This document shows, piece by piece, positions 1 through 64,000 of a stretch of 64,000 bases of DNA. The DNA comes from Chthoniobacterales bacterium (GTDB lineage Bacteria; Verrucomicrobiota; Verrucomicrobiia; Chthoniobacterales; UBA6821), in contig JAPJNA010000048.1 of the NCBI GenBank assembly GCA_026461395.1, positions 29,300-93,299 of the forward strand, in the 5' to 3' direction. The notes under the pieces are model-generated. The model searched no databases. It had not been told where the DNA came from and saw only the letters and a program-made list of their open reading frames with translations. The translations under genes and the position numbers were made by a program. Positions within the stretch are counted from its first letter, which is position 1. Every line of letters begins with the position of its first letter.

Positions 1-130
1 CATTTGTGGCAAAGATCCGATCGGAGACTGCGGCGCAGAGTGAACCATGGACGCAAGCTCAGCTACAGGCAATTCCCCCGGTGAAAGATTCCGCCCCTGC
101 GGCAGCTCCTGCCACCAAATAACGACTGCC

Positions 131-1066
131 ATGACTTCAGTATTCAATAAAAAAAACTCCTTTTACCGATTCCTTACCAAGGGGCTTGGTCTCTTTTTGT
201 TTCTGCTCGCGATGTCGGGCACTTTGATGGCCGAGGAGCGCGCTGGAAATATCTACGGCCTCCCACCCTGCGTCACGACAACAGGCCTCCAGATCGACTT
301 CATCATCAAGATCATCTTCTGGCTCACGGCCGTGGTCTTCGTCCTTGTCCAGGGAACCTACACTTACTACCTCATTGCTTATCGTCGGCGTCCGGGAGTT
401 CCGGCGCATTACAGCCACGGCAACAACACCCTTGAGATCATCTGGACCACGCTGCCGACGATCATCTTCCTTGCGCTCGCCATTTACAGCAACCGCGTCT
501 GGGAGGAGATCCATCGTCCCGCCCCAGAGAACGCGCTGACAATCGACGTCTCCAGCTACCAATTCGGCTGGGAAATGCGCTATCCCGGAGTCAGCGGGAA
601 GTTGGCGCCGATGGACGTGAAAAAAATCTCCCCGACAAACCGATGGGGAACCGATGCCGAGGATCCACGCACTGCTCAGGATGTGATCTCCACCGAGCTG
701 GTGATCCCTGTTGGGCGCCCCGTCCATGTGTTGCTGCATGCACGAGACGTGATCCACTCCTTCTACGTCCCCGAATTTAGGCTCTACCAAGACTGCGTCC
801 CCGGCCGCACGATCGGATGGGTCTGGTTCCAGGCGATCCGCACCGGGGACTTCCAACTCGCCTGCAACCAACTCTGCGGCACCGGCCACTACAACATGAA
901 GGCCCCCATCCGTGTTGTTTCCGAGGAGGCATTCCAAGAATGGCTCGTTCCTCGGCAGCAGAAAAACGCAGGAATCCTACCAACTGCTCCTTCTACTCCT
1001 CTTGCTACACCGAGTCCCGCAAAGGCGGCATCCTTGACGGCAAAATCACCCGACAATACACTTTAG
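131..1066 (+). CDS. coxB: cytochrome c oxidase subunit II (aa3-type, no fused cytochrome c)
   Basis: ORF 47..1066. CuA ligand pattern HSFYVPEF ... CNQLCGTGHYNM (C-x3-C-x3-H-x2-M). The internal ATG at 131 gives a signal-peptide-like N-terminus (MTSVFNKKNSFYRFLTKGLGLFLFLLA), so 131 is preferred over 47. No CxxCH motif. Confidence 0.9.
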   Translation: MTSVFNKKNSFYRFLTKGLGLFLFLLAMSGTLMAEERAGNIYGLPPCVTTTGLQIDFIIKIIFWLTAVVFVLVQGTYTYYLIAYRRRPGVPAHYSHGNNTLEIIWTTLPTIIFLALAIYSNRVWEEIHRPAPENALTIDVSSYQFGWEMRYPGVSGKLAPMDVKKISPTNRWGTDAEDPRTAQDVISTELVIPVGRPVHVLLHARDVIHSFYVPEFRLYQDCVPGRTIGWVWFQAIRTGDFQLACNQLCGTGHYNMKAPIRVVSEEAFQEWLVPRQQKNAGILPTAPSTPLATPSPAKAASLTAKSPDNTL

Positions 1067-1070
1067 AAAC

Positions 1071-2858
1071 ATGAGCGCATCACTTACCCACGAGAGCGGG
1101 GCGTCCGTGGAGATCCACGGCGAAAATCATCATGGTGACCACGGGCACGGGAAGCACGGGATCATGCATTACCTTTGGAACACCGATCACAAGATGATCG
1201 CTCTTCAGTTCCTCTGGTCGGCCACCTTGTTCCTGGTCTTGGGTGGAGCCATGGCGATCGCGATGCGCTGGCAGCTCGCCTTCCCCGGTCATCCGGTACC
1301 AATCATCGGGCACCTGCTCCCCCACGGCATCGTGAACGACGACGGGGCGATCATTCCGAGCGGTTACAACGTGCTAGTCACCATGCACGGAACAATTCTC
1401 GTCTTCTTCGTCGCGATGCCCCTTCTCATCGGGGTTTTCGGCAATTTCCTCATTCCCCTCAAGATCGGGGCGGGAGACATGGCTTTCCCGGCTCTGAACG
1501 AATTGAGCTACTGGCTTTTTGCCCTTTCCGGCGTGGTTATGATGGCTTCTTTCTGGGTGCCAGGGGGTGCTCCAGGAACAGGTTGGACGGCCTACGCGCC
1601 GCTCAGCAGCTTTGCCCCCTACAACCAGACCCCGATGGGGCAGACGTTCTGGTGCACGGCACTCTTCCTTAATGGGCTCTCCTCGATCACTGGTGCCGTG
1701 AACTACATCACGACCGTGATCACCATGCGCGCTCCCGGCATGACGATGTTCAGGATGCCGCTGCCAGTCTGGGCGATTTTCCTCACGGCGATCCTCCTAA
1801 TTCTTGCAATTCCCGTTCTTTCAGCAGCCGCTGCGCTCATCATTTTTGACCTCAACTTCGGCACTACCTTCTTCAAGCCGTCTGGTTACGGACAACCGCT
1901 TCTCTGGCAGCATCTCTTCTGGTTTTTCGGGCACCCAGAGGTCTACATCTTGATCCTGCCTGCGATGGGACTCACGTCTGAGATTCTCTCGGTCTTTTCC
2001 CGTAAGCCAGTCTTCGGATACAAGGCAATGGTCTGGGCCATGATCTCCATCGGTTTCCTCGGCTTCATCGTCTGGGGTCACCACATGTACGTCAGTGGCA
2101 TGAACCTAACACTCAGCGCCGCCTTCTCCGTCTCGACGATGGTCATTGCGGTTCCGAGCGCGATCAAAACCTTCAACTGGATGGGTACCATCTGGCGCGG
2201 ATCCATCCACTACACCGTGCCGATGGCTTTTGCAGTTTCGTTTGTCTCCATGTTCGTCATTGGCGGCCTCAGCGGCATCTTCATGGCCTCCACGCCGGTG
2301 GATCTCTTCGTCCACCACACTTACTTCATCGTCGCCCACTTCCACTACGTTCTCTTCGGGGGCAGCATGTTCGCGATCTTCGCAGCCGTTTACTTCTGGT
2401 TCCCGAAGATGTCCGGGCGGATGTTCAACAATACCCTGGGCTGGATCCATTTCTGGATGACATTGGTCTTCTTCAACCTGACCTTCTTCCCGATGCACAA
2501 CCTCGGCCTCGGCGGCATGATGCGCCGCATCGCCGACCCCACCGTCTACGACTGCCTGCGTCAACTACAACCGCTGAATGTTGTCTGCACCATCGGCGCC
2601 ATGGGCCTCGGCTTGGGCACGATTCCCTTCATTGTGAACATCGTCTGGAGCATGTTCAACGGGCCGAAGGCTCCTGCGAATCCTTGGAACTCCACCACCC
2701 TTGAGTGGACCGTCTCCCATCCGATTCCGCACGGGAATTTCTCGGTGATTCCAACTGTCTACCATGGTCCTTACGAGTACAGTGTGCCCGGACTGGAAAA
2801 AGATTACCTGCCTCAGAACGAGAAGGCCCCAGCTCACATCACGCTCGAGGCTCATTAG
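1071..2858 (+). CDS. coxA: cytochrome c oxidase subunit I
   Basis: 595 aa and polytopic. Heme-copper oxidase signatures WFFGHPEVYILILP, GHHMYVSG and HFHYVLFGG. Confidence 0.95.
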   Translation: MSASLTHESGASVEIHGENHHGDHGHGKHGIMHYLWNTDHKMIALQFLWSATLFLVLGGAMAIAMRWQLAFPGHPVPIIGHLLPHGIVNDDGAIIPSGYNVLVTMHGTILVFFVAMPLLIGVFGNFLIPLKIGAGDMAFPALNELSYWLFALSGVVMMASFWVPGGAPGTGWTAYAPLSSFAPYNQTPMGQTFWCTALFLNGLSSITGAVNYITTVITMRAPGMTMFRMPLPVWAIFLTAILLILAIPVLSAAAALIIFDLNFGTTFFKPSGYGQPLLWQHLFWFFGHPEVYILILPAMGLTSEILSVFSRKPVFGYKAMVWAMISIGFLGFIVWGHHMYVSGMNLTLSAAFSVSTMVIAVPSAIKTFNWMGTIWRGSIHYTVPMAFAVSFVSMFVIGGLSGIFMASTPVDLFVHHTYFIVAHFHYVLFGGSMFAIFAAVYFWFPKMSGRMFNNTLGWIHFWMTLVFFNLTFFPMHNLGLGGMMRRIADPTVYDCLRQLQPLNVVCTIGAMGLGLGTIPFIVNIVWSMFNGPKAPANPWNSTTLEWTVSHPIPHGNFSVIPTVYHGPYEYSVPGLEKDYLPQNEKAPAHITLEAH

Positions 2859-2864
2859 GCCCCC

Positions 2865-3923
2865 GTGGGCCGACCGATCGTGATGCGCGGAGAAATCACC
2901 TGCGACGACTCAGGAGTTCGAGTCATCACTGCCCCGGTGCCATGGGTTCACCGGATTGCTTGGATTGTCGCGACGGCAACATTCCTGCTGATTGTCGTCG
3001 GAGGATTGGTTACTTCTAAGGGGGTGGGAATGTCCGTTCCCGATTGGCCGACCACGTATGGCTACAATATGTTTCTCTTTCCCTTCTCCAAGTGGGTGGG
3101 TGGGATCTTCTGGGAGCATTCGCATCGGCTTCTTGCCTCGGGCGTGGGACTGCTCACGCTCATCCTCGCCGGGGCAACATTCCTTAAGGATCGACGCAGT
3201 TGGGTGCGTTGGCTTGCTGTGATCGCAGTGCTTGCCGTGACGATTCAGGGAGTACTCGGTGGTCTACGCGTGACCCTCTACAAGGATCAGATCGGGATCT
3301 TCCACACAGCTCTTGCACAGAGTTTCTTCGGCCTCCTCCTGATCATTATTGCCATCACTGGCAAGGGATTCCTTCGTGGTGCGTGGTTTGCGAATCGGGC
3401 CGCTGCATCAATGCGGTGGCTGGTGTTGGCTGGACTGGTGCTCACCTACTTCCAGATTGGAGTAGCAGCCACCATTCGTCATCAGCATGCACCGCTCGCG
3501 ATCCGAGACTTCCCTACAGCCTATGGACGCCTCATTCCTAAAACCAGCCCCGAGGCCCTTGCGGAAATCAATACAGCACGGCAAGCCGACAAGATGGCTC
3601 CCGTCACAGCGGGACAGATTTACCTTCAACTTGCCCACCGGGCCGGTGCTGTCGTTCTCCTCGTGATCGTGATCGTTACGGCGATCCTGTCGGTATCACG
3701 GACACCCTTAGGTCACTGGCTCAGGGCTTGGAGCCTGCTCTGGGTGGGTGCTATTCTGCTACAAATCCTGCTCGGTGCAGTGACGATCTGGTCCAACAAG
3801 GCGGCTGATGCCGCCACAGCACACATGGCGATGGGTGCCTTACTCACCGGATTCGCCATCCTCTTCACCTTTCGGCTTTTCTGCGCCTCTTCTGCCCCCT
3901 TGCACAAGGAGATACCGGCGTGA
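2865..3923 (+). CDS. ctaA: heme A synthase (COX15/CtaA family)
   Basis: 352-aa multi-TM protein with the paired His-containing helices typical of CtaA (WEHSHRLLASGVG, IRHQHAP, AATAHMAMG). It lies between coxA and ctaB. Start is ambiguous: GTG 2865, or GTG 2880 / ATG 2883. Confidence 0.85.
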   Translation: MGRPIVMRGEITCDDSGVRVITAPVPWVHRIAWIVATATFLLIVVGGLVTSKGVGMSVPDWPTTYGYNMFLFPFSKWVGGIFWEHSHRLLASGVGLLTLILAGATFLKDRRSWVRWLAVIAVLAVTIQGVLGGLRVTLYKDQIGIFHTALAQSFFGLLLIIIAITGKGFLRGAWFANRAAASMRWLVLAGLVLTYFQIGVAATIRHQHAPLAIRDFPTAYGRLIPKTSPEALAEINTARQADKMAPVTAGQIYLQLAHRAGAVVLLVIVIVTAILSVSRTPLGHWLRAWSLLWVGAILLQILLGAVTIWSNKAADAATAHMAMGALLTGFAILFTFRLFCASSAPLHKEIPA

Positions 3924-4828
3924 GTAACCAAAAGCAAGCAGTGGAAGCGCCTGCAAAACCTGTCGGCCTAGTTTCGAATCTGAGCGAGCTGTCTAAGGCC
4001 CGCCTCTCGTTCCTCGTCCTGCTAACTACGCTAGTGGGGTTCCTGCTCGGTTGGCGTGGCCCGATGGACTACACGCTACTAACGGCTACACTGCTCGGCA
4101 CAGCGCTGAGCGCGGCCGGCGCCTCAGCTCTCAATCAGTGGTTGGAACGTGATCTGGATGCCTTGATGCCCCGCACGGCGGACAGGCCTCTACCAGCCCG
4201 TAGAATGCACCCTGCCGACGCCCTACTCTTTGGTCTTCTCTGCAGTGCGAGTGGGCTCGCGCTCTTGGGGTTTTTGGTGAATCCCCTGACTGCCTTCCTT
4301 GCGGGGCTGACCATTGCGATCTACGCGGCGCTCTACACGCCGATGAAGCGATTCAGTGAGTTGAACACACTGCTCGGTGCCATCCCTGGCGCGCTTCCTC
4401 CGCTGCTGGGCTGGACTGCAGCCACCGGTCACACGGGGCTTGGGGGCTGGATCCTCTTTCTGATCCTCTGGTTCTGGCAGATGCCCCATTTTCTTGCGAT
4501 TGCCTGGCTCTACCGTGATCAATACGCCGCCGCTGGGTTCAAGATGCTCAGCACGCGTGATCCCGAAGGGTGGGCTACCGGATGGCAAGCCTTGATCTAT
4601 TCGGCGGCTCTTCTGGCCGTGTCGCTCCTGCCAGGCATGGTCGGAATGGCTTCGCCTTATTATTTCTTTGCGGCATTGGCCTTGGGTGCCGCCATGATGT
4701 TCTTGGCAGCTGATTTTCTGCGGACGCGAACCAAGGTCTCGGCACGACGGCTTTTCTTTGCCTCTATCCTCTATCTTCCCTTGCTCTTGGGAGCCCTCAT
4801 CGCCTTTTCACAGGCATCCGACGCATGA
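3920..4828 (+). CDS. ctaB: protoheme IX farnesyltransferase (heme O synthase, UbiA family)
   Basis: 302 aa. UbiA-type motifs NQWLERDLDALMPRTADRPLP and YRDQYAAAGFKML. The GTG start overlaps the ctaA stop (GTGA at 3920-3923). Confidence 0.9.
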   Translation: MSNQKQAVEAPAKPVGLVSNLSELSKARLSFLVLLTTLVGFLLGWRGPMDYTLLTATLLGTALSAAGASALNQWLERDLDALMPRTADRPLPARRMHPADALLFGLLCSASGLALLGFLVNPLTAFLAGLTIAIYAALYTPMKRFSELNTLLGAIPGALPPLLGWTAATGHTGLGGWILFLILWFWQMPHFLAIAWLYRDQYAAAGFKMLSTRDPEGWATGWQALIYSAALLAVSLLPGMVGMASPYYFFAALALGAAMMFLAADFLRTRTKVSARRLFFASILYLPLLLGALIAFSQASDA

Positions 4829-4950
4829 CGCCTCCCAAAAACCGCAAAAGTCAGATTGCAGTTCTCGTCGGCCTGATCGCTTTTGCGCTCGCCCTATGCG
4901 CTCTGGTCGTGGTCATGATGTTGCTGCGCGGCCCAGCCGTGTCGTATTGA
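4825..4950 (+). CDS. 41-aa single-pass membrane micro-protein (not in ORF track)
   Basis: Hand translation: MTPPKNRKSQIAVLVGLIAFALALCALVVVMMLLRGPAVSY*. Its ATG overlaps the ctaB stop (ATGA at 4825-4828). It has a basic N-terminus plus one hydrophobic helix and fills the ctaB-coxC gap. Confidence 0.4.
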   Translation: MTPPKNRKSQIAVLVGLIAFALALCALVVVMMLLRGPAVSY

Positions 4951-4971
4951 TTACACCATCATTTCTTTCAG

Positions 4972-5628
4972 ATGAACAACGCCGCCTATAATAACGCCTC
5001 GATCTTCCATGCGCCCACGGCCCCGGAAGCAATAGAGCATGACCATCATGCCGCGCCTCCGACACCACCTGCCACTTGCAAGCTGGGCATGTGCATTTTC
5101 CTCTGTTCCGAGGCATTGCTTTTCAGCGGACTGATCACCGCATACCTCGTGCTTCGGCAGGCGGCGGGATCCTGGCCCCCGAACTTCGGGGATGGCATCG
5201 AGCTTCCCCCAATGCCGAAGCTTCTTACCGGCATCAACACGGTGATCTTAGTGTCCAGTTCCTTTGTCTATCACTTTGCCGAAGTGGCGGTGAAAAAAGG
5301 GAAATCCGGCGCGGGATGGATGCTCCTCTCAGCTCTGATGGGAGCAACGTTTGTCGGCATCCAGTGCATCGAGTGGACGGAGCTCTACCATGAGGGCCTC
5401 TGGTTCAACAAGGGTGGTGTCTACGGCTCCACTTTCTTCACGCTCACGGGATTCCACGGCGCCCATGTCTGCATTGGCGTTCTCCTGATCCTCTGGTGCT
5501 TTTTCCTTCAGGTGACCAAGGGGACCTTCACGGCAAAGCGTCATGTCGCCCTGGAAAACGTCGGCCTCTACTGGCACTTCGTGGACGTGGTCTGGGTTCT
5601 CCTCTTTACGATTCTCTACCTCATCTGA
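4972..5628 (+). CDS. coxC: cytochrome c oxidase subunit III
   Basis: 218 aa. Subunit III-like helices FTLTGFHGAHVCIGV and GLYWHFVDVVWVLLF. Confidence 0.9.
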   Translation: MNNAAYNNASIFHAPTAPEAIEHDHHAAPPTPPATCKLGMCIFLCSEALLFSGLITAYLVLRQAAGSWPPNFGDGIELPPMPKLLTGINTVILVSSSFVYHFAEVAVKKGKSGAGWMLLSALMGATFVGIQCIEWTELYHEGLWFNKGGVYGSTFFTLTGFHGAHVCIGVLLILWCFFLQVTKGTFTAKRHVALENVGLYWHFVDVVWVLLFTILYLI

Positions 5629-5652
5629 TTTTCAGAACTCATTGGAAGCCTT

Positions 5653-6327
5653 GTGACAGAGAAGTCAACGAACGAGGTGGGATCTTCACCCAAGAGGCTT
5701 CCCTTTCTGGCATGGGTCATCGCGTTTTTGGTGGCTGGCCTCCTGATTGCCGGAGCGAACCGACTCTTCCGGGGCTCCGAGAGGAAGACGACTGATGCGA
5801 ATTTAGTGATCGGCACTGTTCCCGACTTTCAGTTCACGACCCAGGATGGAAGCATACTCTCGAAGGCCGACCTGCTTGGGAAAGTGTGGGTGGTCGATTT
5901 CTTTTTCACCCGCTGTCCCGGCCCCTGCCCCGTGATGTCCTCACGGATGGCTGAGATCTCCAAAGAACTCAAAAAGGCCAAGGATGTGCGACTGGTCTCC
6001 GTTTCCATTGATCCAGAAAACGATACTCCCGCTGTCCTCTCGGCGTATGCCAAGCGTCTGAATGCCGACCCGAGCCGATGGAGCTTCCTGACCGGACCTA
6101 AAAAAGAGATCGATGCATTCACCACCAAAGGGATGCTTCAGGTGCTGGCTACAGATCCGGCCGGTGTTCCTACTCACTCGACCCGCTTTCTGCTCGTGGA
6201 TCGGGAAGGGAGGATCCGTTCCGCACGGAAGTTGGAGGAGCCGGAGTTGGTGCAAAAGCTTTTGATCGACATCGGAAGTCTCCTGCGTGAACCTAAAGCT
6301 GTACAGTCCACACCATCAGTGCCATGA
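5653..6327 (+). CDS. SCO1/SenC family copper chaperone (thioredoxin fold)
   Basis: 224 aa with an N-terminal TM anchor. CxxxC motif FFFTRCPGPCP and a downstream conserved His (PTHSTRFLLVD). Located in the cox cluster. Confidence 0.85.
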   Translation: MTEKSTNEVGSSPKRLPFLAWVIAFLVAGLLIAGANRLFRGSERKTTDANLVIGTVPDFQFTTQDGSILSKADLLGKVWVVDFFFTRCPGPCPVMSSRMAEISKELKKAKDVRLVSVSIDPENDTPAVLSAYAKRLNADPSRWSFLTGPKKEIDAFTTKGMLQVLATDPAGVPTHSTRFLLVDREGRIRSARKLEEPELVQKLLIDIGSLLREPKAVQSTPSVP

Positions 6328-6587
6328 AGTTCCTGAAGCCTTCCCTTGTTCTGTCGGCCCTTTTACTGGCCGTTCAAAGTACTGTTGCCTGTCCTGACTG
6401 CGCTCTGAAGAGCTCCGGCGGCCTCATTGAACCACAGACCATGACTGCCAAGATGGCCTTCTCCTCCAGCACCCTGCTCCTGCTGGGCGTTTTCTTTTCG
6501 GTAGTGGGCTTCATGATCTGGATCATGGTCAAGACCTGCCGAGAGTTGAATCAGGAGCGCACCCTCTCCTCCTCACCGAACAGCTGA
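6324..6587 (+). CDS. small exported CxxC protein with C-terminal TM anchor
   Basis: 87 aa. Signal peptide MKFLKPSLVLSALLLAVQSTVA is followed directly by CPDC. C-terminal hydrophobic helix LLLLGVFFSVVGFMIWIMV. ATGA overlap with the sco stop at 6324-6327. Confidence 0.55.
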   Translation: MKFLKPSLVLSALLLAVQSTVACPDCALKSSGGLIEPQTMTAKMAFSSSTLLLLGVFFSVVGFMIWIMVKTCRELNQERTLSSSPNS

Positions 6588-6605
6588 GGAGATATTGAGG
6601 CAGGC

Positions 6606-7043
6606 ATGAAGGTTACCGATCTCCCGGCAGTCAACGCCACCCTCAACGGGATCAGCACTCTACTGATCACTACCGGATGGATTATGATCAAGACGGAGCG
6701 CAAGCGCGCCCACGCAGCCTGCATGCTTGGAGCGATCCTGACCTCAGCCGCCTTTCTGGCCTGTTATCTAGTCTACCATTTCCTGAAGGCTGGTCATGTC
6801 ACTTACTTCACCTATCCGGGGTGGCCCAAGGCCCTCTACCTCTTGATTCTTGGCACCCACACACCCCTTGCGATCGCTGTGGTCCCGATGATCATCCTCA
6901 CCATCATCCCGGCTCTTCGTCAGCGCTTTGATGCCCACAAGAGGATTGCACGCTGGACACTCCCTATCTGGCTCTATGTTTCGGTTACGGGTGTGCTCGT
7001 TTACTTCATGCTCTACGTATGGTTTCCCTCCGCGAAGATCTGA
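6606..7043 (+). CDS. DUF420 family membrane protein (CtaM-like, oxidase-associated)
   Basis: 145 aa, 4 predicted TM helices. The N-terminus LPAVNATLNGISTLLITTGW resembles DUF420 proteins commonly linked to cox operons. Confidence 0.7.
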   Translation: MKVTDLPAVNATLNGISTLLITTGWIMIKTERKRAHAACMLGAILTSAAFLACYLVYHFLKAGHVTYFTYPGWPKALYLLILGTHTPLAIAVVPMIILTIIPALRQRFDAHKRIARWTLPIWLYVSVTGVLVYFMLYVWFPSAKI

Positions 7044-7090
7044 CCGGCACGAATTCCCCTCCGCCCGGTTCGGGGATCGAGCGGACCGGT

Positions 7091-7504
7091 ATGCTGGATG
7101 CCTTTGCCCACGACACCCGCGAAGATGTCTTGGTGCTTGCGATGTTCGAGACCCGTTCATGGGAGCATGGAGAGCGACAACTCTTCCAACTCCAGGAGAA
7201 GCTGAATGCCTATGTCTCCTTCATCCTAGACGGTGAGATGAAGGAAAACTTTCCCCATCTGCAGGGAAAACCTGTGCGTATTGAACTCCGTACTTCCGAG
7301 GAACCTTCTGAGAAGGCAATGGGCTTTCTTGGAAGGGCCCGCGACCAACTCGCACTCCAGCAGATCAGCCTTGAGGTTGTCGTGATCGGCGAAGTTGATG
7401 CAGACAGTGGGGGTTGCTGCGGAGGAAATGCGGAGACCGGGTGCTGCGGCAGCTCTCAGGTTGTTGATCAGCAGGCGAATGGTTCCTGCGGGTGCGCCCA
7501 TTAA
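7091..7504 (+). CDS. hypothetical cytoplasmic protein with Cys-rich C-terminal tail
   Basis: ORF 7019..7504. The ATG at 7091 avoids overlapping DUF420. The tail DADSGGCCGGNAETGCCGSSQVVDQQANGSCGCAH contains two vicinal CC pairs plus CGC-AH. Confidence 0.5.
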   Translation: MLDAFAHDTREDVLVLAMFETRSWEHGERQLFQLQEKLNAYVSFILDGEMKENFPHLQGKPVRIELRTSEEPSEKAMGFLGRARDQLALQQISLEVVVIGEVDADSGGCCGGNAETGCCGSSQVVDQQANGSCGCAH

Positions 7505-7524
7505 TTTCGCCATCTTTTCAGCCC

Positions 7525-9435
7525 ATGCTTGAATCCATCACCACGACGCGTCCCCGCAATGTCGATTGGAAGCGGGCAGCCGCGATCCTCTACGGCGACT
7601 GGGGCACCAGCAAGGCTTATGTCATCGGTCTGGCTTTTGCGGTAGCTGGTTACAGTTCACCGTGGCTCATCGGAGCAATGTGTCTACTTACGGCGCTTGT
7701 GGGGGTCAATTACATGGTCATCTGCCGGCATTATCCGAACGGCGGCGGCGTCTACGCCAGCGTCCGCCATCGCTCCGAGATCATCTCGATCGTGGGCGCA
7801 TTTCTGCTCATTGCGGACTATATCGTGACGGCAGCTGTCAGCGCCCTCTCCGCTTTCCTATATCTTGGAGTGCCTCACCCAGAGATTTTTGCCGCTGGCT
7901 CCATCGCGATTATCGGGGCACTGAATTACTTTGGTCCCAAACATACCGGCGGTGCCGCTATCCTTGTTGCTATTCCCACGTTCATTGTGGTTGGTCTGCT
8001 CGGTCTCCTAGCTATTCCCCATCTGGGAGACGCAGTGATTCACACGCAACCTCTTCATGACGGCTTTCTTCATAATTGGAATGCTTTCGTAGCTATTGTT
8101 CTGGCGCTTTCAGGCGTCGAGGCGATCGCCAACTCGACGGGTGTGATGAAGCTCAATCCGGGCAGCACGCTTGAAAAGCCGAATGTTTCCAAGACCGCCA
8201 ACAAAGCCATTATCGTCGTAATGCTGGAGGTCTGTCTCTTTACGGCCCTGTTGGGCCTGGCCATGGCGGCGCTTCCGGGAATGGTTGTGGCCAATGGAGA
8301 AGTCAACGCCCCCGGTGCCGAGGGGGTTCGCGATTACATGCTCCGCTACATGGCCCAGATCTTTGCAGGCAATCTCTTTGGGCCTATCATCGGACACATT
8401 GCGGCCTGGACTGTCAGCATCGTTTTCGGTGTCCTTCTGCTAAGTGCCGTGAACACGTCGATCGTGGCGCTAAGCGGAATTTCTTTCCTGATGGCCCGCG
8501 ACCAGGAGATGCCGCCGATCTTTGCAAAGCTGAACTCCTTCGGTGTCCCGAATGCGGGCCTTTTCTTCGCCGTCCTTGTGCCTGCAGGTTTAGTCATCGC
8601 TGTGAGCGACATGTCGGGTCTTGCTGATCTCTATGCGGTAGGCGTGGTGGGAGCCATTGCGGTAAACCTTGGGGCAACTAGCACGGACTGGAAGCTTGCC
8701 CTAAAAAATCACGAGCGCGCACTCATGTTCGTGACCTTTGTGATCATGGCAGTGATTGAGATCTCCCTCTTCATCGACAAGCCGAATGCCAGGATCTTTG
8801 CCTTCACGGTGCTAGCTATTGGCCTGGTGCTCCGCGGTCTAGCCAAGGAAAGCGCGGAACGAAAGGCCAAGGCAGCACAAGAGGCGGCCCTGGAGGCGGC
8901 CGTTCTTGCCATGGAGAGTGGAGGCAAGACTTCCACGACAATAATAGCCAGCGAGCCTGCTAATGCATCGTTGACGAAAATTCCTACTGCCACCGGAACG
9001 GCCACGGCGCCGGTACCTGTTCCGAAAGTCTACAATGGCCCCATCCTCGTTGCAGTCAGAGGTAAAGGGCGCACTCTAGATTTTGCTGTCAAGGAAGCCG
9101 CTGAAAACGGCCAGCCTCTCTATGTTCTTTTCGTCCGTGAACAGCCGGTTATCGCGCCGGGTGATCGGCGCAGGAAATGGACCGAGGACAAGCAAGCCCG
9201 TGAGACCTTCGAATCATTAAAAGACAAGGGGCTGGGTGAGACCATTATCCCCTGCTACGCCGTGAGTGATGCTCCGGCTCATACCATCGCCGATCTTGCC
9301 TCCACGATCGGAGCGGAGCGGGTCCTGCTCGGCGCTCCCCAGCGGAACACTCTACTCCATGTACTGCGAGGGAATATCATCCGCGAGGTGGCATCGCTTC
9401 TGCCGGATGATATTTATCTTTTGGTCTGCGTGTAA
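7525..9435 (+). CDS. APC-superfamily permease fused to a C-terminal universal stress protein (USP)-like domain
   Basis: ORF 7492..9435 with ATG at 7525. About 12 TM helices with YPNGGGVYASV, typical of APC transporters. The C-terminal ~140 aa (ILVAVRGKGRTLDFAVKEAAENGQPLYVLFV ... RVLLGAPQR) is USP-like. Confidence 0.75.
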   Translation: MLESITTTRPRNVDWKRAAAILYGDWGTSKAYVIGLAFAVAGYSSPWLIGAMCLLTALVGVNYMVICRHYPNGGGVYASVRHRSEIISIVGAFLLIADYIVTAAVSALSAFLYLGVPHPEIFAAGSIAIIGALNYFGPKHTGGAAILVAIPTFIVVGLLGLLAIPHLGDAVIHTQPLHDGFLHNWNAFVAIVLALSGVEAIANSTGVMKLNPGSTLEKPNVSKTANKAIIVVMLEVCLFTALLGLAMAALPGMVVANGEVNAPGAEGVRDYMLRYMAQIFAGNLFGPIIGHIAAWTVSIVFGVLLLSAVNTSIVALSGISFLMARDQEMPPIFAKLNSFGVPNAGLFFAVLVPAGLVIAVSDMSGLADLYAVGVVGAIAVNLGATSTDWKLALKNHERALMFVTFVIMAVIEISLFIDKPNARIFAFTVLAIGLVLRGLAKESAERKAKAAQEAALEAAVLAMESGGKTSTTIIASEPANASLTKIPTATGTATAPVPVPKVYNGPILVAVRGKGRTLDFAVKEAAENGQPLYVLFVREQPVIAPGDRRRKWTEDKQARETFESLKDKGLGETIIPCYAVSDAPAHTIADLASTIGAERVLLGAPQRNTLLHVLRGNIIREVASLLPDDIYLLVCV

Positions 9436-9453
9436 GCTTTCTAGGGCCAACCC

Positions 9454-9801
9454 ATGATTGTCGAACGACTCAAATACATTATCTGGGCAGCGGACACCAC
9501 CCGAGCCGTTACCTTCTACACCACGGTCTTCGGTGGGAAAGTGATCCGAGAGAATTCAGCGGTGACCGATATCGAGGTCGCTGGCGGCATCATTGGCATC
9601 CATGGCGGCGGCGAGGGAAAACGCACCTGGACCGGAATGAGCTTTCAGGTGGCCGATGTCATCGAAAGTGCCGCGGAGATCGTCGCTGCGGGTGGGCAGT
9701 TGCTGCGTGAACCGCAACCTGAGAATGGGGAACCGCCGCACCTGGCGATGTGTGTGGATACTGAGGGCAATGAAATTATGCTCTCCCGCAAGAGAGGCTA
9801 A
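9454..9801 (+). CDS. VOC/glyoxalase-family protein
   Basis: 115 aa. Its size and beta-alpha-beta-beta-beta-like pattern (AVTFYTTVFGG ... IGIHGG ... CVDTEGNEIML) resemble glyoxalase/bleomycin-resistance folds. Confidence 0.65.
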   Translation: MIVERLKYIIWAADTTRAVTFYTTVFGGKVIRENSAVTDIEVAGGIIGIHGGGEGKRTWTGMSFQVADVIESAAEIVAAGGQLLREPQPENGEPPHLAMCVDTEGNEIMLSRKRG

Positions 9802-10589
9802 TTCATCTCGACACGTTGGAACGGTTCAGACGAAATCGTTGCCCCTCCTATGAATGGAACATCCAGATCAATAATGATGTAAAAAGTCAGGCAGATCACT
9901 CCAGTTAGTACGATGGTAAGAATGGCTTGAAGCCAGAAGTTTTGAGCTTCAAAGAGATAAGAAAGGCCGACGGTGGCAACGGCGCCAACCAGTAGAACCA
10001 ACCAAAGAACTGGAGGAAGGCTGGATGAGGAGTCATCAATGCGCGATGCTCTTAGGCTGTTCATAGCAGTGAGACATTCGATTGAGGTGTGGAAGAAATC
10101 TTTTTCCTGATCGTTACTCGGTTTAAAGCGCAAATACGCTTCTCCTATTTTCTGCAGTCCTTGAATCGTTCTCGGGCTGGCCTCTCCCTTTTCCAAGCAC
10201 TTCCACTCATCATTCACCAAGGAATCGCGATAATTGCGAAGGAGTTGTTGAAGGTCCCCATGCGTCGGTTGAGGGAATGCCTTGGTCACGAAATAGAGAT
10301 CTCGGAGATAACGTGCTTCCTGGACGAGATTCGTAGAGGTTGTGGAATAGGCCTGCCAAGTCGCGGTGAACACGAAGGCCAAAAAAATGCCATAGACAGT
10401 TCCCAGCGTGCTGAAAAAAGGTCCTGTGACGTCATGACTCTGCTTGAGAAAACGCAAGGGGACCGCTTTTCTGAAAAGATAGAGTCCAATGAGCGAGAGG
10501 AACATGGGTGGGAGCACGCACAATGCCAACAACTCCACCATGGAAAGATCGAAGCAAAGAGACTGCTCCAGACTCATGGCGCCTATCAT
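9798..10589 (-). CDS. DUF4239-like (bestrophin-like) membrane protein
   Basis: 263 aa. Two N-terminal and two C-terminal TM helices flank a soluble helical region. Assigned from recollection of the family pattern only. Confidence 0.55.
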   Translation of the reverse strand: MIGAMSLEQSLCFDLSMVELLALCVLPPMFLSLIGLYLFRKAVPLRFLKQSHDVTGPFFSTLGTVYGIFLAFVFTATWQAYSTTSTNLVQEARYLRDLYFVTKAFPQPTHGDLQQLLRNYRDSLVNDEWKCLEKGEASPRTIQGLQKIGEAYLRFKPSNDQEKDFFHTSIECLTAMNSLRASRIDDSSSSLPPVLWLVLLVGAVATVGLSYLFEAQNFWLQAILTIVLTGVICLTFYIIIDLDVPFIGGATISSEPFQRVEMN

Positions 10590-10597
10590 GAAAATGT

Positions 10598-12598
<2,001 letters not shown>

Positions 12599-12649
12599 TT
12601 AGGCTGAAGGTTATTAGACTGTTAGGAAGAGAAGAAAAAAGGAATAGGT

Positions 12650-12691
12650 GAAGGAAAAGAAAGGGCCACGCGTGGTGTGCACGGCGCGGCC
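12650..12691 (-). terminator. intrinsic-terminator-like hairpin forming the thiC riboswitch expression platform
   Basis: Minus strand reads GGCCGCGCCGTGCACACCACGCGTGGCC (about 8-bp stem) followed by CTTTCTTTTCCTTC. It lies between the TPP aptamer and the thiC ATG. Confidence 0.5.
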
Positions 12692-12694
12692 TGA

Positions 12695-12772
12695 GTCTTC
12701 TCCCTGACCTGCGTCAGGTTCAAAGGGTCGTCCGTTATGTCCCGGACCTCTCAGCCAGCTGGCTCCCCCGCA
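12695..12772 (-). promoter_or_regulatory. TPP (THI-box) riboswitch aptamer
   Basis: Minus strand reads GGGGGAGCCAGCTGGCTGAGAGGTCCGGGACATAACGGACGACCCTTTGAACCTGACGCAGGTCAGGGAGAAG. It contains the conserved CUGAGA and ACCCUUUGAACCUGA ... GGGA elements and sits upstream of thiC. Confidence 0.8.
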
Positions 12773-12820
12773 TGTGGAATATCAATTCAGAATAAGCGAC
12801 TCGCGCCCCGGGTCAACGAA

Positions 12821-13681
12821 TCAAAGCATCCGTTCCAGGAAAGAGGCCCGGTCAAAGAGGTTGAGATCTCCGACTTGTTCGCCTGTTCCTATGAAGCGGG
12901 GAGTAATGCCTGTCTCCCGGGCGATCGCCACGGCGACGCCCCCCTTCCCGGAACCATCTAGCTTAGTAAGGATCAAACCGGTGAGAGGGGTGGCGGCATG
13001 GAATTCCCTAGCCTGCACGACCGCATTGCTCCCAGTCGTGGTGTCAGCCACGAGAAAAACTTCATGGGGTGCATTCGGGTCGATCTTGCCCAGAGAGCGT
13101 TTCATTTTCGCAAGCTCCTGCATCAGATTCGACTTAGTATGGAGGCGGCCAGCGGTGTCACAGATGAGAAAGTCAGATTTCAGGCGCTTTGCCTTGGCAA
13201 GGGCATCGTGACAAAGAGCCGCAGGATCGGCTCCGTACTCACTGCTCACTACCTCAATACCAAGGCGCTCACCCCAGGCCTTGAGTTGCTCAACAGCCGC
13301 TGCACGGAAGGTGTCGGCCGCGCAGAGGAGGACCGCGTGATCCCGTGACTTCAGTAGTGCCGCAAGCTTGGCGCTGCTGGTGGTCTTGCCGGTGCCATTG
13401 ACCCCTACCATGAGGATCACAACGGGGCCTTCCGAGCCGGCAGGCAAGGGGCTGAGATCTTCTCCTTTCTCCGGAAGATATTTTGCTGCCTCCTCACGGG
13501 CGGCCTCCAGGACATTCTCGGAATGGAGGCTCAGGCCTTTGCTGCGCAGCGATTCGAGGATGGCGGTCGCTGTGGGCGCCCCCAGATCGGATTGCCAGAG
13601 TGCGGCCTCGACCTCTTCCCAATCCACAGCCTGATGGGAGCCCGTGATGCGTCCAAGGACGTTTTTTAGCCATCCAGCCAT
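12821..13681 (-). CDS. ftsY: signal recognition particle receptor FtsY (NG domain only)
   Basis: 286 aa. SRP GTPase motifs GVNGTGKTTS, DTAGR and TKLDG. Confidence 0.9.
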   Translation of the reverse strand: MAGWLKNVLGRITGSHQAVDWEEVEAALWQSDLGAPTATAILESLRSKGLSLHSENVLEAAREEAAKYLPEKGEDLSPLPAGSEGPVVILMVGVNGTGKTTSSAKLAALLKSRDHAVLLCAADTFRAAAVEQLKAWGERLGIEVVSSEYGADPAALCHDALAKAKRLKSDFLICDTAGRLHTKSNLMQELAKMKRSLGKIDPNAPHEVFLVADTTTGSNAVVQAREFHAATPLTGLILTKLDGSGKGGVAVAIARETGITPRFIGTGEQVGDLNLFDRASFLERML

Positions 13682-14154
13682 CAGTCAGATGAGGGCTCTT
13701 CGGACTCGATCTCCTCGCCAACGCTCGTCGAGGCAGGGGTGCGGTCCGGGCGCTGGAGCGTTGACTTGATCTTGTCTAAGACCCCGTTCACAAAACGTCC
13801 CGATTCCTCAGTGCCATACTTCTTGGCAATGTTGATGGCCTCGTTAATCGAGACTACGGGAGGAATTTCGGCGCAAAAAAGCATCTCGTGAATCGCCAAT
13901 CGGAGGATGTTGCGGTCAACGGCTGAGAGACGCTCCAGCTCGTAGTTCTGGCTGTGCTCGCGCAGTTTGATGTCGATCTCAGCGGAATGCTCGAGCAGGC
14001 CGCTCACCAGGCCTTCACAGAATCGGCGAGCCGAAGGACTAAGTCCCCGGAAGGCATAGAAATCCTCGAGGTCGGAAACACCCGCACCACCGCCCTGATC
14101 GCGCTGGTAGAGAAACTGAATGGCGGCCTCGCGGCCTTCGCTTCGTACGCCCAT
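13681..14154 (-). CDS. nusB: transcription antitermination factor NusB
   Basis: 157 aa. NusB-like helices (REAAIQFLYQ, INEAINIAKKYG). Classic ribH-nusB linkage. Confidence 0.85.
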   Translation of the reverse strand: MGVRSEGREAAIQFLYQRDQGGGAGVSDLEDFYAFRGLSPSARRFCEGLVSGLLEHSAEIDIKLREHSQNYELERLSAVDRNILRLAIHEMLFCAEIPPVVSINEAINIAKKYGTEESGRFVNGVLDKIKSTLQRPDRTPASTSVGEEIESEEPSSD

Positions 14155-14160
14155 GATAAC

Positions 14161-14646
14161 TCAGGTTCCGGATGTCGTGAGGGCGGCAGAGGCACGGATA
14201 ACCTCGATGGCGGCGCGTGCAGCCTCGGTACCACGGTTACTCTCGCTGCCCAGGCAGCGCTCCCGAGCCTGCTCTTCGTTCTGAAGCAGAAGTACGCCGT
14301 GAATAATCGGGACGCTGGACTCTATCGACATTCGGCAGAGTGCATCGCTCACGGAAGCGGCTATCAAGTTGGCATGAGCGGTCTCACCCTGAAAAATGAC
14401 CCCGAGACAAATAACAGCATCGGGTTTGTTTTTTTGGATAAGCTGGCCGGCCAGATAGGGAATCTCAAAGGATCCCGGTGCATAAACGACTTGCGTCTTT
14501 GACTCTGGCTCAATCAAGGCGATTTCTTCGAGTGCCTTGGACAGCATCGGCTCCACAAATTCCCCATTGTACCGGCTTGCTACGATCGAAATGCGGTTCG
14601 CGGCTTTGAACCCCATTCTGGGTCTAGGTGTAAGTGGCTTAAGCAT
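14161..14646 (-). CDS. ribH: 6,7-dimethyl-8-ribityllumazine synthase
   Basis: 161 aa. Lumazine synthase blocks (VPGSFEIP, GVIFQGETAH) upstream of nusB. Confidence 0.9.
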   Translation of the reverse strand: MLKPLTPRPRMGFKAANRISIVASRYNGEFVEPMLSKALEEIALIEPESKTQVVYAPGSFEIPYLAGQLIQKNKPDAVICLGVIFQGETAHANLIAASVSDALCRMSIESSVPIIHGVLLLQNEEQARERCLGSESNRGTEAARAAIEVIRASAALTTSGT

Positions 14647-14765
14647 CTGGGAAAGAATGAAGGCTAAAGGATGAATTATGAAGGCTAAAGGGGATTTGAG
14701 GGATCGGTAATAGGGAGATTCGAAAGGAGTGTTCTCCCGACCCCCTATTTCCTAGAACCTATCGC

Positions 14766-16028
14766 CTAGATCATATGCCCGAGCTTCTTCTTCTTCGTAG
14801 AGAGATAGCGCGCGTTGTGCCGGTTGGGCTCAGAGCTGATAGTGACACGTTCGATGATCTCCATGCCGTAACCTTCAAGCCCAACGACCTTTCTAGGGTT
14901 ATTCGTGAGAAGACGAATCTTGGTGACTCCGAGATCAGCTAGGATCTGGGCGCCCGTTCCGTAATCACGGAGGTCGGCCGGGTAGCCGAGGCGCTCGTTT
15001 GCCTCGACGGTATCGAGTCCTTCTTCCTGAAGCTTATAAGCATGGATCTTTGCCGGCAGTCCGATCCCCCTGCCCTCCTGACGCATGTAGACAAGGACGC
15101 CATGCCCGCTCTCGGCTATCTGAGCCAATGCACGGTGTAACTGGCTACCGCAATCACAACGGCGAGAACCGAAGACGTCGCCTGTGAGGCATTCACTGTG
15201 GACGCGCACAAGTGCAGGCTTCTTGGGATCGATAGGTCCCTTCACCAGGGCCAGGTGATGATGGTTATCCACCTCGGCTCGATAGAGGAACATCTTGAAA
15301 TCACCAAAATCCGTCGGCATCTCGATCTCCTGTTCCCTACGGACGAGCTTCTCGCTCTTACGGCGGTAGGCGATGAGATCTCTGATCGAGCAGATCCTGA
15401 GACCATGCTTCTTCTTGAACTTCAAGAGATCTGGCAGGCGCGCCATTGAACCGTCCTCATTCAGGATCTCGCAAATGACACCCGATGGGTCGAGTCCCGC
15501 AAGTCGTGCCAAGTCGACTCCCGCCTCGGTGTGACCGGCCCGTTTGAGGACTCCCCCCTCCGCGGCCTGAAGTGGGAAAAGGTGTCCCGGTTGGCGGAGA
15601 TCCTTCGAGCTAGCTGTGGGATTTGCCAAAACCTTGATCGTCGCCGCGCGGTCGCGGGCGCTGATGCCGGTGGTTGTGCCGTGGGAGGCGTCGACCGAGA
15701 CGGTGAAGTCGGTGGCGTGGAGTTCCCGATTATGAGCCACCATGCGCTGGAGTCCCAGATGGGCCGCCCGATCCTCGGTGATGGGAACACAGATGAGTCC
15801 CCTCCCGTGGGTCGCCATGAAATTCACTGCCTGTGGCGTGACCTTGGAGGCAGCCATGACGAGATCACCTTCATTCTCACGATCCTCGTCATCGGTGACG
15901 ATGACCATGCGCCCCCTGCGGATCTCGTCGATCACATCGGCAATGGAATCAAAGGCAGAGGATTTGATGCCTTTGTTGAAAACTCTTTTTTTAGGAGCTT
16001 TTCCTGGCTTCACAGGCGATTTTTTCAT
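14766..16028 (-). CDS. ribBA: bifunctional 3,4-dihydroxy-2-butanone-4-phosphate synthase / GTP cyclohydrolase II
   Basis: 420 aa. RibB part [12 protein letters not shown] and RibA part [21 protein letters not shown]. Confidence 0.9.
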
Positions 16029-17188
16029 GCAAGGGAGGGGGTATCTTGAAGCATGGCCGGATCAAGGGTGGTGCGTCGCGCGATCCATCCGCCACCGATA
16101 ACGCGATCGCCGTCATAGAAGACGGCGGCTTGTCCCGGGGTGACGGCACGCAGAGGCTGGAGGGGGCGGATAACGGCGGTATCATTCTCCCCTGCGGTCA
16201 CTTCGGCCAAGTCTCCCGAGTGACCATGGCGGACTTTCACCGAAAGTCTCCGTGGGGTTGAGGGTGCTTCTCCATGCCAATTGGTCCGATTGACAAGGAA
16301 CTCCTCGCAAAGCAAGTCCTCCTCCCCTCCCAGGACGACACGGCCGCTTGAGGCGTCGATATCGATGACATACCGAGGAGTTCCTGCCCCTCCTGGAAGA
16401 CCTTTGCGCTGACCGATCGTGAAGAGTTCTATGCCATCATGCGGCCCGATGTGATTGCCCTGCATGTCGTAAAAACCGCCCGGCTGAAACGTCTCGCCGC
16501 GATCTGTGAAACGATCTTTGAGGAAGGCCTTGTAATCCTTGCCCGGCACGAAGCAGATCTCCTGACTATCCTCCTTGTCGGCGACCTTGAGGCCCAGCTT
16601 GCGGGCGATGCTCCGGATCTCCTCTTTGGTGAGGGAACCGAGAGGGAAAAGAGCTCGTGCGAGCTGCTCCCGTCGTAGACTGAAGAGGAAGTAGGACTGA
16701 TCCTTCTTGGGATCGAGTCCTTTACGGAGGATTGGGGCCCTCTGCTTGTCATCTTTATCCTCGGGATGCTCAACGGAGGCATAATGGCCCGTGGCTATGT
16801 AGGCCGCGCCCAGGGCGGTCGCCTTGTCCCAGAGGTTGCCAAACTTCAGCTTCTCGTTGCACATGACACAGGGGTTCGGTGTACGCCCGGCCTTATACTC
16901 ATCGGCAAAGTAATCGATTACCAACCGCTCGAAGGGCACGGCTTCATCGATTACGTAATGGGGCACTCCCAGCGCATGGGCCACGCCACGGGCATCCGCG
17001 ATCGCTTGGGGGCCGCAGCACTTGTCCTCCGCGCGGGACATGCAATCCTGCGGCCAGAGCTTCATGGTGACGCCGATGACCTCCCATCCCTGCTCCTTCA
17101 GCAGATAGGCAGCAACGCTGGAGTCCACTCCTCCGCTCATTCCAACGACGACGCGTCGGGATTCGGATGATGGTGCAGGTGTTGTCAT
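16025..17188 (-). CDS. mnmA: tRNA 2-thiouridine(34) synthase
   Basis: 387 aa. PP-loop [14 protein letters not shown] and the conserved catalytic Cys region (NPCVMCN). Confidence 0.9.
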
Positions 17189-17287
17189 GGAATCAGGCTG
17201 TCGGGAGGGGAAAACTTAGCCGCTCTGTGATGAAGCGTCAACGAATGGGGTTCTCTGTCTGGTTTCTCTCCGGTTCGGGAGAATTGC

Positions 17288-17320
17288 CAAAAAAAAGGCC
17301 CCGGAGTTTCCTCCGGGGCC
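17288..17320 (-). terminator. intrinsic terminator downstream of the OM barrel gene
   Basis: GGCCCCGGAG-TTTC-CTCCGGGGCC hairpin at 17297-17320, followed on the minus strand by a run of 8 T (plus-strand A-run 17289-17296). Confidence 0.7.
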
Positions 17321-17349
17321 TTTTGAAGTGTTCTTATTCTAAGAGATTC

Positions 17350-17880
17350 TTAGAAGATGAAGCGGAGACCAGCGCGGGTAAGGCTCTCGTTGAGACCGTT
17401 GTTACCGTAGAGGTAACGGGAATCAGCGAAGAGACCGATGCCACGGTTGATGCGGTACTCAAGACCACCACCAACGTTACCGTTGCCCTGGCTCTGAGTT
17501 CCCCAGGTTGCACCGCCGCCAACGAGGGCGTAAGGAGCAAGGTGGAGGCTCTCGATTGGGAGACGAGCGATCAAGTTACCCTGAGTGCTGTTGTAGGTGT
17601 GGCCGTTGCCGTTGAGGCTGGTGAGGGTATCGTCAATGCCGATACCGAAATACTTCGTGAAGAAGTAGTTCAGGCCGAGACCGCCGCCGAAGCCGTTAAC
17701 AGATCCGCCATTGTAGCGACCTGCTGCACCGGCTGCGAATACGTCGAGCTGGACTTCACCGGCACGGAAGAGATCTTCCTGAGGGGCGACGACAACTTTC
17801 TTGGAGGAGACTGCGGAACCTGCGAACGAGGTCGCGGCGGTAGCAATCACAACTGCGAGGAGTGTAAGTGTTTTGTTCAT
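17350..17880 (-). CDS. small outer-membrane beta-barrel protein (OmpX/OmpW-like size class)
   Basis: 176 aa. Signal peptide MNKTLTLLAVVIATAATSFA, alternating Gly/aromatic beta-strand pattern and a C-terminal aromatic residue (GLRFIF). Confidence 0.7.
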   Translation of the reverse strand: MNKTLTLLAVVIATAATSFAGSAVSSKKVVVAPQEDLFRAGEVQLDVFAAGAAGRYNGGSVNGFGGGLGLNYFFTKYFGIGIDDTLTSLNGNGHTYNSTQGNLIARLPIESLHLAPYALVGGGATWGTQSQGNGNVGGGLEYRINRGIGLFADSRYLYGNNGLNESLTRAGLRFIF

Positions 17881-18079
17881 TTAGTTTTGGTTTATGGTTG
17901 TACTGACACGTTGAGTGGTAGGAGCTGTGCACAAAGTTGTCAATAGATTAGTCGGGTGTTTTTCCCTGCTTTCTATGTGACCGGAGGTGAATAAGTACTT
18001 TGCTTAGTCGAGAGGAATCTTCACCGCTTCATATTCTCCCTTGAAGAGATGCGATGACTTGGTACGCTTCGCCCTCATC

Positions 18080-18154
18080 GCCAGTATAGCTCAGCGGTAG
18101 AGTAGGGGACTCATAAGCCCTTGGTCGCAGGTTCGAATCCTGCTACTGGCACCA
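18080..18154 (+). tRNA. tRNA-Met (anticodon CAU), elongator-like; tRNA-Ile2 (lysidine) not excluded
   Basis: Hand-folded cloverleaf. Acceptor GCCAGTA/TACTGGC, D-stem GCTC/GAGT, anticodon loop CTCATAA, T-arm GCAGG-TTCGAAT-CCTGC, encoded CCA. The paired G1-C72 argues against an initiator. Confidence 0.9.
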
Positions 18155-18199
18155 ATCGACTATCCATCGTACCCACTCAAGACACCCAACACCTTTCCT

Positions 18200-18562
18200 A
18201 TGGCAACAAGCAAAGTAGTAGTCAAAAAAAGCAACTCCGAACTCAAGCGCAAGCGCCAGACCATCAAGCGCGAGGCCCGCAATACCAGCGTCCTGAGCCG
18301 TCTTAAGACCGAAGAGAAAAAACTACGTGCCGCACTCCATGCAGGTGTCGATGAGGTGACAGCCCTCTTCCAGAACTTTTCCTCTGCTCTTGATAAGGCC
18401 GCCAAGAAAGGGGCTATCCACAAGAATGTCGCTTCCCGCAAGAAGAGCCGACTGAACACCCGCATTGCCAAAGGAGCCAAGCAGATCGAGGCGCCCAAGA
18501 AGAAGACCGCGGTCAAGAAGGTGGTCACCAAGACCAAGGCGAAACTAAAGCCAAAGAAGTAA
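18200..18562 (+). CDS. rpsT: 30S ribosomal protein S20 with Lys-rich C-terminal extension
   Basis: 120 aa. S20-like KRKRQTIKREARNTSVLSRLKT ... AKKGAIHKNVASRKKSRL, followed by a KKK-rich tail. Confidence 0.85.
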   Translation: MATSKVVVKKSNSELKRKRQTIKREARNTSVLSRLKTEEKKLRAALHAGVDEVTALFQNFSSALDKAAKKGAIHKNVASRKKSRLNTRIAKGAKQIEAPKKKTAVKKVVTKTKAKLKPKK

Positions 18563-18592
18563 ACCGTTTCAGAACAGCCTTCCTTTTTTTAG

Positions 18593-18632
18593 GCCCGACT
18601 TCCCGAACAGGGGAGTCGGGCTTTTCTTTTTT
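18593..18632 (+). terminator. intrinsic terminator after rpsT
   Basis: 12-bp stem GCCCGACTTCCC / GGGGAGTCGGGC with loop GAACA, followed by TTTTCTTTTTT. Confidence 0.8.
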
Positions 18633-18701
18633 GCGCGGCACTCTCTTGAAAAAGGTGCATCCTGCGTAAAGAGGCGGAAATCAAACCACTGCAGGAGAAT
18701 C

Positions 18702-20618
18702 TTATCCGGCCTTCTTACTTTCCTGATTTTTTGCCGATCCCGATTTGAATACCTTGATGATCCGGTCGACTGCGGCTTGAGAAGTCATCCCGTATTTTTC
18801 ACGGAGGATGGGGAGGGAGCCATGTTCGATGAACTGGTCTGGCCACCCCACGCGGACAAGCGGCGTGGTGATACCGACATCGGAGAGGTGTTCCGCCACA
18901 GCGGAGCCGAAGCCTCCCGTGAGGGCGTGGTCCTCCAGGGTGCAAAGAACCTTCGAGCCTCGGGCAAAGAACTCTAGCGTTCCCGTATCAAGCGGCTTGA
19001 TCCAGCGTGGATTAATGACGGCCGCCTCGATCCCCTGCTTCTCCAGCAGATCGGCCGCTTCCAGCGCCACCTCGCAGAAGTTTCCCAATCCGAAGAGCGC
19101 CACATCCGTTCCATGGCGCAGGACCTCGGCCTTGCCGATCTCGAGCAGCTTCGGTGTTGTCTTAGGAATGGCTCCCGTGCCTGCACCCCTGGGATAACGG
19201 ATCGCGATGGGCCCCTCGTGGTGGTTGGCCATCGTCCAGAGCATGTCGACGAATTCCTCCTCGTCCTTTGCCTGCATCGCAATCACTCCCGGAATGCTTT
19301 TCAGGTAGGCAATGTCGAAGAGACCATGGTGCGTCGGTCCGTCATCGCCCGACAGGCCGGCACGGTCCATGCAGAGCGCCACGTTGAGATTTTGCAGAGC
19401 AATGTCGTGGACGATCATGTCAAACGCCCGCTGCATGAACGTTGAGTAGATCGTCAGGAAGGGCTTCATCCCCCGGGTCGCCATGCCTGCCGCGAAGAGG
19501 GCCGCGTGCTCCTCGGCGATGCCGACATCGTAGAAGCGGTCGGGATGGCGCGACGCAAACTGGGAGAGCCCCGTGCCGGTTGGCATCGCCGCGGTGATGG
19601 CAACGATCTTGCGGTTGTGATCGGCAAAGTCCGAGAGAGTCTTGCCAAAGATTTCCGAATAGGTAGGGGAGGTGCCAGCCATTGTCTCTCCCGTCTCCTG
19701 CTGATATTTGCCGAGTCCATGGAACTTGTCGGGCATGGCAAGCGCGGGGGCGTATCCTTTACCCTTCTTGGTCAGGATATGCAGGATGACCGGTTCGTTT
19801 TGGGTCTTGAGAAATTCGAAGGTCCGGATCAGCAGTGGGATGTCATGGCCGTCGATCGGACCGAAGTAGCGAAGCCCCAGATCCTCGAAAATAACTCCCG
19901 GGAGCAGGATCTGCTTCACACCCGCCTCGATCTTGTGGGCGAGATGGCGCGCTGTCTTCCCCCCGATCCATTCCACGAACTTGGCCGTCTGGTCGTGAAG
20001 TTGAGCGTAGGCCGGGCTGGTGGCGATGCGGTTGAGATGCTCGGCAATGGCGCCGGTGTTCTTGGAGATCGACCACTCGTTGTCGTTAAGAATAACGATG
20101 AAGCGTTTGGTGGTCTCCGCGACATTGTTGAGTGCCTCATAGCTGATCCCGCAGGTGAAGGCAGCGTCACCGGCAACAGCCACCACATGTTCCTGGCCAC
20201 CATTCATGTCGCGCGCAGCCGCCATGCCAAGCGCCGCGGAAAGCGCCGTTCCGGCATGACCCGCACCGTAGCAGTCGTGCTCGCTCTCGGTGCGTAGCAG
20301 GAATCCGTTGAGTCCCCCGTGCTGGCGCATGGTCGCCAAGCGGTGCCGGCGACCTGTCAGCATTTTGTGGATGTAACCCTGATGGCTGACATCAAAGAGG
20401 ATCTTGTCCGTCGGTGTTTGGAACACCCGATGGAGCGCGATCGAGAGTTCGACAACGCCGAGGTTCGGCCCAAGATGTCCTCCCGTTTCGGAGAGCGACT
20501 CGATCAATTCTTCCCGGATCTCCTGTGCGAGCGCAGGTAGGGCGCTCTCCGGGAGTTTTTTTAGTTCGGCTGGGGAATCAATGCCATCCAGCAGGCGTTT
20601 GGCAGGATCGTGACTCAC
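18702..20618 (-). CDS. dxs: 1-deoxy-D-xylulose-5-phosphate synthase
   Basis: 638 aa. Transketolase-like TPP enzyme with DXS blocks (GHLGPNLGVVEL, GHAGTALSAALG, GDAAFTCG). Confidence 0.95.
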   Translation of the reverse strand: MSHDPAKRLLDGIDSPAELKKLPESALPALAQEIREELIESLSETGGHLGPNLGVVELSIALHRVFQTPTDKILFDVSHQGYIHKMLTGRRHRLATMRQHGGLNGFLLRTESEHDCYGAGHAGTALSAALGMAAARDMNGGQEHVVAVAGDAAFTCGISYEALNNVAETTKRFIVILNDNEWSISKNTGAIAEHLNRIATSPAYAQLHDQTAKFVEWIGGKTARHLAHKIEAGVKQILLPGVIFEDLGLRYFGPIDGHDIPLLIRTFEFLKTQNEPVILHILTKKGKGYAPALAMPDKFHGLGKYQQETGETMAGTSPTYSEIFGKTLSDFADHNRKIVAITAAMPTGTGLSQFASRHPDRFYDVGIAEEHAALFAAGMATRGMKPFLTIYSTFMQRAFDMIVHDIALQNLNVALCMDRAGLSGDDGPTHHGLFDIAYLKSIPGVIAMQAKDEEEFVDMLWTMANHHEGPIAIRYPRGAGTGAIPKTTPKLLEIGKAEVLRHGTDVALFGLGNFCEVALEAADLLEKQGIEAAVINPRWIKPLDTGTLEFFARGSKVLCTLEDHALTGGFGSAVAEHLSDVGITTPLVRVGWPDQFIEHGSLPILREKYGMTSQAAVDRIIKVFKSGSAKNQESKKAG

Positions 20619-20854
20619 GATTCCTCGAAGGGCTTGAGTTCCGTTTCCCCATGGCTGTTTCGCGTGATGATTTCTATCCGCTTCTCGGCCGCGTCGAGTT
20701 TCTCCCGGCAGATCTGGAGCAACTTCATCCCCTCTTCGTAGCGCTCGATAAGCGTCTCCAGGGGAGGAGGAGTCTGCTCGATCTCCTCCACGATGCTCTC
20801 AAGGCGACCAAGCGAGCCCTCGATGGATGTTTCGACGGTAGTATTGTCTTTCAC
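20615..20854 (-). CDS. xseB: exodeoxyribonuclease VII small subunit
   Basis: 79 aa helical protein (LGRLESIVEEIE ... LETLIERYEEGMKLLQICREKL). It overlaps the dxs start by 4 nt, the common xseB-dxs linkage. Confidence 0.8.
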   Translation of the reverse strand: MKDNTTVETSIEGSLGRLESIVEEIEQTPPPLETLIERYEEGMKLLQICREKLDAAEKRIEIITRNSHGETELKPFEES

Positions 20855-20896
20855 GGACGTGGTTGGAGTGAAAGGTCTTAAGTGAAGTCCTAAGCC

Positions 20897-22606
20897 TTAC
20901 TGGGACGATTTGCGCGCCCACCGCTCGGTGTCGGCATACAGGATGCATTCCCCGTCAATCGGCAGCGGAGTGAAGCTCTTAAGCAGAAAGTCATTAATAT
21001 TCACCGTCCGCATGATGACGGGGCCCCAGTCTTTGTAAGAACCCTTGAGGAGAGAGATAAAGGACTCACCTGCAGAGACTGGAGTTAGATAGAGGCCGAC
21101 GATCGGCGAGCCAAGGCTTCCGAAATCGGAGATCTGGTTGAACTGCCGGACTGTTTCCGGAATCAGCAGGCACTTCCTGTTGGCGTACCAGGCAACTGCC
21201 CAAGGCATGTCCGAGGAGAGGAGTTCTTGGGGCTTGAACCAGTTTTGAAGGACCGAAATGAAGGGGGGCACATAAGGGGGCCACTGGATGCGTGCCTGCT
21301 GTCCGGTTAGCAGGGTGAGGATCATCGGGATTCCGGAAATTAGGAAAATTGCGGTCAGGAAGGCGATCCGGAGCGCCTTCAGGCTGATATTAAGCCTGTT
21401 CCAAAGCACCAGGATAAAAGCCATTCCGAAGAGGATGAAAATGGGGATAAAAATCACGTGCAGCTGGTTGCCCGACACTGCTCCCTTCACACCGAAGAGT
21501 GCCATGCCCAGTGTGAGCCCGATCCACATGATCAGAATCACCCATCGCCAGACCGCGGCGACTGGATTCTTGAACGGATGAAGAAGCGAGATAAAGAAGG
21601 CGACGACGGTGATGTTGAGTCCGAGGTACTCCCAGAGATGCGATGCCTGATCGAGAAGGCCAGACTTGATCTTGGTTGCCATGCCTCCGCCCAGGGTCAG
21701 TCCGGTATTCACTCCACGCATGACAGACTGCTCTGTAACGCCCGCTCCCGCCAATGCCATGTAGATAGAGAGGCCGAATGGGTTGCCGCAGACAGAATAG
21801 TTGCGAAGCAGCCAGGGAAGCACTGTCAGCAGATAAATGAGAAAGGGGACGAGAAAGGTCACAACCCGCGACCGGAATGCAAAAAGGCAGAAAGCCAAAA
21901 ATCCCGGAACCAAGAAGAAGGTGACTCCATGGGTCAAGGACATCAGGCCGAGACTGAAGGCAGCGCCCCCGAGCCAGGCATAGACTGTGAGTCGGTTCTC
22001 TTCTTCCTCCGCATTCAGGGCCTTCAGTGCACAGAGACAGACTAATCCGAATAGCACGATCAGGAGAAGCTGGGGCAGTCCTGCCAGGGCATACTGCCAG
22101 AGGAGGTCGGTCACGAGAAGGAGTCCCGCTCCGATCAGGGCTAGTGTCCTATCAAAGAGTAGCTTGCCAACAAAATACCAGACCAGAACGCCAAGCAGGA
22201 GAAAGACGATGCCGAGTGCCGCAATGGCCCTGTCGCCCATGCTAAGTATGTCCGTCGATTCCATCGCAATTCTTTTCTTTACCGTAAACAGAGCCGCCGC
22301 CTCTGCTAGCGGGTAAAGAGGGGCACTGTAGAAATCAGGGAAATTGCCGGAGGGAACCTTGCGGGCCGTGTCCGTGAGTTGACGAATGGCCAGCGGGCGG
22401 ATGTAGCGGGTCGTGAACCCCTCCCCCGAGATGAGTGACCGAGCAATCTGGGCCTGATCCATCGCCTGCTCAGTGCCCAGTCCCTTGAACTGCATCAAGA
22501 AATAAATCGTGCAGAGCCCTATCACGACGGCGGCAATCATGCCGATCTTGAGTACCTGGGCAATAAGGCCGGAATCGATGTCACGTACTGTTTCCTGGAG
22601 TGCCAT
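20897..22606 (-). CDS. polytopic membrane protein, possibly a GT-C (ArnT/PMT-like) glycosyltransferase
   Basis: 569 aa with more than 10 TM helices, an early periplasmic loop (AMDQAQIARSLISGEGFTT) and a ~130-aa C-terminal soluble domain. The family assignment is weak. Confidence 0.4.
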   Translation of the reverse strand: MALQETVRDIDSGLIAQVLKIGMIAAVVIGLCTIYFLMQFKGLGTEQAMDQAQIARSLISGEGFTTRYIRPLAIRQLTDTARKVPSGNFPDFYSAPLYPLAEAAALFTVKKRIAMESTDILSMGDRAIAALGIVFLLLGVLVWYFVGKLLFDRTLALIGAGLLLVTDLLWQYALAGLPQLLLIVLFGLVCLCALKALNAEEEENRLTVYAWLGGAAFSLGLMSLTHGVTFFLVPGFLAFCLFAFRSRVVTFLVPFLIYLLTVLPWLLRNYSVCGNPFGLSIYMALAGAGVTEQSVMRGVNTGLTLGGGMATKIKSGLLDQASHLWEYLGLNITVVAFFISLLHPFKNPVAAVWRWVILIMWIGLTLGMALFGVKGAVSGNQLHVIFIPIFILFGMAFILVLWNRLNISLKALRIAFLTAIFLISGIPMILTLLTGQQARIQWPPYVPPFISVLQNWFKPQELLSSDMPWAVAWYANRKCLLIPETVRQFNQISDFGSLGSPIVGLYLTPVSAGESFISLLKGSYKDWGPVIMRTVNINDFLLKSFTPLPIDGECILYADTERWARKSSQ

Positions 22607-22628
22607 AGGTTAGAGCAATGAGTTAGTT

Positions 22629-23996
22629 TTAGGATTTCGTGATGCCAAATTGAGAGAGATGACGATGGAGGGTGCGACGGCTAATGCCGAGCTTTTTTGC
22701 CGCCATTGTGCGATTCCCAGCGCACTCTTCCAGGGCTTTGTGAATCGTCGCGGCCTCAATTCTGGCAAGGTTCATTTCATTCTCCCCGGAAGCAGATCCT
22801 GCGAGAACGTGAAGAGATGAAGGGAGATCTCCCAGCTTGAGTTCACTACCATTTCCTAACACCACGGCATGCTCTACAGCGGCGCGAAGTTCACGGATAT
22901 TACCGGGCCATGCATGAGTCTCAAGCGCAGCAATGGCGTCGCGAGTGAAGAGCCTCTCAGGCTTGTCATGCTCCTTGGCCATTTCCTTGAGAAAGGCACT
23001 CGTGAGCAGGGGAATATCTTCCGGGTGACTCCGTAGAGGAGGCATCATGAGAGGCACCACATTCAACCGGAAGAACAGATCTTCACGGAATGTTCCGTCG
23101 CTCACCATGGCCGCCAGATCCTTGTTGGTTGCAGCGATCAGTCGCACTTCGGAGTTCAGGGTCTGGTTGCCCCCGACTCTCTCGAAGCTCTTCTCACCAA
23201 GCACTCGCAGAATCTTGACCTGAACGGTGGGGTCGATTTCGCCGATCTCATCAAGGAAAAGAGTGCCGCCGGCAGCCTGTTCGAAGCGCCCGATCCTGCG
23301 CTCCCCTGCGCCGGTGAAGGCACCCTTCTCATGGCCGAAGAGCTCGCTCTCCAGAAGCTGGGGGGAAAGTGAGGCGCAATGGACGGCCACAAACGGCTTC
23401 TCAGCCCGGTTGCTCAGGGCATGGATCGCCTGAGCAGCAACTTCCTTACCCGTTCCGCTCTCCCCTTGAATGAGAACGGTAGCCTTGCTGGGTGCCACCT
23501 GCCTGATGGTCTCGAAGACCCTTTCCATCACCGGGGAGCGACCGATCATTCTGTCGGGTGTCCGCGTTTTGCGCACTTCCTGACGGAGTTCTAGATTCTC
23601 CGCTTGCATGGTTCTTTCGCGTAGGGCACGCCGGATCAGCATTTCCAAACGGTCGATATTCACCGGCTTGGTCACAAAATCATAGGCCCCCTGCTTCATG
23701 GCTTCCACGGCGGTATCTACCGATCCGTAAGCTGTCATCATAATGCAGATCGGCGGATCGGAGCGCTTCAGAATCTTCTTCATCAGATCCATGCCGTTGT
23801 CGGCGCCGATCTTCAGATCGGTGAGGACCAGATCGGGAGGGTCTGCCTCCATCAAGGCCAAAGCCCCTGCTTCATCAGCCGCCAGTGAGACATCAAAGCG
23901 CTCTTCCAGCACGGCTCTCAACCCATCGCGCGTGTTCTTTTCATCGTCGACAATCAGGATGGTCTGCTTCATAGAAGGAGAGACAGATTGTCGCAA
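22629..23996 (-). CDS. sigma54-dependent response regulator (NtrC/AtoC family)
   Basis: 455 aa. REC domain (ILIVDDE ... LVLTDLKI), AAA+ domain with GESGTGKE and the GAFTGA loop, and a C-terminal Fis-type HTH (AAKKLGISRRTLHRHL). Confidence 0.9.
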   Translation of the reverse strand: MRQSVSPSMKQTILIVDDEKNTRDGLRAVLEERFDVSLAADEAGALALMEADPPDLVLTDLKIGADNGMDLMKKILKRSDPPICIMMTAYGSVDTAVEAMKQGAYDFVTKPVNIDRLEMLIRRALRERTMQAENLELRQEVRKTRTPDRMIGRSPVMERVFETIRQVAPSKATVLIQGESGTGKEVAAQAIHALSNRAEKPFVAVHCASLSPQLLESELFGHEKGAFTGAGERRIGRFEQAAGGTLFLDEIGEIDPTVQVKILRVLGEKSFERVGGNQTLNSEVRLIAATNKDLAAMVSDGTFREDLFFRLNVVPLMMPPLRSHPEDIPLLTSAFLKEMAKEHDKPERLFTRDAIAALETHAWPGNIRELRAAVEHAVVLGNGSELKLGDLPSSLHVLAGSASGENEMNLARIEAATIHKALEECAGNRTMAAKKLGISRRTLHRHLSQFGITKS

Positions 23997-24016
23997 TCAT
24001 CCCAGTTTTACAATCT

Positions 24017-24886
24017 TTACTCTTTAGATCCCGCTGAATAGTCAGTTAGCAACTGGGGCAAAGCGTCCCGATAGCTTGGAAATTGAGGAATCCATCCGGC
24101 GGAGCGAAGCTTAGCATTGCTGATCCGCTTGGAGGTCCAGCCCCGCTTTCTATTGAGATCAGCCGCTCCCTCCGGGGGTAGCGATTGGCGCTGGGTCTCT
24201 GCTATCCATCCATAGACCTCGCGTTGGGTGGCCGGCATATTATCGGTCACGTTGTACACCTCCGGAGTAACCGAGAAGTCTCCCAATCGTGCTAAGGCGA
24301 CGGCGGCATCATCCCGATGAATCTGGTTGATCCAACGGTGCCCCCCATCCTCCAAAATGGCCTCGCCTGCCAGAAATTTCCGGAGCAGCACAGAGCGGCC
24401 CGGGCCATAGATCCCCGAAAGACGAGCAACACTCCCTCCTGATGCCAGTGCGATCTGTTCAGCTTCCAAAAGAATGCGCCCAGTATCGCGATCGGGGGCC
24501 GCTTCTGATTCCTCGGTAACCCAGGCTCCATCGGTTTGTCCGTAGACCGAGGTGCTACTGACAAAAATCATCCTGCCCGGCTTCCAACTCTCCTGCACAC
24601 GGCGGAGACCATCGCGGTAGACTGCAGCATAGGCCTCGACTCCACCTCGGCCAGAGCTGACGCAGTAGATGGCCAAGGGAACATTTTGAACCTGAGGGGT
24701 CAGAGCTTCGACCGAGGCAGGGTCGGTGACATCACAGGCAGCAGATCGGAAAGACCTGTTTGATAGCGCGCCCAGTGAGTCGTTACTATGAACCAAGCCT
24801 AGAACATTCCTGCCTTGGGCCGAAAAAAAATCGGCCGCGGCCTCCCCTAGGAAGCCGCAGCCGATGATAAGAACTTCAGGATTCAC
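24017..24886 (-). CDS. NAD(P)-dependent epimerase/dehydratase-family (extended SDR) protein
   Basis: 289 aa with an N-terminal Rossmann motif IIGCGFLGEAAA. Confidence 0.65.
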   Translation of the reverse strand: MNPEVLIIGCGFLGEAAADFFSAQGRNVLGLVHSNDSLGALSNRSFRSAACDVTDPASVEALTPQVQNVPLAIYCVSSGRGGVEAYAAVYRDGLRRVQESWKPGRMIFVSSTSVYGQTDGAWVTEESEAAPDRDTGRILLEAEQIALASGGSVARLSGIYGPGRSVLLRKFLAGEAILEDGGHRWINQIHRDDAAVALARLGDFSVTPEVYNVTDNMPATQREVYGWIAETQRQSLPPEGAADLNRKRGWTSKRISNAKLRSAGWIPQFPSYRDALPQLLTDYSAGSKE

Positions 24887-24914
24887 TCCGTGGGAGTGGA
24901 AAGCAGTTCGGAGA

Positions 24915-25112
24915 TCAGCTCAGGACAAAGCGGATCTTGGCCTTGGCGCGCTTAGCGCTGGCCTTGGCTTTGCGCTTTGTGCGCTGAGTCGGAGTCTCGA
25001 AGGCGCGCAGACGGCGCACCTCGTCGAGGACACCCTCGGTCTCGAGTTTGGTCTTAAGGCGCTTGAGAGCGCGATCGATTGGTTCGCCCTTACGGACAAT
25101 AACTTCCGGCAT
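24915..25112 (-). CDS. rpsU: 30S ribosomal protein S21
   Basis: 65 aa. MPEVIVRKGEPIDRALKRLKTKLETEGVLDEVRRLRAFETP is typical of S21. Confidence 0.9.
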   Translation of the reverse strand: MPEVIVRKGEPIDRALKRLKTKLETEGVLDEVRRLRAFETPTQRTKRKAKASAKRAKAKIRFVLS

Positions 25113-25247
25113 AATTAATTCACCTGCTTTCCTTTGTGGGGTGTGAATCCTCCTTCATAAGGGCGGTGCGGTCAAGCTCCTCTTTTCATCAAGAGATTAT
25201 CGAAAAAATGATTGTTTGCCCTTTCAATCACCACGGCGCTGAAAGGC

Positions 25248-28200
25248 TTAGGTGCGGGTCTCGCGGATCTGACGTCTCAGGATGAAGAAAAGGACCACGA
25301 AGATCGCCCAACTGGAGAGGATCATGACGGCGGAGTTGAACCAAAGCAGGGGGATGGAGACGCCGCAGTATTGCTTCATCGGCCCGAAAAAGACATTCGG
25401 GTGCCGGTTGTCACGATAGTCCGCCTGCTCCATCTCCGCCTTGGAGACCAGATCGAGTACCTTCTGGTTGGTGTAGAGCTGTTCGGCAGTGACGCCTCCT
25501 TCACTCCCGACGATTTCCTCGCGCTTCAACGTAGCCCCCGCGATCACCCGGTCAATGCGGGTCATCCTCTTGGCGAGTTCATCCGGATTGGTTGCCTGCA
25601 GACCGCTCAGGATCGCCAGAAGATCCTTGAGGTCGTCGAGACGATCTTCCTGGGCATCGGTCGGCTTCTTGATCGCTGCGAGTTGGTAGATTTGGCGCTG
25701 GATACGCGCCTGCCGAAGGGCCAGGGGATTGAGCTTTGCCTGGGCAAAGACGATCCCCTCATACGACCAGCGCATCGGCATGAACTCGCAGATCATCGGC
25801 ACCTGCAGATCGCTTCTGGGTTCCATGGCCGTTTCGGGGTGCCGGTTGAACCACTCATGGATCGAATGGATGAAATCCAGATTACGGTTCATCTCTTCAT
25901 ATTTGATCAGGGCACCCCCAAGGATGATCTGGGGGATCAAGACGACGGGAATGATATTCACGGCTGTCTTCCCCTCCCGGGCGAGCGAGGAAATCAGAAG
26001 GCCCAGCGCGATGCCGCTAAACGCGGTGAGGAACATTGCAAGAAACTCGACCCAATAAAATCCTCGGATGGAGACCATCCAGTCGCCGATCAGCGTGAAG
26101 AGGGCGCACTGAGCCACGGCGAAGAGGCCAAGCGTGATCGCTTTTGCCAGTAGGTAGTAGCCGATGCGGACATTCAGATTTCTTTCCCGGAGAAGGACGG
26201 GCCGGTCGCGAAGGATGTCGTCGACGCTGTTGGTGAGTCCCAAGAACATCGCCACCACGAGGGAAAGGAACAGGTAGGTCGGGATGTGGAAGGCCGAGGC
26301 GAAGTCGTAATGTTTGCTCTCCGAGTAGCGGAGGACAGATCCGATCAGGAAGGCAAGCATCGGCGCCTCCACTAGCGTGGTGAGGAGATTGGCCCGGTTA
26401 CGCAGCTTGCTGATGAAAGACCGCTGAAGCAGCACAAGGAACTGCCCCAGTTCGTCGCGCCAGCGAAGGCTCTCCCATCCGGAAGGTCGCTGTGTAAGGC
26501 TACTCCTTGACTCAGGACCAGCTGGGACGGGAGTTCGCGAGGAGGCCGGTTGCTGGACCTCCTTCATCAGGCGATAGGCCTCGAACTTGTCACGCCAGTA
26601 TTCCGGAGAGAAGCGACGGGCGGGGACAAGCTGTCCTCGGTTGTTCTCCTCGTAGATGAGCTCGCCTCCTAAGTCACGCAGAGGTGTCTCCAGCACGTCG
26701 AAGACAAACTCCGGACGAGTCGTGCCGCAGGCTTGGCATCCCCCGAGTTCGGTGCCGAAGAGTTGCTCGTGCTCCGCCTCGGCGAAGTACGCAAGCATCT
26801 CCGTGGGTGTGCCGAAGAAGACCAGCTTTCCTCCCTTGTCCAGGAGCAGGGCCTTCTGGAACATCTGGAAGACCTTTGAGGTCGGCTGGTGGATCGTGAC
26901 CAGGACGATCTTGTTATGGGCCATGCCGCGAATGATCTCGATGACATGCTCGGAATCCTTGGAGGAGAGGCCGCTGGTCGGTTCGTCGAAGAGATAGATA
27001 TCGGCCGTGCTGACCATATCGAGGCCGATATTGAGGCGCTTGCGTTCGCCTCCGCTCAGGATTTTCTTACTGGTTCCTCCCACGACCTCCTTGCGGCGCT
27101 CGTTCAGGCCGAGCTCGGCAAGCTTGCTGTCGATACGACGCTGACGTTCGCGCCGCGAAAGATGGGGTGCGCGGATGGCCGCCGCAAAGCGGAGATTTTC
27201 CTCGATCGTCAACTGCTCGTCAAAGGCGTCGTACTGGGGAATGTAGGTGATGTACTGAAGTAGCGCATCGAGATTCCGGTAGAGGGAGCGCTGGTTGAGC
27301 TGCACCTCACCAGCCACCGGCGGGAACTGGCCCGCCAGAGCGCGGAGCAGGGTGCTCTTGCCGCAGCCGCTTGCTCCCATAACGCAGACCATCTCGCCGC
27401 GATCCATCGAGAAATTGAGGTTATCGAGGGCCGTGTCACCACTCCGGAAGCGGCAGACAAGATCGCGCACGTCGAGAGTTCGGATGATGTTCCGCTCCTC
27501 CTCGATAATCCTGTCGGTGAAGTTACAGCGGAGTACCTGGCCCGCATCGATCCGGATGGTGTCCCCATCGATGAGATCCATAGCCCCGCGTACGGGAAGC
27601 CCCCTTACCACGATCGGCCTGTCCGCCTGAAGTACCTCCACGCGGCCCTTTTTTTCCTGATAATCGCAGGTGATCCGTAGCGTTACCTCGCCGCCGATTC
27701 CGGGAGAAATCAGAATGTCATCGTCGTCCAGTCGGCTCGGGTTATTCGAAGCGATGTACTCAGTCTTGGAGCCCTTCAGCTCGAAACGGCCACCGAAAGA
27801 CCCGACGCGCCGCTTCAGATCCTCGAGGTCGAGCTCCCCACCGTCGCGAAAGAAGATCTTTTCCGAGAGTTGGGCAACAACCGTTGTCCCCTTGCGTAGC
27901 GGAGTACCCTGCAGGGTGGCCCGAAGGTCTTGAAGGGCGGTGACATTCACCTTCAGGCCGAAGGCGATCTCCAAGTCGCTGTCCCGGCTACGCGATTTCT
28001 CAAGCCGGACCTCCTCGTTGTTGATCGCCACAAAGATGTGAGGAAGCGTCACATTGCGCTTCGCATTGAAGTAAAAGATCAGATCTTGGCTGGTGATCAC
28101 CTGCTCGCCCACCAACACGCGCTGCCCCGGGTAGATCCGGCAAAACTCTCCTGGCTTCAGCAGGCGACCCTGGACGATCAGGCTCTTGCCAGAGAGGTTT

Positions 28201-28919
28201 TTGATAATGATTAGATCGTGGTAGCAGTAGGCCAGAAGCTTTTCATCACCTTTGAAGTCCCTTAGCTCCACATCGCATGTTGCCGGATCGCCGAAGGAAA
28301 GAGCCTCAAGCGGCGAAGTGCCGTCGTGGAAAAACTCCGCATCGGCCTGCTCGTTGGCATTGAGTTGGTAGACGATATCGATGGCCTGCGCCGCCATGCC
28401 GAGACGCCCCATGAAGTCATGGTAAGCCGCCACCTGCTCCGCCTTCATTCCCGAACGGGTGATCAGATCATAGAGCTGCACGCCGAGCAGGATCTTGCTG
28501 TCATCGCTCAGCTCTGCGGAGAGCTTCGTCGCCATGGCTCCCAGATCCTGTTGCTGCTCGAGGGCCTGGCGGAAGAGCTTGCGGAGTTCGGAATAGACCG
28601 CCTCGGGATAGTCGTAGCGCAGGAATCCGAGGCTCGAATCGATTTCCTCCTCCAGCATTTCCCCATCGACCCGGGTGAAGGCCGCAAGAACCTTAATAAG
28701 CGTGGGAAGAAGGTTGGCGCTCTCGGCGATGGTCTGCGGACGTCGTTGCAGGCGACGCCAGCGCTTGGCCGCTGAACGCTGTAATCGGGAAGCTCCCCTC
28801 AGGATGCTATCGATTACGACCACTCCCCGGCGCGGAGGCTGGGAACCATCTTGCCCAGCTGGATACGGATCCGATCCGGGCGTTTCTGCTCCTCCTGATA
28901 TCTGTGGATTGGGATCCAT
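25248..28919 (-). CDS. 1223-aa multidomain ABC transporter: TerB-like segment, FHA-like modules, ABC ATPase and ABC-2 (ABCG-type) permease
   Basis: Walker A GASGCGKST, signature LSGGERKRLNIG and Walker B IYLFDEPTSGLS, followed by an ABC-2 type membrane domain. The N-terminal half contains VDGEMLEEEID (TerB-like) and beta-rich modules ending in NG/GD patterns (LIDGDTIRIDAGQVLRCNF). Confidence 0.8.
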   Translation of the reverse strand: MDPNPQISGGAETPGSDPYPAGQDGSQPPRRGVVVIDSILRGASRLQRSAAKRWRRLQRRPQTIAESANLLPTLIKVLAAFTRVDGEMLEEEIDSSLGFLRYDYPEAVYSELRKLFRQALEQQQDLGAMATKLSAELSDDSKILLGVQLYDLITRSGMKAEQVAAYHDFMGRLGMAAQAIDIVYQLNANEQADAEFFHDGTSPLEALSFGDPATCDVELRDFKGDEKLLAYCYHDLIIIKNLSGKSLIVQGRLLKPGEFCRIYPGQRVLVGEQVITSQDLIFYFNAKRNVTLPHIFVAINNEEVRLEKSRSRDSDLEIAFGLKVNVTALQDLRATLQGTPLRKGTTVVAQLSEKIFFRDGGELDLEDLKRRVGSFGGRFELKGSKTEYIASNNPSRLDDDDILISPGIGGEVTLRITCDYQEKKGRVEVLQADRPIVVRGLPVRGAMDLIDGDTIRIDAGQVLRCNFTDRIIEEERNIIRTLDVRDLVCRFRSGDTALDNLNFSMDRGEMVCVMGASGCGKSTLLRALAGQFPPVAGEVQLNQRSLYRNLDALLQYITYIPQYDAFDEQLTIEENLRFAAAIRAPHLSRRERQRRIDSKLAELGLNERRKEVVGGTSKKILSGGERKRLNIGLDMVSTADIYLFDEPTSGLSSKDSEHVIEIIRGMAHNKIVLVTIHQPTSKVFQMFQKALLLDKGGKLVFFGTPTEMLAYFAEAEHEQLFGTELGGCQACGTTRPEFVFDVLETPLRDLGGELIYEENNRGQLVPARRFSPEYWRDKFEAYRLMKEVQQPASSRTPVPAGPESRSSLTQRPSGWESLRWRDELGQFLVLLQRSFISKLRNRANLLTTLVEAPMLAFLIGSVLRYSESKHYDFASAFHIPTYLFLSLVVAMFLGLTNSVDDILRDRPVLLRERNLNVRIGYYLLAKAITLGLFAVAQCALFTLIGDWMVSIRGFYWVEFLAMFLTAFSGIALGLLISSLAREGKTAVNIIPVVLIPQIILGGALIKYEEMNRNLDFIHSIHEWFNRHPETAMEPRSDLQVPMICEFMPMRWSYEGIVFAQAKLNPLALRQARIQRQIYQLAAIKKPTDAQEDRLDDLKDLLAILSGLQATNPDELAKRMTRIDRVIAGATLKREEIVGSEGGVTAEQLYTNQKVLDLVSKAEMEQADYRDNRHPNVFFGPMKQYCGVSIPLLWFNSAVMILSSWAIFVVLFFILRRQIRETRT

Positions 28920-28993
28920 CTGGCCGGAGCATAATCAGCCTCGGCACAAAGATGGAGCCAATTATTGAGTGTGCGATGACCGTAGTAACGTAA

Positions 28994-30097
28994 TCATCGC
29001 AAAGTTTTGTCGGCAAGTGGAGGTTCCGCAGGAAACCAATCTTTTGTGGCATTACAGGCACTACAGACGGAAAGCATTACTGGAACCTCCACAAGGACGC
29101 CGACCACCGTGGCGAGTGCGGCTCCGGAGTAGGGACCGAAGAGAGTGATGGCCACTGCTACCGCTAGCTCGAAGAAGTTACTTGCGCCAATCAGGGCTCC
29201 AGGAGCCGCCACATTGTGGGGGACTTTCAGCCAGCGCATCAGCATATAGGTCAGACTGGAGTTGAAATAGACTTGGATAATGATCGGAACGGCGATCAAC
29301 AGCACGGCAAGCCACCGATGGGTCAGATTCTCCGCCTGAAAGGCGAAAATGAGTATCAGGGTCAGCAAGAGCGCCGCCATCGTTACTGGCTGGAACTTTG
29401 GGAGGAAGGATTTCTCAAGCCACTCGTTACCGTGTGTCTTGAGAAGCATTGTTCGTGTGAGCCATCCAGCTGTCAGGGGAATGACGATGAAGACCAGAAC
29501 TGAGGTAATCAGGACGGCAGATGGAACCACCACTCCTGATACTCCGCAGAGGAACATCACAATGGGGGCGAAAGCCACCAGCATGATGAGATCGTTCACC
29601 GCTACCTGAACCAGCGTATAAGCGGGATCGCCGTCCGTGAGATAGGACCAGACAAAAACCATCGCGGTGCAGGGGGCAGCAGCAAGAATGATCAGGCCCG
29701 CCGTGTAATCACGTGCCGTTGCAGGATCAATCCAAGGCGAAAAGAGATGCTGCATGAATACCCAGGCCAAGAAGGCCATGCTGAAGGGCTTCACGATCCA
29801 ATTCACGAATAGGGTCACCAACAGCCCCTTCGGCTTCCGGGCAACACCCCCGATGGAGCTGAAGTCGATCTTCAGCATCATCGGATAGATCATGAGCCAG
29901 ATGAGAATGGCGATCGGGACATTCACATGAGAGTCATGGCCGAACTCCATGCCGCTGAGTGAGGCAACGGCCTTCGGGGCCACTGTTCCCAGAATCACCC
30001 CTGCAACCATGCAGAGAAGAACCCAGAGGGTCAGATTGCGCTCGAAGAAAGCGAGTCTCTTTACGGTCTTCGCAGGAGTAGTAGAAGATGTGTCCAT
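28994..30097 (-). CDS. acr3: arsenite efflux permease, ACR3 family
   Basis: 367 aa, about 10 TM helices. ACR3-like blocks (LILAAAPCTAMV, conserved Cys in TM4) in an ars operon context. Confidence 0.9.
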   Translation of the reverse strand: MDTSSTTPAKTVKRLAFFERNLTLWVLLCMVAGVILGTVAPKAVASLSGMEFGHDSHVNVPIAILIWLMIYPMMLKIDFSSIGGVARKPKGLLVTLFVNWIVKPFSMAFLAWVFMQHLFSPWIDPATARDYTAGLIILAAAPCTAMVFVWSYLTDGDPAYTLVQVAVNDLIMLVAFAPIVMFLCGVSGVVVPSAVLITSVLVFIVIPLTAGWLTRTMLLKTHGNEWLEKSFLPKFQPVTMAALLLTLILIFAFQAENLTHRWLAVLLIAVPIIIQVYFNSSLTYMLMRWLKVPHNVAAPGALIGASNFFELAVAVAITLFGPYSGAALATVVGVLVEVPVMLSVCSACNATKDWFPAEPPLADKTLR

Positions 30098-30117
30098 GGA
30101 ATAAAACGAGGTATGGG

Positions 30118-30552
30118 TTAAAGGGACTTCCCGCGCTTGAGACCAGCTGAGTAGGCCTCGAACACGAGCTTGATCTGGTCGCGGACGCGGCGGAACTCGT
30201 TGAGAATCTCCTCCTCGCTACCCGTTGCATGGGCAGGATCCTCGAAGCCCCAATGGAAGCGGTTCACCTGACCTGGGAACATCGGGCATGCTTGATCGGC
30301 ATTCCCGCAGACTGTGATCACAGTATCTACGGAACGATTCAGAAACTCGTCAAGGTGTTTGGAGGTGTGTCCGGAGATATCGATGCCGAGCTCCTTCATC
30401 ACTTCGATGGACTTCGGGTGGACGTATCCGGCAGGTTTGGAGCCTGCGCTGGCGACTTCGATGAGGTCACCAGCGGCGGCACGGAGGATGCCTTCGGCAA
30501 GGTGACTGCGGCAGGAATTGCCTGTGCAGAGGATAAGGACGAGAGGTTTCAT
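30118..30552 (-). CDS. arsC: arsenate reductase, LMW-PTP / thioredoxin-coupled type
   Basis: 144 aa. P-loop CTGNSCRS plus the downstream Cys pair [10 protein letters not shown], characteristic of the thioredoxin-coupled class. Confidence 0.9.
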
Positions 30553-30588
30553 GGAAAAACGTGAAAGGTTAATTCGGAGAGAAGGGTA

Positions 30589-31053
30589 TCAGCAACAGCC
30601 GGTGCTACTGCAGCACGACGAGCCCTCGTCATCCTTTGGCGGTGGAAGGCAGATCTCCTTTGCAAGGCAGTCGGTGTGTTTGGTGCCGAGCGTAAAGACA
30701 AGTAAATCACCCTGCTGTTTTGCTGACTCAACCGGTAGCTGGGTAATGAATCCGTCTTCGTATTCGATTTCCACATCGAGATCGTCATCTCCGAGAATGG
30801 GGGCGGCGCGATCGATGATGTCCGCTAGAATTTCGGCAGGAAGTCGATGATCAGTATCATCAGCAACCCAAGACTGGAGAGAGAGATAGGAGATTTTGCG
30901 AATCGTGGCGCCGCAATCCAAGAAAGTCTTATCAACACGGCCAACCTCTGTGATGTGTGCGTGAATCGGAATCGATTTGCCACTAGGCAGAATAAACGTG
31001 AGATGACATTCTGGATGCTTACGGAGGATTGTTTTGAGGTCTGATGTTTTCAT
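30589..31053 (-). CDS. ars-operon-associated protein of unknown function (DUF6428-like) with C-terminal CC..CC tail
   Basis: ORF 30589..31287 trimmed to ATG 31053 (MKTSDLKTILRKHPE...), because the longer form overlaps arsR. It ends in GSSCCSSTGCC. The family name is from recollection. Confidence 0.6.
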   Translation of the reverse strand: MKTSDLKTILRKHPECHLTFILPSGKSIPIHAHITEVGRVDKTFLDCGATIRKISYLSLQSWVADDTDHRLPAEILADIIDRAAPILGDDDLDVEIEYEDGFITQLPVESAKQQGDLLVFTLGTKHTDCLAKEICLPPPKDDEGSSCCSSTGCC

Positions 31054-31076
31054 TCTTTTAGTGGGTTTGGTGATGA

Positions 31077-31403
31077 TTAACAGGCGCACCGAAGCCTGCG
31101 GTTGTTGGAGCTGGAGATGAGATCGATGCAGCGGAAGAACTCCGTGAAGCAGGGGCAGGCGATCTGGTAAAAGACCTGCAGGCCACGCTTCTCGCAGACA
31201 AGGAGTCCGGCTTTTTTCATGATTGCCAGGTGCTTGGAGAGAGTCGTCACGTCGCAACCTGCCATTTCCGTGAGATCGTTCACGCAATGCTCACCTTGCA
31301 TCAGGGCTTCCATAATCAGGAGGCGCGTGGGATGGGCCATCGCCTTCACGATGGAGGCGCGGACCGTAGCATTGGATTTCAGCTTCTGAAGTTTTGGAGG
31401 CAT
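31077..31403 (-). CDS. arsR: ArsR/SmtB-family metalloregulator with a C-terminal Cys cluster
   Basis: 108 aa. Winged-helix core AMAHPTRLLIMEAL ... VTTLSKHLAIMKKAGLL. The canonical ELCVCDL site is reduced to EHCVNDL. The C-terminus carries CPC ... C ... CAC. Confidence 0.85.
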   Translation of the reverse strand: MPPKLQKLKSNATVRASIVKAMAHPTRLLIMEALMQGEHCVNDLTEMAGCDVTTLSKHLAIMKKAGLLVCEKRGLQVFYQIACPCFTEFFRCIDLISSSNNRRLRCAC

Positions 31404-31427
31404 CTATTTGGCAAATATACCAAATAG
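31404..31427. promoter_or_regulatory. inverted repeat abutting the arsR start codon (candidate ArsR operator)
   Basis: CTATTTGG-CAAATATA-CCAAATAG. Perfect 8-bp arms with an AT-rich 8-nt spacer, immediately upstream of arsR (ATG at 31403). Confidence 0.45.
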
Positions 31428-31586
31428 TAACTACAGGTCAAGGGACGAATTTTCCGACGTCTCCAATTCCTAGAATATCTTAAGAAAAGATTTAGCCGCA
31501 AAAGGCACAAAAAACACAAAAGGGGGAATGCACGGATGTCCCTATGAGTCTCTTCCTGTGCATTCTGTGCATTCTGTGGCCATGAC

Positions 31587-33362
31587 TCAGTCCAAATCGC
31601 GCGAGATATCAATTCTGCTCTCCCCGAAGATCCCGTGATGGGCTTCGGCTTCCTTGCAGAGGGAGGCATAGAGTCCACCCGCAGCAAGGAGCGTCTCGTG
31701 ATTGCCTCTCTCAACAATGCGTCCCCTCTCCAGTACCAGGATCTGGTCGGCATGGCGGACGGTCGAGAGCCGGTGGGCGATGACAAAGCTGGTGCGGCCC
31801 TCCAGCAAATGGGCTAGTGCCTCCTGGATCAGACGTTCCGTCGTGTTGTCCACACTGGCAGTCGCCTCGTCGAGGACAAGGATCGGCGGGTTCTTCAGCA
31901 GGGCGCGCGCGATGGAGAGCCGCTGTTTCTCACCGACACTAAGCTTAACGCCGCGTTCGCCGAGTTGCGTGTGGAGCCCCTTAGGAAGACGGCGTATGAA
32001 GGCCTCTGCATTCGCGGCGGCTAACGCCGTCCACATTTCCTCATCAGTGGCATCAGGTTTTGCAATCAGCAGATTATCGGATGTGGTGCCGTTGAAGAGG
32101 AAGCTCTCCTGCGTCACCATGGCGACGGAGCGGCGGAGTTCGCTAAGAGGGATCTCACGGATCGGACGCCCATCCAGCAAGATCTCTCCGGAGCTGAGCT
32201 CGTAGAATCTGCTGAGCAGATGGACAAGAGAAGTCTTCCCTGCTCCGGTGGGTCCCACCAGCGCGATCATCTCGCCTGGCTTGGCATGGAGAGAGATGTC
32301 ATGGAGGACAGCTGTCCCGACCTGATACTCAAACCCCACAGACTCGTAACGTACGTCACCCTTCAGGGAGATTACCTCAGAATTCGAAGTAGGATTCTTC
32401 CAGCCCTCTTCCAATGGGGCATCCAAAATTGAAAAGACCCGTTCGCTTGCGGCTCGGCCCGCCTGAAGTAACTGGTTGAGGGAATGGAGGCGTCCGACTG
32501 GTTCGTAGAGATAGCGTGCCAGCAGGAGGAAGGCGACCAGGACACTCAACTCCATCGTTCCATGGAGAACCTGTAGACCTCCTACCGCAAGGATGAGGAT
32601 CATTCCCGCGTTCCCAAGGAAGTTCATTGTCGGGCTGTAGATCGCCCAATAGCGCATCACGATGAGAGAGGCTTTTTTGAGGGCTTCGCTTGCTGCATTG
32701 AATCGGGCATGTTCCCTCTCCTCGGTGGCGTAGGTCTTGATCTGGCGGATCCCGTCGAGGTTATCGTGGAGAAGGGAGTTCAGGGCCGAGGTAGCCTTGC
32801 GGGTGGTCCGGTAGCGCTTTCCGGCAGTTAGCGTGTAGAAGAGCGCCCCGAGAGCCAGGAAGGGAACAGGCGTCAAGGCAGCCAGCATCAGGTCCATGCT
32901 GTAATGGGCCATGAGGACAAGGACGATGGCGATCTGCAGCAGAGCTACCGTTCCCTGCTCGATGCCGTCGATCAGAACGCGCTCCACGTTGGTCACATCC
33001 TCCACGAGTCGGGTCATGATGTCGCCCGTCGCGCGGTTGTCGAACCACGGGAGGGGCAGCATCTGGATCCGGGCATAGAGATCACTCCGGAGGTCAAAGA
33101 TCACCCGTTGCTCGAAGTGATTATTCACCAGGATACGGAGGCAGTTCAGGAGATCCTGGGCGAAGAAAGCTGCTAAACCCATTGCGATCAGAGGAACCAG
33201 CTTTTCAGGATGATGCTGTTTGAGAACGACCTCAATGACCTGCTGGGTGACGGCAGGAAAAACCGCCACCATCAGCGTGCCAACGATCGCACAGAACATC
33301 GTGGCCGCCGCCATCCAAGGATAGCGGGCCGTGTAACCGAAAACTCGTAGCAAAATTCGCAT
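31587..33362 (-). CDS. ABC exporter, fused permease/ATPase (MsbA/multidrug type)
   Basis: 591 aa. Six-TM type I exporter domain plus an NBD with GPTGAGKTS, LSVGEKQRLSIARAL, LVLDEATASVD and AHRLST. Confidence 0.85.
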   Translation of the reverse strand: MRILLRVFGYTARYPWMAAATMFCAIVGTLMVAVFPAVTQQVIEVVLKQHHPEKLVPLIAMGLAAFFAQDLLNCLRILVNNHFEQRVIFDLRSDLYARIQMLPLPWFDNRATGDIMTRLVEDVTNVERVLIDGIEQGTVALLQIAIVLVLMAHYSMDLMLAALTPVPFLALGALFYTLTAGKRYRTTRKATSALNSLLHDNLDGIRQIKTYATEEREHARFNAASEALKKASLIVMRYWAIYSPTMNFLGNAGMILILAVGGLQVLHGTMELSVLVAFLLLARYLYEPVGRLHSLNQLLQAGRAASERVFSILDAPLEEGWKNPTSNSEVISLKGDVRYESVGFEYQVGTAVLHDISLHAKPGEMIALVGPTGAGKTSLVHLLSRFYELSSGEILLDGRPIREIPLSELRRSVAMVTQESFLFNGTTSDNLLIAKPDATDEEMWTALAAANAEAFIRRLPKGLHTQLGERGVKLSVGEKQRLSIARALLKNPPILVLDEATASVDNTTERLIQEALAHLLEGRTSFVIAHRLSTVRHADQILVLERGRIVERGNHETLLAAGGLYASLCKEAEAHHGIFGESRIDISRDLD

Positions 33363-33560
33363 GGAGATTTATACCAGACTGAGCAAGCCCTGGATGCGAG
33401 TACTCAGAATATGGCTAGAAATAGCCAATTCTTGTCCGCGACGACTAAGAGGTTAAAAATCACCAGAAATGTAATTTTCACTCCAAAGAAACTGATTCTG
33501 GATGGAGAGCAAAGGCGGCCAATCGCTGCTGAACGCCAAAATAAGGGAACTTTGGGAAGT

Positions 33561-33576
33561 TGGCACGGGGGTTGCT
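33561..33576 (+). promoter_or_regulatory. sigma54 (-24/-12) promoter upstream of amt copy 1
   Basis: TGGCAC-GGGGG-TTGCT. GG at 33562-33563 and GC at 33574-33575 have canonical spacing, about 50 nt upstream of the amt ATG (33625). Confidence 0.7.
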
Positions 33577-33624
33577 TATCTGTCCTTAGCGCCCCTTAAG
33601 GGGTGAAACACCAACACCAACCCT

Positions 33625-35498
<1,874 letters not shown>

Positions 35499-35551
35499 GT
35501 CATTAGTTTGTCGACATGAAGCTTGGCCCTCATAAGGGCCTCACTCAAGAG

Positions 35552-35579
35552 GGCGGGGACTGAAATCCCCGCCTTTTTC
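35552..35579 (+). terminator. intrinsic terminator after glnK copy 1
   Basis: GGCGGGGA-CTGAAA-TCCCCGCC followed by TTTTT. Confidence 0.7.
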
Positions 35580-35623
35580 CGTTTCGGAGTCCGAGCCGCT
35601 GCTTGCGGCGGGTTTCTTTATTC

Positions 35624-36859
35624 TCAATAACGACTTATGACTAAAGAGGAATTATGACCACCAAAGCCGAGGGCATTAATCATAACACTCTTTATTTGGG
35701 CTTCTCTCGGCTGGTTGGCAACGTGGTTCAACGCGAAGTGCTTATCCGGACTGAAAAGGTTGATCGTCGGGGGGATCAGTGCCTGTTCTATTGATTTAAC
35801 AGCGCCAATCAGTTCTATCGCACCGGAGGCTCCACACAAATGACCTGTCATGGATTTTAGAGCTGTTACGGGTGTCGAGTGGTGACCAAAGAGAGATTGA
35901 ATGGCGCTGGCCTCGGCGCGATCTCCAGCTTTTGTTGAAGTAGCATGAGCAATGACGTAGGAGAGTTCCGAAGGTTGGCACTTCGCCTGCGCTAGGGCGG
36001 CATTCATCGATGCGGCTACACCCTTCCCATCAGCACTTGGCTGAGTGATATGATAGGCGTCCGTCGTTAGCCCATGACCGATGATCTCGGCCAAAATCAT
36101 AGCGCCACGCCGACGTGCATGAGACTCCTCCTCAAGAACAAGAGCTCCTGCACCCTCCGAGATGACAAAGCCGTCGCGTTCAAGATCAAAGGGCCGGGAA
36201 GCTTGTTGCGGTGAGGAATTGCGCTGGCTCAGCGCTTTCATGGCACAAAAACCACCGACCATCAGTTCACAAATCGGGGCTTCACTACCCCCGGTGAGTA
36301 TGAAGTCGGCCTCTCCATTTCTAATCAGTCGCCAGGCCTGCCCAATTGCCTCACTTGCAGAAGCGCACGCGGCTCCTACAGAGAAATTTGGCCCCTCTAG
36401 ACCCAACTCTATGGCCACCATAGCCGCAGCCATATTGGTTCGAAGCATAGGAATCAAAAAAGGGGAGAGTTTACTCGGGCCTTTCTCAACTAGAATCTGG
36501 AATTGCTTCGACAGGGTCGTGATTCCGCCGTTGGAGGCTCCAAAAACAACACCCCCTCGATTCGGATTGAACGTGCTGAGATTCTTCAATCCGGAATGAA
36601 TAAAGGCCTGACTAGCGGCAGCAACAGCGAACTGACTGGAACGATCCGCACGCAATCCCCTCTTCGGATGAGAAAAATGGGGAGCTGGGTTGAAATCCTT
36701 TACTTCACCGGCAATCTGGGATGTGAGGCGGGATGGATCAAAAGCAGTGATCTTATCAATACCACTTCTTCCGTGAATCAGGCCTTCCCAATAGGAATCA
36801 ACCGTATTGCCGAGCGGCGTCACGGCTCCCATACCTGTAATGACAACGCGTAAACCCAT
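35624..36859 (-). CDS. fabF: beta-ketoacyl-ACP synthase II-like condensing enzyme
   Basis: 411 aa. Active-site Cys block GAACASASEA and His blocks AHATST and GHLCGASG. It is isolated from other fab genes. Confidence 0.8.
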   Translation of the reverse strand: MGLRVVITGMGAVTPLGNTVDSYWEGLIHGRSGIDKITAFDPSRLTSQIAGEVKDFNPAPHFSHPKRGLRADRSSQFAVAAASQAFIHSGLKNLSTFNPNRGGVVFGASNGGITTLSKQFQILVEKGPSKLSPFLIPMLRTNMAAAMVAIELGLEGPNFSVGAACASASEAIGQAWRLIRNGEADFILTGGSEAPICELMVGGFCAMKALSQRNSSPQQASRPFDLERDGFVISEGAGALVLEEESHARRRGAMILAEIIGHGLTTDAYHITQPSADGKGVAASMNAALAQAKCQPSELSYVIAHATSTKAGDRAEASAIQSLFGHHSTPVTALKSMTGHLCGASGAIELIGAVKSIEQALIPPTINLFSPDKHFALNHVANQPREAQIKSVMINALGFGGHNSSLVISRY

Positions 36860-36972
36860 TAATCAAAAAAGTTCATCTTAAGGTTGATCCGAAAGTCCAC
36901 GCATGGTTTCTCTGCATCAAAAGGGCAAAAGATCGTGAATGATTATGAAACACTCGCTTATGGAAAATGATT

Positions 36973-36988
36973 TGGATAAAAAATCGCA
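36973..36988 (+). promoter_or_regulatory. weak sigma54-like -24/-12 element upstream of amt copy 2
   Basis: TGGATA-AAAAA-TCGCA. GG (36974-36975) and GC (36986-36987) are at canonical spacing, but the flanks are poor and the element is only ~15 nt from ATG 37003. Confidence 0.3.
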
Positions 36989-37002
36989 ATCTCTTTTCCA
37001 TC

Positions 37003-38884
<1,882 letters not shown>

Positions 38885-38981
38885 TCCTGAGGAACGAGCA
38901 GACTCCGATGCTCGATGAGAACTGGATGACGGTAGGGCAGCCTCCTATCGTTTGGAAGATGGTCCAGATAGTTGTTTGAGA

Positions 38982-39004
38982 ATATCAAACGCTACGTTTG
39001 ATAT
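38982..39004. promoter_or_regulatory. perfect 10-bp inverted repeat in the AT-rich region upstream of the ABC/HlyD pair
   Basis: ATATCAAACG-CTA-CGTTTGATAT. A third TATCAAA half-site follows at about 39025-39031 (GGGTATCAAATC). Confidence 0.4.
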
Positions 39005-39053
39005 AATCTAGTAGATAAAAATGGGTATCAAATCATAAGATACACGATGTCAC

Positions 39054-40679
39054 ATGATTCACTCGCGTCATCATCCCGATCAAGGCCCGTGGACGCGCCT
39101 TAAAAGCGCACTGGATCTCGATCCCCGTGACGTGGGGATGATCCTGGTTTTCGCCCTTTGCGTTGGACTGCTCTCCATCGCGGCTCCTGTGGCGATCGAG
39201 ACTCTGGTGAACACTGTCGCGTTTGGCGTCCTGCTCTGGCCAGTGATTGCCCTGGCTCTGGTGATGCTGACACTGCTCCTCATCTCGGCCTCGCTCAAGT
39301 CACTCCAGTTCCTTGTCGCGGAGTATCTCCAACGGCGCCTCTTTGTCCGTTACGCCGAGAAGTTCTCCGCACATTTCTCGCGCGCCGAGATCTCAAGCTT
39401 TGAGGGCCGCAATGCGGGCGAGCTTGCGGATCGTTTCTTCGAGGTCTCCTCGGTTCAGAAAGCCTTGGCTGGCCTCTTAGTTGACGGTGTTAGCATCGTG
39501 ATGCTCACGATCGTCGGCCTCATCCTCCTCTCCTGCTATCACCCCTATCTGCTGAGTTTCGCCCTGATCCTTGTGGTTGCGGTGGTTGTGGTGACCATTG
39601 TATTTGGGAGAGGTGGTGTCTCCTCCAGTATTGCGGAGAGTTATGCAAAATTCGACCTCGCTGGATGGATCGGCGAAATCGCCCGCTCTCCCTCCCTCTT
39701 CCGTGCCGGAGCGATGCAGGATCTCGCCCTCAACCGAGCCCGCACACATACAGCCGACTATATTGTCGCGAGGAAATCCCACTTCCGCATCGTCTGGCGG
39801 CAGACACTCTTTGTGATTTTCTTGGAAGCCATCGCAAGCTCCCTCCTCCTGGGTCTCGGCGGGTGGCTGGTGATCAACCGGCAACTCACGCTCGGCCAAC
39901 TTGTTGCTTCCGAACTGATCGTGACTCTGATCCTGGCGGCTCTGGCCAAGACCGGAAAACATCTCGAGTCCTTCTATGACCTTGAGGCATCGCTTGATAA
40001 GCTCGGGGTCATCGACAGCTTCACCTTGGAGCCCGAAGGAGGGGAAGTCCTGCTAGCATCCGGAAAGCCCCTCTCCGTTAAGGCAAATTGCCCCAGCCCC
40101 GCAGGGGAGATCTCGTTGGATGCGCCCTCCGGTTCTAAGATCGCCCTGCTCGGTGCTCCTGGCAGCGGCAAGTCTCGGTTCATGGAAACCCTCTCCCTCC
40201 TGCGCGCTCCGGAGGGGTCGCGGGTTACCTTTGACGGGATCAGTTCCCAGGCCTTGGATCGGGCCGCGGCCCGCAGACTGATTGCCAACGCCGGACGCGG
40301 GGAGGTGTTTTCCGGGACGATCGTTGAGAACCTCCGTGCCGGCAACGCGGAGATCGGCGTCGAGGAGATCCGTGAAGCCCTCAAGGATGCGGGTCTATCC
40401 GCCCGCATTGCCTCGCTCCCTTTGGGGATGGCCACACCTCTCTCCTCCACGGGATGGCCGCTCTCCACCTCCGAGTCAGTCCTGCTGGGCATCGCACGAG
40501 CCATCTTGGCTAAACCCCGCCTCTTGCTGCTGGACGGAACACTCGATCTCCTGGATCCCGCTCTGCATTCCGAGCTGATCGCAAAACTCTCCTCTCCGGA
40601 CGCACCCTGGACCCTGATCGTGGCCACGACCAGGCGCGATGTCGCCGAGCGCATCGGCACCACCGTCACGTTACCATGA
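39054..40679 (+). CDS. ABC exporter-type protein (TMD plus NBD) with a degenerate ATPase domain
   Basis: 541 aa with a type I exporter membrane domain. Walker A is intact (GAPGSGKS). The signature is LSTSES instead of LSGGQ, Walker B is LLLLDG (no catalytic Glu), the H-loop is IVATTRRD (no His), and the Q-loop position lacks Gln (ANAGRGEVFSGTIVENL). Confidence 0.75.
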   Translation: MIHSRHHPDQGPWTRLKSALDLDPRDVGMILVFALCVGLLSIAAPVAIETLVNTVAFGVLLWPVIALALVMLTLLLISASLKSLQFLVAEYLQRRLFVRYAEKFSAHFSRAEISSFEGRNAGELADRFFEVSSVQKALAGLLVDGVSIVMLTIVGLILLSCYHPYLLSFALILVVAVVVVTIVFGRGGVSSSIAESYAKFDLAGWIGEIARSPSLFRAGAMQDLALNRARTHTADYIVARKSHFRIVWRQTLFVIFLEAIASSLLLGLGGWLVINRQLTLGQLVASELIVTLILAALAKTGKHLESFYDLEASLDKLGVIDSFTLEPEGGEVLLASGKPLSVKANCPSPAGEISLDAPSGSKIALLGAPGSGKSRFMETLSLLRAPEGSRVTFDGISSQALDRAAARRLIANAGRGEVFSGTIVENLRAGNAEIGVEEIREALKDAGLSARIASLPLGMATPLSSTGWPLSTSESVLLGIARAILAKPRLLLLDGTLDLLDPALHSELIAKLSSPDAPWTLIVATTRRDVAERIGTTVTLP

Positions 40680-42106
40680 GCAGCAGCCAACCGCATGACG
40701 ACGGCTGTAAGCCGGCTGATCCAGTGACACGGGAGGATCTAACGCGCGCGACGGAAACCCCGCCCATTGTGCGTCAGATTTCCAAGATCGTGCTCTGGTG
40801 CATGGCCGCCTCCCCCTTTGTGCTGGCATTTGTCCCGTGGCAGCAAACTGTGCAGGGTCGCGGCACCGTGATCGCCTATTCGCCTGTCGAGCGCTCCCAA
40901 GTGCTGACGGCTCGGATTCCAGGCCAAGTGCGCAAGTGGCACGTCGTCGAGGGATCCATCGTCAAGAAAGGCGATCCTGTGGTCGACCTTGAGGACAATG
41001 ATCCGGATCTCGGCACCAGGCTGACTGCACAGTTGGAGTTTCTTAAAGGACGTCTCTTGGCCGGTAAACAGGAAGTGACGGAACTAAGTGGCGCCGCTAC
41101 GGCCACGGAGGCTGCCCGTGAATCAGCTGTTAATGCCGCCAAAGCCAATCTTGAATCAACCCGCAAGGCGATCGAGGTGGCTGATCATGTCCTCTCCAAC
41201 GCCCAGTACTCCAAGACCTTCGAGCAGACCCGTTTTGACATGATCGACAAGCTCCATTCCGGCGGAACGCTGGGGGCGATCGAGAGCAAGCTTTCACGCG
41301 AGGAGGCCAAGCTGCGCATTGACCGCGCCTCCATCGACGTGAGACGAGCAGCCGCAGAGTTGGATCGCGCGAAGGCCGCCTACCTGACTCAAGAGGCACA
41401 AGTCCTTCAGACGGATGCCGCTGGAATCTCTTCGATTGCGGTAGCGAGAAGCAATTTCCGGAAGGGAGAGCAGGCGCTTTTCACCACGGAACGTGAGGTG
41501 CAGGACATCGAGAACCGGGTGGAGCGCTTCAAGTCGCGGCACGTGGTGGCTCCCTGCGATGGAGTCGTCTTCCGAGTTCACGCCAATGTGGGCGGTGGTG
41601 GACAGTACCTCAAGGAAGGGGACGAACTCTGCACGATCATTCCCGACACAAAGGACCGGGTCGTCGAGCTCACGCTCGACGGACGCGATGCTCCTCTGGT
41701 TCTCGCTTACGCTCATCGTAAGGGATCTCTGCCACAGGCACGCCTTCAGTTTGAGGGGTGGCCGGCCATCCTCTTCTCCGGATTCCCCGATGTGTCGATC
41801 GGCACCTTCGGAGGAAAAGTCCGGCAGATTGATCAGGCTAGTGGCGCGACCGGTGGATTCCGAATCCTAATCGAACCAGAGCACCATGTTCCGGGTGATG
41901 ACTGGCCCGACTCTAATTTCTTACGACAAGGAAATCAGGTGGTGGGTTGGGTCTTTCTCAATCGGGTGCCGCTTGGATACGAGATTTGGCGTCGTCTGAA
42001 CGGCTTTCCGCCAGTCCTCCCTCCCACTTCCAAGGAGAAGAAATCCGGCTCTCCGGACAACAAGGAAGAGGAGAAAGCGAAAGCGCCGAAGATCAAGGTT
42101 GGCTGA
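40676..42106 (+). CDS. HlyD-family membrane fusion / secretion protein
   Basis: 476 aa. N-terminal TM (IVLWCMAASPFVLAFVPW), lipoyl-like hairpin (GQVRKWHVVEGSIVKKGDPVVDLED), long coiled coil and a beta-barrel C-terminus. It overlaps the ABC gene by 4 nt. Confidence 0.8.
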   Translation: MSSSQPHDDGCKPADPVTREDLTRATETPPIVRQISKIVLWCMAASPFVLAFVPWQQTVQGRGTVIAYSPVERSQVLTARIPGQVRKWHVVEGSIVKKGDPVVDLEDNDPDLGTRLTAQLEFLKGRLLAGKQEVTELSGAATATEAARESAVNAAKANLESTRKAIEVADHVLSNAQYSKTFEQTRFDMIDKLHSGGTLGAIESKLSREEAKLRIDRASIDVRRAAAELDRAKAAYLTQEAQVLQTDAAGISSIAVARSNFRKGEQALFTTEREVQDIENRVERFKSRHVVAPCDGVVFRVHANVGGGGQYLKEGDELCTIIPDTKDRVVELTLDGRDAPLVLAYAHRKGSLPQARLQFEGWPAILFSGFPDVSIGTFGGKVRQIDQASGATGGFRILIEPEHHVPGDDWPDSNFLRQGNQVVGWVFLNRVPLGYEIWRRLNGFPPVLPPTSKEKKSGSPDNKEEEKAKAPKIKVG

Positions 42107-42214
42107 GCCCAGGCAGGGGATCAGGGACGAGGCTTGAACGTCCCCTCAAGTCCCCGAGCGCCTCGAGATTCTATTCCGCCGCGCCGGCATCCTCCGAAGT
42201 CGTCGCCTCAGTCA

Positions 42215-43090
42215 TCACTCTTCTCCGGGCAGCAGTTCACGCGCCGAGATGGAGACCTCGTGCGCGAGGCAGAGACCGGCTTCCCCGCAGTAGGATCCCT
42301 CGACCGGCGGGATCTCGCCAGCGGCGAGGGAGATCGCGACAGCGACATGGTGACCGCCGGCCAGAATCCCATTGGTGGGATCAAATCCGCGCCATCCGGC
42401 CCCGGGCAGATAGAGCTCGCACCATCCGTGTGTGTGGGCATCTCCACCCGTTCCATCCGGTGAGGAACAGAGGTAGCCGCTCACGTAGCGTGCGGCGATC
42501 CCCAGTGAACGGGCGGCCTCGATGAAAAGATGGGCAAAATCGCGGCATGTCCCCTCGCCGAGCCTGATGGTCTGCTCGCAGTTCCGGATCCCCTCTTCAT
42601 GGCGCACCGTGTAACGGAAAAGAGAGGGAATTGCGCGGCAAAGCGAGGTAAGGGTTCCAAGAGTGGAGGGCACGGCGGAGACGCCGTTTAGAAAGGGGCG
42701 GAGCCAGTCTTTCAATTCAGCGCTCGAAGACTCATCAGCTTGCACAAGATAGGGGGTCAGGTGGGTAATTTCCCGCTCCGAGTAGGAGATCGGGAGATGA
42801 AGCGCCCGCTCATCGAGAAGGAAATCAAACGGGTTAGTTATCTTCTGCTCCAGAAGGAGGTCGCTCGTGATCAGCAGGCGATCCGTCATATCCGGGAAGG
42901 TGGCCTTTCCCAGGATCGCTCCCTCTGCGTCGAGGTTCCATCGGACGCCTCCATCGGAGGAGAGAGTGACATCGGATCTCAGCACAAGAAGCCCCGGCGA
43001 GGAGCGGGGCACAAGCCTGAGCCAATGGGGAGTGAGTTCGACAGGTTGACGGTACCGGTACTCGGTGGTGTGGTTGATTCGGAGAAACAT
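42215..43090 (-). CDS. transglutaminase-like cysteine protease-fold protein
   Basis: 291 aa. Catalytic Cys block GEGTCRDFAHLFIEAARSLGIAARYVSGY with a downstream His (HGWCELY) and Asp. Confidence 0.8.
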   Translation of the reverse strand: MFLRINHTTEYRYRQPVELTPHWLRLVPRSSPGLLVLRSDVTLSSDGGVRWNLDAEGAILGKATFPDMTDRLLITSDLLLEQKITNPFDFLLDERALHLPISYSEREITHLTPYLVQADESSSAELKDWLRPFLNGVSAVPSTLGTLTSLCRAIPSLFRYTVRHEEGIRNCEQTIRLGEGTCRDFAHLFIEAARSLGIAARYVSGYLCSSPDGTGGDAHTHGWCELYLPGAGWRGFDPTNGILAGGHHVAVAISLAAGEIPPVEGSYCGEAGLCLAHEVSISARELLPGEE

Positions 43091-43331
43091 CTGGTGGAGA
43101 GGCGAATGAGGAGGGAGAGGAACCTGTTCAGCGGAAAAGACAACCCAGCAGCATGCTCAAACGCGGTTTCGAGGGGAGGAAGAGAAGGGCGGCCTGTGCA
43201 CAGTGGAACGTTTCGACACGGAGTGTGTTTGAAGGGATATTCAACATCTTCATCAATTTAAGCAAACGCCATACCATGAATGACGCGTCATAAATGTTTT
43301 ACCTGAGACCCGGAGCATTTACTCTGCTCCC

Positions 43332-44306
43332 ATGAAAACCATCCTAGTCACCGGAGGAGCAGGATACATCGGCAGCATCTGTGTCGAAGAACTCCTGAAT
43401 GAAGGCTACACCGTGGCCGTTTTTGACAACCTGAGCGAGGGTCATAAGCTCGCCATCGATTCCCGCGCTCATTTCTTCCAAGGTGATCTTGCTGACATCG
43501 AGTCGATCAAGCTGGCTCTCCGCGAATCCAAGGCCGAGGCCGTCATGCATTTCGCAGCCAACGCTCTGGTCGGCGAATCGATGACCAACCCCGGCAAGTA
43601 TTTCCGGAATAATGTCGCGAACGGCGTGAACCTTCTGGAAGCCATGGTTGCCGAAGGGGTGAAGCGCTTCGTCTTCTCCTCCACCTGCGCCACCTTCGGC
43701 ATCCCTGAATCGATGCCGATCGACGAGACGCTTCCTCAGAAGCCGATCAACCCGTACGGCGAGTCGAAGCTGATGTTCGAGAAGGTCCTCCGCTGGTACG
43801 GCGAACTGCACGGCATCACCTTTGTGGCGCTGCGGTACTTCAATGCAGCCGGAGCCACCGAGCAATTCGGCGAGGATCATCGCATTGAGACCCATCTTAT
43901 TCCGAACGTGCTTAAGGTTGCGCTCGGTCAGAAGGAGTCCGTCGACATCTATGGAACGGACTACCCGACGACCGACGGCACCTGCGTCCGCGACTACATC
44001 CACATCGTGGATCTGGCGCAGGCCCACCTCCTTGCGTTAACAGCGAAGGAGAGTGCCTTCTACAACCTGGGGACAGGCGGCGGCACTTCCGTCAAGGAAG
44101 TCATCGACTGCTGCCGCGCCATCACCGGCAAGGAGATCAAGGCTATCGAAAAACCACGCCGCGCCGGTGATCCGCCCCACCTCATTGCTGGCTCCGATAA
44201 GGTCCGCCGCGAACTCGGCTGGCAGCCGAAATACCAGGACATCCGGACGATTATCGAGAGCGCTTGGGCCTGGCATGTGAAGCACCCGAACGGCTACGGA
44301 GACTAG
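43332..44306 (+). CDS. galE: UDP-glucose 4-epimerase
   Basis: 324 aa. TGGAGYIGS Rossmann motif, the YGESK catalytic motif and GalE-like blocks (DGTCVRDYIHVxDL pattern). Confidence 0.9.
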   Translation: MKTILVTGGAGYIGSICVEELLNEGYTVAVFDNLSEGHKLAIDSRAHFFQGDLADIESIKLALRESKAEAVMHFAANALVGESMTNPGKYFRNNVANGVNLLEAMVAEGVKRFVFSSTCATFGIPESMPIDETLPQKPINPYGESKLMFEKVLRWYGELHGITFVALRYFNAAGATEQFGEDHRIETHLIPNVLKVALGQKESVDIYGTDYPTTDGTCVRDYIHIVDLAQAHLLALTAKESAFYNLGTGGGTSVKEVIDCCRAITGKEIKAIEKPRRAGDPPHLIAGSDKVRRELGWQPKYQDIRTIIESAWAWHVKHPNGYGD

Positions 44307-44377
44307 AGGGAAAGGCAAAAGGCTTAAGGCTGAAACTAAGAGACTACGGAGAACTTACTCTCGGCCCCTTTTTCCTC

Positions 44378-45238
44378 ATGGAGCTGATCGATACTCACGC
44401 CCACCTCGACTATCCCGATTTCGAACCGGATCTCGACGGGGTCGTTTCACGGGCTTGTGAAGCCGGCGTCACCCGCATCATCTCGATCGGCACGGGTCTC
44501 GAGAGCAGTCGCCTCGCCGTGGCCCTCACGGAGCGCTTTCCGAATGTCTACGCCGCGATCGGAATCCATCCGACGAATGTCACCGAGGAGGGACTCGATT
44601 TTCTCCCGGCACTCCGGGAACTGGCTCTCCATCCGAAGGTCGTTGCGATCGGCGAGACCGGGATCGACTACCATCATCTTCCGGAGGAATTGCAGGCGCC
44701 TAAGATTGCGGCTGTCGACTCCGCACTGCTGGCCCAGAGTTCAGGGGATCAGGAGCGCTTGATCGCCGAGGGAGCATGGAAGGCCGCTCAGGCCGATGCC
44801 TTCCGAATGCAGCTCGATCTGGCAGTGGAGCTGGGACTCAATGTGGTGATCCATCAGCGCTCCTCCTGGGTTGACACCCTCGATGTACTCCGTGACTACA
44901 CCGGGAAAGTACGCGGTGTTTTCCACTGCTTCGGAGGCACTCCTGAAGAGGCCGCCGAGTTGGCCGCCCTCGGCCATCTGGTCTCCTTCACAGGCATCAT
45001 CACCTTCAAGAATGCGGAGCAGGTGCGTGAGAGTGCTGCCGGAGTTTCTGCCGATGGCTACATGGTCGAGACCGATTGCCCTTATCTCGCCCCGGTGCCT
45101 CATCGCGGAAAGCGTGCTGAGCCAGCCCATACCCGACTCGTGGCCGAGACCGTCGCGCTGGTTCGCGGAATCACCCTTGAGCAGGTGGCCGCAGAGACCA
45201 CCCGAACGGCGGAGGGATTCTTCCGGTTTAACCGCTAA
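44378..45238 (+). CDS. tatD: TatD-family metal-dependent hydrolase/DNase
   Basis: ORF 44264..45238 trimmed to ATG 44378 (MELIDTHAHLDYPDF). TatD motifs HxH, GEtGiDY and ETDCPYLAP. Confidence 0.85.
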   Translation: MELIDTHAHLDYPDFEPDLDGVVSRACEAGVTRIISIGTGLESSRLAVALTERFPNVYAAIGIHPTNVTEEGLDFLPALRELALHPKVVAIGETGIDYHHLPEELQAPKIAAVDSALLAQSSGDQERLIAEGAWKAAQADAFRMQLDLAVELGLNVVIHQRSSWVDTLDVLRDYTGKVRGVFHCFGGTPEEAAELAALGHLVSFTGIITFKNAEQVRESAAGVSADGYMVETDCPYLAPVPHRGKRAEPAHTRLVAETVALVRGITLEQVAAETTRTAEGFFRFNR

Positions 45239-45437
45239 GTTTTCAGATGAATATTATCGCGCAGATGCAACGCAGGCTGTCAAGCCGAGGCCAGGCAAGC
45301 AAACGCAGAGGCGCCTTTGAACTCGGGCGTGCCCACGCCGCTCGCCCCTTTGGGGCTGCTCCTAGGGTCGCAGTCCAACCTCCTCCTGCCAGTCGGAGGT
45401 TTGCGGGAAAAATCTTTTCGACGGGCCGTTTACGTTC

Positions 45438-46226
45438 ATGAAGCCGAGTTTTTTGTCATTCATTATCGAGCCCGCGGGTAGAAAGGCCCCGGTTTGGATC
45501 CGCGTGGTGTGGATGCTTTTGCTGGCAACCCTCCTCTGCTTCGGCGTGATGAGTTGGGCTGCCGGTTTCTCCCAGGGCTCCTGGGAATCGGTCTGGAAAT
45601 ACCGGGATATCTTCTGGAAGGGATGGGTGCTGACGATCGTGATTTCCCTGCTCTCGCTCTGTCTGAGCACGCTGATTGGCATCGTTGCGGCACTTGCCCG
45701 ACGCTCACGCGTTTTGCCCCTGCGGTCCGCGGCGCTTCTTTATATCGATGTGGTGCGGGGTATGCCTCTCCTTGTCCTTATCCTTTTTCTCTATTACGTG
45801 GTCGCCAACGGCATGGGACTTCAGGACCGGTTAATCGCCGGGATCCTGATCCTCTCCCTGTTCGGCGGGGCCTATCTGGCCGAGATGATCCGTGCCGGGA
45901 TCGAGTCCATTCCCTCTTCTCAGCTGGAGTCGGCGCGGGCCATTGGATTCACCCCGTGGCAGACCTACCGGATCGTGATTATTCCGCAAGCGCTCCGGCA
46001 AATCCTCCCGCCGCTGACTGGGCAGTTCGCCTCGCTGATCAAGGACTCTTCGCTCCTCTCGATTATCGCGATCGGTGAGTTCACTCTTGCCGCCCAGCAG
46101 GTAAACTCAGTCACCTACCGCACCCTTGAGAGCTATCTCCCGTTAACGCTCGGTTATCTGGCCCTGACACTTCCGATCTCCCTCCTCTCCAAGTTTCTGG
46201 AACAGCGTCTGAGCTATGAATCCTAA
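45438..46226 (+). CDS. amino-acid ABC importer permease (HisM/GlnP type)
   Basis: 262 aa. EAA loop QLESARAIGFTPWQTYRIVIIPQALRQILPPL. Confidence 0.8.
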   Translation: MKPSFLSFIIEPAGRKAPVWIRVVWMLLLATLLCFGVMSWAAGFSQGSWESVWKYRDIFWKGWVLTIVISLLSLCLSTLIGIVAALARRSRVLPLRSAALLYIDVVRGMPLLVLILFLYYVVANGMGLQDRLIAGILILSLFGGAYLAEMIRAGIESIPSSQLESARAIGFTPWQTYRIVIIPQALRQILPPLTGQFASLIKDSSLLSIIAIGEFTLAAQQVNSVTYRTLESYLPLTLGYLALTLPISLLSKFLEQRLSYES

Positions 46227-46229
46227 ATC

Positions 46230-46979
46230 ATGAAGATTGAAGCCCTGAGCATCACGAAGAGCTATGGATCCGGAAGTGAAAGCCGTGTAGTGCTCAACGA
46301 GCTCTGCCTGAGCGTGGAGTTTCCCCATGTGCTCGCTCTGCTGGGACCTAGTGGGAGCGGAAAGTCGACCCTTCTCCGCATCATCGCCGGCTTGGAACGG
46401 CCCGATGCGGGATCGTTAATCCTGAATGGAGAAGCGGCACCTCTTTGCGAAAAAGAGCCTGTGCTTCGTGACTACCGACGCAAGCTCGGCGTGGTCTTCC
46501 AGGCTTTCAATCTCTTTCCCCACATGACGGCATTCCAAAACGTGATGGTCCCCTTGACTCAAGTTCACGGTCTTGATGAGCAAGAGGCCACTCATCGAAC
46601 CCTGGAAGTGATGGAGCGTCTTGGCATGGCGGAACATGGGAAAAAGTTTCCAGCCCAGCTTTCCGGGGGTCAGCGGCAGAGGATCGCGATCGCCCGTGCG
46701 CTGGCATCCAAGGCCCGCTTTCTTCTCTTTGACGAGCCGACATCCTCCCTTGATCCTGAGATGACCGCCGAGGTCTTGATGCTCATCGCCGAGTTGAAGG
46801 ATGCCGGGACTCCCATGCTGCTGGTCACCCACGAGATGGGATTTGCACGCAAGATCGCCGATCAGGTGGCTTTCCTCGCCGAAGGGCGTGTCCTGGAGCA
46901 GGGACCAGCGGGAGAGTTTTTTAACAATCCTCAGTCCCTCGTGGCTCAGCGTTTCCTGGCCAAAGTCTTAGCCTACTAA
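46230..46979 (+). CDS. amino-acid ABC importer ATP-binding protein (GlnQ type)
   Basis: 249 aa. GPSGSGKST, LSGGQRQRIAIARAL, LLFDEPTSSLD and THEMGFA. Confidence 0.9.
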   Translation: MKIEALSITKSYGSGSESRVVLNELCLSVEFPHVLALLGPSGSGKSTLLRIIAGLERPDAGSLILNGEAAPLCEKEPVLRDYRRKLGVVFQAFNLFPHMTAFQNVMVPLTQVHGLDEQEATHRTLEVMERLGMAEHGKKFPAQLSGGQRQRIAIARALASKARFLLFDEPTSSLDPEMTAEVLMLIAELKDAGTPMLLVTHEMGFARKIADQVAFLAEGRVLEQGPAGEFFNNPQSLVAQRFLAKVLAY

Positions 46980-46982
46980 GCC

Positions 46983-48542
46983 CTAGTGTCCCGAACCCGA
47001 CGTTGGTTCAGGGAGAGAAACGCCTTCTACAATGACCCGCAAACCCCTCGACTGGGAGTCCATGACAAAATCGGAGAGCGTCTCCAGAATATCCTGATCA
47101 ATGAACGTCGCCCGTTTGCCATCGATGGTGACGTCGGATCCGGGGACAATGGAATCCAGAAGTTTACGGAGGTAGGCCTTGTTCAGGAAAGAGACATCCT
47201 TGTTAAGTCGCAGGAGATAGCTTCCCTCGTGGAGGGTGAGCGAGAGGGAATGGTGGAAGTTGGCGTGCAGGACAAAGAGGAGTCCGATCGCCATGCCGAT
47301 TGCGATTCCAAAAAGGAGATCCTCCAGAAGGATTGCCACAATAGTGATAATAAAGGGGAGAAACTGGTTCCAACCCTTGGCGAACTGCTCACGGAACAGC
47401 GACGGCTTCGCGAGTTTGTACCCGGTCTGAAGCAGGATCGCAGCAAGGCAGGCCAGCGGGATAGTATTGAGTTGGGCGCCGAGAAAGAGCACGGCAAGCA
47501 GAAGTAGCACGCCATGGAGGAAACTGGAGATCTTGGTCTGACCCCCGAAGTTGATGTTAGCGGAACTGCGGACGATAACCGCCGTGAGCGGCAGACCTCC
47601 GATCAGGCCGCTGAGCATGTTCCCGAGCCCCTGTGCCTTGAGCTCGCGGTTGGTGGGGGCGACTCGCTTGTGCGGGTCGAGTTTGTCGACCGCCTCGATG
47701 CTCAGGAGGGTCTCCAGGCTTGCGACCACGGCCAGGATCACGGCTGTCTTATAGACGAGAGGATTGCCGAGTGACTTGAAATCGGGTAAGTGGAACTGGC
47801 TGAGGAACTCCAGGGGAGAGGAGAGCGGTGGGAGTGAGACCAAGTGCTTGGGCTCGATTACCAGCGCAGGGAAATAACGCGCTGCGGCAGCGTTAAAAAG
47901 GACACCCCAGATGACTGCGAGGAGAGGAGCCGGGACCATGCGCAGGATCGCATGGCGACGGATGAGTGGCGCCTCCCATGCGAAAAGTAGGCAGAGAGAG
48001 CTGATGGTGACCAAGGTCGCTCCCCAGGAGATTCCACGGATGGCATTTGTCAGAATCTCAAAGGTCACGCCGGCGCTGTCCCTCATATAAGACTCGTCGC
48101 CCTCCATGCTAGTATCGAAGCCTGTGGCATGGGGGATCTGCTTCATGATCAGAATCAGTCCGATCGCCGAGAGCATTCCCTTGATCACCGCAGAGGGGAA
48201 AAACGCACCGATCGTTCCCGCCCGGGCATAGCCCAGAATCACCTGAAGTACCCCCGCCAAGACGACGCTCATCAGGAAGGCATTAAATCCGCCAAGCGTC
48301 TCGATGGCCGAGAAGACAATGACCGTCAACCCTGCCGCCGGGCCCGAGACGCTGAGCTGGGATCCACTCGCCCAGGCGACCACGAGACCACCTACCATAC
48401 CTGCGATCATTCCTGAGAAAAGAGGAGCCCCGGAGGCCAAGGCGATGCCTAGACAGAGGGGAAGGGCGACCAGAAAGACGCCGATGCTGGCGGGAATGTC
48501 CTGACGGAGGTTATCTAGATAGTAGCGGGGTCCGGTATTCAT
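46983..48542 (-). CDS. SulP-family anion transporter with C-terminal STAS domain (possible bicarbonate transporter)
   Basis: ORF 46983..48734 trimmed to ATG 48542 (MNTGPRYYLDNLRQDIPASIGVFLVALP), which avoids overlap with the carbonic anhydrase gene. SulP blocks plus a STAS-like C-terminus. Confidence 0.85.
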   Translation of the reverse strand: MNTGPRYYLDNLRQDIPASIGVFLVALPLCLGIALASGAPLFSGMIAGMVGGLVVAWASGSQLSVSGPAAGLTVIVFSAIETLGGFNAFLMSVVLAGVLQVILGYARAGTIGAFFPSAVIKGMLSAIGLILIMKQIPHATGFDTSMEGDESYMRDSAGVTFEILTNAIRGISWGATLVTISSLCLLFAWEAPLIRRHAILRMVPAPLLAVIWGVLFNAAAARYFPALVIEPKHLVSLPPLSSPLEFLSQFHLPDFKSLGNPLVYKTAVILAVVASLETLLSIEAVDKLDPHKRVAPTNRELKAQGLGNMLSGLIGGLPLTAVIVRSSANINFGGQTKISSFLHGVLLLLAVLFLGAQLNTIPLACLAAILLQTGYKLAKPSLFREQFAKGWNQFLPFIITIVAILLEDLLFGIAIGMAIGLLFVLHANFHHSLSLTLHEGSYLLRLNKDVSFLNKAYLRKLLDSIVPGSDVTIDGKRATFIDQDILETLSDFVMDSQSRGLRVIVEGVSLPEPTSGSGH

Positions 48543-48607
48543 AGTGCTGTCGGTTTCACGCCACCTTAGGCGGGACAAGGGAATGCTCTCACGGTAGAGG
48601 TGAGGGA

Positions 48608-49264
48608 TCAGTCGTTGTAACGATAGATGTTCTCCATAGGGGCATTGTAGTTGAGAGTGATCAGCTCTTTGAGCAAGCCGTTCTCCAGACCATAGACCCA
48701 GCCGTGAAGGGTCGGGGCCTTGCGCTCCTTCCAAGCCGCCTGGATTATCGACGTGTGTGCCAGATTGTTCACCTGCTCAATGATATTGAGCTCAATCATC
48801 CTGTTGGTCCTCTGATCCGGTGGGAGGGCCTCCAGTTCGGCCTGATGCAACCGGTAGATGTCCTTGATATGAAGAAGCCACTTGTTGGCGATTATCAGGC
48901 CGTTGTCTTGGCGACTCAATGCAGCTTGGACGCCGCCACATCCGTAGTGACCGCAGACGATGACATGCTCTACCTTCAGTACAGAGACTGCGTACTGGAG
49001 AACACTTAGGCAGTTGAAGTCTGTGGTGATGACCTGATTGGCGATGTTGCGGTGGACGAAGATCTCGCCCGGTTGGGCGTTGACCACCGTCTCGGCGGGA
49101 ACACGGCTGTCGGAGCACCCGATCCAGAGGAACTTGGGGCGCTGCTCCTTAGCTAGATTGTGAAAATACTCTGGTTCGTGGCTGAGGATTGCCTCGGACC
49201 AAGCCTTGTTCTCGAGAAGAAGCCGGGTAGTCAGGTCGTCGGGATTGAGTGCATGTTTGTCCAT
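48608..49264 (-). CDS. can: beta-class carbonic anhydrase
   Basis: 218 aa. Zinc ligand motifs CSDSRV and HYGCGG. Confidence 0.9.
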   Translation of the reverse strand: MDKHALNPDDLTTRLLLENKAWSEAILSHEPEYFHNLAKEQRPKFLWIGCSDSRVPAETVVNAQPGEIFVHRNIANQVITTDFNCLSVLQYAVSVLKVEHVIVCGHYGCGGVQAALSRQDNGLIIANKWLLHIKDIYRLHQAELEALPPDQRTNRMIELNIIEQVNNLAHTSIIQAAWKERKAPTLHGWVYGLENGLLKELITLNYNAPMENIYRYND

Positions 49265-49320
49265 GAGTACGCGGAAATTAGCTCCCCAACCTTATTTTGC
49301 AAGTTGCAAAAAGGGATTAA

Positions 49321-49351
49321 AGAAAAAGGCCCCGCCGTTGTCAGCGGGGCC
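49321..49351 (-). terminator. intrinsic terminator downstream of the OM protein gene
   Basis: GGCCCCGC-CGTTGTCA-GCGGGGCC at 49328-49351, followed on the minus strand by TTTTTCT. Confidence 0.65.
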
Positions 49352-49376
49352 CTTCTTGTCAGTCTAACCCCAAATT

Positions 49377-50297
49377 TTAGAACGAATACCCAACACTGGC
49401 ACCACCGTAGAATCTGTTCTCCGGCATCGCTGTGAGCGCAACCGTGTTGTAGAGATTGGGCTGGTAGGTGTAGGCCACGTAGGCGGTCAAGGAGATGGCG
49501 CTGGTGATCTTCCAAGTCACCGGTGCGGTGACCTGCCAGTTGTTGAAGCCGTAGAGTTTGGAAGCACCTTGCGAGCTAGCTGTGTTGTTGTACCCGAAGG
49601 AGATGTTGTACTGGGTGTTTGGGTTGAAACTGACGATGTCCTTGTAGAGAGGAACACCGACGGTTAGAGCAGGGCTCAGGAAGCTCGATCCGGCGTTGAT
49701 GCTGGCGTAGTTGTTCGGCGCTGCTTGCCCAAGCTCGTAGAAGTACGCAATGGATGGCACCCAGGAAACGGCACCCGTCTTCACGGTGTAGTTTGCATTG
49801 ATGTTCACCTCGTGTTGGAGGCCTGTTCCACCTGGCTTGTAGCTACTGATACCACCTGACTCGGTTGGGAAGCCGTAGTTGAAGTAGTTGTAGAGTGTGT
49901 AACCGCAACCCACGGCCAAGTTGCCGAAGGTGTGGACGTAGCTCGGGGAGACATCCAACTCAGTGTAGTTGTTGCCGTTGAAAGGCGAGTTCTGCCCAAG
50001 AGCGACACAGAACCAGAGCGGTACCGAGAAGGTATCGTTGGGAGTGATGTGCCAGACAGGTGTGAAGGTGGCGGTCGCGATCCCCTTGTTTGGGATCCAG
50101 TCGACACCACGGAAGTTGTACATGCTGTCGTATCCAGTGGTCACTGTGCCGGTGAACATGGGAGTGGCAGAGGCCTCGGCGACGGGCTGTTTGAAGTTTT
50201 TGCCGGAAGAAACCGAGTTTGTCTCGGCGGCCTGGAGGACTGAAGTGACCGCAACCGCTGTAAGGGCGATCGAAGCAACGCGTGTAGTGAGTTTCAT
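49377..50297 (-). CDS. outer-membrane beta-barrel protein (porin-like), function unknown
   Basis: ORF 49377..50363 trimmed to ATG 50297 (MKLTTRVASIALTAVAVTSVLQA signal peptide). Tyr/Asn/Gly-rich alternating strands and a terminal SVGYSF. Confidence 0.65.
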   Translation of the reverse strand: MKLTTRVASIALTAVAVTSVLQAAETNSVSSGKNFKQPVAEASATPMFTGTVTTGYDSMYNFRGVDWIPNKGIATATFTPVWHITPNDTFSVPLWFCVALGQNSPFNGNNYTELDVSPSYVHTFGNLAVGCGYTLYNYFNYGFPTESGGISSYKPGGTGLQHEVNINANYTVKTGAVSWVPSIAYFYELGQAAPNNYASINAGSSFLSPALTVGVPLYKDIVSFNPNTQYNISFGYNNTASSQGASKLYGFNNWQVTAPVTWKITSAISLTAYVAYTYQPNLYNTVALTAMPENRFYGGASVGYSF

Positions 50298-50463
50298 GGT
50301 AGGTTTTGTTGGTTTTGGGACTGGTTTAAGTCTTGGAACCAGTAAAAGCAAACGACGTGCCAAGTTCTTTTTAAAACCCTGTAACAGAGTAAATCTTCAG
50401 ACGATCTCAGCGAATCCCTGAGCCGGCTGATCAAAAAAAACCACTGCCGATACCGATGATCAG

Positions 50464-50670
50464 TTAACTCTTTGGCTTCCAGAGTGCGGCGTCGAGGCAA
50501 GCCCAGAGATGGATGATCCAGCCCAGTAGGAACACCCAGAGAATCCCCGTGAAGACAAAGAAGAGGATGGCGGGCAGCAGGCGGCCCTGAAGGAGTTGTC
50601 CCAGTCCGGGGATGAAGAAGCTCGCCAAAGAGGCGATTACGTTGCCCGCGGTTCCTTGTCCATTGCTCAT
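50464..50670 (-). CDS. 68-aa two-TM membrane protein
   Basis: The 189-aa ORF is trimmed to ATG 50670: MSNGQGTAGNVIASLASFFIPGLGQLLQGRLLPAILFFVFTGILWVFLLGWIIHLWACLDAALWKPKS. The upstream part of the ORF is low-complexity. Confidence 0.45.
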   Translation of the reverse strand: MSNGQGTAGNVIASLASFFIPGLGQLLQGRLLPAILFFVFTGILWVFLLGWIIHLWACLDAALWKPKS

Positions 50671-50760
50671 GACTGAATTCTTCAATAACAAGGCCAACGC
50701 TGTCGAGCTTCTCTCTTGCCTGATGCGGTCCCTCCGTGAAGCCTCTCTCAATATCAACTT

Positions 50761-51441
50761 ATGGAGACTCTCTTCACCCCCGCACATATCCATCTGGCCA
50801 TTAACCATGTCCCGATCATCGGCCTGGCTGTCGCCTGCCTGCCTGTCCTGATCGGTATTCTCTTCCATAGTCGTGGAGCCCTTGCTTCCGGCCTGCTCGC
50901 CGTGATTCTGTGTGCCGGAACCATGCCCTTCATCATAGAGACGGGAGAAGAGGCTTATGAATCCTTTGTTGATGGATCGATCAGTCCCGGGATGGATGTT
51001 GCGGGCAAAGCTGCCTTCCGGGAGCACAGCCATCGTGCCAATTTCACCGCCCCTGTGGTCTACGCTGCGGGGATTCTGTCGCTGGTGGCGCTTCTTGCCC
51101 TAATCAAGTTTCCCCGTCAGGCCGCATGGATCGGCTGGGCTGTTCTCGTGGGAAGCGCTCTCTCCATCGCCCTGAGCGTCTGGACGGCAGAGGCCGGAGG
51201 CCGGATCCGACATCCGGAGTTCCGACCCGAACTGAAACCGACTGCTCAACCTCAACAACAAGGACAAGGCGCTCCCTCGGTGCCAGAACTTATGCCCTCA
51301 CCCTCAACTTCGCCCTCACCTTCGCCGTCACCTTCAGCAAGCATGACTCCCCTGCCCCCTCTACCCGCGCCGCCGGCCTATGTAGTGCCAGGCACCTTAC
51401 TTGCGCCAGCAGGATCAGGTGCCGCTCCCACGACGAACTGA
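50761..51441 (+). CDS. four-TM membrane protein with Pro/Ser-rich C-terminal tail
   Basis: 226 aa. The N-terminus HIHLAINHVPIIGLAVA is followed by hydrophobic helices. The tail reads PSPSTSPSPSPSPSASMTPLPPLPAPP. Confidence 0.5.
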   Translation: METLFTPAHIHLAINHVPIIGLAVACLPVLIGILFHSRGALASGLLAVILCAGTMPFIIETGEEAYESFVDGSISPGMDVAGKAAFREHSHRANFTAPVVYAAGILSLVALLALIKFPRQAAWIGWAVLVGSALSIALSVWTAEAGGRIRHPEFRPELKPTAQPQQQGQGAPSVPELMPSPSTSPSPSPSPSASMTPLPPLPAPPAYVVPGTLLAPAGSGAAPTTN

Positions 51442-51646
51442 GTGAGCGCTCAGGATGATCGCATGGATCATCTCGCTGGAGAGATCCATGAGCAGGCTGA
51501 CAAATCCCAAAACCCAAATTCCTCGAGGAATAGCGCTGCGACTCAGAATAGAGCGGACTAGATCCTTTCTCACAACGGCAACATATCTCCAGTGTTGTTC
51601 AAAAACCACGCCTTTGGTTTCTCGAAAACAACTTGGTCAAAAATAG

Positions 51647-51668
51647 TCAGGGGGATTTCTCCGTGTGC
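51647..51668 (+). promoter_or_regulatory. conserved promoter-like motif, copy 1 (candidate ECF-sigma-dependent promoter)
   Basis: TCAGGGGGATTTCTCCGTGTGC lies ~55 nt upstream of the Cys-rich peptide gene. A near-identical element is at 53291-53314. Confidence 0.4.
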
Positions 51669-51723
51669 GGTGAATTACTTCTGGAACGGGAATAGTTCCC
51701 GCTCTCAACAAAACACCACACAC

Positions 51724-51888
51724 ATGAAAACATTGATCAAAGTGGGCGCCATGCTCGCCCTCATCGCTGGACTCGGACTGGCCACCGTCTCCGCTGCGGA
51801 TAGCTGCAAGGCCTGCAAGGGTTGCGCAAAGAGCTGCAGCTCCTGCGCGAAGTGCTCGGATGGCAAGTGTGCTTCTTGCTGTAAGTAA
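51724..51888 (+). CDS. 54-aa secreted Cys/Lys-rich micro-protein (metallothionein-like composition)
   Basis: Internal ATG of ORF 51592..51888: MKTLIKVGAMLALIAGLGLATVSA|ADSCKACKGCAKSCSSCAKCSDGKCASCCK. It has a signal peptide, and the ~30-aa mature part carries 9 Cys and 6 Lys. Confidence 0.6.
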   Translation: MKTLIKVGAMLALIAGLGLATVSAADSCKACKGCAKSCSSCAKCSDGKCASCCK

Positions 51889-51960
51889 CGAGATCATTCA
51901 ACGTGGCGGAGGTGGTGCTGAAAAAGCCTGCCTCCGCCCGCTGAGTTTCTTACCTTCCAA

Positions 51961-52263
51961 ATGATGAATCCTATGAACGAACTGACAGACCTACTGCAGG
52001 AGTGGACTCCGAACGCAGAGCCTGGTTCCGGTTTTAACCGTTCCGTCTGGGCTCGCATCGAAAACGCCGAGAGTAGCGGTGCTATGGGCTTATCCTTCTT
52101 CTCTTGGCTCCAGCGGCTAGCTGTGCCCCGGATTGCAGTGACCTGTGTTGCCGTGGCCCTCTTCGGCGGCATTTTGGTCGGAGGAATGCAGGCCCGTTCT
52201 TCTGAAGAGGAGCGCTATCTTCTCTCGTTGAAACCCTTCGCCTCCGTCACGCACTCGCACTGA
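51961..52263 (+). CDS. small single-pass membrane protein, candidate anti-sigma factor (CnrY-like position)
   Basis: 100 aa. A ~50-aa cytoplasmic N-terminus, one TM helix (IAVTCVAVALFGGILVGG) and a short periplasmic tail. It lies directly upstream of the periplasmic sensor-like gene and the ECF sigma gene. Confidence 0.5.
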   Translation: MMNPMNELTDLLQEWTPNAEPGSGFNRSVWARIENAESSGAMGLSFFSWLQRLAVPRIAVTCVAVALFGGILVGGMQARSSEEERYLLSLKPFASVTHSH

Positions 52264-52273
52264 TTCTCGATCC

Positions 52274-52705
52274 ATGAAACGCGGCTTTCTTATTCTTCTG
52301 GTCGTGATCATCGCAGGAGTCGGAGCGGCCTTGGTGACGAGAAATCTTTTGCGAGGTCCATCCTCGGCATGGCTTTGCCATCAATACGGACTCTCTCCTC
52401 AAAAGGCAGGAACGATCGAGGGGCTACAACAACAATACGGCTCTCGATGCGGCCCCTACTGCAACCAGATGTGCGAGGCCAATGCCCGTCTCGAACAACT
52501 CTCGCTGGAGGCTGGGCTAGGCAAGCAGAGTATCACTCCGGCACTCCGTGAGGCCGTGGCGGAGACCGATCGTATCCGTACCGAGACACGGATCGTGATG
52601 CTCGAGCATTTTTATGCCGTGGCGGGAGAACTCCCTCCCGAGAAACGCAGGGCTTATTTGCTCAAGGTGCTTCCCTTGGTGATCGACTCCTGCGGCTCAC
52701 GATAA
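52274..52705 (+). CDS. membrane-anchored periplasmic heavy-metal-sensor-like protein (Spy/CpxP/CnrX superfamily)
   Basis: 143 aa. N-terminal TM anchor, then a helical pattern with LGLSPQK ... and ... LPPEKRRAYLLKVL, typical of the LTPEQ-repeat Metal_resist family. It carries C35-H36 and C59-x3-C63-x3-C67. Confidence 0.6.
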   Translation: MKRGFLILLVVIIAGVGAALVTRNLLRGPSSAWLCHQYGLSPQKAGTIEGLQQQYGSRCGPYCNQMCEANARLEQLSLEAGLGKQSITPALREAVAETDRIRTETRIVMLEHFYAVAGELPPEKRRAYLLKVLPLVIDSCGSR

Positions 52706-52718
52706 AGGGACCCCTTTC

Positions 52719-53273
52719 ATGTCCGAAACCGAACAGGAGGACCGTGACGCGATGGCTCTTCTGGCTGGCGGAGAGGATCTCGCTCTCAATGCGATCATGG
52801 AGCGCTGGAAGAGTCGCCTCATTGCCTACCTCTACCGCTTCACGGGGAATGAAGCGACGGCCTTAGAACTGGCCGAGGAAACCTTCGTGAGAATCTATCA
52901 AAGCCGGGCAAAATTCCGGGCGGGCGGTCAGTTCTCGACCTGGCTCTTTGGCATTGCCGCCAATCTGGCCAGGAACCATCTTCGCTGGCAAAGACGCCAT
53001 CCGACGGTTGTGATCGAGGAGGCCGACACCGTGGCCTCCGAGGGGGATCCGCTAAAGGCTGTCGAATCACGGGAACGCGAGCAGGCCGTGCGCACGGCCA
53101 TCGCCGCCCTTCCTCCTGACCTCCGTGAGTCCTTAATCTTGAGCGAATACGAGCAACTCTCCCAGTCCGAGATCGCTGTCATCGCAGGATGCTCGGTTAA
53201 GGCAGTCGAGCGCCGACTCAGTCATGCCAGGGAACTTCTAAGAAAAGAACTCTCACGCTATCTGCGTGGTTGA
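52719..53273 (+). CDS. ECF (group IV) RNA polymerase sigma factor
   Basis: 184 aa. Region 2 (LIAYLYRFTGNEATALELAEETFVRIY, FSTWLFGIAANLARNHLR) and region 4 (LILSEYEQLSQSEIAVIAGCSVKAVERRLSHAR). Confidence 0.9.
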   Translation: MSETEQEDRDAMALLAGGEDLALNAIMERWKSRLIAYLYRFTGNEATALELAEETFVRIYQSRAKFRAGGQFSTWLFGIAANLARNHLRWQRRHPTVVIEEADTVASEGDPLKAVESREREQAVRTAIAALPPDLRESLILSEYEQLSQSEIAVIAGCSVKAVERRLSHARELLRKELSRYLRG

Positions 53274-53290
53274 AGAAATTTTGATAAATA

Positions 53291-53314
53291 TCACGGGGGA
53301 TTTCCCCGTTTTCA
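53291..53314 (+). promoter_or_regulatory. conserved promoter-like motif, copy 2
   Basis: TCACGGGGGATTTCCCCGTTTTCA lies ~200 nt upstream of the 99-aa secreted Cys/His protein gene. It shares AAATA..TCA.GGGGGATTTC.CCGT.T.C with copy 1. Confidence 0.4.
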
Positions 53315-53517
53315 CTCGGGATGTTCAAGCTAGCGAAGCAGAGATGCCTCGGAATCTGGGGTAAGTGTTTTTATTAGGGGGAGGTAAGCGCTTCCACTCC
53401 TATCGTGCCTCCCCCTCGTGGTTTAAGTTGCCTCACAGTGGAATCACCCACACCTCCAAAGCCGGTTCAAGGCGGAACGGGTCATGGAGCAACAAATAAA
53501 CCGCCAATCAAAACCCC

Positions 53518-53817
53518 ATGAAAAATAGAGTCCGTTTCCTATCAGCGGTGGGAATGATGAGTCTTCTCACCATCCTGCCCTCCCAATCGTCATTCGCGGC
53601 ACCTCCCAAGGATGGAGCCGTGATGTGCGATAAGTGCAAAATGGTCATAGTGAAAGTCCCGAGCCGCGTCACTGCAAAGAGTCAAACGGTCGTCTACCAT
53701 GATGTGAAGACCATGGAGTGTCCTGACTGCCACTCGGCCATGGAGAACTTCTTCAAGACCGGCAAGCTCAAGCACACCTGCACCCATTGCGGTGGAACAA
53801 TGACTGTCTGCCACTGA
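53518..53817 (+). CDS. 99-aa secreted protein with three CxxC pairs and a terminal C-H
   Basis: Signal peptide MKNRVRFLSAVGMMSLLTILPSQSSFA, then CDKC ... CPDCH ... HTCTHCGG ... VCH. Confidence 0.6.
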   Translation: MKNRVRFLSAVGMMSLLTILPSQSSFAAPPKDGAVMCDKCKMVIVKVPSRVTAKSQTVVYHDVKTMECPDCHSAMENFFKTGKLKHTCTHCGGTMTVCH

Positions 53818-53850
53818 TTGGGATGCTCAATGATTAGAGACGGCATTAGA

Positions 53851-53879
53851 CCTCTCCTCGTAAGAGGAGGGGTTTTTTG
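53851..53879 (+). terminator. intrinsic terminator after the 99-aa gene
   Basis: CCTCTCCTC-GTAA-GAGGAGGGG followed by TTTTTT. Confidence 0.65.
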
Positions 53880-54009
53880 CTTAGAGGAGATTCTACAAGG
53901 GTAAGTGGATTGCTGATGCCTTTGGAGCGTCACATAGAGTGATGCCCTGATCACTTAGCATGCAGCGCCATCAATCTGCCGGCGCGAATTTGAATTTAAT
54001 CTCTTCTAG

Positions 54010-54768
54010 TTAGTGGCTTTTTGTAGCGGCACGTTGAGGGATTGTCACCATGATGACTCCCATGATGGCGAGTAAGACCGCGGATGCGGTGAATCGACTC
54101 AGAGCAAGGCCGCCATGGTCATGCGGCTTGTCTAGGAAATCCCCGACCACTGCTCCTAGGGGACGCGTCAGGATGAAGGCGGCCCAGAAGAGCAGCGTGC
54201 GCGACAGGGATGTCTTCCAGTAAGTAACTGCCACGATTACAAGCAGACCGCCGAAGATCGCCGCGCTACCCAAGTATCCTAGGCCCGCGGAGTCTGAAGT
54301 CCAATCACCCAGAGCCGTTCCCAGAGTCTGGGAGCACATGATCGTGAACCAATAGAAGAGCTCGGCCTTGGGCGTGTTGACAGTCTCTACGGCCACAGTG
54401 CCCAGGGTCTTCTTCCAGGCATAGAGCGATGCCAGCAGAAGGCCGAGAAGCAAGGCCGATCCTCCCGTGTAGCCGATGCCGAGCGATCGGTCGCAGAAAT
54501 CGGCCAGCGTAGTACCGACTGTCGTTGTGGCGATGATGGTCACCCAGTAAATCACCGGATAGAATTTCTTTGCAAAGATCTGAGTCAGGACCGCAATCAC
54601 GAAGATCACCGCAAAGATTCCTGTGCTCAGGAGATAACCCAGATTGAGAGACATCGAGACGGCATCTCCGCCGGTCTCCCCGAGCGTGGTGGATAGAATT
54701 TTTAGCACCCAGAAGCCCATCGTGACTTGGGGAACTTTGCTGAGGGATCCGTTTGTCTGCCTATTCAT
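54010..54768 (-). CDS. eight-TM membrane protein built from four internal repeats (COG4705-like)
   Basis: 252 aa. Four repeats of (F/Y)W-x6-T/S-x-G-x3-(G/A)D ... LG(Y): GFWVLKILSTTLGETGGDAV, IYWVTIIATTTVGTTLADFC, FYWFTIMCSQTLGTALGDWT and LFWAAFILTRPLGAVVGDFL. Confidence 0.6.
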   Translation of the reverse strand: MNRQTNGSLSKVPQVTMGFWVLKILSTTLGETGGDAVSMSLNLGYLLSTGIFAVIFVIAVLTQIFAKKFYPVIYWVTIIATTTVGTTLADFCDRSLGIGYTGGSALLLGLLLASLYAWKKTLGTVAVETVNTPKAELFYWFTIMCSQTLGTALGDWTSDSAGLGYLGSAAIFGGLLVIVAVTYWKTSLSRTLLFWAAFILTRPLGAVVGDFLDKPHDHGGLALSRFTASAVLLAIMGVIMVTIPQRAATKSH

Positions 54769-54795
54769 GTGTTGCCTCCACTGTTACCATTCAAG

Positions 54796-56811
54796 TTACG
54801 TCTCAATATCCTTGGGAAGCTTCAGAGCCAGCAAGCGGAGACTGTTCAGTACCACCAGCAGAGTGCTTCCCTCGTGGGCGGCAACGCCCAAGGTAAGGGG
54901 GACTGGAAAGAAAAAAGCGCTGCAGACCATGACGACCACGGTTCCTAGGGCGACCACGATGTTCTGGTTGATGATCTTCTTGGCTTGAACGCTCAAGAGG
55001 CGGGCCAGCAGGAAATTCTCTATTCGATCGTTCATCAGCACAACCTCCGCCTGTTCGAGGGCGGCGTCGGAGCCTCGGGCCCCCATGGCCACGCCAACAT
55101 CGGCGGCCGCGATACAGGGCGCGTCGTTCACTCCATCCCCGATCATGGCGACGCGGACACTCCCCCCTTCTTTGAGGTTCTCGATAGCCTCGACTTTTCC
55201 ATCGGGTGAGAGTTCGGAGAGAATCTTGCCGATCCCGACTTTCTCACCGATCAGTTGGGCCGCCTCCCTGTGATCGCCGGTGAGCATGACCGTACGAACG
55301 CCCTGCTCATGAAGCCTGCGCAGGGTGGTGATCGATGCAGCGCGGATCTCGTCCGAGAAAATCATCCGGCCGAGGAGTCCCCTCCCCGCTACCCAGACGA
55401 CCGCGCCAGCTGACTTCCCTGCTGGGGGAAGATCGTCTTCGTGGAAGCCGCCCAGCCCGAGGACGAGCTTACGGCTACCCATCACAAAGGTCTCCCCATC
55501 GATATCAGCACGGACTCCCTTGCCTAGGATGGTTTGGAAGTTCGCCACCTCCATGGCGGGGATACCCCATGTCATGGCGATCCGACGGATCGCCCGGGAG
55601 AGCGGGTGCTCGGAGAGGCGGGCCAAGGAATGGGCCACTGAGCGAAAACGGGTTTCATTTCCCTTAAAGATTTCGACTTCCGCGAGGGTCAGGTTTCCCG
55701 AAGTCAGGGTGCCGGTCTTATCGAGGGCCACGACACCGATATCTGCCAGCGTCTCGATGGCCGCACCTCCCCGGTAGAGGATGCCGCGTCGCGCCCCACT
55801 TGCGATCGCCGAGAGGATCGCCGAGGGGACCGAGAGGACCAGGGCGCAGGGAGAGGCCACCACCAGCAAGGTCATCGTGCGATAGAAGGCGCTGGCCGTG
55901 CCGTCACGTTTCTCAAACGGCGCGAGGCCCAGTAGCAGCCACCAGACAAAGAACATGATGGTACAGATTAAGAGGATCGTCCACGTGTAGCCCGTGCCGA
56001 ATCGGTCCGTGAAGCGCTGGGAGGGGGCCTTCAGGTTCTGGGCATTCTGGATGAGGCGGATGATCTTCTGCAGGGAGCTCTCGCTGGCTGCCCTAAGAAC
56101 CCTTCCCTCCATGACTCCCCAGAGATTGATTGTTCCAGAGAGGGCTGTGTCTCCGAGGCGCTTCGATACCGGCATGGCCTCACCGGTCATGTTCGACTCA
56201 TCGCAGGCGCTCTCCCCCTTGATCACCTCCATGTCGGCAGGGATCTGTTCCCCGGTAGTGACGAGAATCACCATGCCGGGTGTCAGCTTCTCCACCGGAA
56301 CGGACTCCTCGACTCCATTGCTGAGGACACGTGCGGTCTTGGGGGCTCCGCGGAAGAGCGCGTCGATGGCCTTCTTGGTACGCCCCATCGCGAAGTGCTC
56401 CATGGCACCCGAGGCAGAAAAGAGAAAGAGAAGCAGGGCCCCCTCACGCCAGGCGCCGATCACTCCCGCTCCGACAGCCACAGCAAGCATCAGAAAATGG
56501 ACGTCGAGTTGTCCTTTGCGAAGGCGTTCCCAGGCATCGCCTGCCGCATCCCATCCCCCGCAGAGGTAGGCCAAGAGATAGAAAACCGTGGCACAAGCTC
56601 GGTTGTGGAAGAGAAGTTCACTGATCAGGCCCAGCCCTCCAAAGACGAAACACCCGGCCGCCAGAATAGCCATCAAACGCCACTCCTCGTGGTCATCTTT
56701 CTCTTCATTTCCTAATGGGGAGCGTCTCCGCGCGACATACTTCACCCAATACTCAGAGCATCCCCCTCTCAGTCGAGAGATCAGGGAGGGAGTTGAATCC
56801 TCGGTTGGCAT
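54796..56811 (-). CDS. heavy-metal P-type ATPase, P1B-4 subtype (Co/Zn/Fe-class exporter)
   Basis: 671 aa. DKTGTLT phosphorylation site, TGD, GDGVNDAP. The TM4 motif is SPC (VVASPCALVLSVP) and the final TM carries HEGSTLLVVLN. There is no N-terminal HMA domain. This combination defines P1B-4 pumps. Confidence 0.9.
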   Translation of the reverse strand: MPTEDSTPSLISRLRGGCSEYWVKYVARRRSPLGNEEKDDHEEWRLMAILAAGCFVFGGLGLISELLFHNRACATVFYLLAYLCGGWDAAGDAWERLRKGQLDVHFLMLAVAVGAGVIGAWREGALLLFLFSASGAMEHFAMGRTKKAIDALFRGAPKTARVLSNGVEESVPVEKLTPGMVILVTTGEQIPADMEVIKGESACDESNMTGEAMPVSKRLGDTALSGTINLWGVMEGRVLRAASESSLQKIIRLIQNAQNLKAPSQRFTDRFGTGYTWTILLICTIMFFVWWLLLGLAPFEKRDGTASAFYRTMTLLVVASPCALVLSVPSAILSAIASGARRGILYRGGAAIETLADIGVVALDKTGTLTSGNLTLAEVEIFKGNETRFRSVAHSLARLSEHPLSRAIRRIAMTWGIPAMEVANFQTILGKGVRADIDGETFVMGSRKLVLGLGGFHEDDLPPAGKSAGAVVWVAGRGLLGRMIFSDEIRAASITTLRRLHEQGVRTVMLTGDHREAAQLIGEKVGIGKILSELSPDGKVEAIENLKEGGSVRVAMIGDGVNDAPCIAAADVGVAMGARGSDAALEQAEVVLMNDRIENFLLARLLSVQAKKIINQNIVVALGTVVVMVCSAFFFPVPLTLGVAAHEGSTLLVVLNSLRLLALKLPKDIET

Positions 56812-56872
56812 TACTGAAACCTAGTGAATAGGCTGGAAATGAAAATAGGAGAATCGGATGACGGTGAAGACG

Positions 56873-56901
56873 CGAAAAACCGGATGGAGAGCCGCTCCAT
56901 C
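56873..56901 (-). terminator. candidate intrinsic terminator between the OM barrel gene and the ATPase gene
   Basis: Minus strand reads GATGGAG-CGGCT-CTCCATC followed by CGGTTTTTCG. Confidence 0.45.
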
Positions 56902-57012
56902 TTGGCAACCGCGCAGAGACGATGGAGGTGTGGCTGTACTTCGTGCTTCTCGGCACTCGGCTTTGAAAGCGAACAGCACCACCCCCCGGCGTCCAAATCA
57001 CAGATCCATTTT

Positions 57013-57987
57013 TTAGAACATTAAGCTAGCAACAACCTTCACAGTGCAGGGGGCGATCAACTGAGCCCCGACAACATTGTTCATCACGGGCAACTCGGCG
57101 TCGGCATAGATTCGGATCTTTTTGAAGTCGAACTCGATGCCGGGTGAGAGCGAGAGCTGCTGATAGCCGGAGTTGCCGGTGTTGGCCGCAGGCCCGTAAT
57201 CGGAGGCTTTGTTGGCAAAGAGGACCTGCCCGATGGGGCGGATCTTCACGCCCCCCAGACCAAGTCCCGTGTTGTAGATGCCCGCTGCTGCATTCACAGC
57301 CAGGCCAGGAATGTATCCGGCTTGGTTGGCAACCGGAGCGTCGAGCTGTGCCTGACTAAACCAGGTCCAGTCGCTGTTTTTCGCAAACTTATGGTAGTGA
57401 AAGTAGCCGAAGAGGATATCCATGCTGCCGGTGCCGATCTGGTTAGCTCGTGAGACATTTTGCTGCTGCCAGTAGCCGGTAGGCAGTTTGAGTCCCAAAT
57501 TGAATCCCGTGTTCATGTTCTCGTTCTTTGAGAATCCGGTGTAGAGGGCATTCACCTGGATGTCTCCCATTCCCCACCATTGGGTGGTGGTTGGGGTGTG
57601 GACATGCACATGCTTTCCATTAACCACCTTATTGGAGGCTGCCTCGTAACGGTAGAAACGCTGTGCATAAGGAACCGTCAGTGATGCGCCCCAATTATTG
57701 TTCCAGTAGTATTGCACGCCCTGGGTGAGCCAGGAGGTCTGCAGAAGTTCGTCGTGGTTCCTTCCCGCCCCCTTGCCTACTTTCTTCAGACCCTGCCAGT
57801 TCTGGCTTTGGGACATGAAGGTGTATTGAGTCCAGGCAATGCCGCCGGGACCGTTTGGGAAGAGGTAGCTGGTACCGACGTCTTGAGAGGTGCCGCATCC
57901 TGCGCTGCAGGCCAGTACAGATGGGGAAAGAAGGTTAAGGGCAAGCAGCAGGACAGCTGCGAGGAATGTAGAGAAAAGAGATTTCAT
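57013..57987 (-). CDS. outer-membrane beta-barrel protein (MetA-pathway/transporter-like family)
   Basis: 324 aa. Signal peptide ending SVLA|CSAGC, Gly/Tyr/Asn-rich strands and a C-terminal aromatic residue (VVASLMF). Confidence 0.65.
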   Translation of the reverse strand: MKSLFSTFLAAVLLLALNLLSPSVLACSAGCGTSQDVGTSYLFPNGPGGIAWTQYTFMSQSQNWQGLKKVGKGAGRNHDELLQTSWLTQGVQYYWNNNWGASLTVPYAQRFYRYEAASNKVVNGKHVHVHTPTTTQWWGMGDIQVNALYTGFSKNENMNTGFNLGLKLPTGYWQQQNVSRANQIGTGSMDILFGYFHYHKFAKNSDWTWFSQAQLDAPVANQAGYIPGLAVNAAAGIYNTGLGLGGVKIRPIGQVLFANKASDYGPAANTGNSGYQQLSLSPGIEFDFKKIRIYADAELPVMNNVVGAQLIAPCTVKVVASLMF

Positions 57988-58163
57988 GGGAAATGGGTGT
58001 TAAATTTTTGTGTTGTGGCGCGCAATGGATGAGCAGGAAGCACGACCTTGAGGGCATCGGTCCTGATCCGGCCTGCACATGACCGGATTTCGATTGGGAA
58101 CACGCCCCTCGAGACACATGGTCGCCCTTGAAGTAAGGGGATCCAGCCGCGATGGGGGAGGCG

Positions 58164-58553
58164 TTAAGCCTGGATGGGCACTGGGACGGGCGGAGCAAAA
58201 CAGAGCTCCGGCATCGAAACAAACGGTGCTGGCCCATATGTGAACGGGCTGGAAAGAGGAGAGGGCAACGCGGATCCCAAGGAGACAACAAAGACCTCTG
58301 CTTTCTTGTCGACCTTGACGGTGACGGGAGCTTTTTCCTCATGCGCTTGGGCTGAGGCAATTTTCTTACACATCGAGCAGGGGTGCTTGCCGTCGAAGGT
58401 CTTTGTGACGGCTTCAGCGATGGATCCTGTGCGGGAGAAGTCCTTCACCATCCCAGCCCACGCCACGCTATGGAGCATGGCCCAGTGACCGCCAGTAATC
58501 ATAAAGAGAGCCAGCGCCATCACCATGGTCATGATAGGGCGACGGACGTTCAT
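58164..58553 (-). CDS. small membrane-anchored protein with HW..LH..AW motif and CxxC
   Basis: 129 aa. N-terminal TM (MTMVMALALFMITGGHWAMLHSVAWAGM), then FDGKHPCSMCKK. First gene of the apparent operon with the OM barrel. Confidence 0.5.
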   Translation of the reverse strand: MNVRRPIMTMVMALALFMITGGHWAMLHSVAWAGMVKDFSRTGSIAEAVTKTFDGKHPCSMCKKIASAQAHEEKAPVTVKVDKKAEVFVVSLGSALPSPLSSPFTYGPAPFVSMPELCFAPPVPVPIQA

Positions 58554-58718
58554 TGGTATGTTTTATGACACTTGCAGAAAGGATCCGCAACAGAAAATCG
58601 ACGAATCGAAAAAAATCGTCGGTGAATCGCGAGGGAGCCCATTTTTATGGTCATGCCCCCTATCTTTTCCGACTTTTCATCACTAGCCACCGCCTGATTC
58701 CATGATAGATTTACACGA

Positions 58719-58970
58719 ATGAAGTTGCACATTTTGACGGCTCTCGCATGCACTACGTTGCTCTCGGCAACCATCCATGCCGCCGAACCAATCCCCTATC
58801 CTTCGACAAAATGCATCGTGTCGGATGAAAAGCTCGGAGAGATGGGGCCACCCATCATGGTCGATTACAAGGGGCAGCAGGTAGGCTTCTGCTGCAAGTC
58901 GTGCATCGGTGACTTCGATAAGGAGCCCGCAAAGTATCTCGCCAAGCTCAAAGCTCCGGCCAAACCATGA
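58719..58970 (+). CDS. secreted YHS/TRASH-like metal-binding domain protein
   Basis: 83 aa. Signal peptide MKLHILTALACTTLLSATIHA, then KCIVSDEKL ... YKGQQVGFCCKSCIGDFDKEPAKYL, matching the YHS pattern C ... Y-G ... FC-x2-C-x3-F-x3-P-x-Y. Confidence 0.55.
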   Translation: MKLHILTALACTTLLSATIHAAEPIPYPSTKCIVSDEKLGEMGPPIMVDYKGQQVGFCCKSCIGDFDKEPAKYLAKLKAPAKP

Positions 58971-59094
58971 TGCCTGTTTTTTCATTTCCCACACTTCTCG
59001 ACCTTCGCCTCTCGACTTTCGACCCTCGACTCGGTTGCTCAGTGCCTCGGATTGCCCTGAAAGTCTTCAGCCTTCAGCCTAAACACCTATTCTC

Positions 59095-60234
59095 ATGTCC
59101 GATTCCCGTTACGATTCTCTAGCCCGAGTGCTCACCAGCCACTCAACGAAGCTGAAGGCCGGTGAGCGTGTCCTCATCGATGTTGCCGACACGCCGGAGG
59201 AGTTCGCAATCGCCCTGATCCGCGCCGCCCGCGCTGCCAAGGCGGAGCCCCATGTGGTGATGCACTCAGGACGGATCAGTCGCGAACTCGCGCTGGGTGT
59301 CACCGGTTCTCAGGCGTCGACAATGGCCGATATCGATCTCACTCGCCTAAAGAAGATGCAGGCCTATATCGCCGTGCGTGGTTCCCAGAACATCTCCGAG
59401 ATGGCTGACGTGCCGCAGTCCCAGATGGCTCTGCTCTCGGCAAAGCTCCGCCCCGCCCTCGACTACCGGATCAATAAGACGCGCTGGGTTGTCCTGCGCT
59501 GGCCGACTCCCTCAATGGCCCAGCAGGCGCAGATGAGCACGGAAGCCTTTGCCGAATTTTTCTTTCGTGTCTGCACACTGGATTATGCCGCGATGATCCC
59601 GGGCATGAAGGCCCTCAAGGCGCTCATGGACAAGACCGACCGTGTCGAGATCACGGGGCCGGGCACCGATCTGCGCTTCAGCATCAAGGGGATCGGCTCT
59701 GTCATCTGCGGCGGCGAGCACAATATCCCGGATGGTGAGGTCTTCTCCTGTCCGGTGAAGGATTCCGTAGAGGGTCATGTCACCTTCAATGCACCGACGC
59801 TGAACCGCGGGATCGCTTTCGACAACGTGCGCCTCGAGTTCTCGAAGGGGAAGGTCATCAAGGCAACAGCCAACAATACCAAGGCGCTAAACGAGATCCT
59901 CGACACGGATGCCGGAGCCCGCTTCATCGGAGAGTTCTCGCTAGGGTTCAATCCGCATATTCTTCACCCGATGCGCGATATTCTATTCGACGAGAAGATT
60001 GCCGGATCGTTTCACTTCACCCCCGGCCAGGCCTATGACGTCGCTGGTAATGGCAACAAGAGCGCCGTGCACTGGGATATGGTCTGCATTCAGCGCAAGG
60101 ACTACGGCGGCGGCGAGGTCTGGTTTGACGGGAAGCTGATCCGCAAGGACGGCCTTTTCGTGCCACCTGCGCTTCAGGCCTTGAATCCCGAAAGACTCCT
60201 TGGCAAGAAGGCCTCTCCCGCCAAGAAACGGTGA
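59095..60234 (+). CDS. M29-family aminopeptidase (AmpS/PepS-like)
   Basis: 379 aa. Its length and blocks ([25 protein letters not shown]) resemble thermophilic metalloaminopeptidase family M29. Confidence 0.75.
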
Positions 60235-60265
60235 TAGCAGCAAGTCGGGACCCGGAAACACAGTA

Positions 60266-60820
60266 ATGATACTCTGGCGCTACATCCTTGAGACGGTCCG
60301 GAAGTTTCATGAACTTCTCGATGCTAAGGACGCCCCGCATGCAGTGGCGGGGGGAACGGCGATCGGGATCTTCTTCGGATTCTTGCCCATCTTCGGACTC
60401 AAGACCCTGAGCGCCATGGGCGTCTCTTGGGTCACCCGCTGCAGCATGGTCGCGTCGGTGATCGGGGTTTCCGTGCATGACCTGCTTTTTCCGTTCTGGC
60501 CGCTGATTCTACGGTGGCAGTTCCAGATCGGCTTCTGGCTTATGAGTCATCCCCATCATTTCGCGCCAAAGCTTACGCGGGGAGATTTCAAGTTTTCCGA
60601 AATCTTTCAATGGGACAATTTTGTCAATATTGGACTTCCCCTGGTGATTGGAGGAACAGTGATTGCAATCCCAATCTCAGTAATCTTCTACCTCGGGGTG
60701 TTGGCCATCATGCGTTTTAGGCAGGCTAAAAAAGCGCAAAGGAAATCCGAAATGGTTGCTGAAAAAATGGGGGAGGAAGCCGTTTCGGAGATCACTGACA
60801 AGGCATGGGAGCAGCCCTGA
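60266..60820 (+). CDS. DUF2062-family membrane protein
   Basis: ORF 60200..60820 trimmed to ATG 60266. HAVAGGTAIGIFFGFLPIFGLK is typical of DUF2062. Confidence 0.6.
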   Translation: MILWRYILETVRKFHELLDAKDAPHAVAGGTAIGIFFGFLPIFGLKTLSAMGVSWVTRCSMVASVIGVSVHDLLFPFWPLILRWQFQIGFWLMSHPHHFAPKLTRGDFKFSEIFQWDNFVNIGLPLVIGGTVIAIPISVIFYLGVLAIMRFRQAKKAQRKSEMVAEKMGEEAVSEITDKAWEQP

Positions 60821-61059
60821 TCGATTTGGATCTGAGCTCTATTCAGAACTCCTGCTTGATCCAGTCGGTTGATTCCACGACCTGGTAGTCGCGGTGCCAG
60901 ATGCAGGATTGGAAACGGGTAAGAACTTATTGCCGTAGGAATGAGTGAAAGAGTGAAAGTGACAAGAGCATAAAACGGCCCTTAAAGGATGCCATCTGAT
61001 TCGGCGCTTCCCAATACCAACGGGAAAAGCCTATATTTTGCCCCCCAATCTCAATTTTT

Positions 61060-61938
61060 ATGGCGGATCCTATTCTCACTTTTGGCCTTCCTTCCGGCAG
61101 CCTCATGGAAGCAACCCTCTCGCTCTTCAAGCGGGCAGGCTTTTCCATTTCTGGGACCAGCCGCTCTTACCGCCCGCTCGTGGATGATCCGGAACTGCGC
61201 CTTCGCATGCTGCGCGCTCAGGAGATCAGCCGCTATGTGGAGGGGGGATTTCTGGATTGCGGCATCACCGGGCGCGATTGGGTCGAAGAGAATGGCTCCG
61301 ATGTCGAGGTGCTCGCCGAACTTCCCTACAGCAAGGCGACGGCCAATCCCACCCGCTGGGTGATCGCAGTTCCCGAGGACTCTTCCTATAAATCGGTCAA
61401 GGATCTGGAGGGGAAGCGCATCGCCACCGAGGCGATCGGCCTCACCCGCCGCTACTTCGAGAGCCACGGGGTGAAGGCGGAGTTTGAATTCTCCTGGGGC
61501 GCTACCGAGGTGAAGGTCCCCGATCTGGTCGATGCGATCGTTGACATCACGGAGACTGGATCCTCGCTTCGCGCGAACAATCTCCGGATCCTCGAGACGA
61601 TTATCGAGTCCTACCCGGTCTTTGTGTCCGGGAAGACCGCCTTCGAGGACAAATGGAAGCGGGAGAAAATGGAGAAGATCGCACTTCTTCTGGTCGGTGC
61701 TCTCACGGCACGCGACAAGGTCGGCCTCAAGATGAACCTCCCCCGCATAAAGTTGCAGAATCTCCTCGACGCACTACCCGCTCTCCGCAATCCTACAGTT
61801 TCGCCTCTGGCCCAAAACGACTGGGTGGCTGTGGAGACTGTCATCGACGAAAAAATCGTCCGGGAGATCATACCGCAACTGAAGTCACTCGGTGCCGAAG
61901 GCATCATCGAATACCCTCTGAACAAAGTCGTCTACTAA
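61060..61938 (+). CDS. hisG: ATP phosphoribosyltransferase (long form)
   Basis: 292 aa. LTFGLPSGSLMEATLSLFKRAGF, DITETGSSLRAN and a C-terminal regulatory domain. Confidence 0.9.
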   Translation: MADPILTFGLPSGSLMEATLSLFKRAGFSISGTSRSYRPLVDDPELRLRMLRAQEISRYVEGGFLDCGITGRDWVEENGSDVEVLAELPYSKATANPTRWVIAVPEDSSYKSVKDLEGKRIATEAIGLTRRYFESHGVKAEFEFSWGATEVKVPDLVDAIVDITETGSSLRANNLRILETIIESYPVFVSGKTAFEDKWKREKMEKIALLLVGALTARDKVGLKMNLPRIKLQNLLDALPALRNPTVSPLAQNDWVAVETVIDEKIVREIIPQLKSLGAEGIIEYPLNKVVY

Positions 61939-61991
61939 GGCGACTCAGACCTACAATTCTACGCAAGTAGTCCAGAACCGAACACAGCCCG

Positions 61992-62096
61992 ATGGGATCA
62001 ATCAAAAAGAAACGCAAAGCTAAGATCGCAAAGCACAAGCGCCGCAAGCGCATGAAGCTGAACCGCCACAAGAAGCGCCTGCGTTATAAGTCCTAG
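61992..62096 (+). CDS. 34-aa Lys/Arg-rich micro-protein resembling ribosomal protein bS22 (AURKAIP1/COX24-domain family); not in ORF track
   Basis: Hand translation: MGSIKKKRKAKIAKHKRRKRMKLNRHKKRLRYKS*. It lies between hisG and a strong terminator. Compare the MGS.IKKRRKRM.KKKHRKLL pattern recalled for bS22. Confidence 0.55.
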   Translation: MGSIKKKRKAKIAKHKRRKRMKLNRHKKRLRYKS

Positions 62097-62160
62097 TAAA
62101 GCTAGGCCCCGTTTAGGGCAACGCTTCGCCAGAGAATCGGCGGAGAAAATTTCAAGAGAA

Positions 62161-62200
62161 GGCTTCCGAAGAATACTTACGGAAGCCTTTTTCGTTTTTT
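62161..62200 (+). terminator. intrinsic terminator after the micro-protein gene
   Basis: GGCTTCCG-AAGAATACTTA-CGGAAGCC followed by TTTTTCGTTTTTT. Confidence 0.75.
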
Positions 62201-62328
62201 AGGCTGAGGCTTCCGCACTGGAATACTCACAGTGATGAAGGGGATAAAAGGGATGAGGAGCTGCAGCCGAGGGTATCTGCATTCTAGGGGGTAATTTCAA
62301 CCCTTCATCCCTGTGAATTACTCGGGTC

Positions 62329-63585
62329 TCAGGCCCCGATGTCGCGGCGGAGTTGCTTCCCCTCGAAGGCAATCTTGTCGGCAGCCGCATAAGCTTTCTT
62401 CCGAGCTTCCTCAAGTGTTGAGCCGAGTGCCGTGATACCGAGGACGCGTCCTCCACTCGTGAAAACCTGACCATCTTTCAAGGTGGTGCCGGCATGGAAG
62501 ACAACAACATCAGGATCTACAGATGCTTCCTCGATGCCAGTGATCACCTTGTTCTTCTCGATCGGCCCAGGATAGCCGCCGGAAGCCAGCACGATACAGA
62601 CTGCAACACGCTCGTCCCAGACGGGTGTAGTTTCGGATAGCTTCCCATCGATGGTGGCATCGATCAGATCGAGGAGATCGCTTTTCAGTCGGCGCATCAG
62701 AGACTGCGTTTCCGGATCACCAAATCGGCAGTTGAACTCCAAGACCTTTGGGCCTGTCGGCGTCATCATAAGTCCGGGGAAGAGCATCCCCTGGAAGGGA
62801 AGGTTATCGGCCGAGAGCCCCTTCACGAAGGGTTCCAGAACTTCTCGCTTGAGTCGCTCCTGCATTGCGGTACCGACGACGCCAGAGGGACTGATCGTCC
62901 CCATCCCTCCGGTATTCAATCCCTGATCTCCCTCGAGGGCTCGCTTATGATCCTTGGCATCGGGAAAGAGGAGATAGTTTTTCCCATCGATCAGCGCATG
63001 AAGAGAGCACTCCGGGCCGGTCAGAAACTCCTCGATGACCACAGTGTCGCCAGCCTCACCGAAGATCTTTTCGATCATGATCTCACGGATAGCTGCCTCA
63101 GCCTCTCCCTGAGTATGGGCAATCACCACCCCCTTGCCGAGAGCCAGTCCATCGGCCTTCACAACCATCGGATAACTTGCGTTGGCGCAATGAGTCAGAG
63201 CGGCTTCCGGGTTGGAGAAGGTGGCCGAGGCCGCCGTTGGAATCCCGTGACGGATCATGAATTCCTTGGCAAACGACTTCGAGGATTCAAGTCGGGCGGC
63301 AGCTACCACGGGCCCAAAGACACGAAGGCCCTCTTTCTGAAAAAGATCGACGATCCCTGCGGCGAGCGGGTCATCGGGACCGACAAGAGTCAGATCGACC
63401 TGTTCCGACTTGGCGAGTGCCAGCAGGCCGGGAAGATCGCTCGCTGCGACCGGATGATTGATGGCGAACGCCGCTGTCCCTGCATTCCCTGGGGCGCAAA
63501 TAAGCTCTGTCACACGCGGGCTCTGAGCCAGCTTCCAAAGAAGGGCATGCTCACGGCCACCCGATCCGATCACGAGAATTTTCAT
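62329..63585 (-). CDS. purD: phosphoribosylamine-glycine ligase
   Basis: 418 aa. MKILVIGSGGREHAL and ATP-grasp blocks. Confidence 0.95.
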   Translation of the reverse strand: MKILVIGSGGREHALLWKLAQSPRVTELICAPGNAGTAAFAINHPVAASDLPGLLALAKSEQVDLTLVGPDDPLAAGIVDLFQKEGLRVFGPVVAAARLESSKSFAKEFMIRHGIPTAASATFSNPEAALTHCANASYPMVVKADGLALGKGVVIAHTQGEAEAAIREIMIEKIFGEAGDTVVIEEFLTGPECSLHALIDGKNYLLFPDAKDHKRALEGDQGLNTGGMGTISPSGVVGTAMQERLKREVLEPFVKGLSADNLPFQGMLFPGLMMTPTGPKVLEFNCRFGDPETQSLMRRLKSDLLDLIDATIDGKLSETTPVWDERVAVCIVLASGGYPGPIEKNKVITGIEEASVDPDVVVFHAGTTLKDGQVFTSGGRVLGITALGSTLEEARKKAYAAADKIAFEGKQLRRDIGA

Positions 63586-63634
63586 CGTGAAAAGATGAAC
63601 CGCCCAGGCTTGTTCTGTCGAGAACGCTGAACTC

Positions 63635-64000
63635 TTACTTCTGCTCGAGCGGATGGCGTACGTCGGGTAGGATGGCGGTTATGGAAACCTCGATCTCCCT
63701 TTCCTGACCCAGCATATTCAGCAGGATCGCCACGCGTTCACGAGCCGGCAGGACACGGGTGACCAGGGCGCGGACTCCCAGGAAGGGACCCTCAATCACC
63801 CTTATCTCCTCTCCCTCCTTGATTTCGCAGGCGATCTCTACGGTCTCGTTGTCAGCCACATGGTGTCTTAGGTCAGTGATAATCAAGTCATCCAGAACGG
63901 CTGGCCTGTTACCGAAAGAGAGCGTCTTGGCAACACCGCTGGTCGCGGCGATGCGACGGTAAAGCTCCGGATATACAAAGCGGACAAAGATGTAACCGGG
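63635..64000 (-). CDS. NusG-family transcription antiterminator paralog (5' end outside window)
   Basis: The frame stays open to the window edge. Hand translation of 63887-64000 gives PGYIFVRFVYPELYRRIAATSGVAKTLSFGNRPAVLDD (NGN domain), continuing into the KOW-like IRVIEGPFLGVRALVTRV. The M at 63886 in the ORF track is an internal TTG. Confidence 0.75.
   Translation of the reverse strand, partial: PGYIFVRFVYPELYRRIAATSGVAKTLSFGNRPAVLDDLIITDLRHHVADNETVEIACEIKEGEEIRVIEGPFLGVRALVTRVLPARERVAILLNMLGQEREIEVSITAILPDVRHPLEQK

Follow-up and report, generated by a model that had tools for sequence, protein, structure and literature searches.

The locus analyzed here raises the question of how an exporter of the ABC type could work when its ATP site lacks the catalytic motifs, and whether it is an exporter at all. 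What defines an ABC exporter is transport powered by ATP. To our knowledge, the known exceptions either keep at least one working site, as do the asymmetric exporters and CFTR, or have discarded the NBD altogether, as have SbmA and BacA. The locus lies in a 64-kb stretch of Chthoniobacterales DNA, the whole of which is called the window below, and consists of an ABC half-transporter gene coupled to a gene for a HlyD-type adaptor. No published description of this ABC-HlyD system was found. The results presented here point to a previously undescribed form of T1SS-like tripartite exporter, in which an NBD with dead ATP-site motifs is under selection.

The ABC protein and its nucleotide site

The two genes and the relevant parts of the ABC protein are as follows.

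39054-40679, + strand: ABC half-transporter gene, 541 aa; TMD-NBD, type IV ABC-exporter fold, ATP-site motifs catalytically degenerate ("pseudo-ABC")
39135-40028, + strand: TMD, residues 28-325, six long helices in the model; best-conserved portion of the protein
40071-40676, + strand: NBD fold, residues 340-541; kept without catalytic residues, under purifying selection
40152-40175, + strand: Walker A, GAPGSGKS, residues 367-374; intact, fits GxxGxGK[ST]
40296-40298, + strand: Q-loop position; Arg415 replaces Gln (alignment to P-glycoprotein and to a canonical ABC protein)
40461-40478, + strand: signature, LSTSES instead of LSGGQ, residues 470-475
40521-40556, + strand: Walker B, LLLLDG, then D-loop-like TLDLLD; catalytic Glu replaced by Gly495, Asp498 and Asp501 conserved
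40629-40631, + strand: H-loop position; Thr526 replaces His (MAFFT alignment with canonical FVIAHRLS)
40676-42106, + strand: HlyD-type membrane-fusion (periplasmic adaptor) gene, 476 aa, TM helix at the N terminus, translation coupled to that of the ABC gene

The 541-aa protein has the domains of a half-transporter, with Pfam matches to ABC_membrane (38.7 bits, cutoff 28) and ABC_tran (47.3 bits, cutoff 25; residues 352-494). The top Foldseek matches to its AF2 model (pLDDT 79) are HlyB (8dck_A, TMq 0.81) and PCAT1 (8vox_A, 0.80). No NCBIfam family reached its cutoff; the nearest models, all well under cutoff, are those of T1SS and bacteriocin exporters. Pfam detected neither an N-terminal domain nor a peptidase domain in the window's protein. 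In a more distant clade of the family, the protein carries an N-terminal domain aligning with the C39 or C39-like domain of PCAT1 and HlyB.

The motif register was established in three ways: with HMMER against P-glycoprotein, with MAFFT alongside the canonical ABC protein of the same window, and with BLASTP. The three agree, and the substitutions in the Q-loop, signature, Walker B and H-loop that the preliminary description had read from the sequence are registered correctly; aligning the NBD upheld each of them. In the model, Thr526 directly follows the beta-strand of residues 520-525. The A-loop aromatic residue, which was not on the earlier list, is missing too (Cys346). The protein therefore has none of the following: an hhhhDE Walker B, LSGGQ, the H-loop His, the Q-loop Gln or an A-loop aromatic. 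The Walker B Asp is intact in the window's lineage. ATP hydrolysis by the 541-aa protein is predicted to be absent. However, ATP or another nucleotide may still matter in this lineage, because the P-loop and the Walker B Asp are intact.

Conservation of the degenerate domain

The loss of so many catalytic motifs could indicate a decaying or recently inactivated gene copy, and the preliminary description had held that homologs with canonical motifs would point that way. No such homolog appeared among those examined. Relatives of the ABC protein occur in at least 540 species genomes, and the degenerate motifs are common to 120 database homologs (52-96% identity) and to 88 genomic loci from Chthoniobacterales and several groups of Planctomycetota, including Pirellulales, Planctomycetaceae and Fimbriiglobus. 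The disabled ATP site is found in hundreds of Planctomycetota and Verrucomicrobiota genomes. The open reading frame is intact and exactly 541 codons long in each of eight orthologs, over which the dN/dS of the NBD is 0.06-0.3. Since the same substitutions recur in hundreds of genomes across two phyla and dN/dS is well below 1, the motif loss is, by sequence comparison, ancient and family-wide, and the non-canonical NBD is conserved; gene decay is barely credible.

Walker B has Gly in nearly all 88 related loci, and D-E in only two distant members (L076 and L084). The signature consensus is LS[ST][NS]E[LI] and is never LSGGQ in the family sequences examined, none of which has the H-loop His. 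The Q-loop Gln is retained in some Planctomycetota relatives. The D-loop Asp and a post-Q-loop ENxRxG are invariant or nearly so in the family alignment. Among 89 sequences (the window and the 88 loci), Walker A is intact in 67 and disrupted in 22; 12 of the P-loop variants are two residues shorter, 7 are without the Lys and 2 are of other kinds. Because the P-loop is shortened or Lys-less there, nucleotide binding is predicted to be dispensable in some lineages of the family.

The TMD is conserved more strongly than the NBD. Invariant columns are dense in the TMD, and its identity exceeds that of the NBD in every clade comparison (for example, 61% vs 43%). The canonical ABC protein of the window, compared with the family, has the opposite trend (17.5% TMD and 27% NBD identity). 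The usual ABC conservation pattern is, judged from these alignments, reversed within the family.

It is possible that the protein is still an ATPase, using unconventional residues and perhaps slow, in which case the system would be a T1SS or efflux pump of the ordinary kind, though divergent. Weak or unconventional activity is compatible with the intact Walker A and Walker B Asp of the window's lineage, with the invariant Asp498 and other acidic residues near the site, and with the re-acquired D-E of the two distant members. However, the A-loop aromatic, the Q-loop Gln, the Gly-Gly-Gln of the signature, the catalytic Glu and the H-loop His are five elements gone together, and the subclades without a P-loop have the same operon. 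Loss of the Walker B Glu by itself is considered the hallmark of a hydrolysis-deficient site (PMC7544095). Retained hydrolysis is thus quite unlikely.

Partners and the proposed mode of action

The preliminary description considered a homodimer with two non-canonical sites and, alternatively, dependence on a partner, and it noted the lack of a second subunit. No such subunit is adjacent, but the window does contain a canonical MsbA-like ABC exporter gene (31587-33362, - strand), 5.7 kb upstream, with the Walker B DE and the H-loop His. On the partner-dependent reading, a heterodimer with this or another canonical half-transporter encoded elsewhere would have one working ATP site, as in TM287/288, TmrAB or BmrCD. 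Many ABC exporters are asymmetric, with a single degenerate site (PMC7756269), and the MsbA-like gene is syntenic in the Chthoniobacterales relatives. It is, however, transcribed from the other strand as part of a separate unit, and is missing from the Planctomycetota loci. None of 88-92 related loci has a second ABC exporter linked in the operon. In the heterodimeric exporters known to us, the two genes are adjacent and co-oriented. TM287/288, TmrAB, BmrCD and LmrCD share the fold, and in these the catalytic Glu and H-loop His are likewise replaced in a site that may bind ATP. Yet they always keep one consensus site, have their degenerate elements split over two adjacent genes and work without an adaptor or OMF, whereas here one gene holds all the degenerate elements and has no linked partner. 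Because a single chain has both the degenerate Walker B and H-loop and the degenerate signature, a canonical partner would be unable to restore a consensus site; either composite site would contain degenerate elements whatever the partner. The module also owns its adaptor and OMF, and even the P-loop has been lost in subclades. A partner-dependent pump is therefore unlikely, and a homodimer with two dead sites is favored as the most coherent reading of the motif data.

The adaptor gene is firmly linked to the ABC gene. The adaptor has Pfam matches to HlyD_3 (43.6 bits, cutoff 22.2), HlyD_D23 and Biotin_lipoyl_2, and its C-terminal domain is strongly conserved. The 4-nt coupling reported earlier is real: the genes overlap at ATGA, gene calls give the same overlap in the relatives' loci checked, and the adaptor gene is directly 3' of the ABC gene in every locus long enough to tell, making the linkage conserved family-wide. 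It was also correct that no OMF, C39 peptidase or cargo gene is adjacent. No TolC-like gene is detectable within the 64-kb window, and none of the Chthoniobacterales relatives examined has an OMF gene beside the pair. The absence of an OMF is nevertheless limited to the window's lineage. In Planctomycetota the conserved unit is ABC-HlyD-OMF, with a TolC-like gene directly downstream (Pfam OEP 44-75 bits, cutoff 22), and this gene order indicates that the exporter family is tripartite. TolC of E. coli is unlinked, and the channel in this Chthoniobacterales genome would have to be unlinked as well. The Chthoniobacterales version might work differently, because the OMF is missing both from the window and from beside the pair in relatives. 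The only recurrent neighbor families of the module in related loci are LysR and clade-specific glycosyltransferases, and the module has no linked cargo gene of the RTX or GG-leader kind.

The module resembles HlyB-HlyD-TolC and PCAT systems in its type IV ABC-exporter fold, in its coupled HlyD-type adaptor and in the operon-encoded TolC-like OMF of Planctomycetota. It differs in that the ABC family is without catalytic ATP-site motifs, whereas HlyB and PCAT1 are active ATPases, and in that the window's protein has no N-terminal domain, the module no linked RTX or GG-leader cargo, and the window's lineage no linked OMF. Scores with the NCBIfam models of T1SS components are far under cutoff for the ABC protein (HlyB, 108 vs 726; PrtD, 87 vs 510; LssB, 101 vs 693) and for the adaptor (type_I_hlyD, 46 vs 209). 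The highest-scoring models for the ABC protein belong to the NHLP/Nif11 bacteriocin export cassette (NHLM_micro_ABC1, ABC2 and HlyD; TIGR03794, TIGR03796 and TIGR03797), which also gives a hit for the adaptor; all are again far under cutoff, at 147 vs 853 and 132 vs 709 bits for the ABC protein and 35.5 vs 156 bits for the adaptor. That cassette has two ABC genes, whereas the module has one, and neither a C39 peptidase nor precursor peptides are encoded close by. Another T1SS-related system without a canonical ABC energizer, the HlyD/Peptidase_M50/SecA_DEAD module, occurs in Planctomycetes and Verrucomicrobia; in these PVC bacteria it includes no ABC-fold protein and combines M50-like membrane proteins with a SecA_DEAD ATPase (Kamneva et al. 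2015, PMC4452313). The SecA_DEAD and M50-like genes are not present at the ABC-HlyD locus.

It seems slightly more probable than its opposite that the ABC-HlyD pair makes up the inner-membrane and periplasmic portions of a T1SS-like, envelope-spanning exporter that works without ATP hydrolysis. The 541-aa protein would most likely form a homodimer with a HlyB/PCAT1-type fold, both composite nucleotide sites of which would be catalytically dead. [quoted passage not shown] The NBD, which still has the elements that couple it to the TMD and those for contact within the dimer, may be retained as a structural and regulatory module, and the intact P-loop of the window's lineage may bind ATP without hydrolyzing it. 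Transport would then be driven or gated by non-hydrolytic means, for which nucleotide binding and release, the gradient of the substrate itself, and proton or sodium motive force are candidates.

Two known systems offer partial analogies for such a mechanism. SbmA and BacA have an ABC-exporter-like TMD but no NBD, and are proton-driven importers that work without an adaptor or OMF. Like the window's ABC family seems to need, they use the TMD fold without ATP hydrolysis; no Pfam match of the window's protein to the SbmA/BacA family was reported at E values up to 0.1. In CFTR, an ABC protein that has become a channel and has one degenerate site, nucleotide binding gates a pathway on an ABC exporter scaffold instead of pumping, as a binding-gated model would have it. 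CFTR, however, keeps one hydrolytic site that terminates gating, and is eukaryotic, single-chain and not tripartite. A bolder proposal, which we offer tentatively and hold to be less probable than not, is that the family is an ancient and widespread class of TolC-coupled exporters on an ABC scaffold, without ATP hydrolysis and, in some lineages, without nucleotide binding. Ion-motive force or a substrate gradient would drive the TMD, and the fossil NBD would serve only as a clamp for dimerization or regulation.

Alternatively, the ABC-fold protein, adaptor and OMF may not transport anything, and may instead act as a static scaffold, tether or sensor across the envelope. The loss of every catalytic motif, including the P-loop in some clades, the lack of a linked cargo gene and the association with stress-type regulators are consistent with such a role. 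Yet the TMD is the best-conserved part of the protein, including the exporter-typical TM5-TM6 segment GGWLVI...LTLGQLVA, the elements that couple the NBD to the TMD are conserved, and the complete tripartite exporter architecture is retained. Taken together these features fit a moving transporter better than a strut, and a non-transport role has only a small chance of being correct.

In this family, an NBD has long been under selection though its catalytic elements are gone, and the partnership with an adaptor and outer-membrane channel has been kept. If the exporter transports, it is an exception to the energy-coupling rule of T1SS-like machines that is amenable to study in those Planctomycetota that can be cultivated, Gimesia among them. 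Otherwise, it is a pseudo-enzyme complex of a new kind that spans the envelope. Were transport driven by ions or substrate, no earlier tripartite system known to us would have an ABC fold without ABC energetics, and the family would serve as a natural experiment on the part played by the NBD apart from catalysis. Either way, annotation of family members as "HlyB" or "ABC transporter ATP-binding protein" is misleading, and T1SS censuses based on co-occurrence of ABC, MFP and OMF probably score them as active systems.

The upstream half-site array

Two features precede the ABC gene.

38974-39032, + strand: conserved regulatory array; its GTTTGAT/ATCAAAC half-sites alternate in orientation
38982-39004, no strand assigned: perfect palindrome ATATCAAACG-CTA-CGTTTGATAT, half-sites 2 and 3 of the array

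With a GC of 0.39-0.41, vs a mean of 0.57 for the window, the region is AT-rich, as had been noticed. It is not the most AT-rich stretch of the window, since those at 36851 and 31371 are lower in GC and it ranks third. A repeat search recovered the palindrome with 10-nt arms (38982-38991 and 38995-39004) that are 100% complementary around a 3-nt spacer. The window has 2 sites at which a perfect palindrome has arms of 10 nt or more, vs 0.375 expected from Markov-1 simulations; the second site is a terminator. The third TATCAAA half-site of the preliminary description is also present, at 39026-39032.

The palindrome is conserved, but as the central part of a larger array with four half-sites. 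The first pair of half-sites is a T-N11-A LysR-type dyad box, GTTTGAGAATATCAAAC, at 38974-38990, and a downstream element lies at about 39007-39019, giving the arrangement of a LysR promoter, in which a T-N11-A dyad is followed some three helical turns downstream by a second site. Such an array occurs once in the window. Its footprint is found in 6 of 8 Chthoniobacterales relatives, in which the flanks have diverged, and at 65% mean column identity it can be aligned to the region between the divergent lysR and dabB genes of four related loci (L010, L088, L090 and L001). Because relatives have the same array beside a LysR gene of the NhaR-like kind, the palindrome is not a private operator, and the earlier proposal of a dedicated repressor site does not stand. 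LysR-type regulators are typically activators. The array points instead to a LysR-type regulator shared with other operons.

There is no LysR gene in the 64-kb window. Relatives have an NhaR-related LysR gene 2-7 kb upstream (136-138 bits, cutoff 219), and among loci with enough upstream sequence, LysR is adjacent in 8 of 59. An NhaR-related LysR-type regulator probably acts through the half-site array to control ABC-HlyD expression. In some Planctomycetota of both clades, NhaR-like LysR genes that score above the cutoff (233-250 bits) are divergent from the module and have a dyad box of their own.

The gene pair and its ATP sites

Judged from its motifs and gene order, the module is probably a type I secretion (T1SS)-like tripartite exporter with a pseudo-ATPase ABC component, present in the window in a two-gene Chthoniobacterales version. 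Simple ORF calls were used for the neighbourhood genes, and the module lies directly after an amtB-glnK pair.

36967-38502, + strand: amtB, upstream of the module
38546-38884, + strand: glnK, following amtB
39054-40679, + strand: ABC-fold protein gene (541-aa ORF; Pfam ABC_membrane and ABC_tran)
40676-42106, + strand: HlyD-type adaptor gene (476-aa ORF; Pfam HlyD_3, HlyD_D23 and Biotin_lipoyl_2)

The 4-nt coupling of the two genes given in the preliminary description is an ATGA overlap, and an overlap of the same 4 nt also occurs in relatives with gene calls. A convergent transglutaminase-like gene lies 3' of the module, and beyond it are galE and tatD. The ABC protein was modelled with AlphaFold2 from an alignment of 77 homologs (mean pLDDT 79). 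The top PDB matches of the model are 8dck_A, which is HlyB bound to HlyD (TM-score 0.81), and 8vox_A, which is PCAT1 (0.80); the protein is therefore assigned the type IV exporter fold seen in type I secretion and in bacteriocin export. It stays below the cutoff of every NCBIfam model, and an exact look-up of its sequence in public assemblies gave no match. For the adaptor, a sequence search of the PDB gave no detectable relative, and a regex for the RLS TolC-binding motif gave nothing recognisable. An NHLP bacteriocin-cassette reading was dropped on account of model scores below their cutoffs, a single ABC gene and the absence of a peptidase domain.

Motif register was taken from three agreeing alignments: HMMER against P-glycoprotein, MAFFT with the canonical ABC exporter of the window, and BLASTP. 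The substitutions first read from the sequence, together with the kept Walker A, were in correct register; loss of the A-loop aromatic residue is new.

ATP-site motifs of the 541-aa ABC protein (canonical form; form found)
A-loop: aromatic residue; Cys346
Walker A, residues 367-374: GxxGxGK[ST]; GAPGSGKS, intact
Q-loop: Gln; Arg415
Signature, residues 470-475: LSGGQ; LSTSE(S)
Walker B: hhhhDE; LLLLDG, with Glu replaced by Gly495
H-loop: His; Thr526

A conserved family with degenerate ATP sites

The best 120 matches from a search space of 5.8 billion proteins were examined. They share 52-96% identity with the ABC protein and range from 363 to 582 aa, mostly 513-553 aa. Walker A is mostly intact among them, the signature reads LS[ST][NS]E[LI] and Walker B LLL[IL]DG; the H-loop region is Thr-[Ala/Thr/Ser]-Arg, lacking the switch-position His, and the Q-loop position holds Gln or Arg/Lys. 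Across 88 genomic loci carrying relatives, the catalytic Glu is replaced by Gly almost throughout (two exceptions have D-E), and none of the 88 has the H-loop His or LSGGQ. The degenerate motifs are thus common to homologs, a point that had been left for checking. The family keeps the D-loop Asp and the ENxRxG segment after the Q-loop, which contacts the TMD coupling helices. At least 540 genomes encode a relative in a scan of one genome per species. The closest relatives among the matches listed belong to Spartobacteria/Chthoniobacterales (Verrucomicrobiota; 79-90% identity), which places the window in that lineage, and the remaining ones to Planctomycetota or to MAGs with a doubtful label.

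Each of eight Chthoniobacterales orthologs has exactly 541 codons and no stops. Their dN/dS is 0.06-0.3 in the NBD and 0.04-0.24 in the TMD, values that are approximate because several pairs approach saturation of dS. In every comparison within the family, conservation is higher in the TMD than in the NBD; for example, identity between Chthoniobacterales and the nearer Planctomycetota clade is 61% in the TMD and 43% in the NBD. In contrast, the canonical ABC exporter of the window compared with the family has the usual, opposite pattern (TMD 17.5%, NBD 27%). The ABC protein belongs to a conserved family under purifying selection on both domains. The pseudogene reading, in which this copy is a decaying gene, was dropped and has a negligible probability, given the intact frames of all eight orthologs, the low dN/dS and the family-wide substitutions.

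The conserved unit in Planctomycetota has three genes, in the order ABC, HlyD and one for a product of about 560-590 aa, which scores 44-75 bits with Pfam OEP (TolC family; cutoff 22). [quoted passage not shown] The third gene is absent from the window and from all Chthoniobacterales loci. The earlier observation that no OMF gene adjoins the pair extends to the full 64-kb window, in which no OEP-like ORF was detectable. It is possible, by analogy with E. coli, that the OMF of Chthoniobacterales is unlinked.

Walker A was tallied in 89 sequences, the window plus the 88 loci.

Walker A states in the family (number of sequences)
Intact GxxGxGK[ST]: 67
Two residues shorter, GK[ST] kept: 12
Lysine lost: 7
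Other variants: 2

The shortened P-loop (e.g. GP--RGKT) occurs at L041, L043, L045, L047-L049, L051, L053, L054 and L061, and loss of the lysine (e.g. AN--AGST) at L052 and L055-L060. L052 and L056 are from one MAG, so a single genome can hold two such modules. The operon architecture is the same in all tallied Walker A states, and the shortened and Lys-less subclades keep ABC-HlyD-OMF. Since all tallied sequences share the operon and the motif loss, hydrolysis was probably lost before these lineages diverged. The Walker A variants suggest that nucleotide binding may be dispensable too in some lineages. Residual unconventional ATPase activity, a further reading of these sites, is quite unlikely.

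At 40-45% identity there is a more distant clade, with cultured members in Gimesia, Maioricimonas, Thalassoglobus and Rubinisphaera whose proteins are annotated as 'HlyB' or 'peptidase domain-containing ABC transporter'. The proteins of this clade (L062-L087, e.g. L062:7491-8045, and P0129 of Gimesia alba, L091:10001-12190) have a conserved N-terminal domain of 150-190 aa, for which Pfam and PDB sequence searches returned nothing meaningful. The Foldseek best matches of the Gimesia alba model (pLDDT 71) are full-length PCAT1 and HlyB, with 705-719 columns aligned; such an alignment spans their N-terminal C39 or C39-like domains, whereas core-only exporters align over about 560 columns. The nucleophile Cys of C39 peptidases is located in the N-terminal helices. 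The distant-clade domain has no conserved Cys in these helices, and its conserved Cys residues, 86 and 156, come later in the domain. The family therefore seems to have branched off from HlyB-type exporters bearing a C39-like domain, a descent that the structural model suggests. Catalysis appears to have been lost early, and the N-terminal domain later in the branch leading to the window.

The partner question and a possible mechanism

Known asymmetric exporters have a degenerate Walker B and H-loop in one chain and a degenerate signature in the other, so that one consensus site survives (PMC7756269). The chain encoded in the window holds both degenerate halves, and therefore pairing with another subunit could not recreate a consensus site. 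In none of the loci analysed is a second ABC exporter linked to the module. The preliminary description had seen no second subunit, which is correct for linked genes; elsewhere in the window, on the opposite strand, a canonical exporter is encoded.

31587-33362, - strand: MsbA-like ABC exporter (Walker B DE, H-loop His, unusual LSVGE signature)

This exporter scores 435 bits against an MsbA equivalog cutoff of 602, and its synteny, upstream of amtB-glnK, is found only within Chthoniobacterales. The partner-dependent module proposed earlier is not upheld, and an unlinked canonical ABC partner is unlikely, with both degenerate halves in one chain and no linked exporter in any locus.

A homodimer with two identical dead sites would be the self-consistent reading. 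The inner-membrane component would then be a homodimer whose NBDs do not hydrolyse ATP and would still couple to the TMD and to one another. Its cycle may be set by nucleotide binding and release where the P-loop is intact, as in the window, or alternatively by a substrate gradient or ion-motive force. Precedents for such a cycle are CFTR, which is gated through nucleotide binding, and SbmA/BacA, which has an exporter-fold TMD and is proton-driven. It is improbable that the module is instead a static trans-envelope scaffold. In the full-text literature covered, which is partial and takes in a comprehensive review on tripartite systems from 2021 and another on degenerate sites, there is no account of an ABC exporter, T1SS-type or homodimeric, in which both sites are degenerate. 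The 'T1SS-related' HlyD/M50/SecA_DEAD module of the PVC group is made up of other genes and lacks an ABC protein (PMC4452313).

The upstream array and the genomic neighbourhood

The palindrome upstream of the ABC gene (38982-39004) is exact, with 10-nt arms and a 3-nt spacer, and two such palindromes are observed in the window against 0.375 expected. The other, at 17288-17323 (about 17296), is a GC-rich hairpin, AAAAAAAAGGCCCCGGAG-TTTC-CTCCGGGGCCTTTT, that lies between an A-run and a T-run and therefore probably acts as an intrinsic terminator in both directions. The stretch that precedes the ABC gene had been called the most AT-rich of the window. It is AT-rich, but ranks only third among 150-nt stretches, behind the intergenic regions 36840-36970 and 31360-31400 (GC 0.35-0.37 over 150 nt). 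Searches of this upstream region found no Rfam riboswitch or leader RNA and an RNA fold not superior to shuffles (z = -1.84). An intergenic scan found neither a plus-strand sigma-70 promoter at standard spacing nor a terminator after glnK.

Alignment of the spacers between glnK and the ABC gene reveals a footprint in 6 of 7 relatives, with divergent flanks. It consists of four alternating half-sites (GTTTGAT, ATCAAAC, GTTTGAT, ATCAAAC), and the palindrome is formed by sites 2 and 3. Sites 1 and 2 (38974-38990) form a T-N11-A dyad, the classical LysR-type box. Taken singly, the half-site 9-mers occur at chance frequency, which speaks against a genome-wide use of the half-site; what stands out is the clustered array alone. 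In L010 and L088 this arrangement is found immediately next to a NhaR-related lysR, as GTTTGAg-N3-ATCAAAC with ATCTAtTGGATCAA about 30 bp downstream, and is partly present in L090 and L001, in a divergent region facing dabB or amtB. Mean column identity between the glnK-ABC spacers and the lysR-adjacent regions is 65%. With the NhaR model (cutoff 219), the lysR product of those relatives reaches 136-138 bits.

In both Planctomycetota clades, NhaR-like LysR genes are divergent from the module and score 233-250 bits, above the NhaR cutoff. Of the 59 loci that extend 2.5 kb or more upstream, 8 have such a gene, as do several shorter loci; examples are L055:2480-2662, L056:4340-4521, L051, L085, L043 and L077. 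The divergent regions there have their own dyad, of the form ATCGA-T6-TCGAT, beside the lysR start. No LysR gene was found in the window. The palindrome proposed as the site of a dedicated repressor is thus real, rare and conserved, but it is probably not dedicated, as the array recurs beside lysR in relatives. Most likely, the array would serve as an operator for a LysR-type regulator that other operons share. In the closest genomic relative (90% identity; L008:7800-8007), galE immediately precedes the ABC gene and there is no half-site array; the pair has been rearranged there compared with the window, and its regulation may differ.

When neighbours were clustered across the 88 loci for cargo or accessory genes, only LysR and clade-restricted glycosyltransferases (GT4 upstream, GT10 downstream) recurred; the latter recurrence is attributed to shared ancestry of closely related genomes. 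In one Pirellulales subgroup the module lies between a GT4 glycosyltransferase on its upstream side and a GT10 fucosyltransferase on its downstream side, with flanked loci at L003 (8591-9892 and 15836-16825), L013, L018-L022, L027, L032, L033 and L074. In the lineage of the window, galE is always near the module. These neighbours could reflect a glycoconjugate link or merely inherited synteny.

E. coli NhaR is described as a high-salt, high-pH regulator of nhaA, osmC and pgaA (PMC6307784). In Gimesia alba (CP036269, L091:4376-6637 and 1397-4327) the module is near the ectoine-synthesis genes ectABC, a TRAP transporter and a MarR gene. The NhaR-like regulators and the ectABC neighbourhood are hints of, not evidence for, a role in salt or osmotic stress.

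Upstream of the amtB-glnK pair (36967-38884, +), the window has a second ammonium-transporter gene (33625-35115, +), and a fabF-like gene (35624-36859, -) lies between the two amtB genes. The relatives L001, L088 and L090 have two amtB-glnK pairs, and in place of the fabF-like gene L001 and L088 have the NhaR-related lysR and dabB-dabA (inorganic carbon uptake), and L090 the lysR alone. With SulP, carbonic anhydrase, Dab and AmtB, the neighbourhood resembles an island for acquiring carbon and nitrogen. Elsewhere in the window, a 569-aa ORF with no Pfam match (20897-22606, -) adjoins a sigma-54 response regulator (22629-23996), and 25248-28919 (-) encodes a protein of 1223 aa in which ABC_tran and ABC2_membrane domains are fused.

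Follow-up and report, generated by a model that had tools for sequence, protein, structure and literature searches.

A Relative of the Ni/Co-Sensing cnrYXH Switch in a Freshwater Verrucomicrobial Genome, with a Sensor Whose Putative Metal-Binding Residues Are Mostly Cysteines

Introduction

The locus examined here, part of a 64-kb stretch of DNA (the whole of which is called the window below), raises the question of what is sensed by an operon that is ordered like the cobalt-nickel determinant cnrYXH, is headed by a gene for a secreted Cys-rich peptide, and encodes a sensor-like protein with cysteines in place of a His/Glu/Met site. Its sequence points to a relative of the Ni/Co-sensing cnrYXH switch in this freshwater verrucomicrobial genome, one in which the putative metal-binding residues of the sensor are mostly cysteines. 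The module is probably a Cnr-type determinant for a thiophilic metal, in which the sensor is of the thiolate type and the peptide is secreted and rich in Cys. The relatives with which it was compared are all metagenome-assembled or metagenomic contigs.

Results

ORF calls and translations confirmed all of the open reading frame positions and features given in the original prediction. Four genes make up the operon, in the order secreted Cys-rich peptide, 100-aa single-pass protein, 143-aa CnrX-fold protein and ECF sigma factor:

51724-51888, plus strand: pep54, secreted Cys-rich peptide of 54 aa (open reading frame and conservation)
51961-52263, plus strand: as100, putative anti-sigma factor of 100 aa (position and architecture)
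52274-52705, plus strand: mr143, membrane-anchored CnrX/NccX-like sensor of 143 aa (profile, fold and hhalign)
52719-53273, plus strand: sig184, ECF sigma factor (Sigma70_r2 and Sigma70_r4_2)

From 51961 to 53273 the window thus presents a CnrY-like anti-sigma candidate (-2), a CnrX-like sensor (-1) and the ECF sigma factor (0), and the CnrYXH-like order that had been proposed is kept across the relatives. Co-occurrence of the four genes in other genomes was borne out as well, with the full order recurring in each related locus that covers the whole module (L001-L014, L035, L049, L066, L072, L085, L089 and L092; freshwater Verrucomicrobiota, Chthoniobacterales/Spartobacteria). Module order is also kept in the distant relatives L017, L022, L023 and L025, and a much wider family has the module in a looser form. 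The novelty suggested for this combination was overstated: the catalogued ECF sigma factors already include some that have PF13801 'heavy-metal resistance' proteins as partners, and group ECF291 is defined by the -2/-1 layout (PMC7826278; bioRxiv 10.1101/2019.12.11.873521 supplement). Relatives already bear the NCBI name 'periplasmic heavy metal sensor'.

The sigma factor sig184 matches TIGR02937 above the cut-off and shares 29% identity with CnrH (E 3e-14); its best relatives among solved structures are of the AlgU/RpoE type (about 1e-24), closer than CnrH. The protein at -2 in all loci, as100, has a single TM segment between ~50 cytoplasmic residues and a tail of ~25 aa in the periplasm; its cytoplasmic part contains two conserved helix-like motifs, LxxLLxxW and FxRxVWxRI, both of which recur across the wider family. 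No sequence similarity was detectable between as100 and CnrY, the PDB, Pfam or anti-sigma families, the hhalign probability to CnrY being 0.4%. In length, topology and the two short N-terminal helix motifs as100 resembles CnrY as described (PMC6851896), and its position and architecture make it a putative anti-sigma factor that is CnrY-like in architecture.

A secreted 9-Cys peptide does head the operon, as had been proposed, and its gene is conserved as the first of the module in L001-L014, with a fragment in L016. The product has a signal peptide, after which the 30 mature residues, ADSCKACKGCAKSCSSCAKCSDGKCASCCK, include 9 Cys in a pattern kept among orthologues; because substitutions are in excess at the third codon position (150/54/305 per position), pep54 is considered a real coding sequence. 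Pfam and NCBIfam profiles gave no match to pep54, and no conserved modification enzyme was found beside the peptide gene in related loci. The mature peptide is small, has ~30% Cys in CxxC and CC motifs and is devoid of aromatics (Phe, Tyr, Trp and also His are all absent), so that by composition it classes as metallothionein-like. Between the peptide gene and the regulator genes lies a further conserved feature:

51905..51938, plus strand: intercistronic stem-loop (covariation and folding)

Of the 11 pairs in its consensus across 12 loci, 4 show compensatory changes, and for the 78-nt intercistronic stretch a folding energy of -35.6 kcal/mol (z -6.0) was obtained. By terminating transcription in part, or by stabilising an mRNA 3' end, this stem-loop probably uncouples the amount of peptide from that of the regulators.

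Upstream of the operon, the promoter-like element that had been proposed agrees in architecture with experimentally defined CnrH promoters:

51638..51678, plus strand: P1 (site 1), ECF-type promoter-like element (conservation; register match to cnrYp/cnrCp)
51638-51645, plus strand: A-rich stretch of P1
51650-51657, plus strand: -35-like box of P1, GGGGGATT, followed by an 11-nt variable spacer
51669-51678, plus strand: -10-like box of P1, GGTGAATTAC
51683..51705, plus strand: small hairpin GGA-CGGGAA-TAG-TTCCCG-CTC at the predicted transcript 5' end (folding)

The conserved element is bipartite (GGGGGATT-N11-GGTGAATYAC, reaching to 51678) and occurs with fixed spacing, at a constant distance 5' of the peptide gene, in 16/16 related loci, and site 1 is counted as real because of this conservation. 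By analogy, transcription is predicted to start at ~51682, and about 74 nt separate P1 from the peptide start codon. Among 82 exact instances of the promoter motif in metagenomes, 44 are followed by a Cys-rich peptide-like ORF. With cnrYp (GGGGGAGT-N11-CCGTATA) and cnrCp (GGGGAAGC-N11-CCGTATA) of pMOL28, P1 has in common the 8+11 register, the -35 GGGGGA and the 11-nt spacing; the -10 box CCGTATA and the transcription start of cnrYp were defined experimentally (PMC13492112). The -10 box of the window clade is GGTGAAT, in contrast to CCGTATA in CnrH promoters, and the distant relatives L017, L023 and L025 have a box of the GGCGTAT(T)A, i.e., CGTAT(T)A, type. P1 therefore appears, as a promoter-like element, to possess the CnrH-type autoregulatory architecture. 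The hairpin at 51683..51705 has a folding energy of -9.7 kcal/mol (z -2.5); relatives have hairpins at the same place with partly compensatory changes and weak consensus support, and the C/A-rich leader that follows contains no Shine-Dalgarno sequence.

A motif of ~25-30 nt had been reported as shared between the operon and the gene of a second secreted protein. Two copies exist, since GGGGGATTTCYCCGT occurs exactly twice in the 64 kb (51650 and 53295), and the extended 24-nt repeat (51641-51664 versus 53286-53309, 79% identity) is the longest direct repeat within the surrounding 5 kb; taken alone this repeat exceeds background only modestly, given that nearby 17-20-nt repeats reach 80-88% and that the motif-pattern test was post hoc. 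What the copies share, however, is a -35-like box and a non-conserved spacer, into which the "CCGT" of the original motif falls, and not a whole promoter. A search of the 64-kb window found no full motif beyond P1. The second copy is listed here according to our preferred reading:

53281..53313, plus strand: site 2, truncated relic of a second ECF-type promoter (alignment to relatives, PWM)

Site 2 keeps the A/T-rich stretch, the -35-like GGGGGATT and the spacer, and its -10 box is gone. Its left half scores 18.5 by PWM, near the 20.4 of the genuine second site in L011, and its full score lies below 0, the listing threshold; the -10 slot, ACTCGGGATG, is no match and varies among L002 and L003 while its flanks are conserved. 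The relatives show what a complete site looks like. Complete second sites lie 3' of the sigma gene in L011, L035, L049 and L092, and in these as well as in L066 and L072 the second full motif precedes a gene for a YHS protein (PF04945), followed by an adaptor with HMBD and CusB-like domains and a TIGR00914 RND pump. This YHS-CusB-CusA heavy-metal efflux operon is the only second target of the promoter that recurs, and no outer-membrane factor gene was seen with the relatives' CusB/CusA-like pump. After the sigma gene of the window, a search for a second sigma-dependent promoter and a pump found only the -35 half at 53295 and no pump. Site 2 aligns base for base with the complete YHS-cusBA promoter of L066 and L072 until ...CCYGTTT and then diverges, and because it is orthologous to this promoter of close relatives we read it as a truncated relic. 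In the window, the second promoter and efflux operon would then have been replaced by what stands there now, a secreted protein with three CxxC motifs and a convergent P1B-4 ATPase cluster. The first of these has its own flanking elements:

53358..53391, plus strand: conserved element 5' of the 99-aa gene, two GGTAAG-like repeats around TTTTTATTAG
53518-53817, plus strand: zr99, secreted 99-aa protein with three CxxC, double zinc-ribbon-like (ORF, Pfam)
53848..53885, plus strand: intrinsic-terminator-like hairpin with T-run 3' of the 99-aa gene (12-pair stem, then TTTTTTG)

The Pfam matches of zr99 to zinc ribbons are weak, and its gene adjoins the sigma gene in the window, L001-L004, L008, L013, L085 and L089. 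Membership of this protein in the regulon, part of the original prediction, finds support at the level of the family: the homologue in L033 has the near-complete motif GGGGGATT-N11-GGCGAATGAC about 115 nt before its start codon (PWM 25.0 of 32.4), that in L008 has a -10 box, and in L004 the gene abuts the sigma gene and is fused to the operon. It does not extend to site 2, which is without a -10 box, and zr99 is probably a facultative regulon member. That site 2 is itself a working ECF promoter of the 99-aa gene, which would make the window an autoregulated two-promoter thiol-rich regulon, we consider very unlikely. The A/T-rich stretch, the -35-like box and much of the spacer that it has in common with site 1, its left-half score and the motif and -10 box of the homologues in L033 and L008 would fit such a role, but the mismatched and variable -10 slot, the 223 nt to the start codon (about 74 nt for P1) and an orthology to the YHS promoter of L066/L072 that stops inside the promoter do not. 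Moreover, the 99-aa gene has the different upstream element at 53358..53391, whose repeats are 23 nt apart, unrelated to the ECF motif and common to the window, L002, L003, L008 and L013.

A further reading, unlikely but compatible with a promoter relic, is that transcription of the sigma operon now ends at site 2 through intrinsic termination. A hairpin (ACGGGG-GATTT-CCCCGT, 6-bp stem and 5-nt loop) followed by TTTT lies 20 nt past the sigma stop, and L002 and L003 have retained both this hairpin and a T5 run, the L003 change lying in the loop. Against this, the stem is short, its folding is no more stable than that of shuffled controls (z -1.25 to -0.5, not significant), the terminator scan listed it on the minus strand only, and the same position in L066, L072 and L011 is a promoter without a hairpin.

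The other occupant of the region is the convergent cluster:

54010..58553, minus strand: convergent neighbour cluster, context only
54010-54768, minus strand: DUF347
54796-56811, minus strand: P1B-4-type ATPase (SPC, HEGST, TIGR01525)
57013-57987, minus strand: outer-membrane protein
58164-58553, minus strand: 129-aa membrane protein with HPCSMC

P1B-4 ATPases are marked by SPC in TM4, HEG(S/G)T in TM6 and the lack of an N-terminal metal-binding domain. The translation of 54796-56811 contains VVASPCALV and AAHEGSTLL, reaches 535.8 bits against TIGR01525 (cut-off 346) and gave no HMA domain in a Pfam search, a combination that assigns it, by sequence signature, to P1B-4. The ATPase cluster that had been noted beside the module is present in the window, but the adjacency holds only in the closest relatives, and the cargo from the 129-aa gene to the ECF module varies among genomes. 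Neighbouring genes indicate different metals, with a Cu/Ag-type pump, YHS and CusF on one side and a P1B-4 ATPase of Co/Zn/Fe type on the other. Elsewhere, too, the surroundings of the module speak for metal: CusF-SCO1 and SCO1 genes lie near that of L014, CzcB and ACR_tran genes near those of L020 and L023, and ZnuA and DtxR genes near that of L022. Redoxin-like genes also adjoin the module of L014, and multihaem cytochrome genes that of L025.

Assignment of the 143-aa protein to the CnrX superfamily, as originally proposed, is supported by three lines of evidence that agree. Profile A1 of mr143 matches NccX (4clv, E 0.004) with the TM segment inside the alignment; the AF2 model (pLDDT 84.8) has CnrX/NccX as its top 15 Foldseek matches (TM 0.6-0.74, target-normalised); and hhalign to CnrX gives a probability of 72% (E 3.4e-5). 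By profile and predicted fold, mr143 is a CnrX/NccX-like sensor. Its match to Pfam PF13801 is full-length and, at 20.1 bits, under the curated cut-off of 29.2, and many homologues with 58-74% identity carry a precomputed PF13801 annotation. PF13801 (Metal_resist) belongs to the Spy/CpxP/ZraP/CnrX superfamily, and JGI labels one relative 'Spy/CpxP family protein refolding chaperone'. These labels, CpxP among the distant Foldseek matches and the nearness of the sigma factor to RpoE/AlgU among solved structures would suit a Spy/CpxP-type chaperone or envelope-stress accessory, with the operon answering general envelope stress and the peptide being an unrelated secreted protein or the precursor of a modified peptide. 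We give this reading very little weight, since CpxP ranks far lower (E about 1) than the 15 CnrX/NccX matches, mr143 has an NccX-like N-terminal membrane anchor, the gene order, promoter and downstream efflux operon are of the Cnr type, and the peptide gene has no conserved modification enzyme beside it.

The features that set mr143 apart are C35-H36 and C59-x3-C63-x3-C67. Across 30 homologues C59, C63, C67, C140, H112, M66 and M109 are invariant and C35 is nearly so; the cysteines on which the original prediction had rested are therefore conserved, including the cluster whose conservation in homologues it had made decisive, whereas H36 is not. CnrX binds Ni/Co through H42, H46, E63, H119 and M123. 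In the hhalign alignment H42 corresponds to S31 (variable), H46 to C35, E63 to Q52 (variable), H119 to the invariant H112 and M123 to V116, so that one of the five ligands, H112, survives; in the wider family His occupies the column of E63. Together with the conserved Cys, this mapping upholds the replacement of the His/Glu/Met site by cysteines, and with four of the five CnrX ligands lost, metal binding by mr143 is something that we infer.

The five periplasmic cysteines of mr143 could equally form disulfides, and periplasmic thiol/disulfide (redox) stress may be sensed in place of metal, the sensor cysteines acting as a redox switch on the anti-sigma factor and the peptide as a sacrificial redox buffer. 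In keeping with this, cysteines are the conserved residues that distinguish the window clade, the Ni/Co ligands are mostly lost, and multihaem cytochrome genes (L025) and SCO1 and redoxin-like genes (L014) lie beside two relatives. We nevertheless judge it decidedly unlikely: M66, M109 and the equivalent of CnrX H119, H112, have all been retained, and the wider family has a His at the E63 column; the sole recurrent second target of the promoter is a heavy-metal efflux operon; the peptide has a metallothionein-like composition; and cysteines at i, i+4 and i+8 of one helix are badly positioned for intrahelical disulfides.

Discussion

The explanation that best accommodates these observations, and one that we consider likely, is that the module is a Cnr-type transmembrane metal-sensing switch. 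In the resting state the two short cytoplasmic helices of the 100-aa protein would tether the sigma factor to the membrane, while the periplasmic tail of this protein would touch a dimeric CnrX-like sensor. A thiophilic metal, for which Cu(I)/Ag(I) is our best guess and Cd, Zn, Hg and Co are possible, would occupy a thiolate/imidazole site in mr143 formed by C35, the C59/C63/C67 ladder, H112, M109/M66 and possibly C140. Binding would free the sigma factor to transcribe its own operon from P1, and owing to the strong stem-loop after the first gene more peptide than regulator would be made. By buffering the periplasm in the manner of a metallothionein, or by acting as a chaperone, pep54 might then lower free metal and so reset the sensor.

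The closest known systems are cnrYXH-cnrCBAT of Cupriavidus metallidurans pMOL28 and nccYXH (ECF291), which have the same arrangement of anti-sigma factor (-2; here a putative one), anchored periplasmic sensor (-1) and ECF sigma factor. The likeness extends to the CnrX/NccX sensor fold predicted for mr143, to a small single-pass protein with a cytoplasmic part of ~45-50 aa and a short periplasmic tail, to a promoter of autoregulatory type with GGGGGA at -35 and 11 nt to the -10 box, and, in the relatives, to a second such promoter right after the sigma gene that precedes a heavy-metal RND pump. The differences are equally clear: mr143 keeps only the H119 equivalent, has Cys for H46 and adds the Cys ladder and a C-terminal Cys; as100 is without sequence similarity to CnrY, and sig184 shares only 29% identity with CnrH; GGTGAAT stands in place of CCGTATA as the -10 box; an extra first gene encodes the secreted Cys-rich peptide; and in the relatives a YHS protein accompanies the CusB/CusA-like pump, for which no outer-membrane factor gene was seen. 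The host, moreover, belongs to the Verrucomicrobiota, whereas ECF291 is reported as 98% Proteobacteria.

In groups ECF281, ECF290, ECF111 and ECF241 (Casas-Pastor et al., 2021) an ECF sigma factor, a one-TM anti-sigma factor and a PF13801 periplasmic protein likewise occur together, and they are predicted to act in metal stress. Their order is sigma, anti-sigma (+1) and PF13801 (+2), or PF13801 is fused, a Cys-rich peptide gene is not described for them, and the promoter motifs listed for them, GGAACTT-GTCTAA, ACGG-CGT and TTGAACCT-GTCTAAA, are different from the one found here. The peptide itself resembles metallothioneins (vertebrate MT; SmtA/BmtA, MymT and PmtA) in having a mature part of ~30 aa that is 30% Cys, with CxxC and CC, rich in Lys and Ser and without aromatics. 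It differs in bearing a signal peptide and being predicted to be periplasmic, whereas to our knowledge the bacterial metallothioneins known so far are produced without one, and it has no sequence homology to the zinc-finger fold of SmtA. Finally, the coupling of metal or redox state to an ECF sigma factor through cysteines, as proposed here, recalls CorE/CorE2 of Myxococcus xanthus and ZAS-type anti-sigma factors such as RsrA. Those cysteines are cytoplasmic, in the C-terminal extension of the sigma factor for the CorE type and in the zinc site of the anti-sigma factor for ZAS/RsrA, unlike the module described here, in which they are placed in a separate periplasmic sensor of predicted CnrX fold.

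Gene Content and Conservation of the ECF Module

All five plus-strand ORFs claimed in the original prediction were found in the window, with lengths and residues as it had given them:

51724-51888, plus strand: ORF for pep54, a secreted peptide of 54 aa
51961-52263, plus strand: ORF for as100, a single-pass protein of 100 aa and putative anti-sigma factor
52274-52705, plus strand: ORF for mr143, a CnrX-like sensor of 143 aa with C35-H36 and C59-x3-C63-x3-C67
52719-53273, plus strand: sig184, an ECF sigma factor (Sigma70_r2 and r4_2; TIGR02937 above cut-off)
53518-53817, plus strand: ORF for zr99, a secreted protein of 99 aa with three CxxC motifs

More than 140 homologues of mr143 were identified in metagenomes (58-98% identity), and in species-representative genomes the protein was found in freshwater Verrucomicrobiota, Spartobacteria and Chthoniobacterales MAGs. 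Co-occurrence of the first four genes in other genomes, proposed earlier as a check, was borne out, the order pep54, as100, mr143, sigma being retained at every related locus covering the whole module. Because the ORF, signal peptide and Cys pattern of pep54 are conserved and substitutions are distributed 150/54/305 over codon positions 1/2/3, the evidence indicates that pep54 is a real gene. The gap between pep54 and as100 holds a strong, conserved stem-loop (51905-51938) with 11 pairs, 4 of them compensatory (covarying), a conserved loop GAAAAAGCCTG and no clear U-run after the stem; the folding energy of the 78-nt intercistronic stretch that contains it is -35.6 kcal/mol (z -6). This stem-loop probably lets the peptide be made in excess.

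Antisense-overlapping ORFs occupy 50464-51441, one of 226 aa (50761-51441, plus strand; multi-TM with an SPSPSPSPS tail) and one of 189 aa (50464-51033, minus strand; weak DUF6677 match). Both seem conserved in tblastn because they share DNA, and at the counterpart in related locus L001 every recorded gene call is on the minus strand.

A Putative CnrH-Type Promoter Precedes the Operon

Alignment of the region upstream of pep54 from 16 loci defined a bipartite promoter-like element, P1 (51638-51678), in which the conserved parts are an A-rich stretch, GGGGGATT, 11 variable bases and G(C/T)GGTGAAT(C/T)AC; the CCGT previously included in the shared motif falls in the variable spacer. In the comparison system, cnrYXH-cnrCBAT of Cupriavidus metallidurans pMOL28, the CnrH-dependent promoters are GGGGGAGT-N11-CCGTATA (cnrYp) and GGGGAAGC-N11-CCGTATA (cnrCp), and for cnrYp experiments have defined the CCGTATA box and placed a transcription start 23 bp ahead of cnrY (PMC13492112). 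Since P1 shares its -35 sequence, GGGGGA, and its spacing with both promoters, and -10 boxes of GGCGTAT(T)A type occur in distant relatives L017, L023 and L025, we read P1 as a putative autoregulatory ECF promoter, for which the likeness to the CnrH promoters is the strongest argument. By analogy, the predicted transcription start is close to 51682, at the base of a small hairpin. This 5'UTR hairpin had weak consensus support as a covarying element, and an Rfam search of 51300-54000 returned chance-level matches only.

Two other readings of the motif were discarded. Under a sigma-54 reading the GG/GC elements are about 14 nt apart rather than 10 and are located in the non-conserved spacer, and a reading with AAATA as -35 and CCGT as -10 is ruled out by the lack of conservation of CCGT in distant loci. 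A sigma-70 consensus scan gave no match at P1 or at the second motif copy, and the P1 motif was not found in the text of ECF classification supplements.

The sigma factor itself is 29% identical to CnrH and, among solved structures, is nearer AlgU/RpoE-type sigmas. The as100 family keeps LxxLLxxW and FxRxVWxRI ahead of a single transmembrane segment and a short periplasmic tail, an architecture like that of CnrY, with two cytoplasmic helix motifs and one transmembrane segment; the 45-aa cytoplasmic domain of CnrY has two helices (PMC6851896). Comparisons of as100 with CnrY, PDB chains and Pfam showed no sequence similarity. We infer that as100 is the anti-sigma factor.

The Putative Sensor Is CnrX-Like and Rebuilt Around Cysteines

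The PF13801 match of mr143 in Pfam was sub-threshold (20.1 bits vs. 29.2). Among proteins of solved structure, a profile built from 30 mr143 homologues gave meaningful matches to NccX (4clv, E 0.004, in an alignment that takes in the transmembrane helix) and CnrX only, and the best 15 Foldseek matches of the AlphaFold model (pLDDT 84.8) were CnrX/NccX, with target-normalised TM-scores of 0.6-0.74. Alignment with CnrX of pMOL28 by hhalign (E 3.4e-5) placed the CnrX ligands as follows.

Table. mr143 residues at CnrX ligand positions (hhalign alignment) and their conservation
H42: S31, variable
H46: C35, nearly invariant
E63: Q52, variable
H119: H112, invariant
M123: V116, invariant

The cysteines C59, C63 and C67 occupy long-helix positions matching R70, E74 and R78 of CnrX and are invariant in the 30 mr143 homologues, as are C140, M66 and M109. 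Conservation of this cluster upholds the original description of the sensor as rebuilt around cysteines, and the refuting condition set there, a Cys cluster that homologues do not keep, does not hold; H36, the second residue of its C35-H36 pair, is not conserved among homologues.

A profile search against 1.84 billion representatives extended the sensor family to 425 clusters at E<=1e-3, of which 168 reach E<=1e-10, with database names such as "periplasmic heavy metal sensor" (NCBI) and "Heavy-metal resistance" (JGI). An overlapping but distinct signature, common to the majority of distant members, consists of a His at the CnrX E63 column, C59 and C63, the Cys of an "ECR" motif, and M109 and H112, often with a His-rich tail, whereas the window clade is without the E63-column His and the ECR Cys and has C35, C67 and C140. 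Four distant contexts drawn from the 168 clusters have the same general layout as the window module:

L025: 104-aa secreted protein with a 7-Cys C-terminus, followed by an anti-sigma-like protein, a PF13801 protein and an ECF sigma
L017, 1150-1515: product of the first gene secreted, 121 aa, Cys-rich at its C-terminus
L023, 3195-3596: first gene encodes ASPKVRQML repeats and no Cys
L022: no first gene called

The first-gene products of L017 and L023 are longer secreted proteins with a repeated (D)GI(S/T/A)ASPK(L/V)R(Q/E)(M/V)L, for which precomputed Pfam annotation gave no match. At L020 an 81-aa ORF beginning MECGMCCDTMTCC (4628-4873; 7 Cys) immediately follows a CnrX-like gene and precedes OEP, CzcB and RND genes, with no sigma gene called near it.

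The Second Motif Copy Is a Truncated Promoter Relic

The motif repeat noted in the original prediction is present, the window having just two copies of GGGGGATTTCYCCGT, one at 51650 and one, after sig184, at 53295 (site 2). Within the surrounding 5 kb no direct repeat is longer than the 24-nt one of these sites, which by itself proves little because its 79% identity is not far above that of other chance repeats nearby. Site 2 had been taken for a second promoter; with a PWM built from 13 non-redundant sites only its left half scores well (18.5), the full matrix being below the listing threshold of 0, and the -10 box is gone. In L011, L035, L049 and L092 a complete second site, the putative promoter P2, lies directly 3' of the sigma gene, always 1658 nt after P1, and the genes that follow P2 in relatives encode a protein with a YHS domain (PF04945), an adaptor (HMBD and CusB-type domains) and an RND pump of the CusA/CzcA family. 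Two further loci, L066 and L072, encode a sigma 95% identical to sig184 and carry a variant form of the second site. The window aligns with both base for base from the sigma stop codon to the end of GGGGGATTTYCCYGTTT and diverges at the exact start of the -10 box and YHS leader. Because this alignment stops exactly where the -10 box begins, it indicates that site 2 is a truncated relic of P2, left behind on replacement of the efflux cargo; the reading of site 2 as a full promoter is rejected on the PWM and on orthology to the relatives' P2. Site 2 has a weak hairpin and a T-run and might help termination now.

The rest of the 64-kb window, including the DNA ahead of the ATPase, outer-membrane protein and 129-aa protein cluster, gave no further full motif copies. 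Inside the sig184 ORF, a promoter-like GGGGGATC-N11-GTCGAATCAC (53042-53070; core PWM 19.2 of 32.4) could be a sigma-dependent internal start towards zr99; being confined to close relatives, it was judged probably fortuitous.

The Motif-Predicted Regulon and zr99

Scanning metagenome contigs with the exact promoter pattern (18 specified bases) returned 82 instances, with 44 before a Cys-rich peptide ORF, 3 before degenerate peptide ORF variants, 4 before a YHS gene and 9 at contig ends. About 20 lay in unrelated contexts and were set aside as chance, their number being about that expected for 18 specified bases.

Inclusion of zr99 in this regulon holds only in part. The gene adjoins the sigma gene at some loci only (the two share a strand in the window and L001-L004 and lie on opposite strands in L008 and L013), and the region upstream of zr99 in the window has no full ECF motif. 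The link is clearer in three relatives. At L033, GGGGGATT-N11-GGCGAATGAC lies roughly 115 nt before the zr99 homologue's start codon and, exact matches and one training site aside, is the best PWM match in 1.46 million strand positions; at L008, GGTGAATTAC and a partial -35 box accompany the homologue; and at L004 the homologue abuts the sigma gene. Given that the sigma/zr99 intergenic region of L004 is deleted and a possible TTG start lies directly past the sigma stop codon, zr99 is probably co-transcribed there with the sigma operon. The deletion (L004 6990-7060) takes the 245-nt intergenic region and the first ~12 zr99 codons. We regard zr99 as a probable facultative member of the regulon; in this genome its ECF promoter is not recognisable.

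Upstream of zr99, two GGTAAG-like repeats 23 nt apart around TTTTTATTAG (53358-53391) are common to the window, L002, L003, L008 and L013; they have no relation to the ECF motif, and another regulator may bind there. Separately, GTGGAATCAC (53438-53447) agrees with the -10-like box at 8 of 10 positions and is located about 70 nt before the zr99 start codon, with no matching -35.

Neighboring Genes

54796-56811, minus strand: ATPase with SPC and HEGST motifs, downstream of the module
57013-57987, minus strand: predicted outer-membrane protein of 324 aa
58164-58553, minus strand: membrane protein of 129 aa (129-135 aa across loci), GGHWAxLQxVAW...DGKHPCSMC

The ATPase is a heavy-metal P1B ATPase. 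A P1B-4-type ATPase is present next to the module, as originally described; this adjacency is limited to the closest relatives (also L085 and L089). The 129-135-aa membrane protein, found also at L008, L010, L012, L013 and L014, has no family match, and its gene is always at the head of a convergent cluster with an M29-like aminopeptidase gene beyond. The cargo behind it comprises the outer-membrane protein, P1B-4 ATPase and DUF347 in the window, SCO1 and CusF-SCO1 at L014, and prepilin-like and PEP-CTERM proteins elsewhere. At L014 a CusF-SCO1 fusion and a second SCO1/SenC protein (7020-8587, minus strand) lie convergent and immediately downstream of the ECF module. The outer-membrane protein has a Cys cluster, CSAGCG, directly after its signal peptide (CACGCG in L006), gave no Pfam match and recurs near the module in L003, L006, L007 and L014.

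Discussion

The sensor residues, together with the relatives' neighbors, favor a thiophilic metal as the signal, as suggested by the set of Cys, His and Met residues, by YHS and the CusB/CusA-like pump, and by the CusF-SCO1 and SCO1 proteins beside L014. A redox signal instead of a metal, the other reading first offered for the cysteines, is considered less likely. Other metals may also be the signal, the window P1B-4 ATPase pointing to Co, Zn or Fe and the L022 neighbors being ZnuA and DtxR. Within the thiophilic-metal reading we consider it possible, though less likely than not, that pep54 is a secreted periplasmic metallothionein-like peptide that would be the main output and perhaps a co-ligand of a thiolate CnrX-type sensor, whose Cys ladder would read metal-loaded/apo peptide and not the free ion alone, in a self-buffering Cu(I)/Ag(I)/Cd circuit. 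The layout of secreted protein, anti-sigma, sensor and sigma reaches the wider family, as judged from the four contexts read among its 168 clusters (E<=1e-10), three of them counted as having a Cys-rich secreted protein, and therefore such a peptide-reading circuit would, if real, be a widespread and undescribed form of periplasmic metal handling in Verrucomicrobiota.

The kind of system is known, because ECF sigmas encoded with PF13801 proteins are already catalogued (ECF111, 241, 281, 290 and 291; PMC7826278). What is new here is the sensor ligand chemistry, the secreted Cys-rich first gene, the phylum and the documented second-promoter decay, for none of which we found a description in the searchable open-access literature, where there was also nothing relevant on periplasmic metallothionein or Cys-type CnrX homologues in Verrucomicrobia. 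If confirmed, a first gene for a metallothionein-like peptide with a signal peptide would add a periplasmic thiol buffer to known bacterial metal-resistance devices. Additionally, the phylum is little studied, and the promoter motif defined here could, together with the putative sigma/anti-sigma pair, be usable as orthogonal parts, and site 2 offers a clear example of promoter decay following cargo replacement.

CnrX is the structural paradigm for periplasmic metal discrimination and signaling via a class II anti-sigma factor. Against its His/Glu/Met site, mr143 has cysteines, while fold, gene order and promoter architecture are alike, such that this widespread lineage provides a ready comparison, within the same fold, for how ligand chemistry sets metal selectivity. 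The parallel extends to the whole system, as the relatives' layout of P1-peptide-Y-X-H-P2-YHS-B-A resembles that of cnrYp-cnrYXH-cnrCp-cnrCBA.

Follow-up and report, generated by a model that had tools for sequence, protein, structure and literature searches.

A predicted exported Cys/Lys-rich micro-protein is encoded ahead of a CnrYXH-like ECF sigma factor module in freshwater Verrucomicrobia

Within the 64-kb window (the whole stretch of DNA that was analysed), we identified a four-gene operon in which the first cistron encodes a Cys-rich peptide and the following genes encode a CnrY-like protein, a membrane-anchored sensor with a modelled CnrX fold and an ECF sigma factor (Table 1). The order of peptide, 100-aa protein, 143-aa protein and sigma factor was the same in all loci, with the sigma factor gene last, and the host group of this cassette is uncultured freshwater Verrucomicrobia. 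The peptide ORF is a real gene that purifying selection maintains, and its family is unannotated and rare. Judging from sequence and genomic context, we propose that the peptide is an ECF-induced, metallothionein-like thiolate sponge or buffer that is predicted to bind metals in the periplasm, a reading to which we give about an even chance.

Table 1 Features of the peptide gene, its flanking RNA elements and the downstream module, in window coordinates.
Feature	Position	Strand	Details
Bipartite promoter-like motif	51650–51678	+	GGGGGAT-N15-GAATTAC; putatively recognised by the ECF sigma factor of this operon
5' leader stem-loop	51683–51705	+	GGA-CGGGAA-TAG-TTCCCG-CTC; predicted in every locus
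Cys-rich peptide ORF	51724–51888	+	ATG 51724, TAA 51886–51888; 54 aa; translation MKTLIKVGAMLALIAGLGLATVSAADSCKACKGCAKSCSSCAKCSDGKCASCCK
Predicted signal peptide, residues 1–24	51724–51795	+	MKTLIK, hydrophobic core, VSA/A
Predicted mature Cys/Lys-rich peptide and stop codon	51796–51888	+	ADSCKACKGCAKSCSSCAKCSDGKCASCCK
Intercistronic stem-loop	51890–51952	+	Core 51905–51938, A-rich loop GAAAAAG; ends 9 nt short of the following start codon
100-aa single-pass membrane protein	51961–52263	+	~45-aa cytoplasmic N-terminus, short conserved periplasmic tail ARSxEERYLLSLKP
143-aa membrane-anchored periplasmic sensor	52274–52705	+	Predicted CnrX/NccX fold; ligand set C35, C59, C63, C67, H112, C140
ECF sigma factor, 184 aa	52719–53273	+	Sigma70_r2 and r4_2 domains, TIGR02937

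The mature part of the peptide, counted from the predicted VSA/AD cleavage site, comprises 30 residues (C9 K6 S6 A5 G2 D2), over which the nine Cys and six Lys reported in an earlier note on this DNA are an exact count. Cys accounts for 30% and Lys for 20% of these residues, and hydrophobic, aromatic, His, Met and Pro residues are absent. Homologues follow the pattern C-x2-C-(x2)-C-x3-C-x2-C-x2-C-x4-C-x2-CC-K to which an extra SCCK unit may be added, and all nine Cys columns were invariant across 18 distinct peptide sequences. Relatives differ in Cys spacing (CxxCxxC vs CxxCC) and in the presence of the SCCK unit, the gain and loss of which looks like modular expansion, and the number of Cys residues is odd (9 or 11). 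Values of dN/dS were 0.1–0.3 in the signal as well as the mature part (0.09–0.34 for the latter), with dS reaching saturation; purifying selection extends to the signal peptide and to residues other than Cys, among them K43, G47 and K48. The ORF lies at the same position, before the same three genes, at 14/14 genome loci and 10/10 fetched metagenome loci. The earlier note had recommended looking for similar short ORFs beside ECF modules and had named non-conservation in relatives that keep the module as grounds for abandoning its reading; because the ORF accompanies the ECF module at every locus that has it (24/24), that objection falls away.

Judged from its sequence, the N-terminus of the precursor behaves as a Sec/SPase I-type signal, in line with the earlier assignment, and export is predicted on this basis. 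A positive n-region, a 15-residue h-region and small residues at −3 and −1 are kept in all homologues, and the AxA-type site is retained even in distant homologues with unrelated h-regions. The peptide contains no lipobox, the position −3 before the first Cys being occupied by D, E or A. In the AF2 model the mature part is coil with no secondary structure, and owing to its low confidence (pLDDT 62.6) the model was left out of the fold search.

Searches of Pfam and NCBIfam with the peptide yielded zero matches at E ≤ 0.1, and a look-up of the exact sequence from the window found no existing record. An exhaustive profile search of 1.84 billion representatives resolved the family into 14 clusters, and the strongest matches, where loci were fetched, all fell in this cassette. 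When distant peptides were used as queries in a metagenome scan, known loci were recovered and nothing further. A ferredoxin-like CxxCxxCxxxC match in the PDB (E = 2) was rejected as chance because that spacing gives way to CxxCC in relatives and a protein exported by Sec could not carry an Fe-S cluster loaded beforehand.

The genes described earlier only as downstream regulators are indeed present and form a CnrYXH-like module. Profile and model comparisons assign the 143-aa protein as a CnrX-fold, membrane-anchored periplasmic sensor: its AF2 model (pLDDT 88) retrieved CnrX or NccX structures for all of the top 15 PDB hits in Foldseek (target TM ~0.7), and its profile matched NccX (E 6e-4) and CnrX (0.016–0.05) collinearly along the full length. 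The protein itself has only a weak, sub-threshold match to PF13801 (E 7e-4; 20.1 bits vs a cut-off of 29.2), and many of its relatives carry a precomputed PF13801 hit. Among the CnrX ligands H119 alone is kept (as H112); H46 is replaced by C35, H42 by Ser, E63 by a variable Gln and M123 by Val. A conserved Cys set (C35, C59, C63, C67 and C140) takes the place of these ligands, with C59, C63 and C67 sharing one helix. The 100-aa protein is conserved in position and architecture at all loci and shows no similarity to CnrY or to any Pfam, NCBIfam or PDB entry; its position and architecture make it a candidate CnrY-type (class II) anti-sigma factor. In phmmer searches with the sigma factor, 8z6g and 6in7 (8e-25), which we take to be AlgU-like ECF sigma factors, and Escherichia coli RpoE (9e-19) ranked above CnrH (7.5e-10), a member of group ECF291.

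About 70 nt 5' of the peptide gene lies the motif GGGGGAT-N15-GAATYAC, invariant in sequence and spacing at all related loci. This motif is linked to a heavy-metal efflux operon: at locus L021 a second full copy (7010–7038), which brings its own 5' hairpin and CA-rich leader as part of the duplication, stands directly 5' of an operon encoding a YHS protein, a CusB with an HMBD domain and a CusA/CzcA pump (TIGR00914, 1053 bits). It is likely an ECF promoter, with dependence on the operon's own sigma factor predicted, and it could instead be the operator of another regulator. In the 64-kb window no second copy precedes any metal transporter, and a scan of 51300–53600 for sigma-70-type promoters found none. 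An exact core match inside the sigma factor gene (53042–53070) is probably coincidental; it falls on the codons of an EGDP..ES stretch that is conserved, has no GCGGT part and is missing from locus L011, which has the same downstream gene. An RpoE-like reading of the leader (GGAAC-N15-TCTCA) was also rejected, its bases differing among loci in a way that preserves pairing and not sequence.

Those bases belong to a leader with a predicted 5' stem-loop whose position is kept across all loci though the sequences differ, and which also follows the second motif of L021. The remaining leader is unstructured, A/C-rich and devoid of a Shine-Dalgarno sequence, and the stem-loop may serve as an mRNA stabiliser or an operator. 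The hairpin 3' of the peptide gene that the earlier note had pointed out proved evolutionarily maintained and supported by covariation. Its core (GGCGGAGG-N18-CCTCCGCC) occurs once in the window, and the full element has a folding energy of −35.6 kcal/mol (z = −5.8 vs shuffles). In the alignment, 90.6% of cells were paired compared with 41–53% in slid controls, and double changes occurred in 9 of the 16 pairs, a value reached by 0/500 shuffles. The hairpin is no canonical terminator, since no T-tract follows it, and the intrinsic-terminator scan made no call; an Rfam scan of 51300–52300 returned only noise. The hairpin may affect the ratio of peptide to regulator mRNA, as the earlier note suggested.

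The CnrX-fold sensor, the motif before the CusA/CzcA operon of L021 and the RND/YHS/P1B-ATPase context of locus L031 together place the cassette in a genomic context that clearly concerns metals. In an independent metal context, a distant homologue (P0146) with a different signal peptide and the same mature motif is flanked by an RND gene and a gene for a secreted YHS protein, with a P1B-ATPase gene opposite, and further neighbours at the loci include YHS genes, a CusF-Sco1 fusion and a multicopper oxidase. The adjacent ATPase looks to be of the P1B-4 (Co/Zn/Cd/Fe) type and gives no pointer to copper. The peptide type is not confined to metal loci, because two family members (P0142 and P0145) and two weaker look-alikes (P0153 and P0154) are stand-alone genes in housekeeping contexts. 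Look-alikes of the P0153 and P0154 type are exported Cys/Lys peptides, by prediction, in other Verrucomicrobia, and occur without metal genes. This leaves any metal role of the peptide type at large unproven.

Under the proposed sponge mechanism, the ECF-type promoter would probably fire the operon once the sensor registers a thiophilic periplasmic metal, most likely copper or silver, with Cd, Zn or Hg as possible inducers. The 5' stem-loop and the strong 3' stem-loop would bracket the short peptide message, so that the peptide would probably be made in excess over the regulators. The precursor would be exported by Sec and cleaved after VSA, releasing a 30-residue peptide that would not fold by itself and would, by prediction, enclose metal ions in thiolate clusters, the charge of which would be offset by Lys, as in metallothioneins. 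Such a peptide would act as a fast first-line sponge or buffer in the periplasm during the induction of efflux systems and, by lowering free metal, may exert negative feedback on a sensor that is equally Cys-based. In the textbook view, copper in the periplasm is handled by Met and His, since oxidation of thiols is to be expected in this compartment, and the nine thiols of the peptide could be turned into disulfides by a Dsb-type system. Known periplasmic copper sites consist usually of Met and His rather than of Cys (PMC6851896). The literature that we searched on periplasmic metallothioneins and related subjects contained no description of such a peptide.

The close association between peptide and module could also mean that the exported peptide is a co-sensor or regulatory ligand, part of a signalling device and not a bulk sponge, which we consider unlikely and which is compatible with the sponge reading. 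The metal-loaded, reduced or oxidised peptide would dock either on the Cys-type sensor or on the CnrY-like protein, at its periplasmic tail, and thereby set sigma factor activity, for which the modulation of CpxA by CpxP is an analogue. Consistent with this, members of the close peptide family are found together with the Cys-variant sensor at 24/24 loci, the strongest peptide matches with fetched loci all lie in the cassette, the Cys ligands of the sensor (C35, C59/C63/C67 and C140) match the chemistry of the peptide, and the peptide is encoded within the regulatory operon and not among efflux genes. However, family members without the module exist, and the flanking stem-loops suggest high expression, which is a better fit to a stoichiometric binder than to a signalling ligand. 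A further reading, which we regard as unlikely, is that the peptide and the Cys-variant CnrX sensor constitute a two-part periplasmic thiolate sensing device. In such a device the exported, metallothionein-like peptide would capture soft metal ions or report metal-caused thiol/disulfide damage in the periplasm, and the sensor would read the loaded peptide instead of the free ion.

The odd number of Cys residues (9 or 11) and the cationic, Lys-rich composition would also suit a disulfide-rich secreted or envelope peptide, induced in an envelope-stress response, in which the Cys residues form disulfides and one thiol stays free. The product could be a cationic peptide with an antimicrobial or signalling role, or a small envelope cross-linker analogous to chlamydial OmcA, Verrucomicrobia and Chlamydiae both belonging to the PVC group. 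The weakly similar exported Cys/Lys peptides that stand alone in other Verrucomicrobia, away from metal genes, point the same way, and the coil in the AF2 model also fits a small knotted peptide. Against this stand the metal-sensor fold predicted for the operon's sensor and the motif preceding a heavy-metal pump, together with the lack of an immunity gene or conserved dedicated exporter at the loci. Nor does the peptide show the lipobox or the family homology expected of a small Cys-rich envelope protein of the OmcA type, and it has no Pfam match to chlamydial families. In addition, variable Cys spacing and turnover of the SCCK unit would be tolerated better by a thiolate cluster than by a fixed knot, and we judge a disulfide-bonded product to be improbable.

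Two further explanations appear very remote. A RiPP precursor, with a Cys-rich core modified by a maturase encoded elsewhere, would account for the short ORF with its Cys-rich C-terminus and might draw on an ABC transporter and HlyD pair ~10 kb upstream (39054–42106), but the precursor begins with a canonical Sec signal and its AxA site and not with a RiPP leader, left flanks are entirely different among loci, and, bearing out the earlier doubt about this idea, no radical-SAM, cyclase, LanM-like or peptidase-domain transporter gene is conserved adjoining the cassette. The ABC transporter and HlyD pair was itself rejected as an exporter of the peptide, being non-syntenic with the cassette. No more credible is a functionless leader peptide, whose nine Cys codons in 30 would sense a Cys-tRNA supply depleted by thiophilic metals and whose very stable, conserved hairpin within a few nucleotides would control read-through into the regulators, given that the signal peptide and K43, G47 and K48 are under purifying selection, that distant homologues retain the mature sequence without any downstream regulator, and that we found no alternative antiterminator pairing, T-tract or canonical terminator call.

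To our knowledge, bacterial metallothioneins are few and cytoplasmic, with none known in the periplasm. If the sponge reading is correct, some diderm bacteria buffer and sense metals by thiolates outside the cytoplasm, and the bacterial repertoire of metal sponges gains a new, unannotated family of micro-proteins. If the two-part device exists, a single operon would couple buffering to signalling, and we know of no previous description of such ECF control. The system is compact, consisting of four genes, a short promoter motif and a 30-residue peptide within reach of synthesis, and lends itself to the question of how ECF systems balance effector and regulator output from one transcript. Peptides of this kind are candidates for metal capture or biosensing.

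Finally, we compared the cassette with known systems. The order of a small single-pass protein, a membrane-anchored sensor and an ECF sigma factor is that of the nickel-cobalt systems CnrYXH and NccYXH of Cupriavidus metallidurans, as reviewed for cnrYXH (PMC6851896), and the predicted fold of the sensor is common to CnrX and NccX, with H112 aligned to the CnrX ligand H119. At L021 the motif precedes the regulatory operon and an HME-RND efflux operon alike, resembling the arrangement of cnrYp and cnrCp (PMC6851896). By contrast, cnr has no Cys-rich peptide, which the module here carries as an extra first cistron; the CnrX ligands H42, H46, E63 and M123 are lost in favour of Cys residues (C35, C59, C63, C67 and C140); the sigma factor is nearer to RpoE and to the two solved sigma factors presumed to be AlgU-like than to CnrH; the 100-aa protein has zero sequence similarity to CnrY; and the pump linked to the motif at L021 is CusBA-like, compared with CnrCBA in cnr.

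The peptide resembles the metallothioneins SmtA/BmtA and MymT in its low mass, its ~30% Cys arranged as CxxC and CC, its Lys residues beside Cys and its lack of aromatics, and folding would be expected only around metal-thiolate clusters in both. Its sequence falls within the operational metallothionein composition (low mass, at least ~15–30% Cys in CxC/CxxC/CC motifs, few or no aromatics), so the compositional part of the earlier description as metallothionein-like stood, whereas homology to any metallothionein family was not detectable: none was found in Pfam or NCBIfam (E ≤ 0.1) or in the PDB, and BLASTP against an approximate human MT2A sequence gave E 0.17. SmtA/BmtA and MymT are cytoplasmic and have no signal peptide, unlike the peptide here, in which one is conserved, and SmtA also uses His in a zinc-finger-like fold, whereas the peptide contains no His.

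Thiolate chemistry in the envelope has precedents. Csp1 is an exported binder of multiple Cu(I) ions through Cys thiolates in the Gram-negative envelope (PMC7558416), but it leaves the cytoplasm through Tat as a pre-folded tetramer of four-helix bundles, compared with an unstructured 30-mer of unrelated sequence with a Sec signal. CopG, which binds a tetranuclear Cu cluster through CxCC (PMC7558416), indicates along with CueP, Sco1 and MerP that thiolate metal sites are workable in the periplasm; these are folded domains with one site or cluster, and none is known to be a Cys polymer or to be encoded in a sigma/anti-sigma operon. The closest functional analogues of the proposed role are PcoE and SilE, which are small, exported, intrinsically unfolded and strongly metal-induced and have been proposed to sequester periplasmic Cu or Ag before efflux is fully induced (PMC7558416). 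They comprise ~140 aa and use Met and His ligands, compared with 30 aa and Cys in the unrelated peptide described here, and PcoE answers to the two-component system CusRS, whereas the peptide is encoded in an operon with an ECF sigma factor that probably controls it.

The ORF of the small Cys-rich peptide (ATG to TAA) encodes MKTLIKVGAMLALIAGLGLATVSAADSCKACKGCAKSCSSCAKCSDGKCASCCK, whose mature tail, following the probable signal peptidase cut between VSA and AD, consists of 30 residues drawn exclusively from nine Cys, six Lys, six Ser, five Ala, two Gly and two Asp; the nine Cys and six Lys counted in an earlier note were exact, and no residue able to form a hydrophobic core is present. When 5.8 billion proteins were searched by word index, 14 relatives (62–94% identity) emerged, all 14 sharing the signal peptide and Cys pattern. 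Using the neighboring 143-aa protein as bait and one genome per species, we recovered 14 genome loci, nearly all labeled Spartobacteria, Chthoniobacterales or Verrucomicrobiota MAGs, each with the peptide ORF at the same position (extended upstream in one of them, L024). The same four genes occurred in 10/10 metagenome loci fetched via the peptide, with unrelated left flanks. Relatives that keep the ECF module and lack the ORF, which the earlier note had named as grounds for refutation, were found in neither set. In an alignment of 18 distinct coding sequences none of the nine Cys columns varies; the family pattern is C-x2-C-(x2)-C-x3-C-x2-C-x2-C-x4-C-x2-CC-K, with an extra SCCK unit in some relatives, and pairwise dN/dS is 0.1–0.3 in signal and mature parts alike (dS up to saturation). 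All hosts of the cassette are uncultured.

The N-terminus has the layout of the standard signal peptide first proposed: two Lys, then a hydrophobic stretch of 15 residues, with small side chains at −3/−1. It contains no lipobox. Cleavage after position 24 leaves permitted −3 residues (V, A or T) in all relatives, whereas cleavage one residue later does not, and the peptide is probably exported by this route. Distant members (P0142 and P0144–P0146) have other hydrophobic cores in the same layout and keep the mature motif CxxCCKxxCxxCxxCxxGKCxxCCK, which suggests that the mature peptide is the selected part and the signal a generic export tag.

The three genes downstream were compared with CnrYXH, the nickel-cobalt ECF signaling module of Cupriavidus metallidurans. 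The 143-aa protein of the window has a weak PF13801 match (E = 7e-4, below the cut-off); among its 146 relatives, many carry a PF13801 hit. Its family profile matches the sensors NccX (E = 6e-4) and CnrX (E = 0.016–0.05) collinearly along the full length, and the best 15 PDB matches to its AlphaFold model (pLDDT 88) were all CnrX or NccX (probability 1.0, target TM ~0.7). The gene order, small membrane protein, sensor and sigma factor, is that of cnrYXH (PMC6851896). However, of the CnrX ligands H42, H46, E63, H119 and M123, only H119 is kept in the profile alignment (as H112), C35 occupies the H46 position, and the family adds an invariant RCGPxCxxMC, with C59, C63 and C67 at i, i+4 and i+8 of one helix, and a C-terminal DSCG (C140). 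CnrH is a more distant relative of the sigma factor than are RpoE and two solved, presumably AlgU-like sigma factors, and sequence searches detected no similarity between the 100-aa protein and CnrY. From the shared order and sensor fold, but changed ligands, sigma factor and 100-aa protein, we conclude that the module probably works like CnrYXH yet is a distinct Cys-type variant.

Alignment of upstream regions revealed one strictly conserved element, GGGGGAT-N15-GAATYAC, with fixed spacing and located 47–65 nt 5' of the peptide ATG, and a promoter scan of the cassette region found no sigma-70-like promoter. Every locus has a predicted hairpin directly 3' of the motif, although the hairpin sequence differs between loci. 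One related locus, L021, has a second full copy of the motif immediately 3' of the sigma gene; a 5' hairpin and CA-rich leader of the same kind as at the peptide gene come next, then three genes. This pairing of a regulatory with an efflux operon mirrors cnrYp/cnrCp, and mainly for that reason we infer that the motif is the promoter of the cassette's own sigma factor and the peptide a member of a metal-efflux regulon. A close relative, L020, lacks the arrangement of second copy and YHS/CusB/CusA operon. Within the sigma gene of the window, an exact match to GGGGGAT-N15-GAATCAC (codons for EGDP...ES) was rejected as a second motif and is probably coincidental, as it lacks the GCGGT part, relatives have it only in degenerate form, and L011, a locus sharing the downstream gene, does not have it at all; less probably, it is an internal promoter for the 99-aa protein gene.

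The hairpin described 3' of the peptide gene, GGCGGAGG-N18-CCTCCGCC, occurs once in the window and belongs to a longer stem-loop (−35.6 kcal/mol, z = −5.8) than first described. Across loci, 90.6% of cells are paired, compared to 41–53% with slid partners, and double changes affect 9/16 stem pairs, matched by 0/500 shuffles. The stem-loop lacks a T-tract, was not called by an intrinsic terminator scan, matches no Rfam family and ends 9 nt 5' of the next start codon. Stand-alone peptide homologues also have strong 3' hairpins, one of which is a canonical terminator. It is plausible that the stem-loop lifts the peptide:regulator ratio via partial termination, 3' stabilization or occlusion of the next start.

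Features in the window and in related loci
Feature	Locus	Position	Strand	Character
ArsR/SmtB-like small ORF	window	31077-31403	-	Cys-containing; HTH-like motif, CxxD, C-terminal Cys
ABC transporter and HlyD-family adaptor	window	39054-42106	+	membrane and ATPase domains in transporter
SulP-family transporter and beta-carbonic anhydrase	window	46983-49264	-	
Motif	window	51650-51678		putative ECF promoter
Peptide gene	window	51724-51888	+	54 aa
Full stem-loop	window	51890-51952		
Hairpin first described	window	51905-51938		
100-aa protein	window	51961-52263	+	single-pass; ~45-aa cytoplasmic N-terminus, conserved periplasmic tail
143-aa protein	window	52274-52705	+	N-terminal anchor
ECF sigma factor	window	52719-53273	+	last of the three downstream genes
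Motif-like match	window	53042-53070	+	inside sigma gene
99-aa secreted protein	window	53518-53817	+	signal peptide; eight Cys, six in three CxxC pairs
Same	L011	7244-7540		
DUF347 membrane protein, then heavy-metal P-type ATPase	window	54010-56811	-	
Nearest transporter (ATPase)	window	54796-56811		
324-aa outer-membrane-like protein	window	57013-57987	-	ends in F; 59% identical to gene abutting cassette in L004
129-aa membrane protein	window	58164-58553	-	HPCSMCKK motif
YHS-domain protein	window	58719-58970	+	secreted
Second motif copy and three genes	L021	7010-11877		
Gene 1	L021			secreted YHS protein
Gene 2	L021			CusB-like adaptor with heavy-metal-binding domain (HMBD)
Gene 3	L021			CusA/CzcA-family RND pump (TIGR00914, 1053 bits)
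CusF-Sco1/SenC fusion	L024	7020-7928	-	convergent, directly after cassette sigma gene
tRNA-Val(CAC)	L004-L007	7794-7868	-	just 5' of cassette

Several neighboring and linked genes point to Cu/Ag, including the YHS-CusB(HMBD)-CusA-like operon, the CusF-Sco1/SenC fusion, a multicopper oxidase in L004 and YHS genes close to the cassette, one of them in the window. In contrast, the nearest transporter in the window carries SPC and HEGST motifs but lacks a metal-binding domain at its N-terminus, a combination that makes it look like a P1B-4 (Co/Zn/Cd/Fe) pump; no motif copy was found at this ATPase, which belongs to an insertion that L004 and L008 lack. Cu/Ag is therefore a tentative assignment. 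The insertion, comprising the DUF347 and ATPase genes and the zinc-ribbon gene that encodes the 99-aa protein, separates the cassette from the outer-membrane-like gene. The 99-aa protein, encoded immediately 3' of the sigma gene, has weak Pfam matches (Zn_ribbon_TFIIB marginally over the cut-off, a double zinc ribbon under it) and is putatively another exported Cys-based metal protein. The outer-membrane-like, 129-aa membrane and YHS-domain proteins form a neighbor set conserved with the cassette, and the motif is absent 5' of each. Beyond the tRNA-Val gene of L004–L007, differing islands are inserted and the flank looks like an integration hot spot; the islands carry AbiE, SduA and restriction-like defense genes, or relaxase and T4SS-coupling genes. 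Elsewhere in the window, the ABC/HlyD pair might export peptides or proteins and lacks synteny in cassette relatives, the small Cys-containing ORF at 31077–31403 looks by eye like an ArsR/SmtB-type metalloregulator, and the SulP/carbonic anhydrase pair also lies 5' of the cassette in L001–L003.

Among 1.84 billion representatives, searched exhaustively by HMM, only 14 clusters of the peptide were found. The gene of one distant member (P0146) is flanked on one side by the end of an RND pump gene and on the other by the gene of a secreted YHS protein, opposite a P1B-ATPase, which gives the family another metal context, independent of the first; P0142 and P0145 stand alone. A profile built from the distant members retrieved weaker look-alikes (E = 3e-3 to 9e-2) that combine a signal peptide with CxxCCKxKxCxxCCKGKCxEC, among them one labeled Verrucomicrobiales; the two examined are single genes in housekeeping surroundings. 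These look-alikes indicate that small exported Cys/Lys peptides are a recurrent verrucomicrobial feature, one of which the Chthoniobacterales clade put under a metal-sensing ECF module. The wider set to which they belong (~50 aa, predicted export; P0147–P0157, loci L034–L041; one in 124 collection blocks) is possibly related to the peptide of the window.

With only Cys, Lys, Ser, Ala, Gly and Asp in its 30 residues, the mature chain depends on metal-thiolate clusters or disulfides for any structure, and AlphaFold modeled the peptide as coil with modest confidence. We give an even chance to a metal sponge or buffer in the periplasm: the ECF sigma factor would induce the peptide, which would bind periplasmic metal and, by lowering it, exert negative feedback on a Cys-type sensor of matching chemistry. 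The metal-sensor operon, the motif common to an efflux operon and the second metal context argue for this reading, as do the metallothionein-like Cys-Lys composition, tolerated spacing changes and gain or loss of SCCK. Periplasmic metal sponges have precedents in PcoE/SilE and exported Csp1, and periplasmic thiolate sites are workable in CopG, CueP, Sco1 and MerP (PMC7558416). Against it, Met and His are normally favored as periplasmic ligands (PMC6851896) and the peptide thiols may be oxidized. A role as co-sensor or modulator, itself compatible with a sponge, seems unlikely; a disulfide-rich secreted or envelope peptide is a rather improbable reading; and a RiPP precursor and an attenuator leader are each very improbable.

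On composition the peptide would count as a metallothionein, and searches of Pfam, NCBIfam, BLASTP against human MT2A and the PDB placed it in no known metallothionein family; unlike those families, it is predicted to be exported. Neither a periplasmic metallothionein nor a peptide of this type in ECF operons turned up in full-text literature searches, and the ECF classification paper, which lists heavy-metal groups linked to PF13801, leaves a peptide gene of this kind unmentioned. The findings on gene reality and context are solid, and the predicted chemistry and location are unusual. The system pairs a putative metal-sponge peptide with a CnrYXH-type module, which shares its architecture and sensor fold with CnrYXH but not its ligand set, and has one extra cistron.
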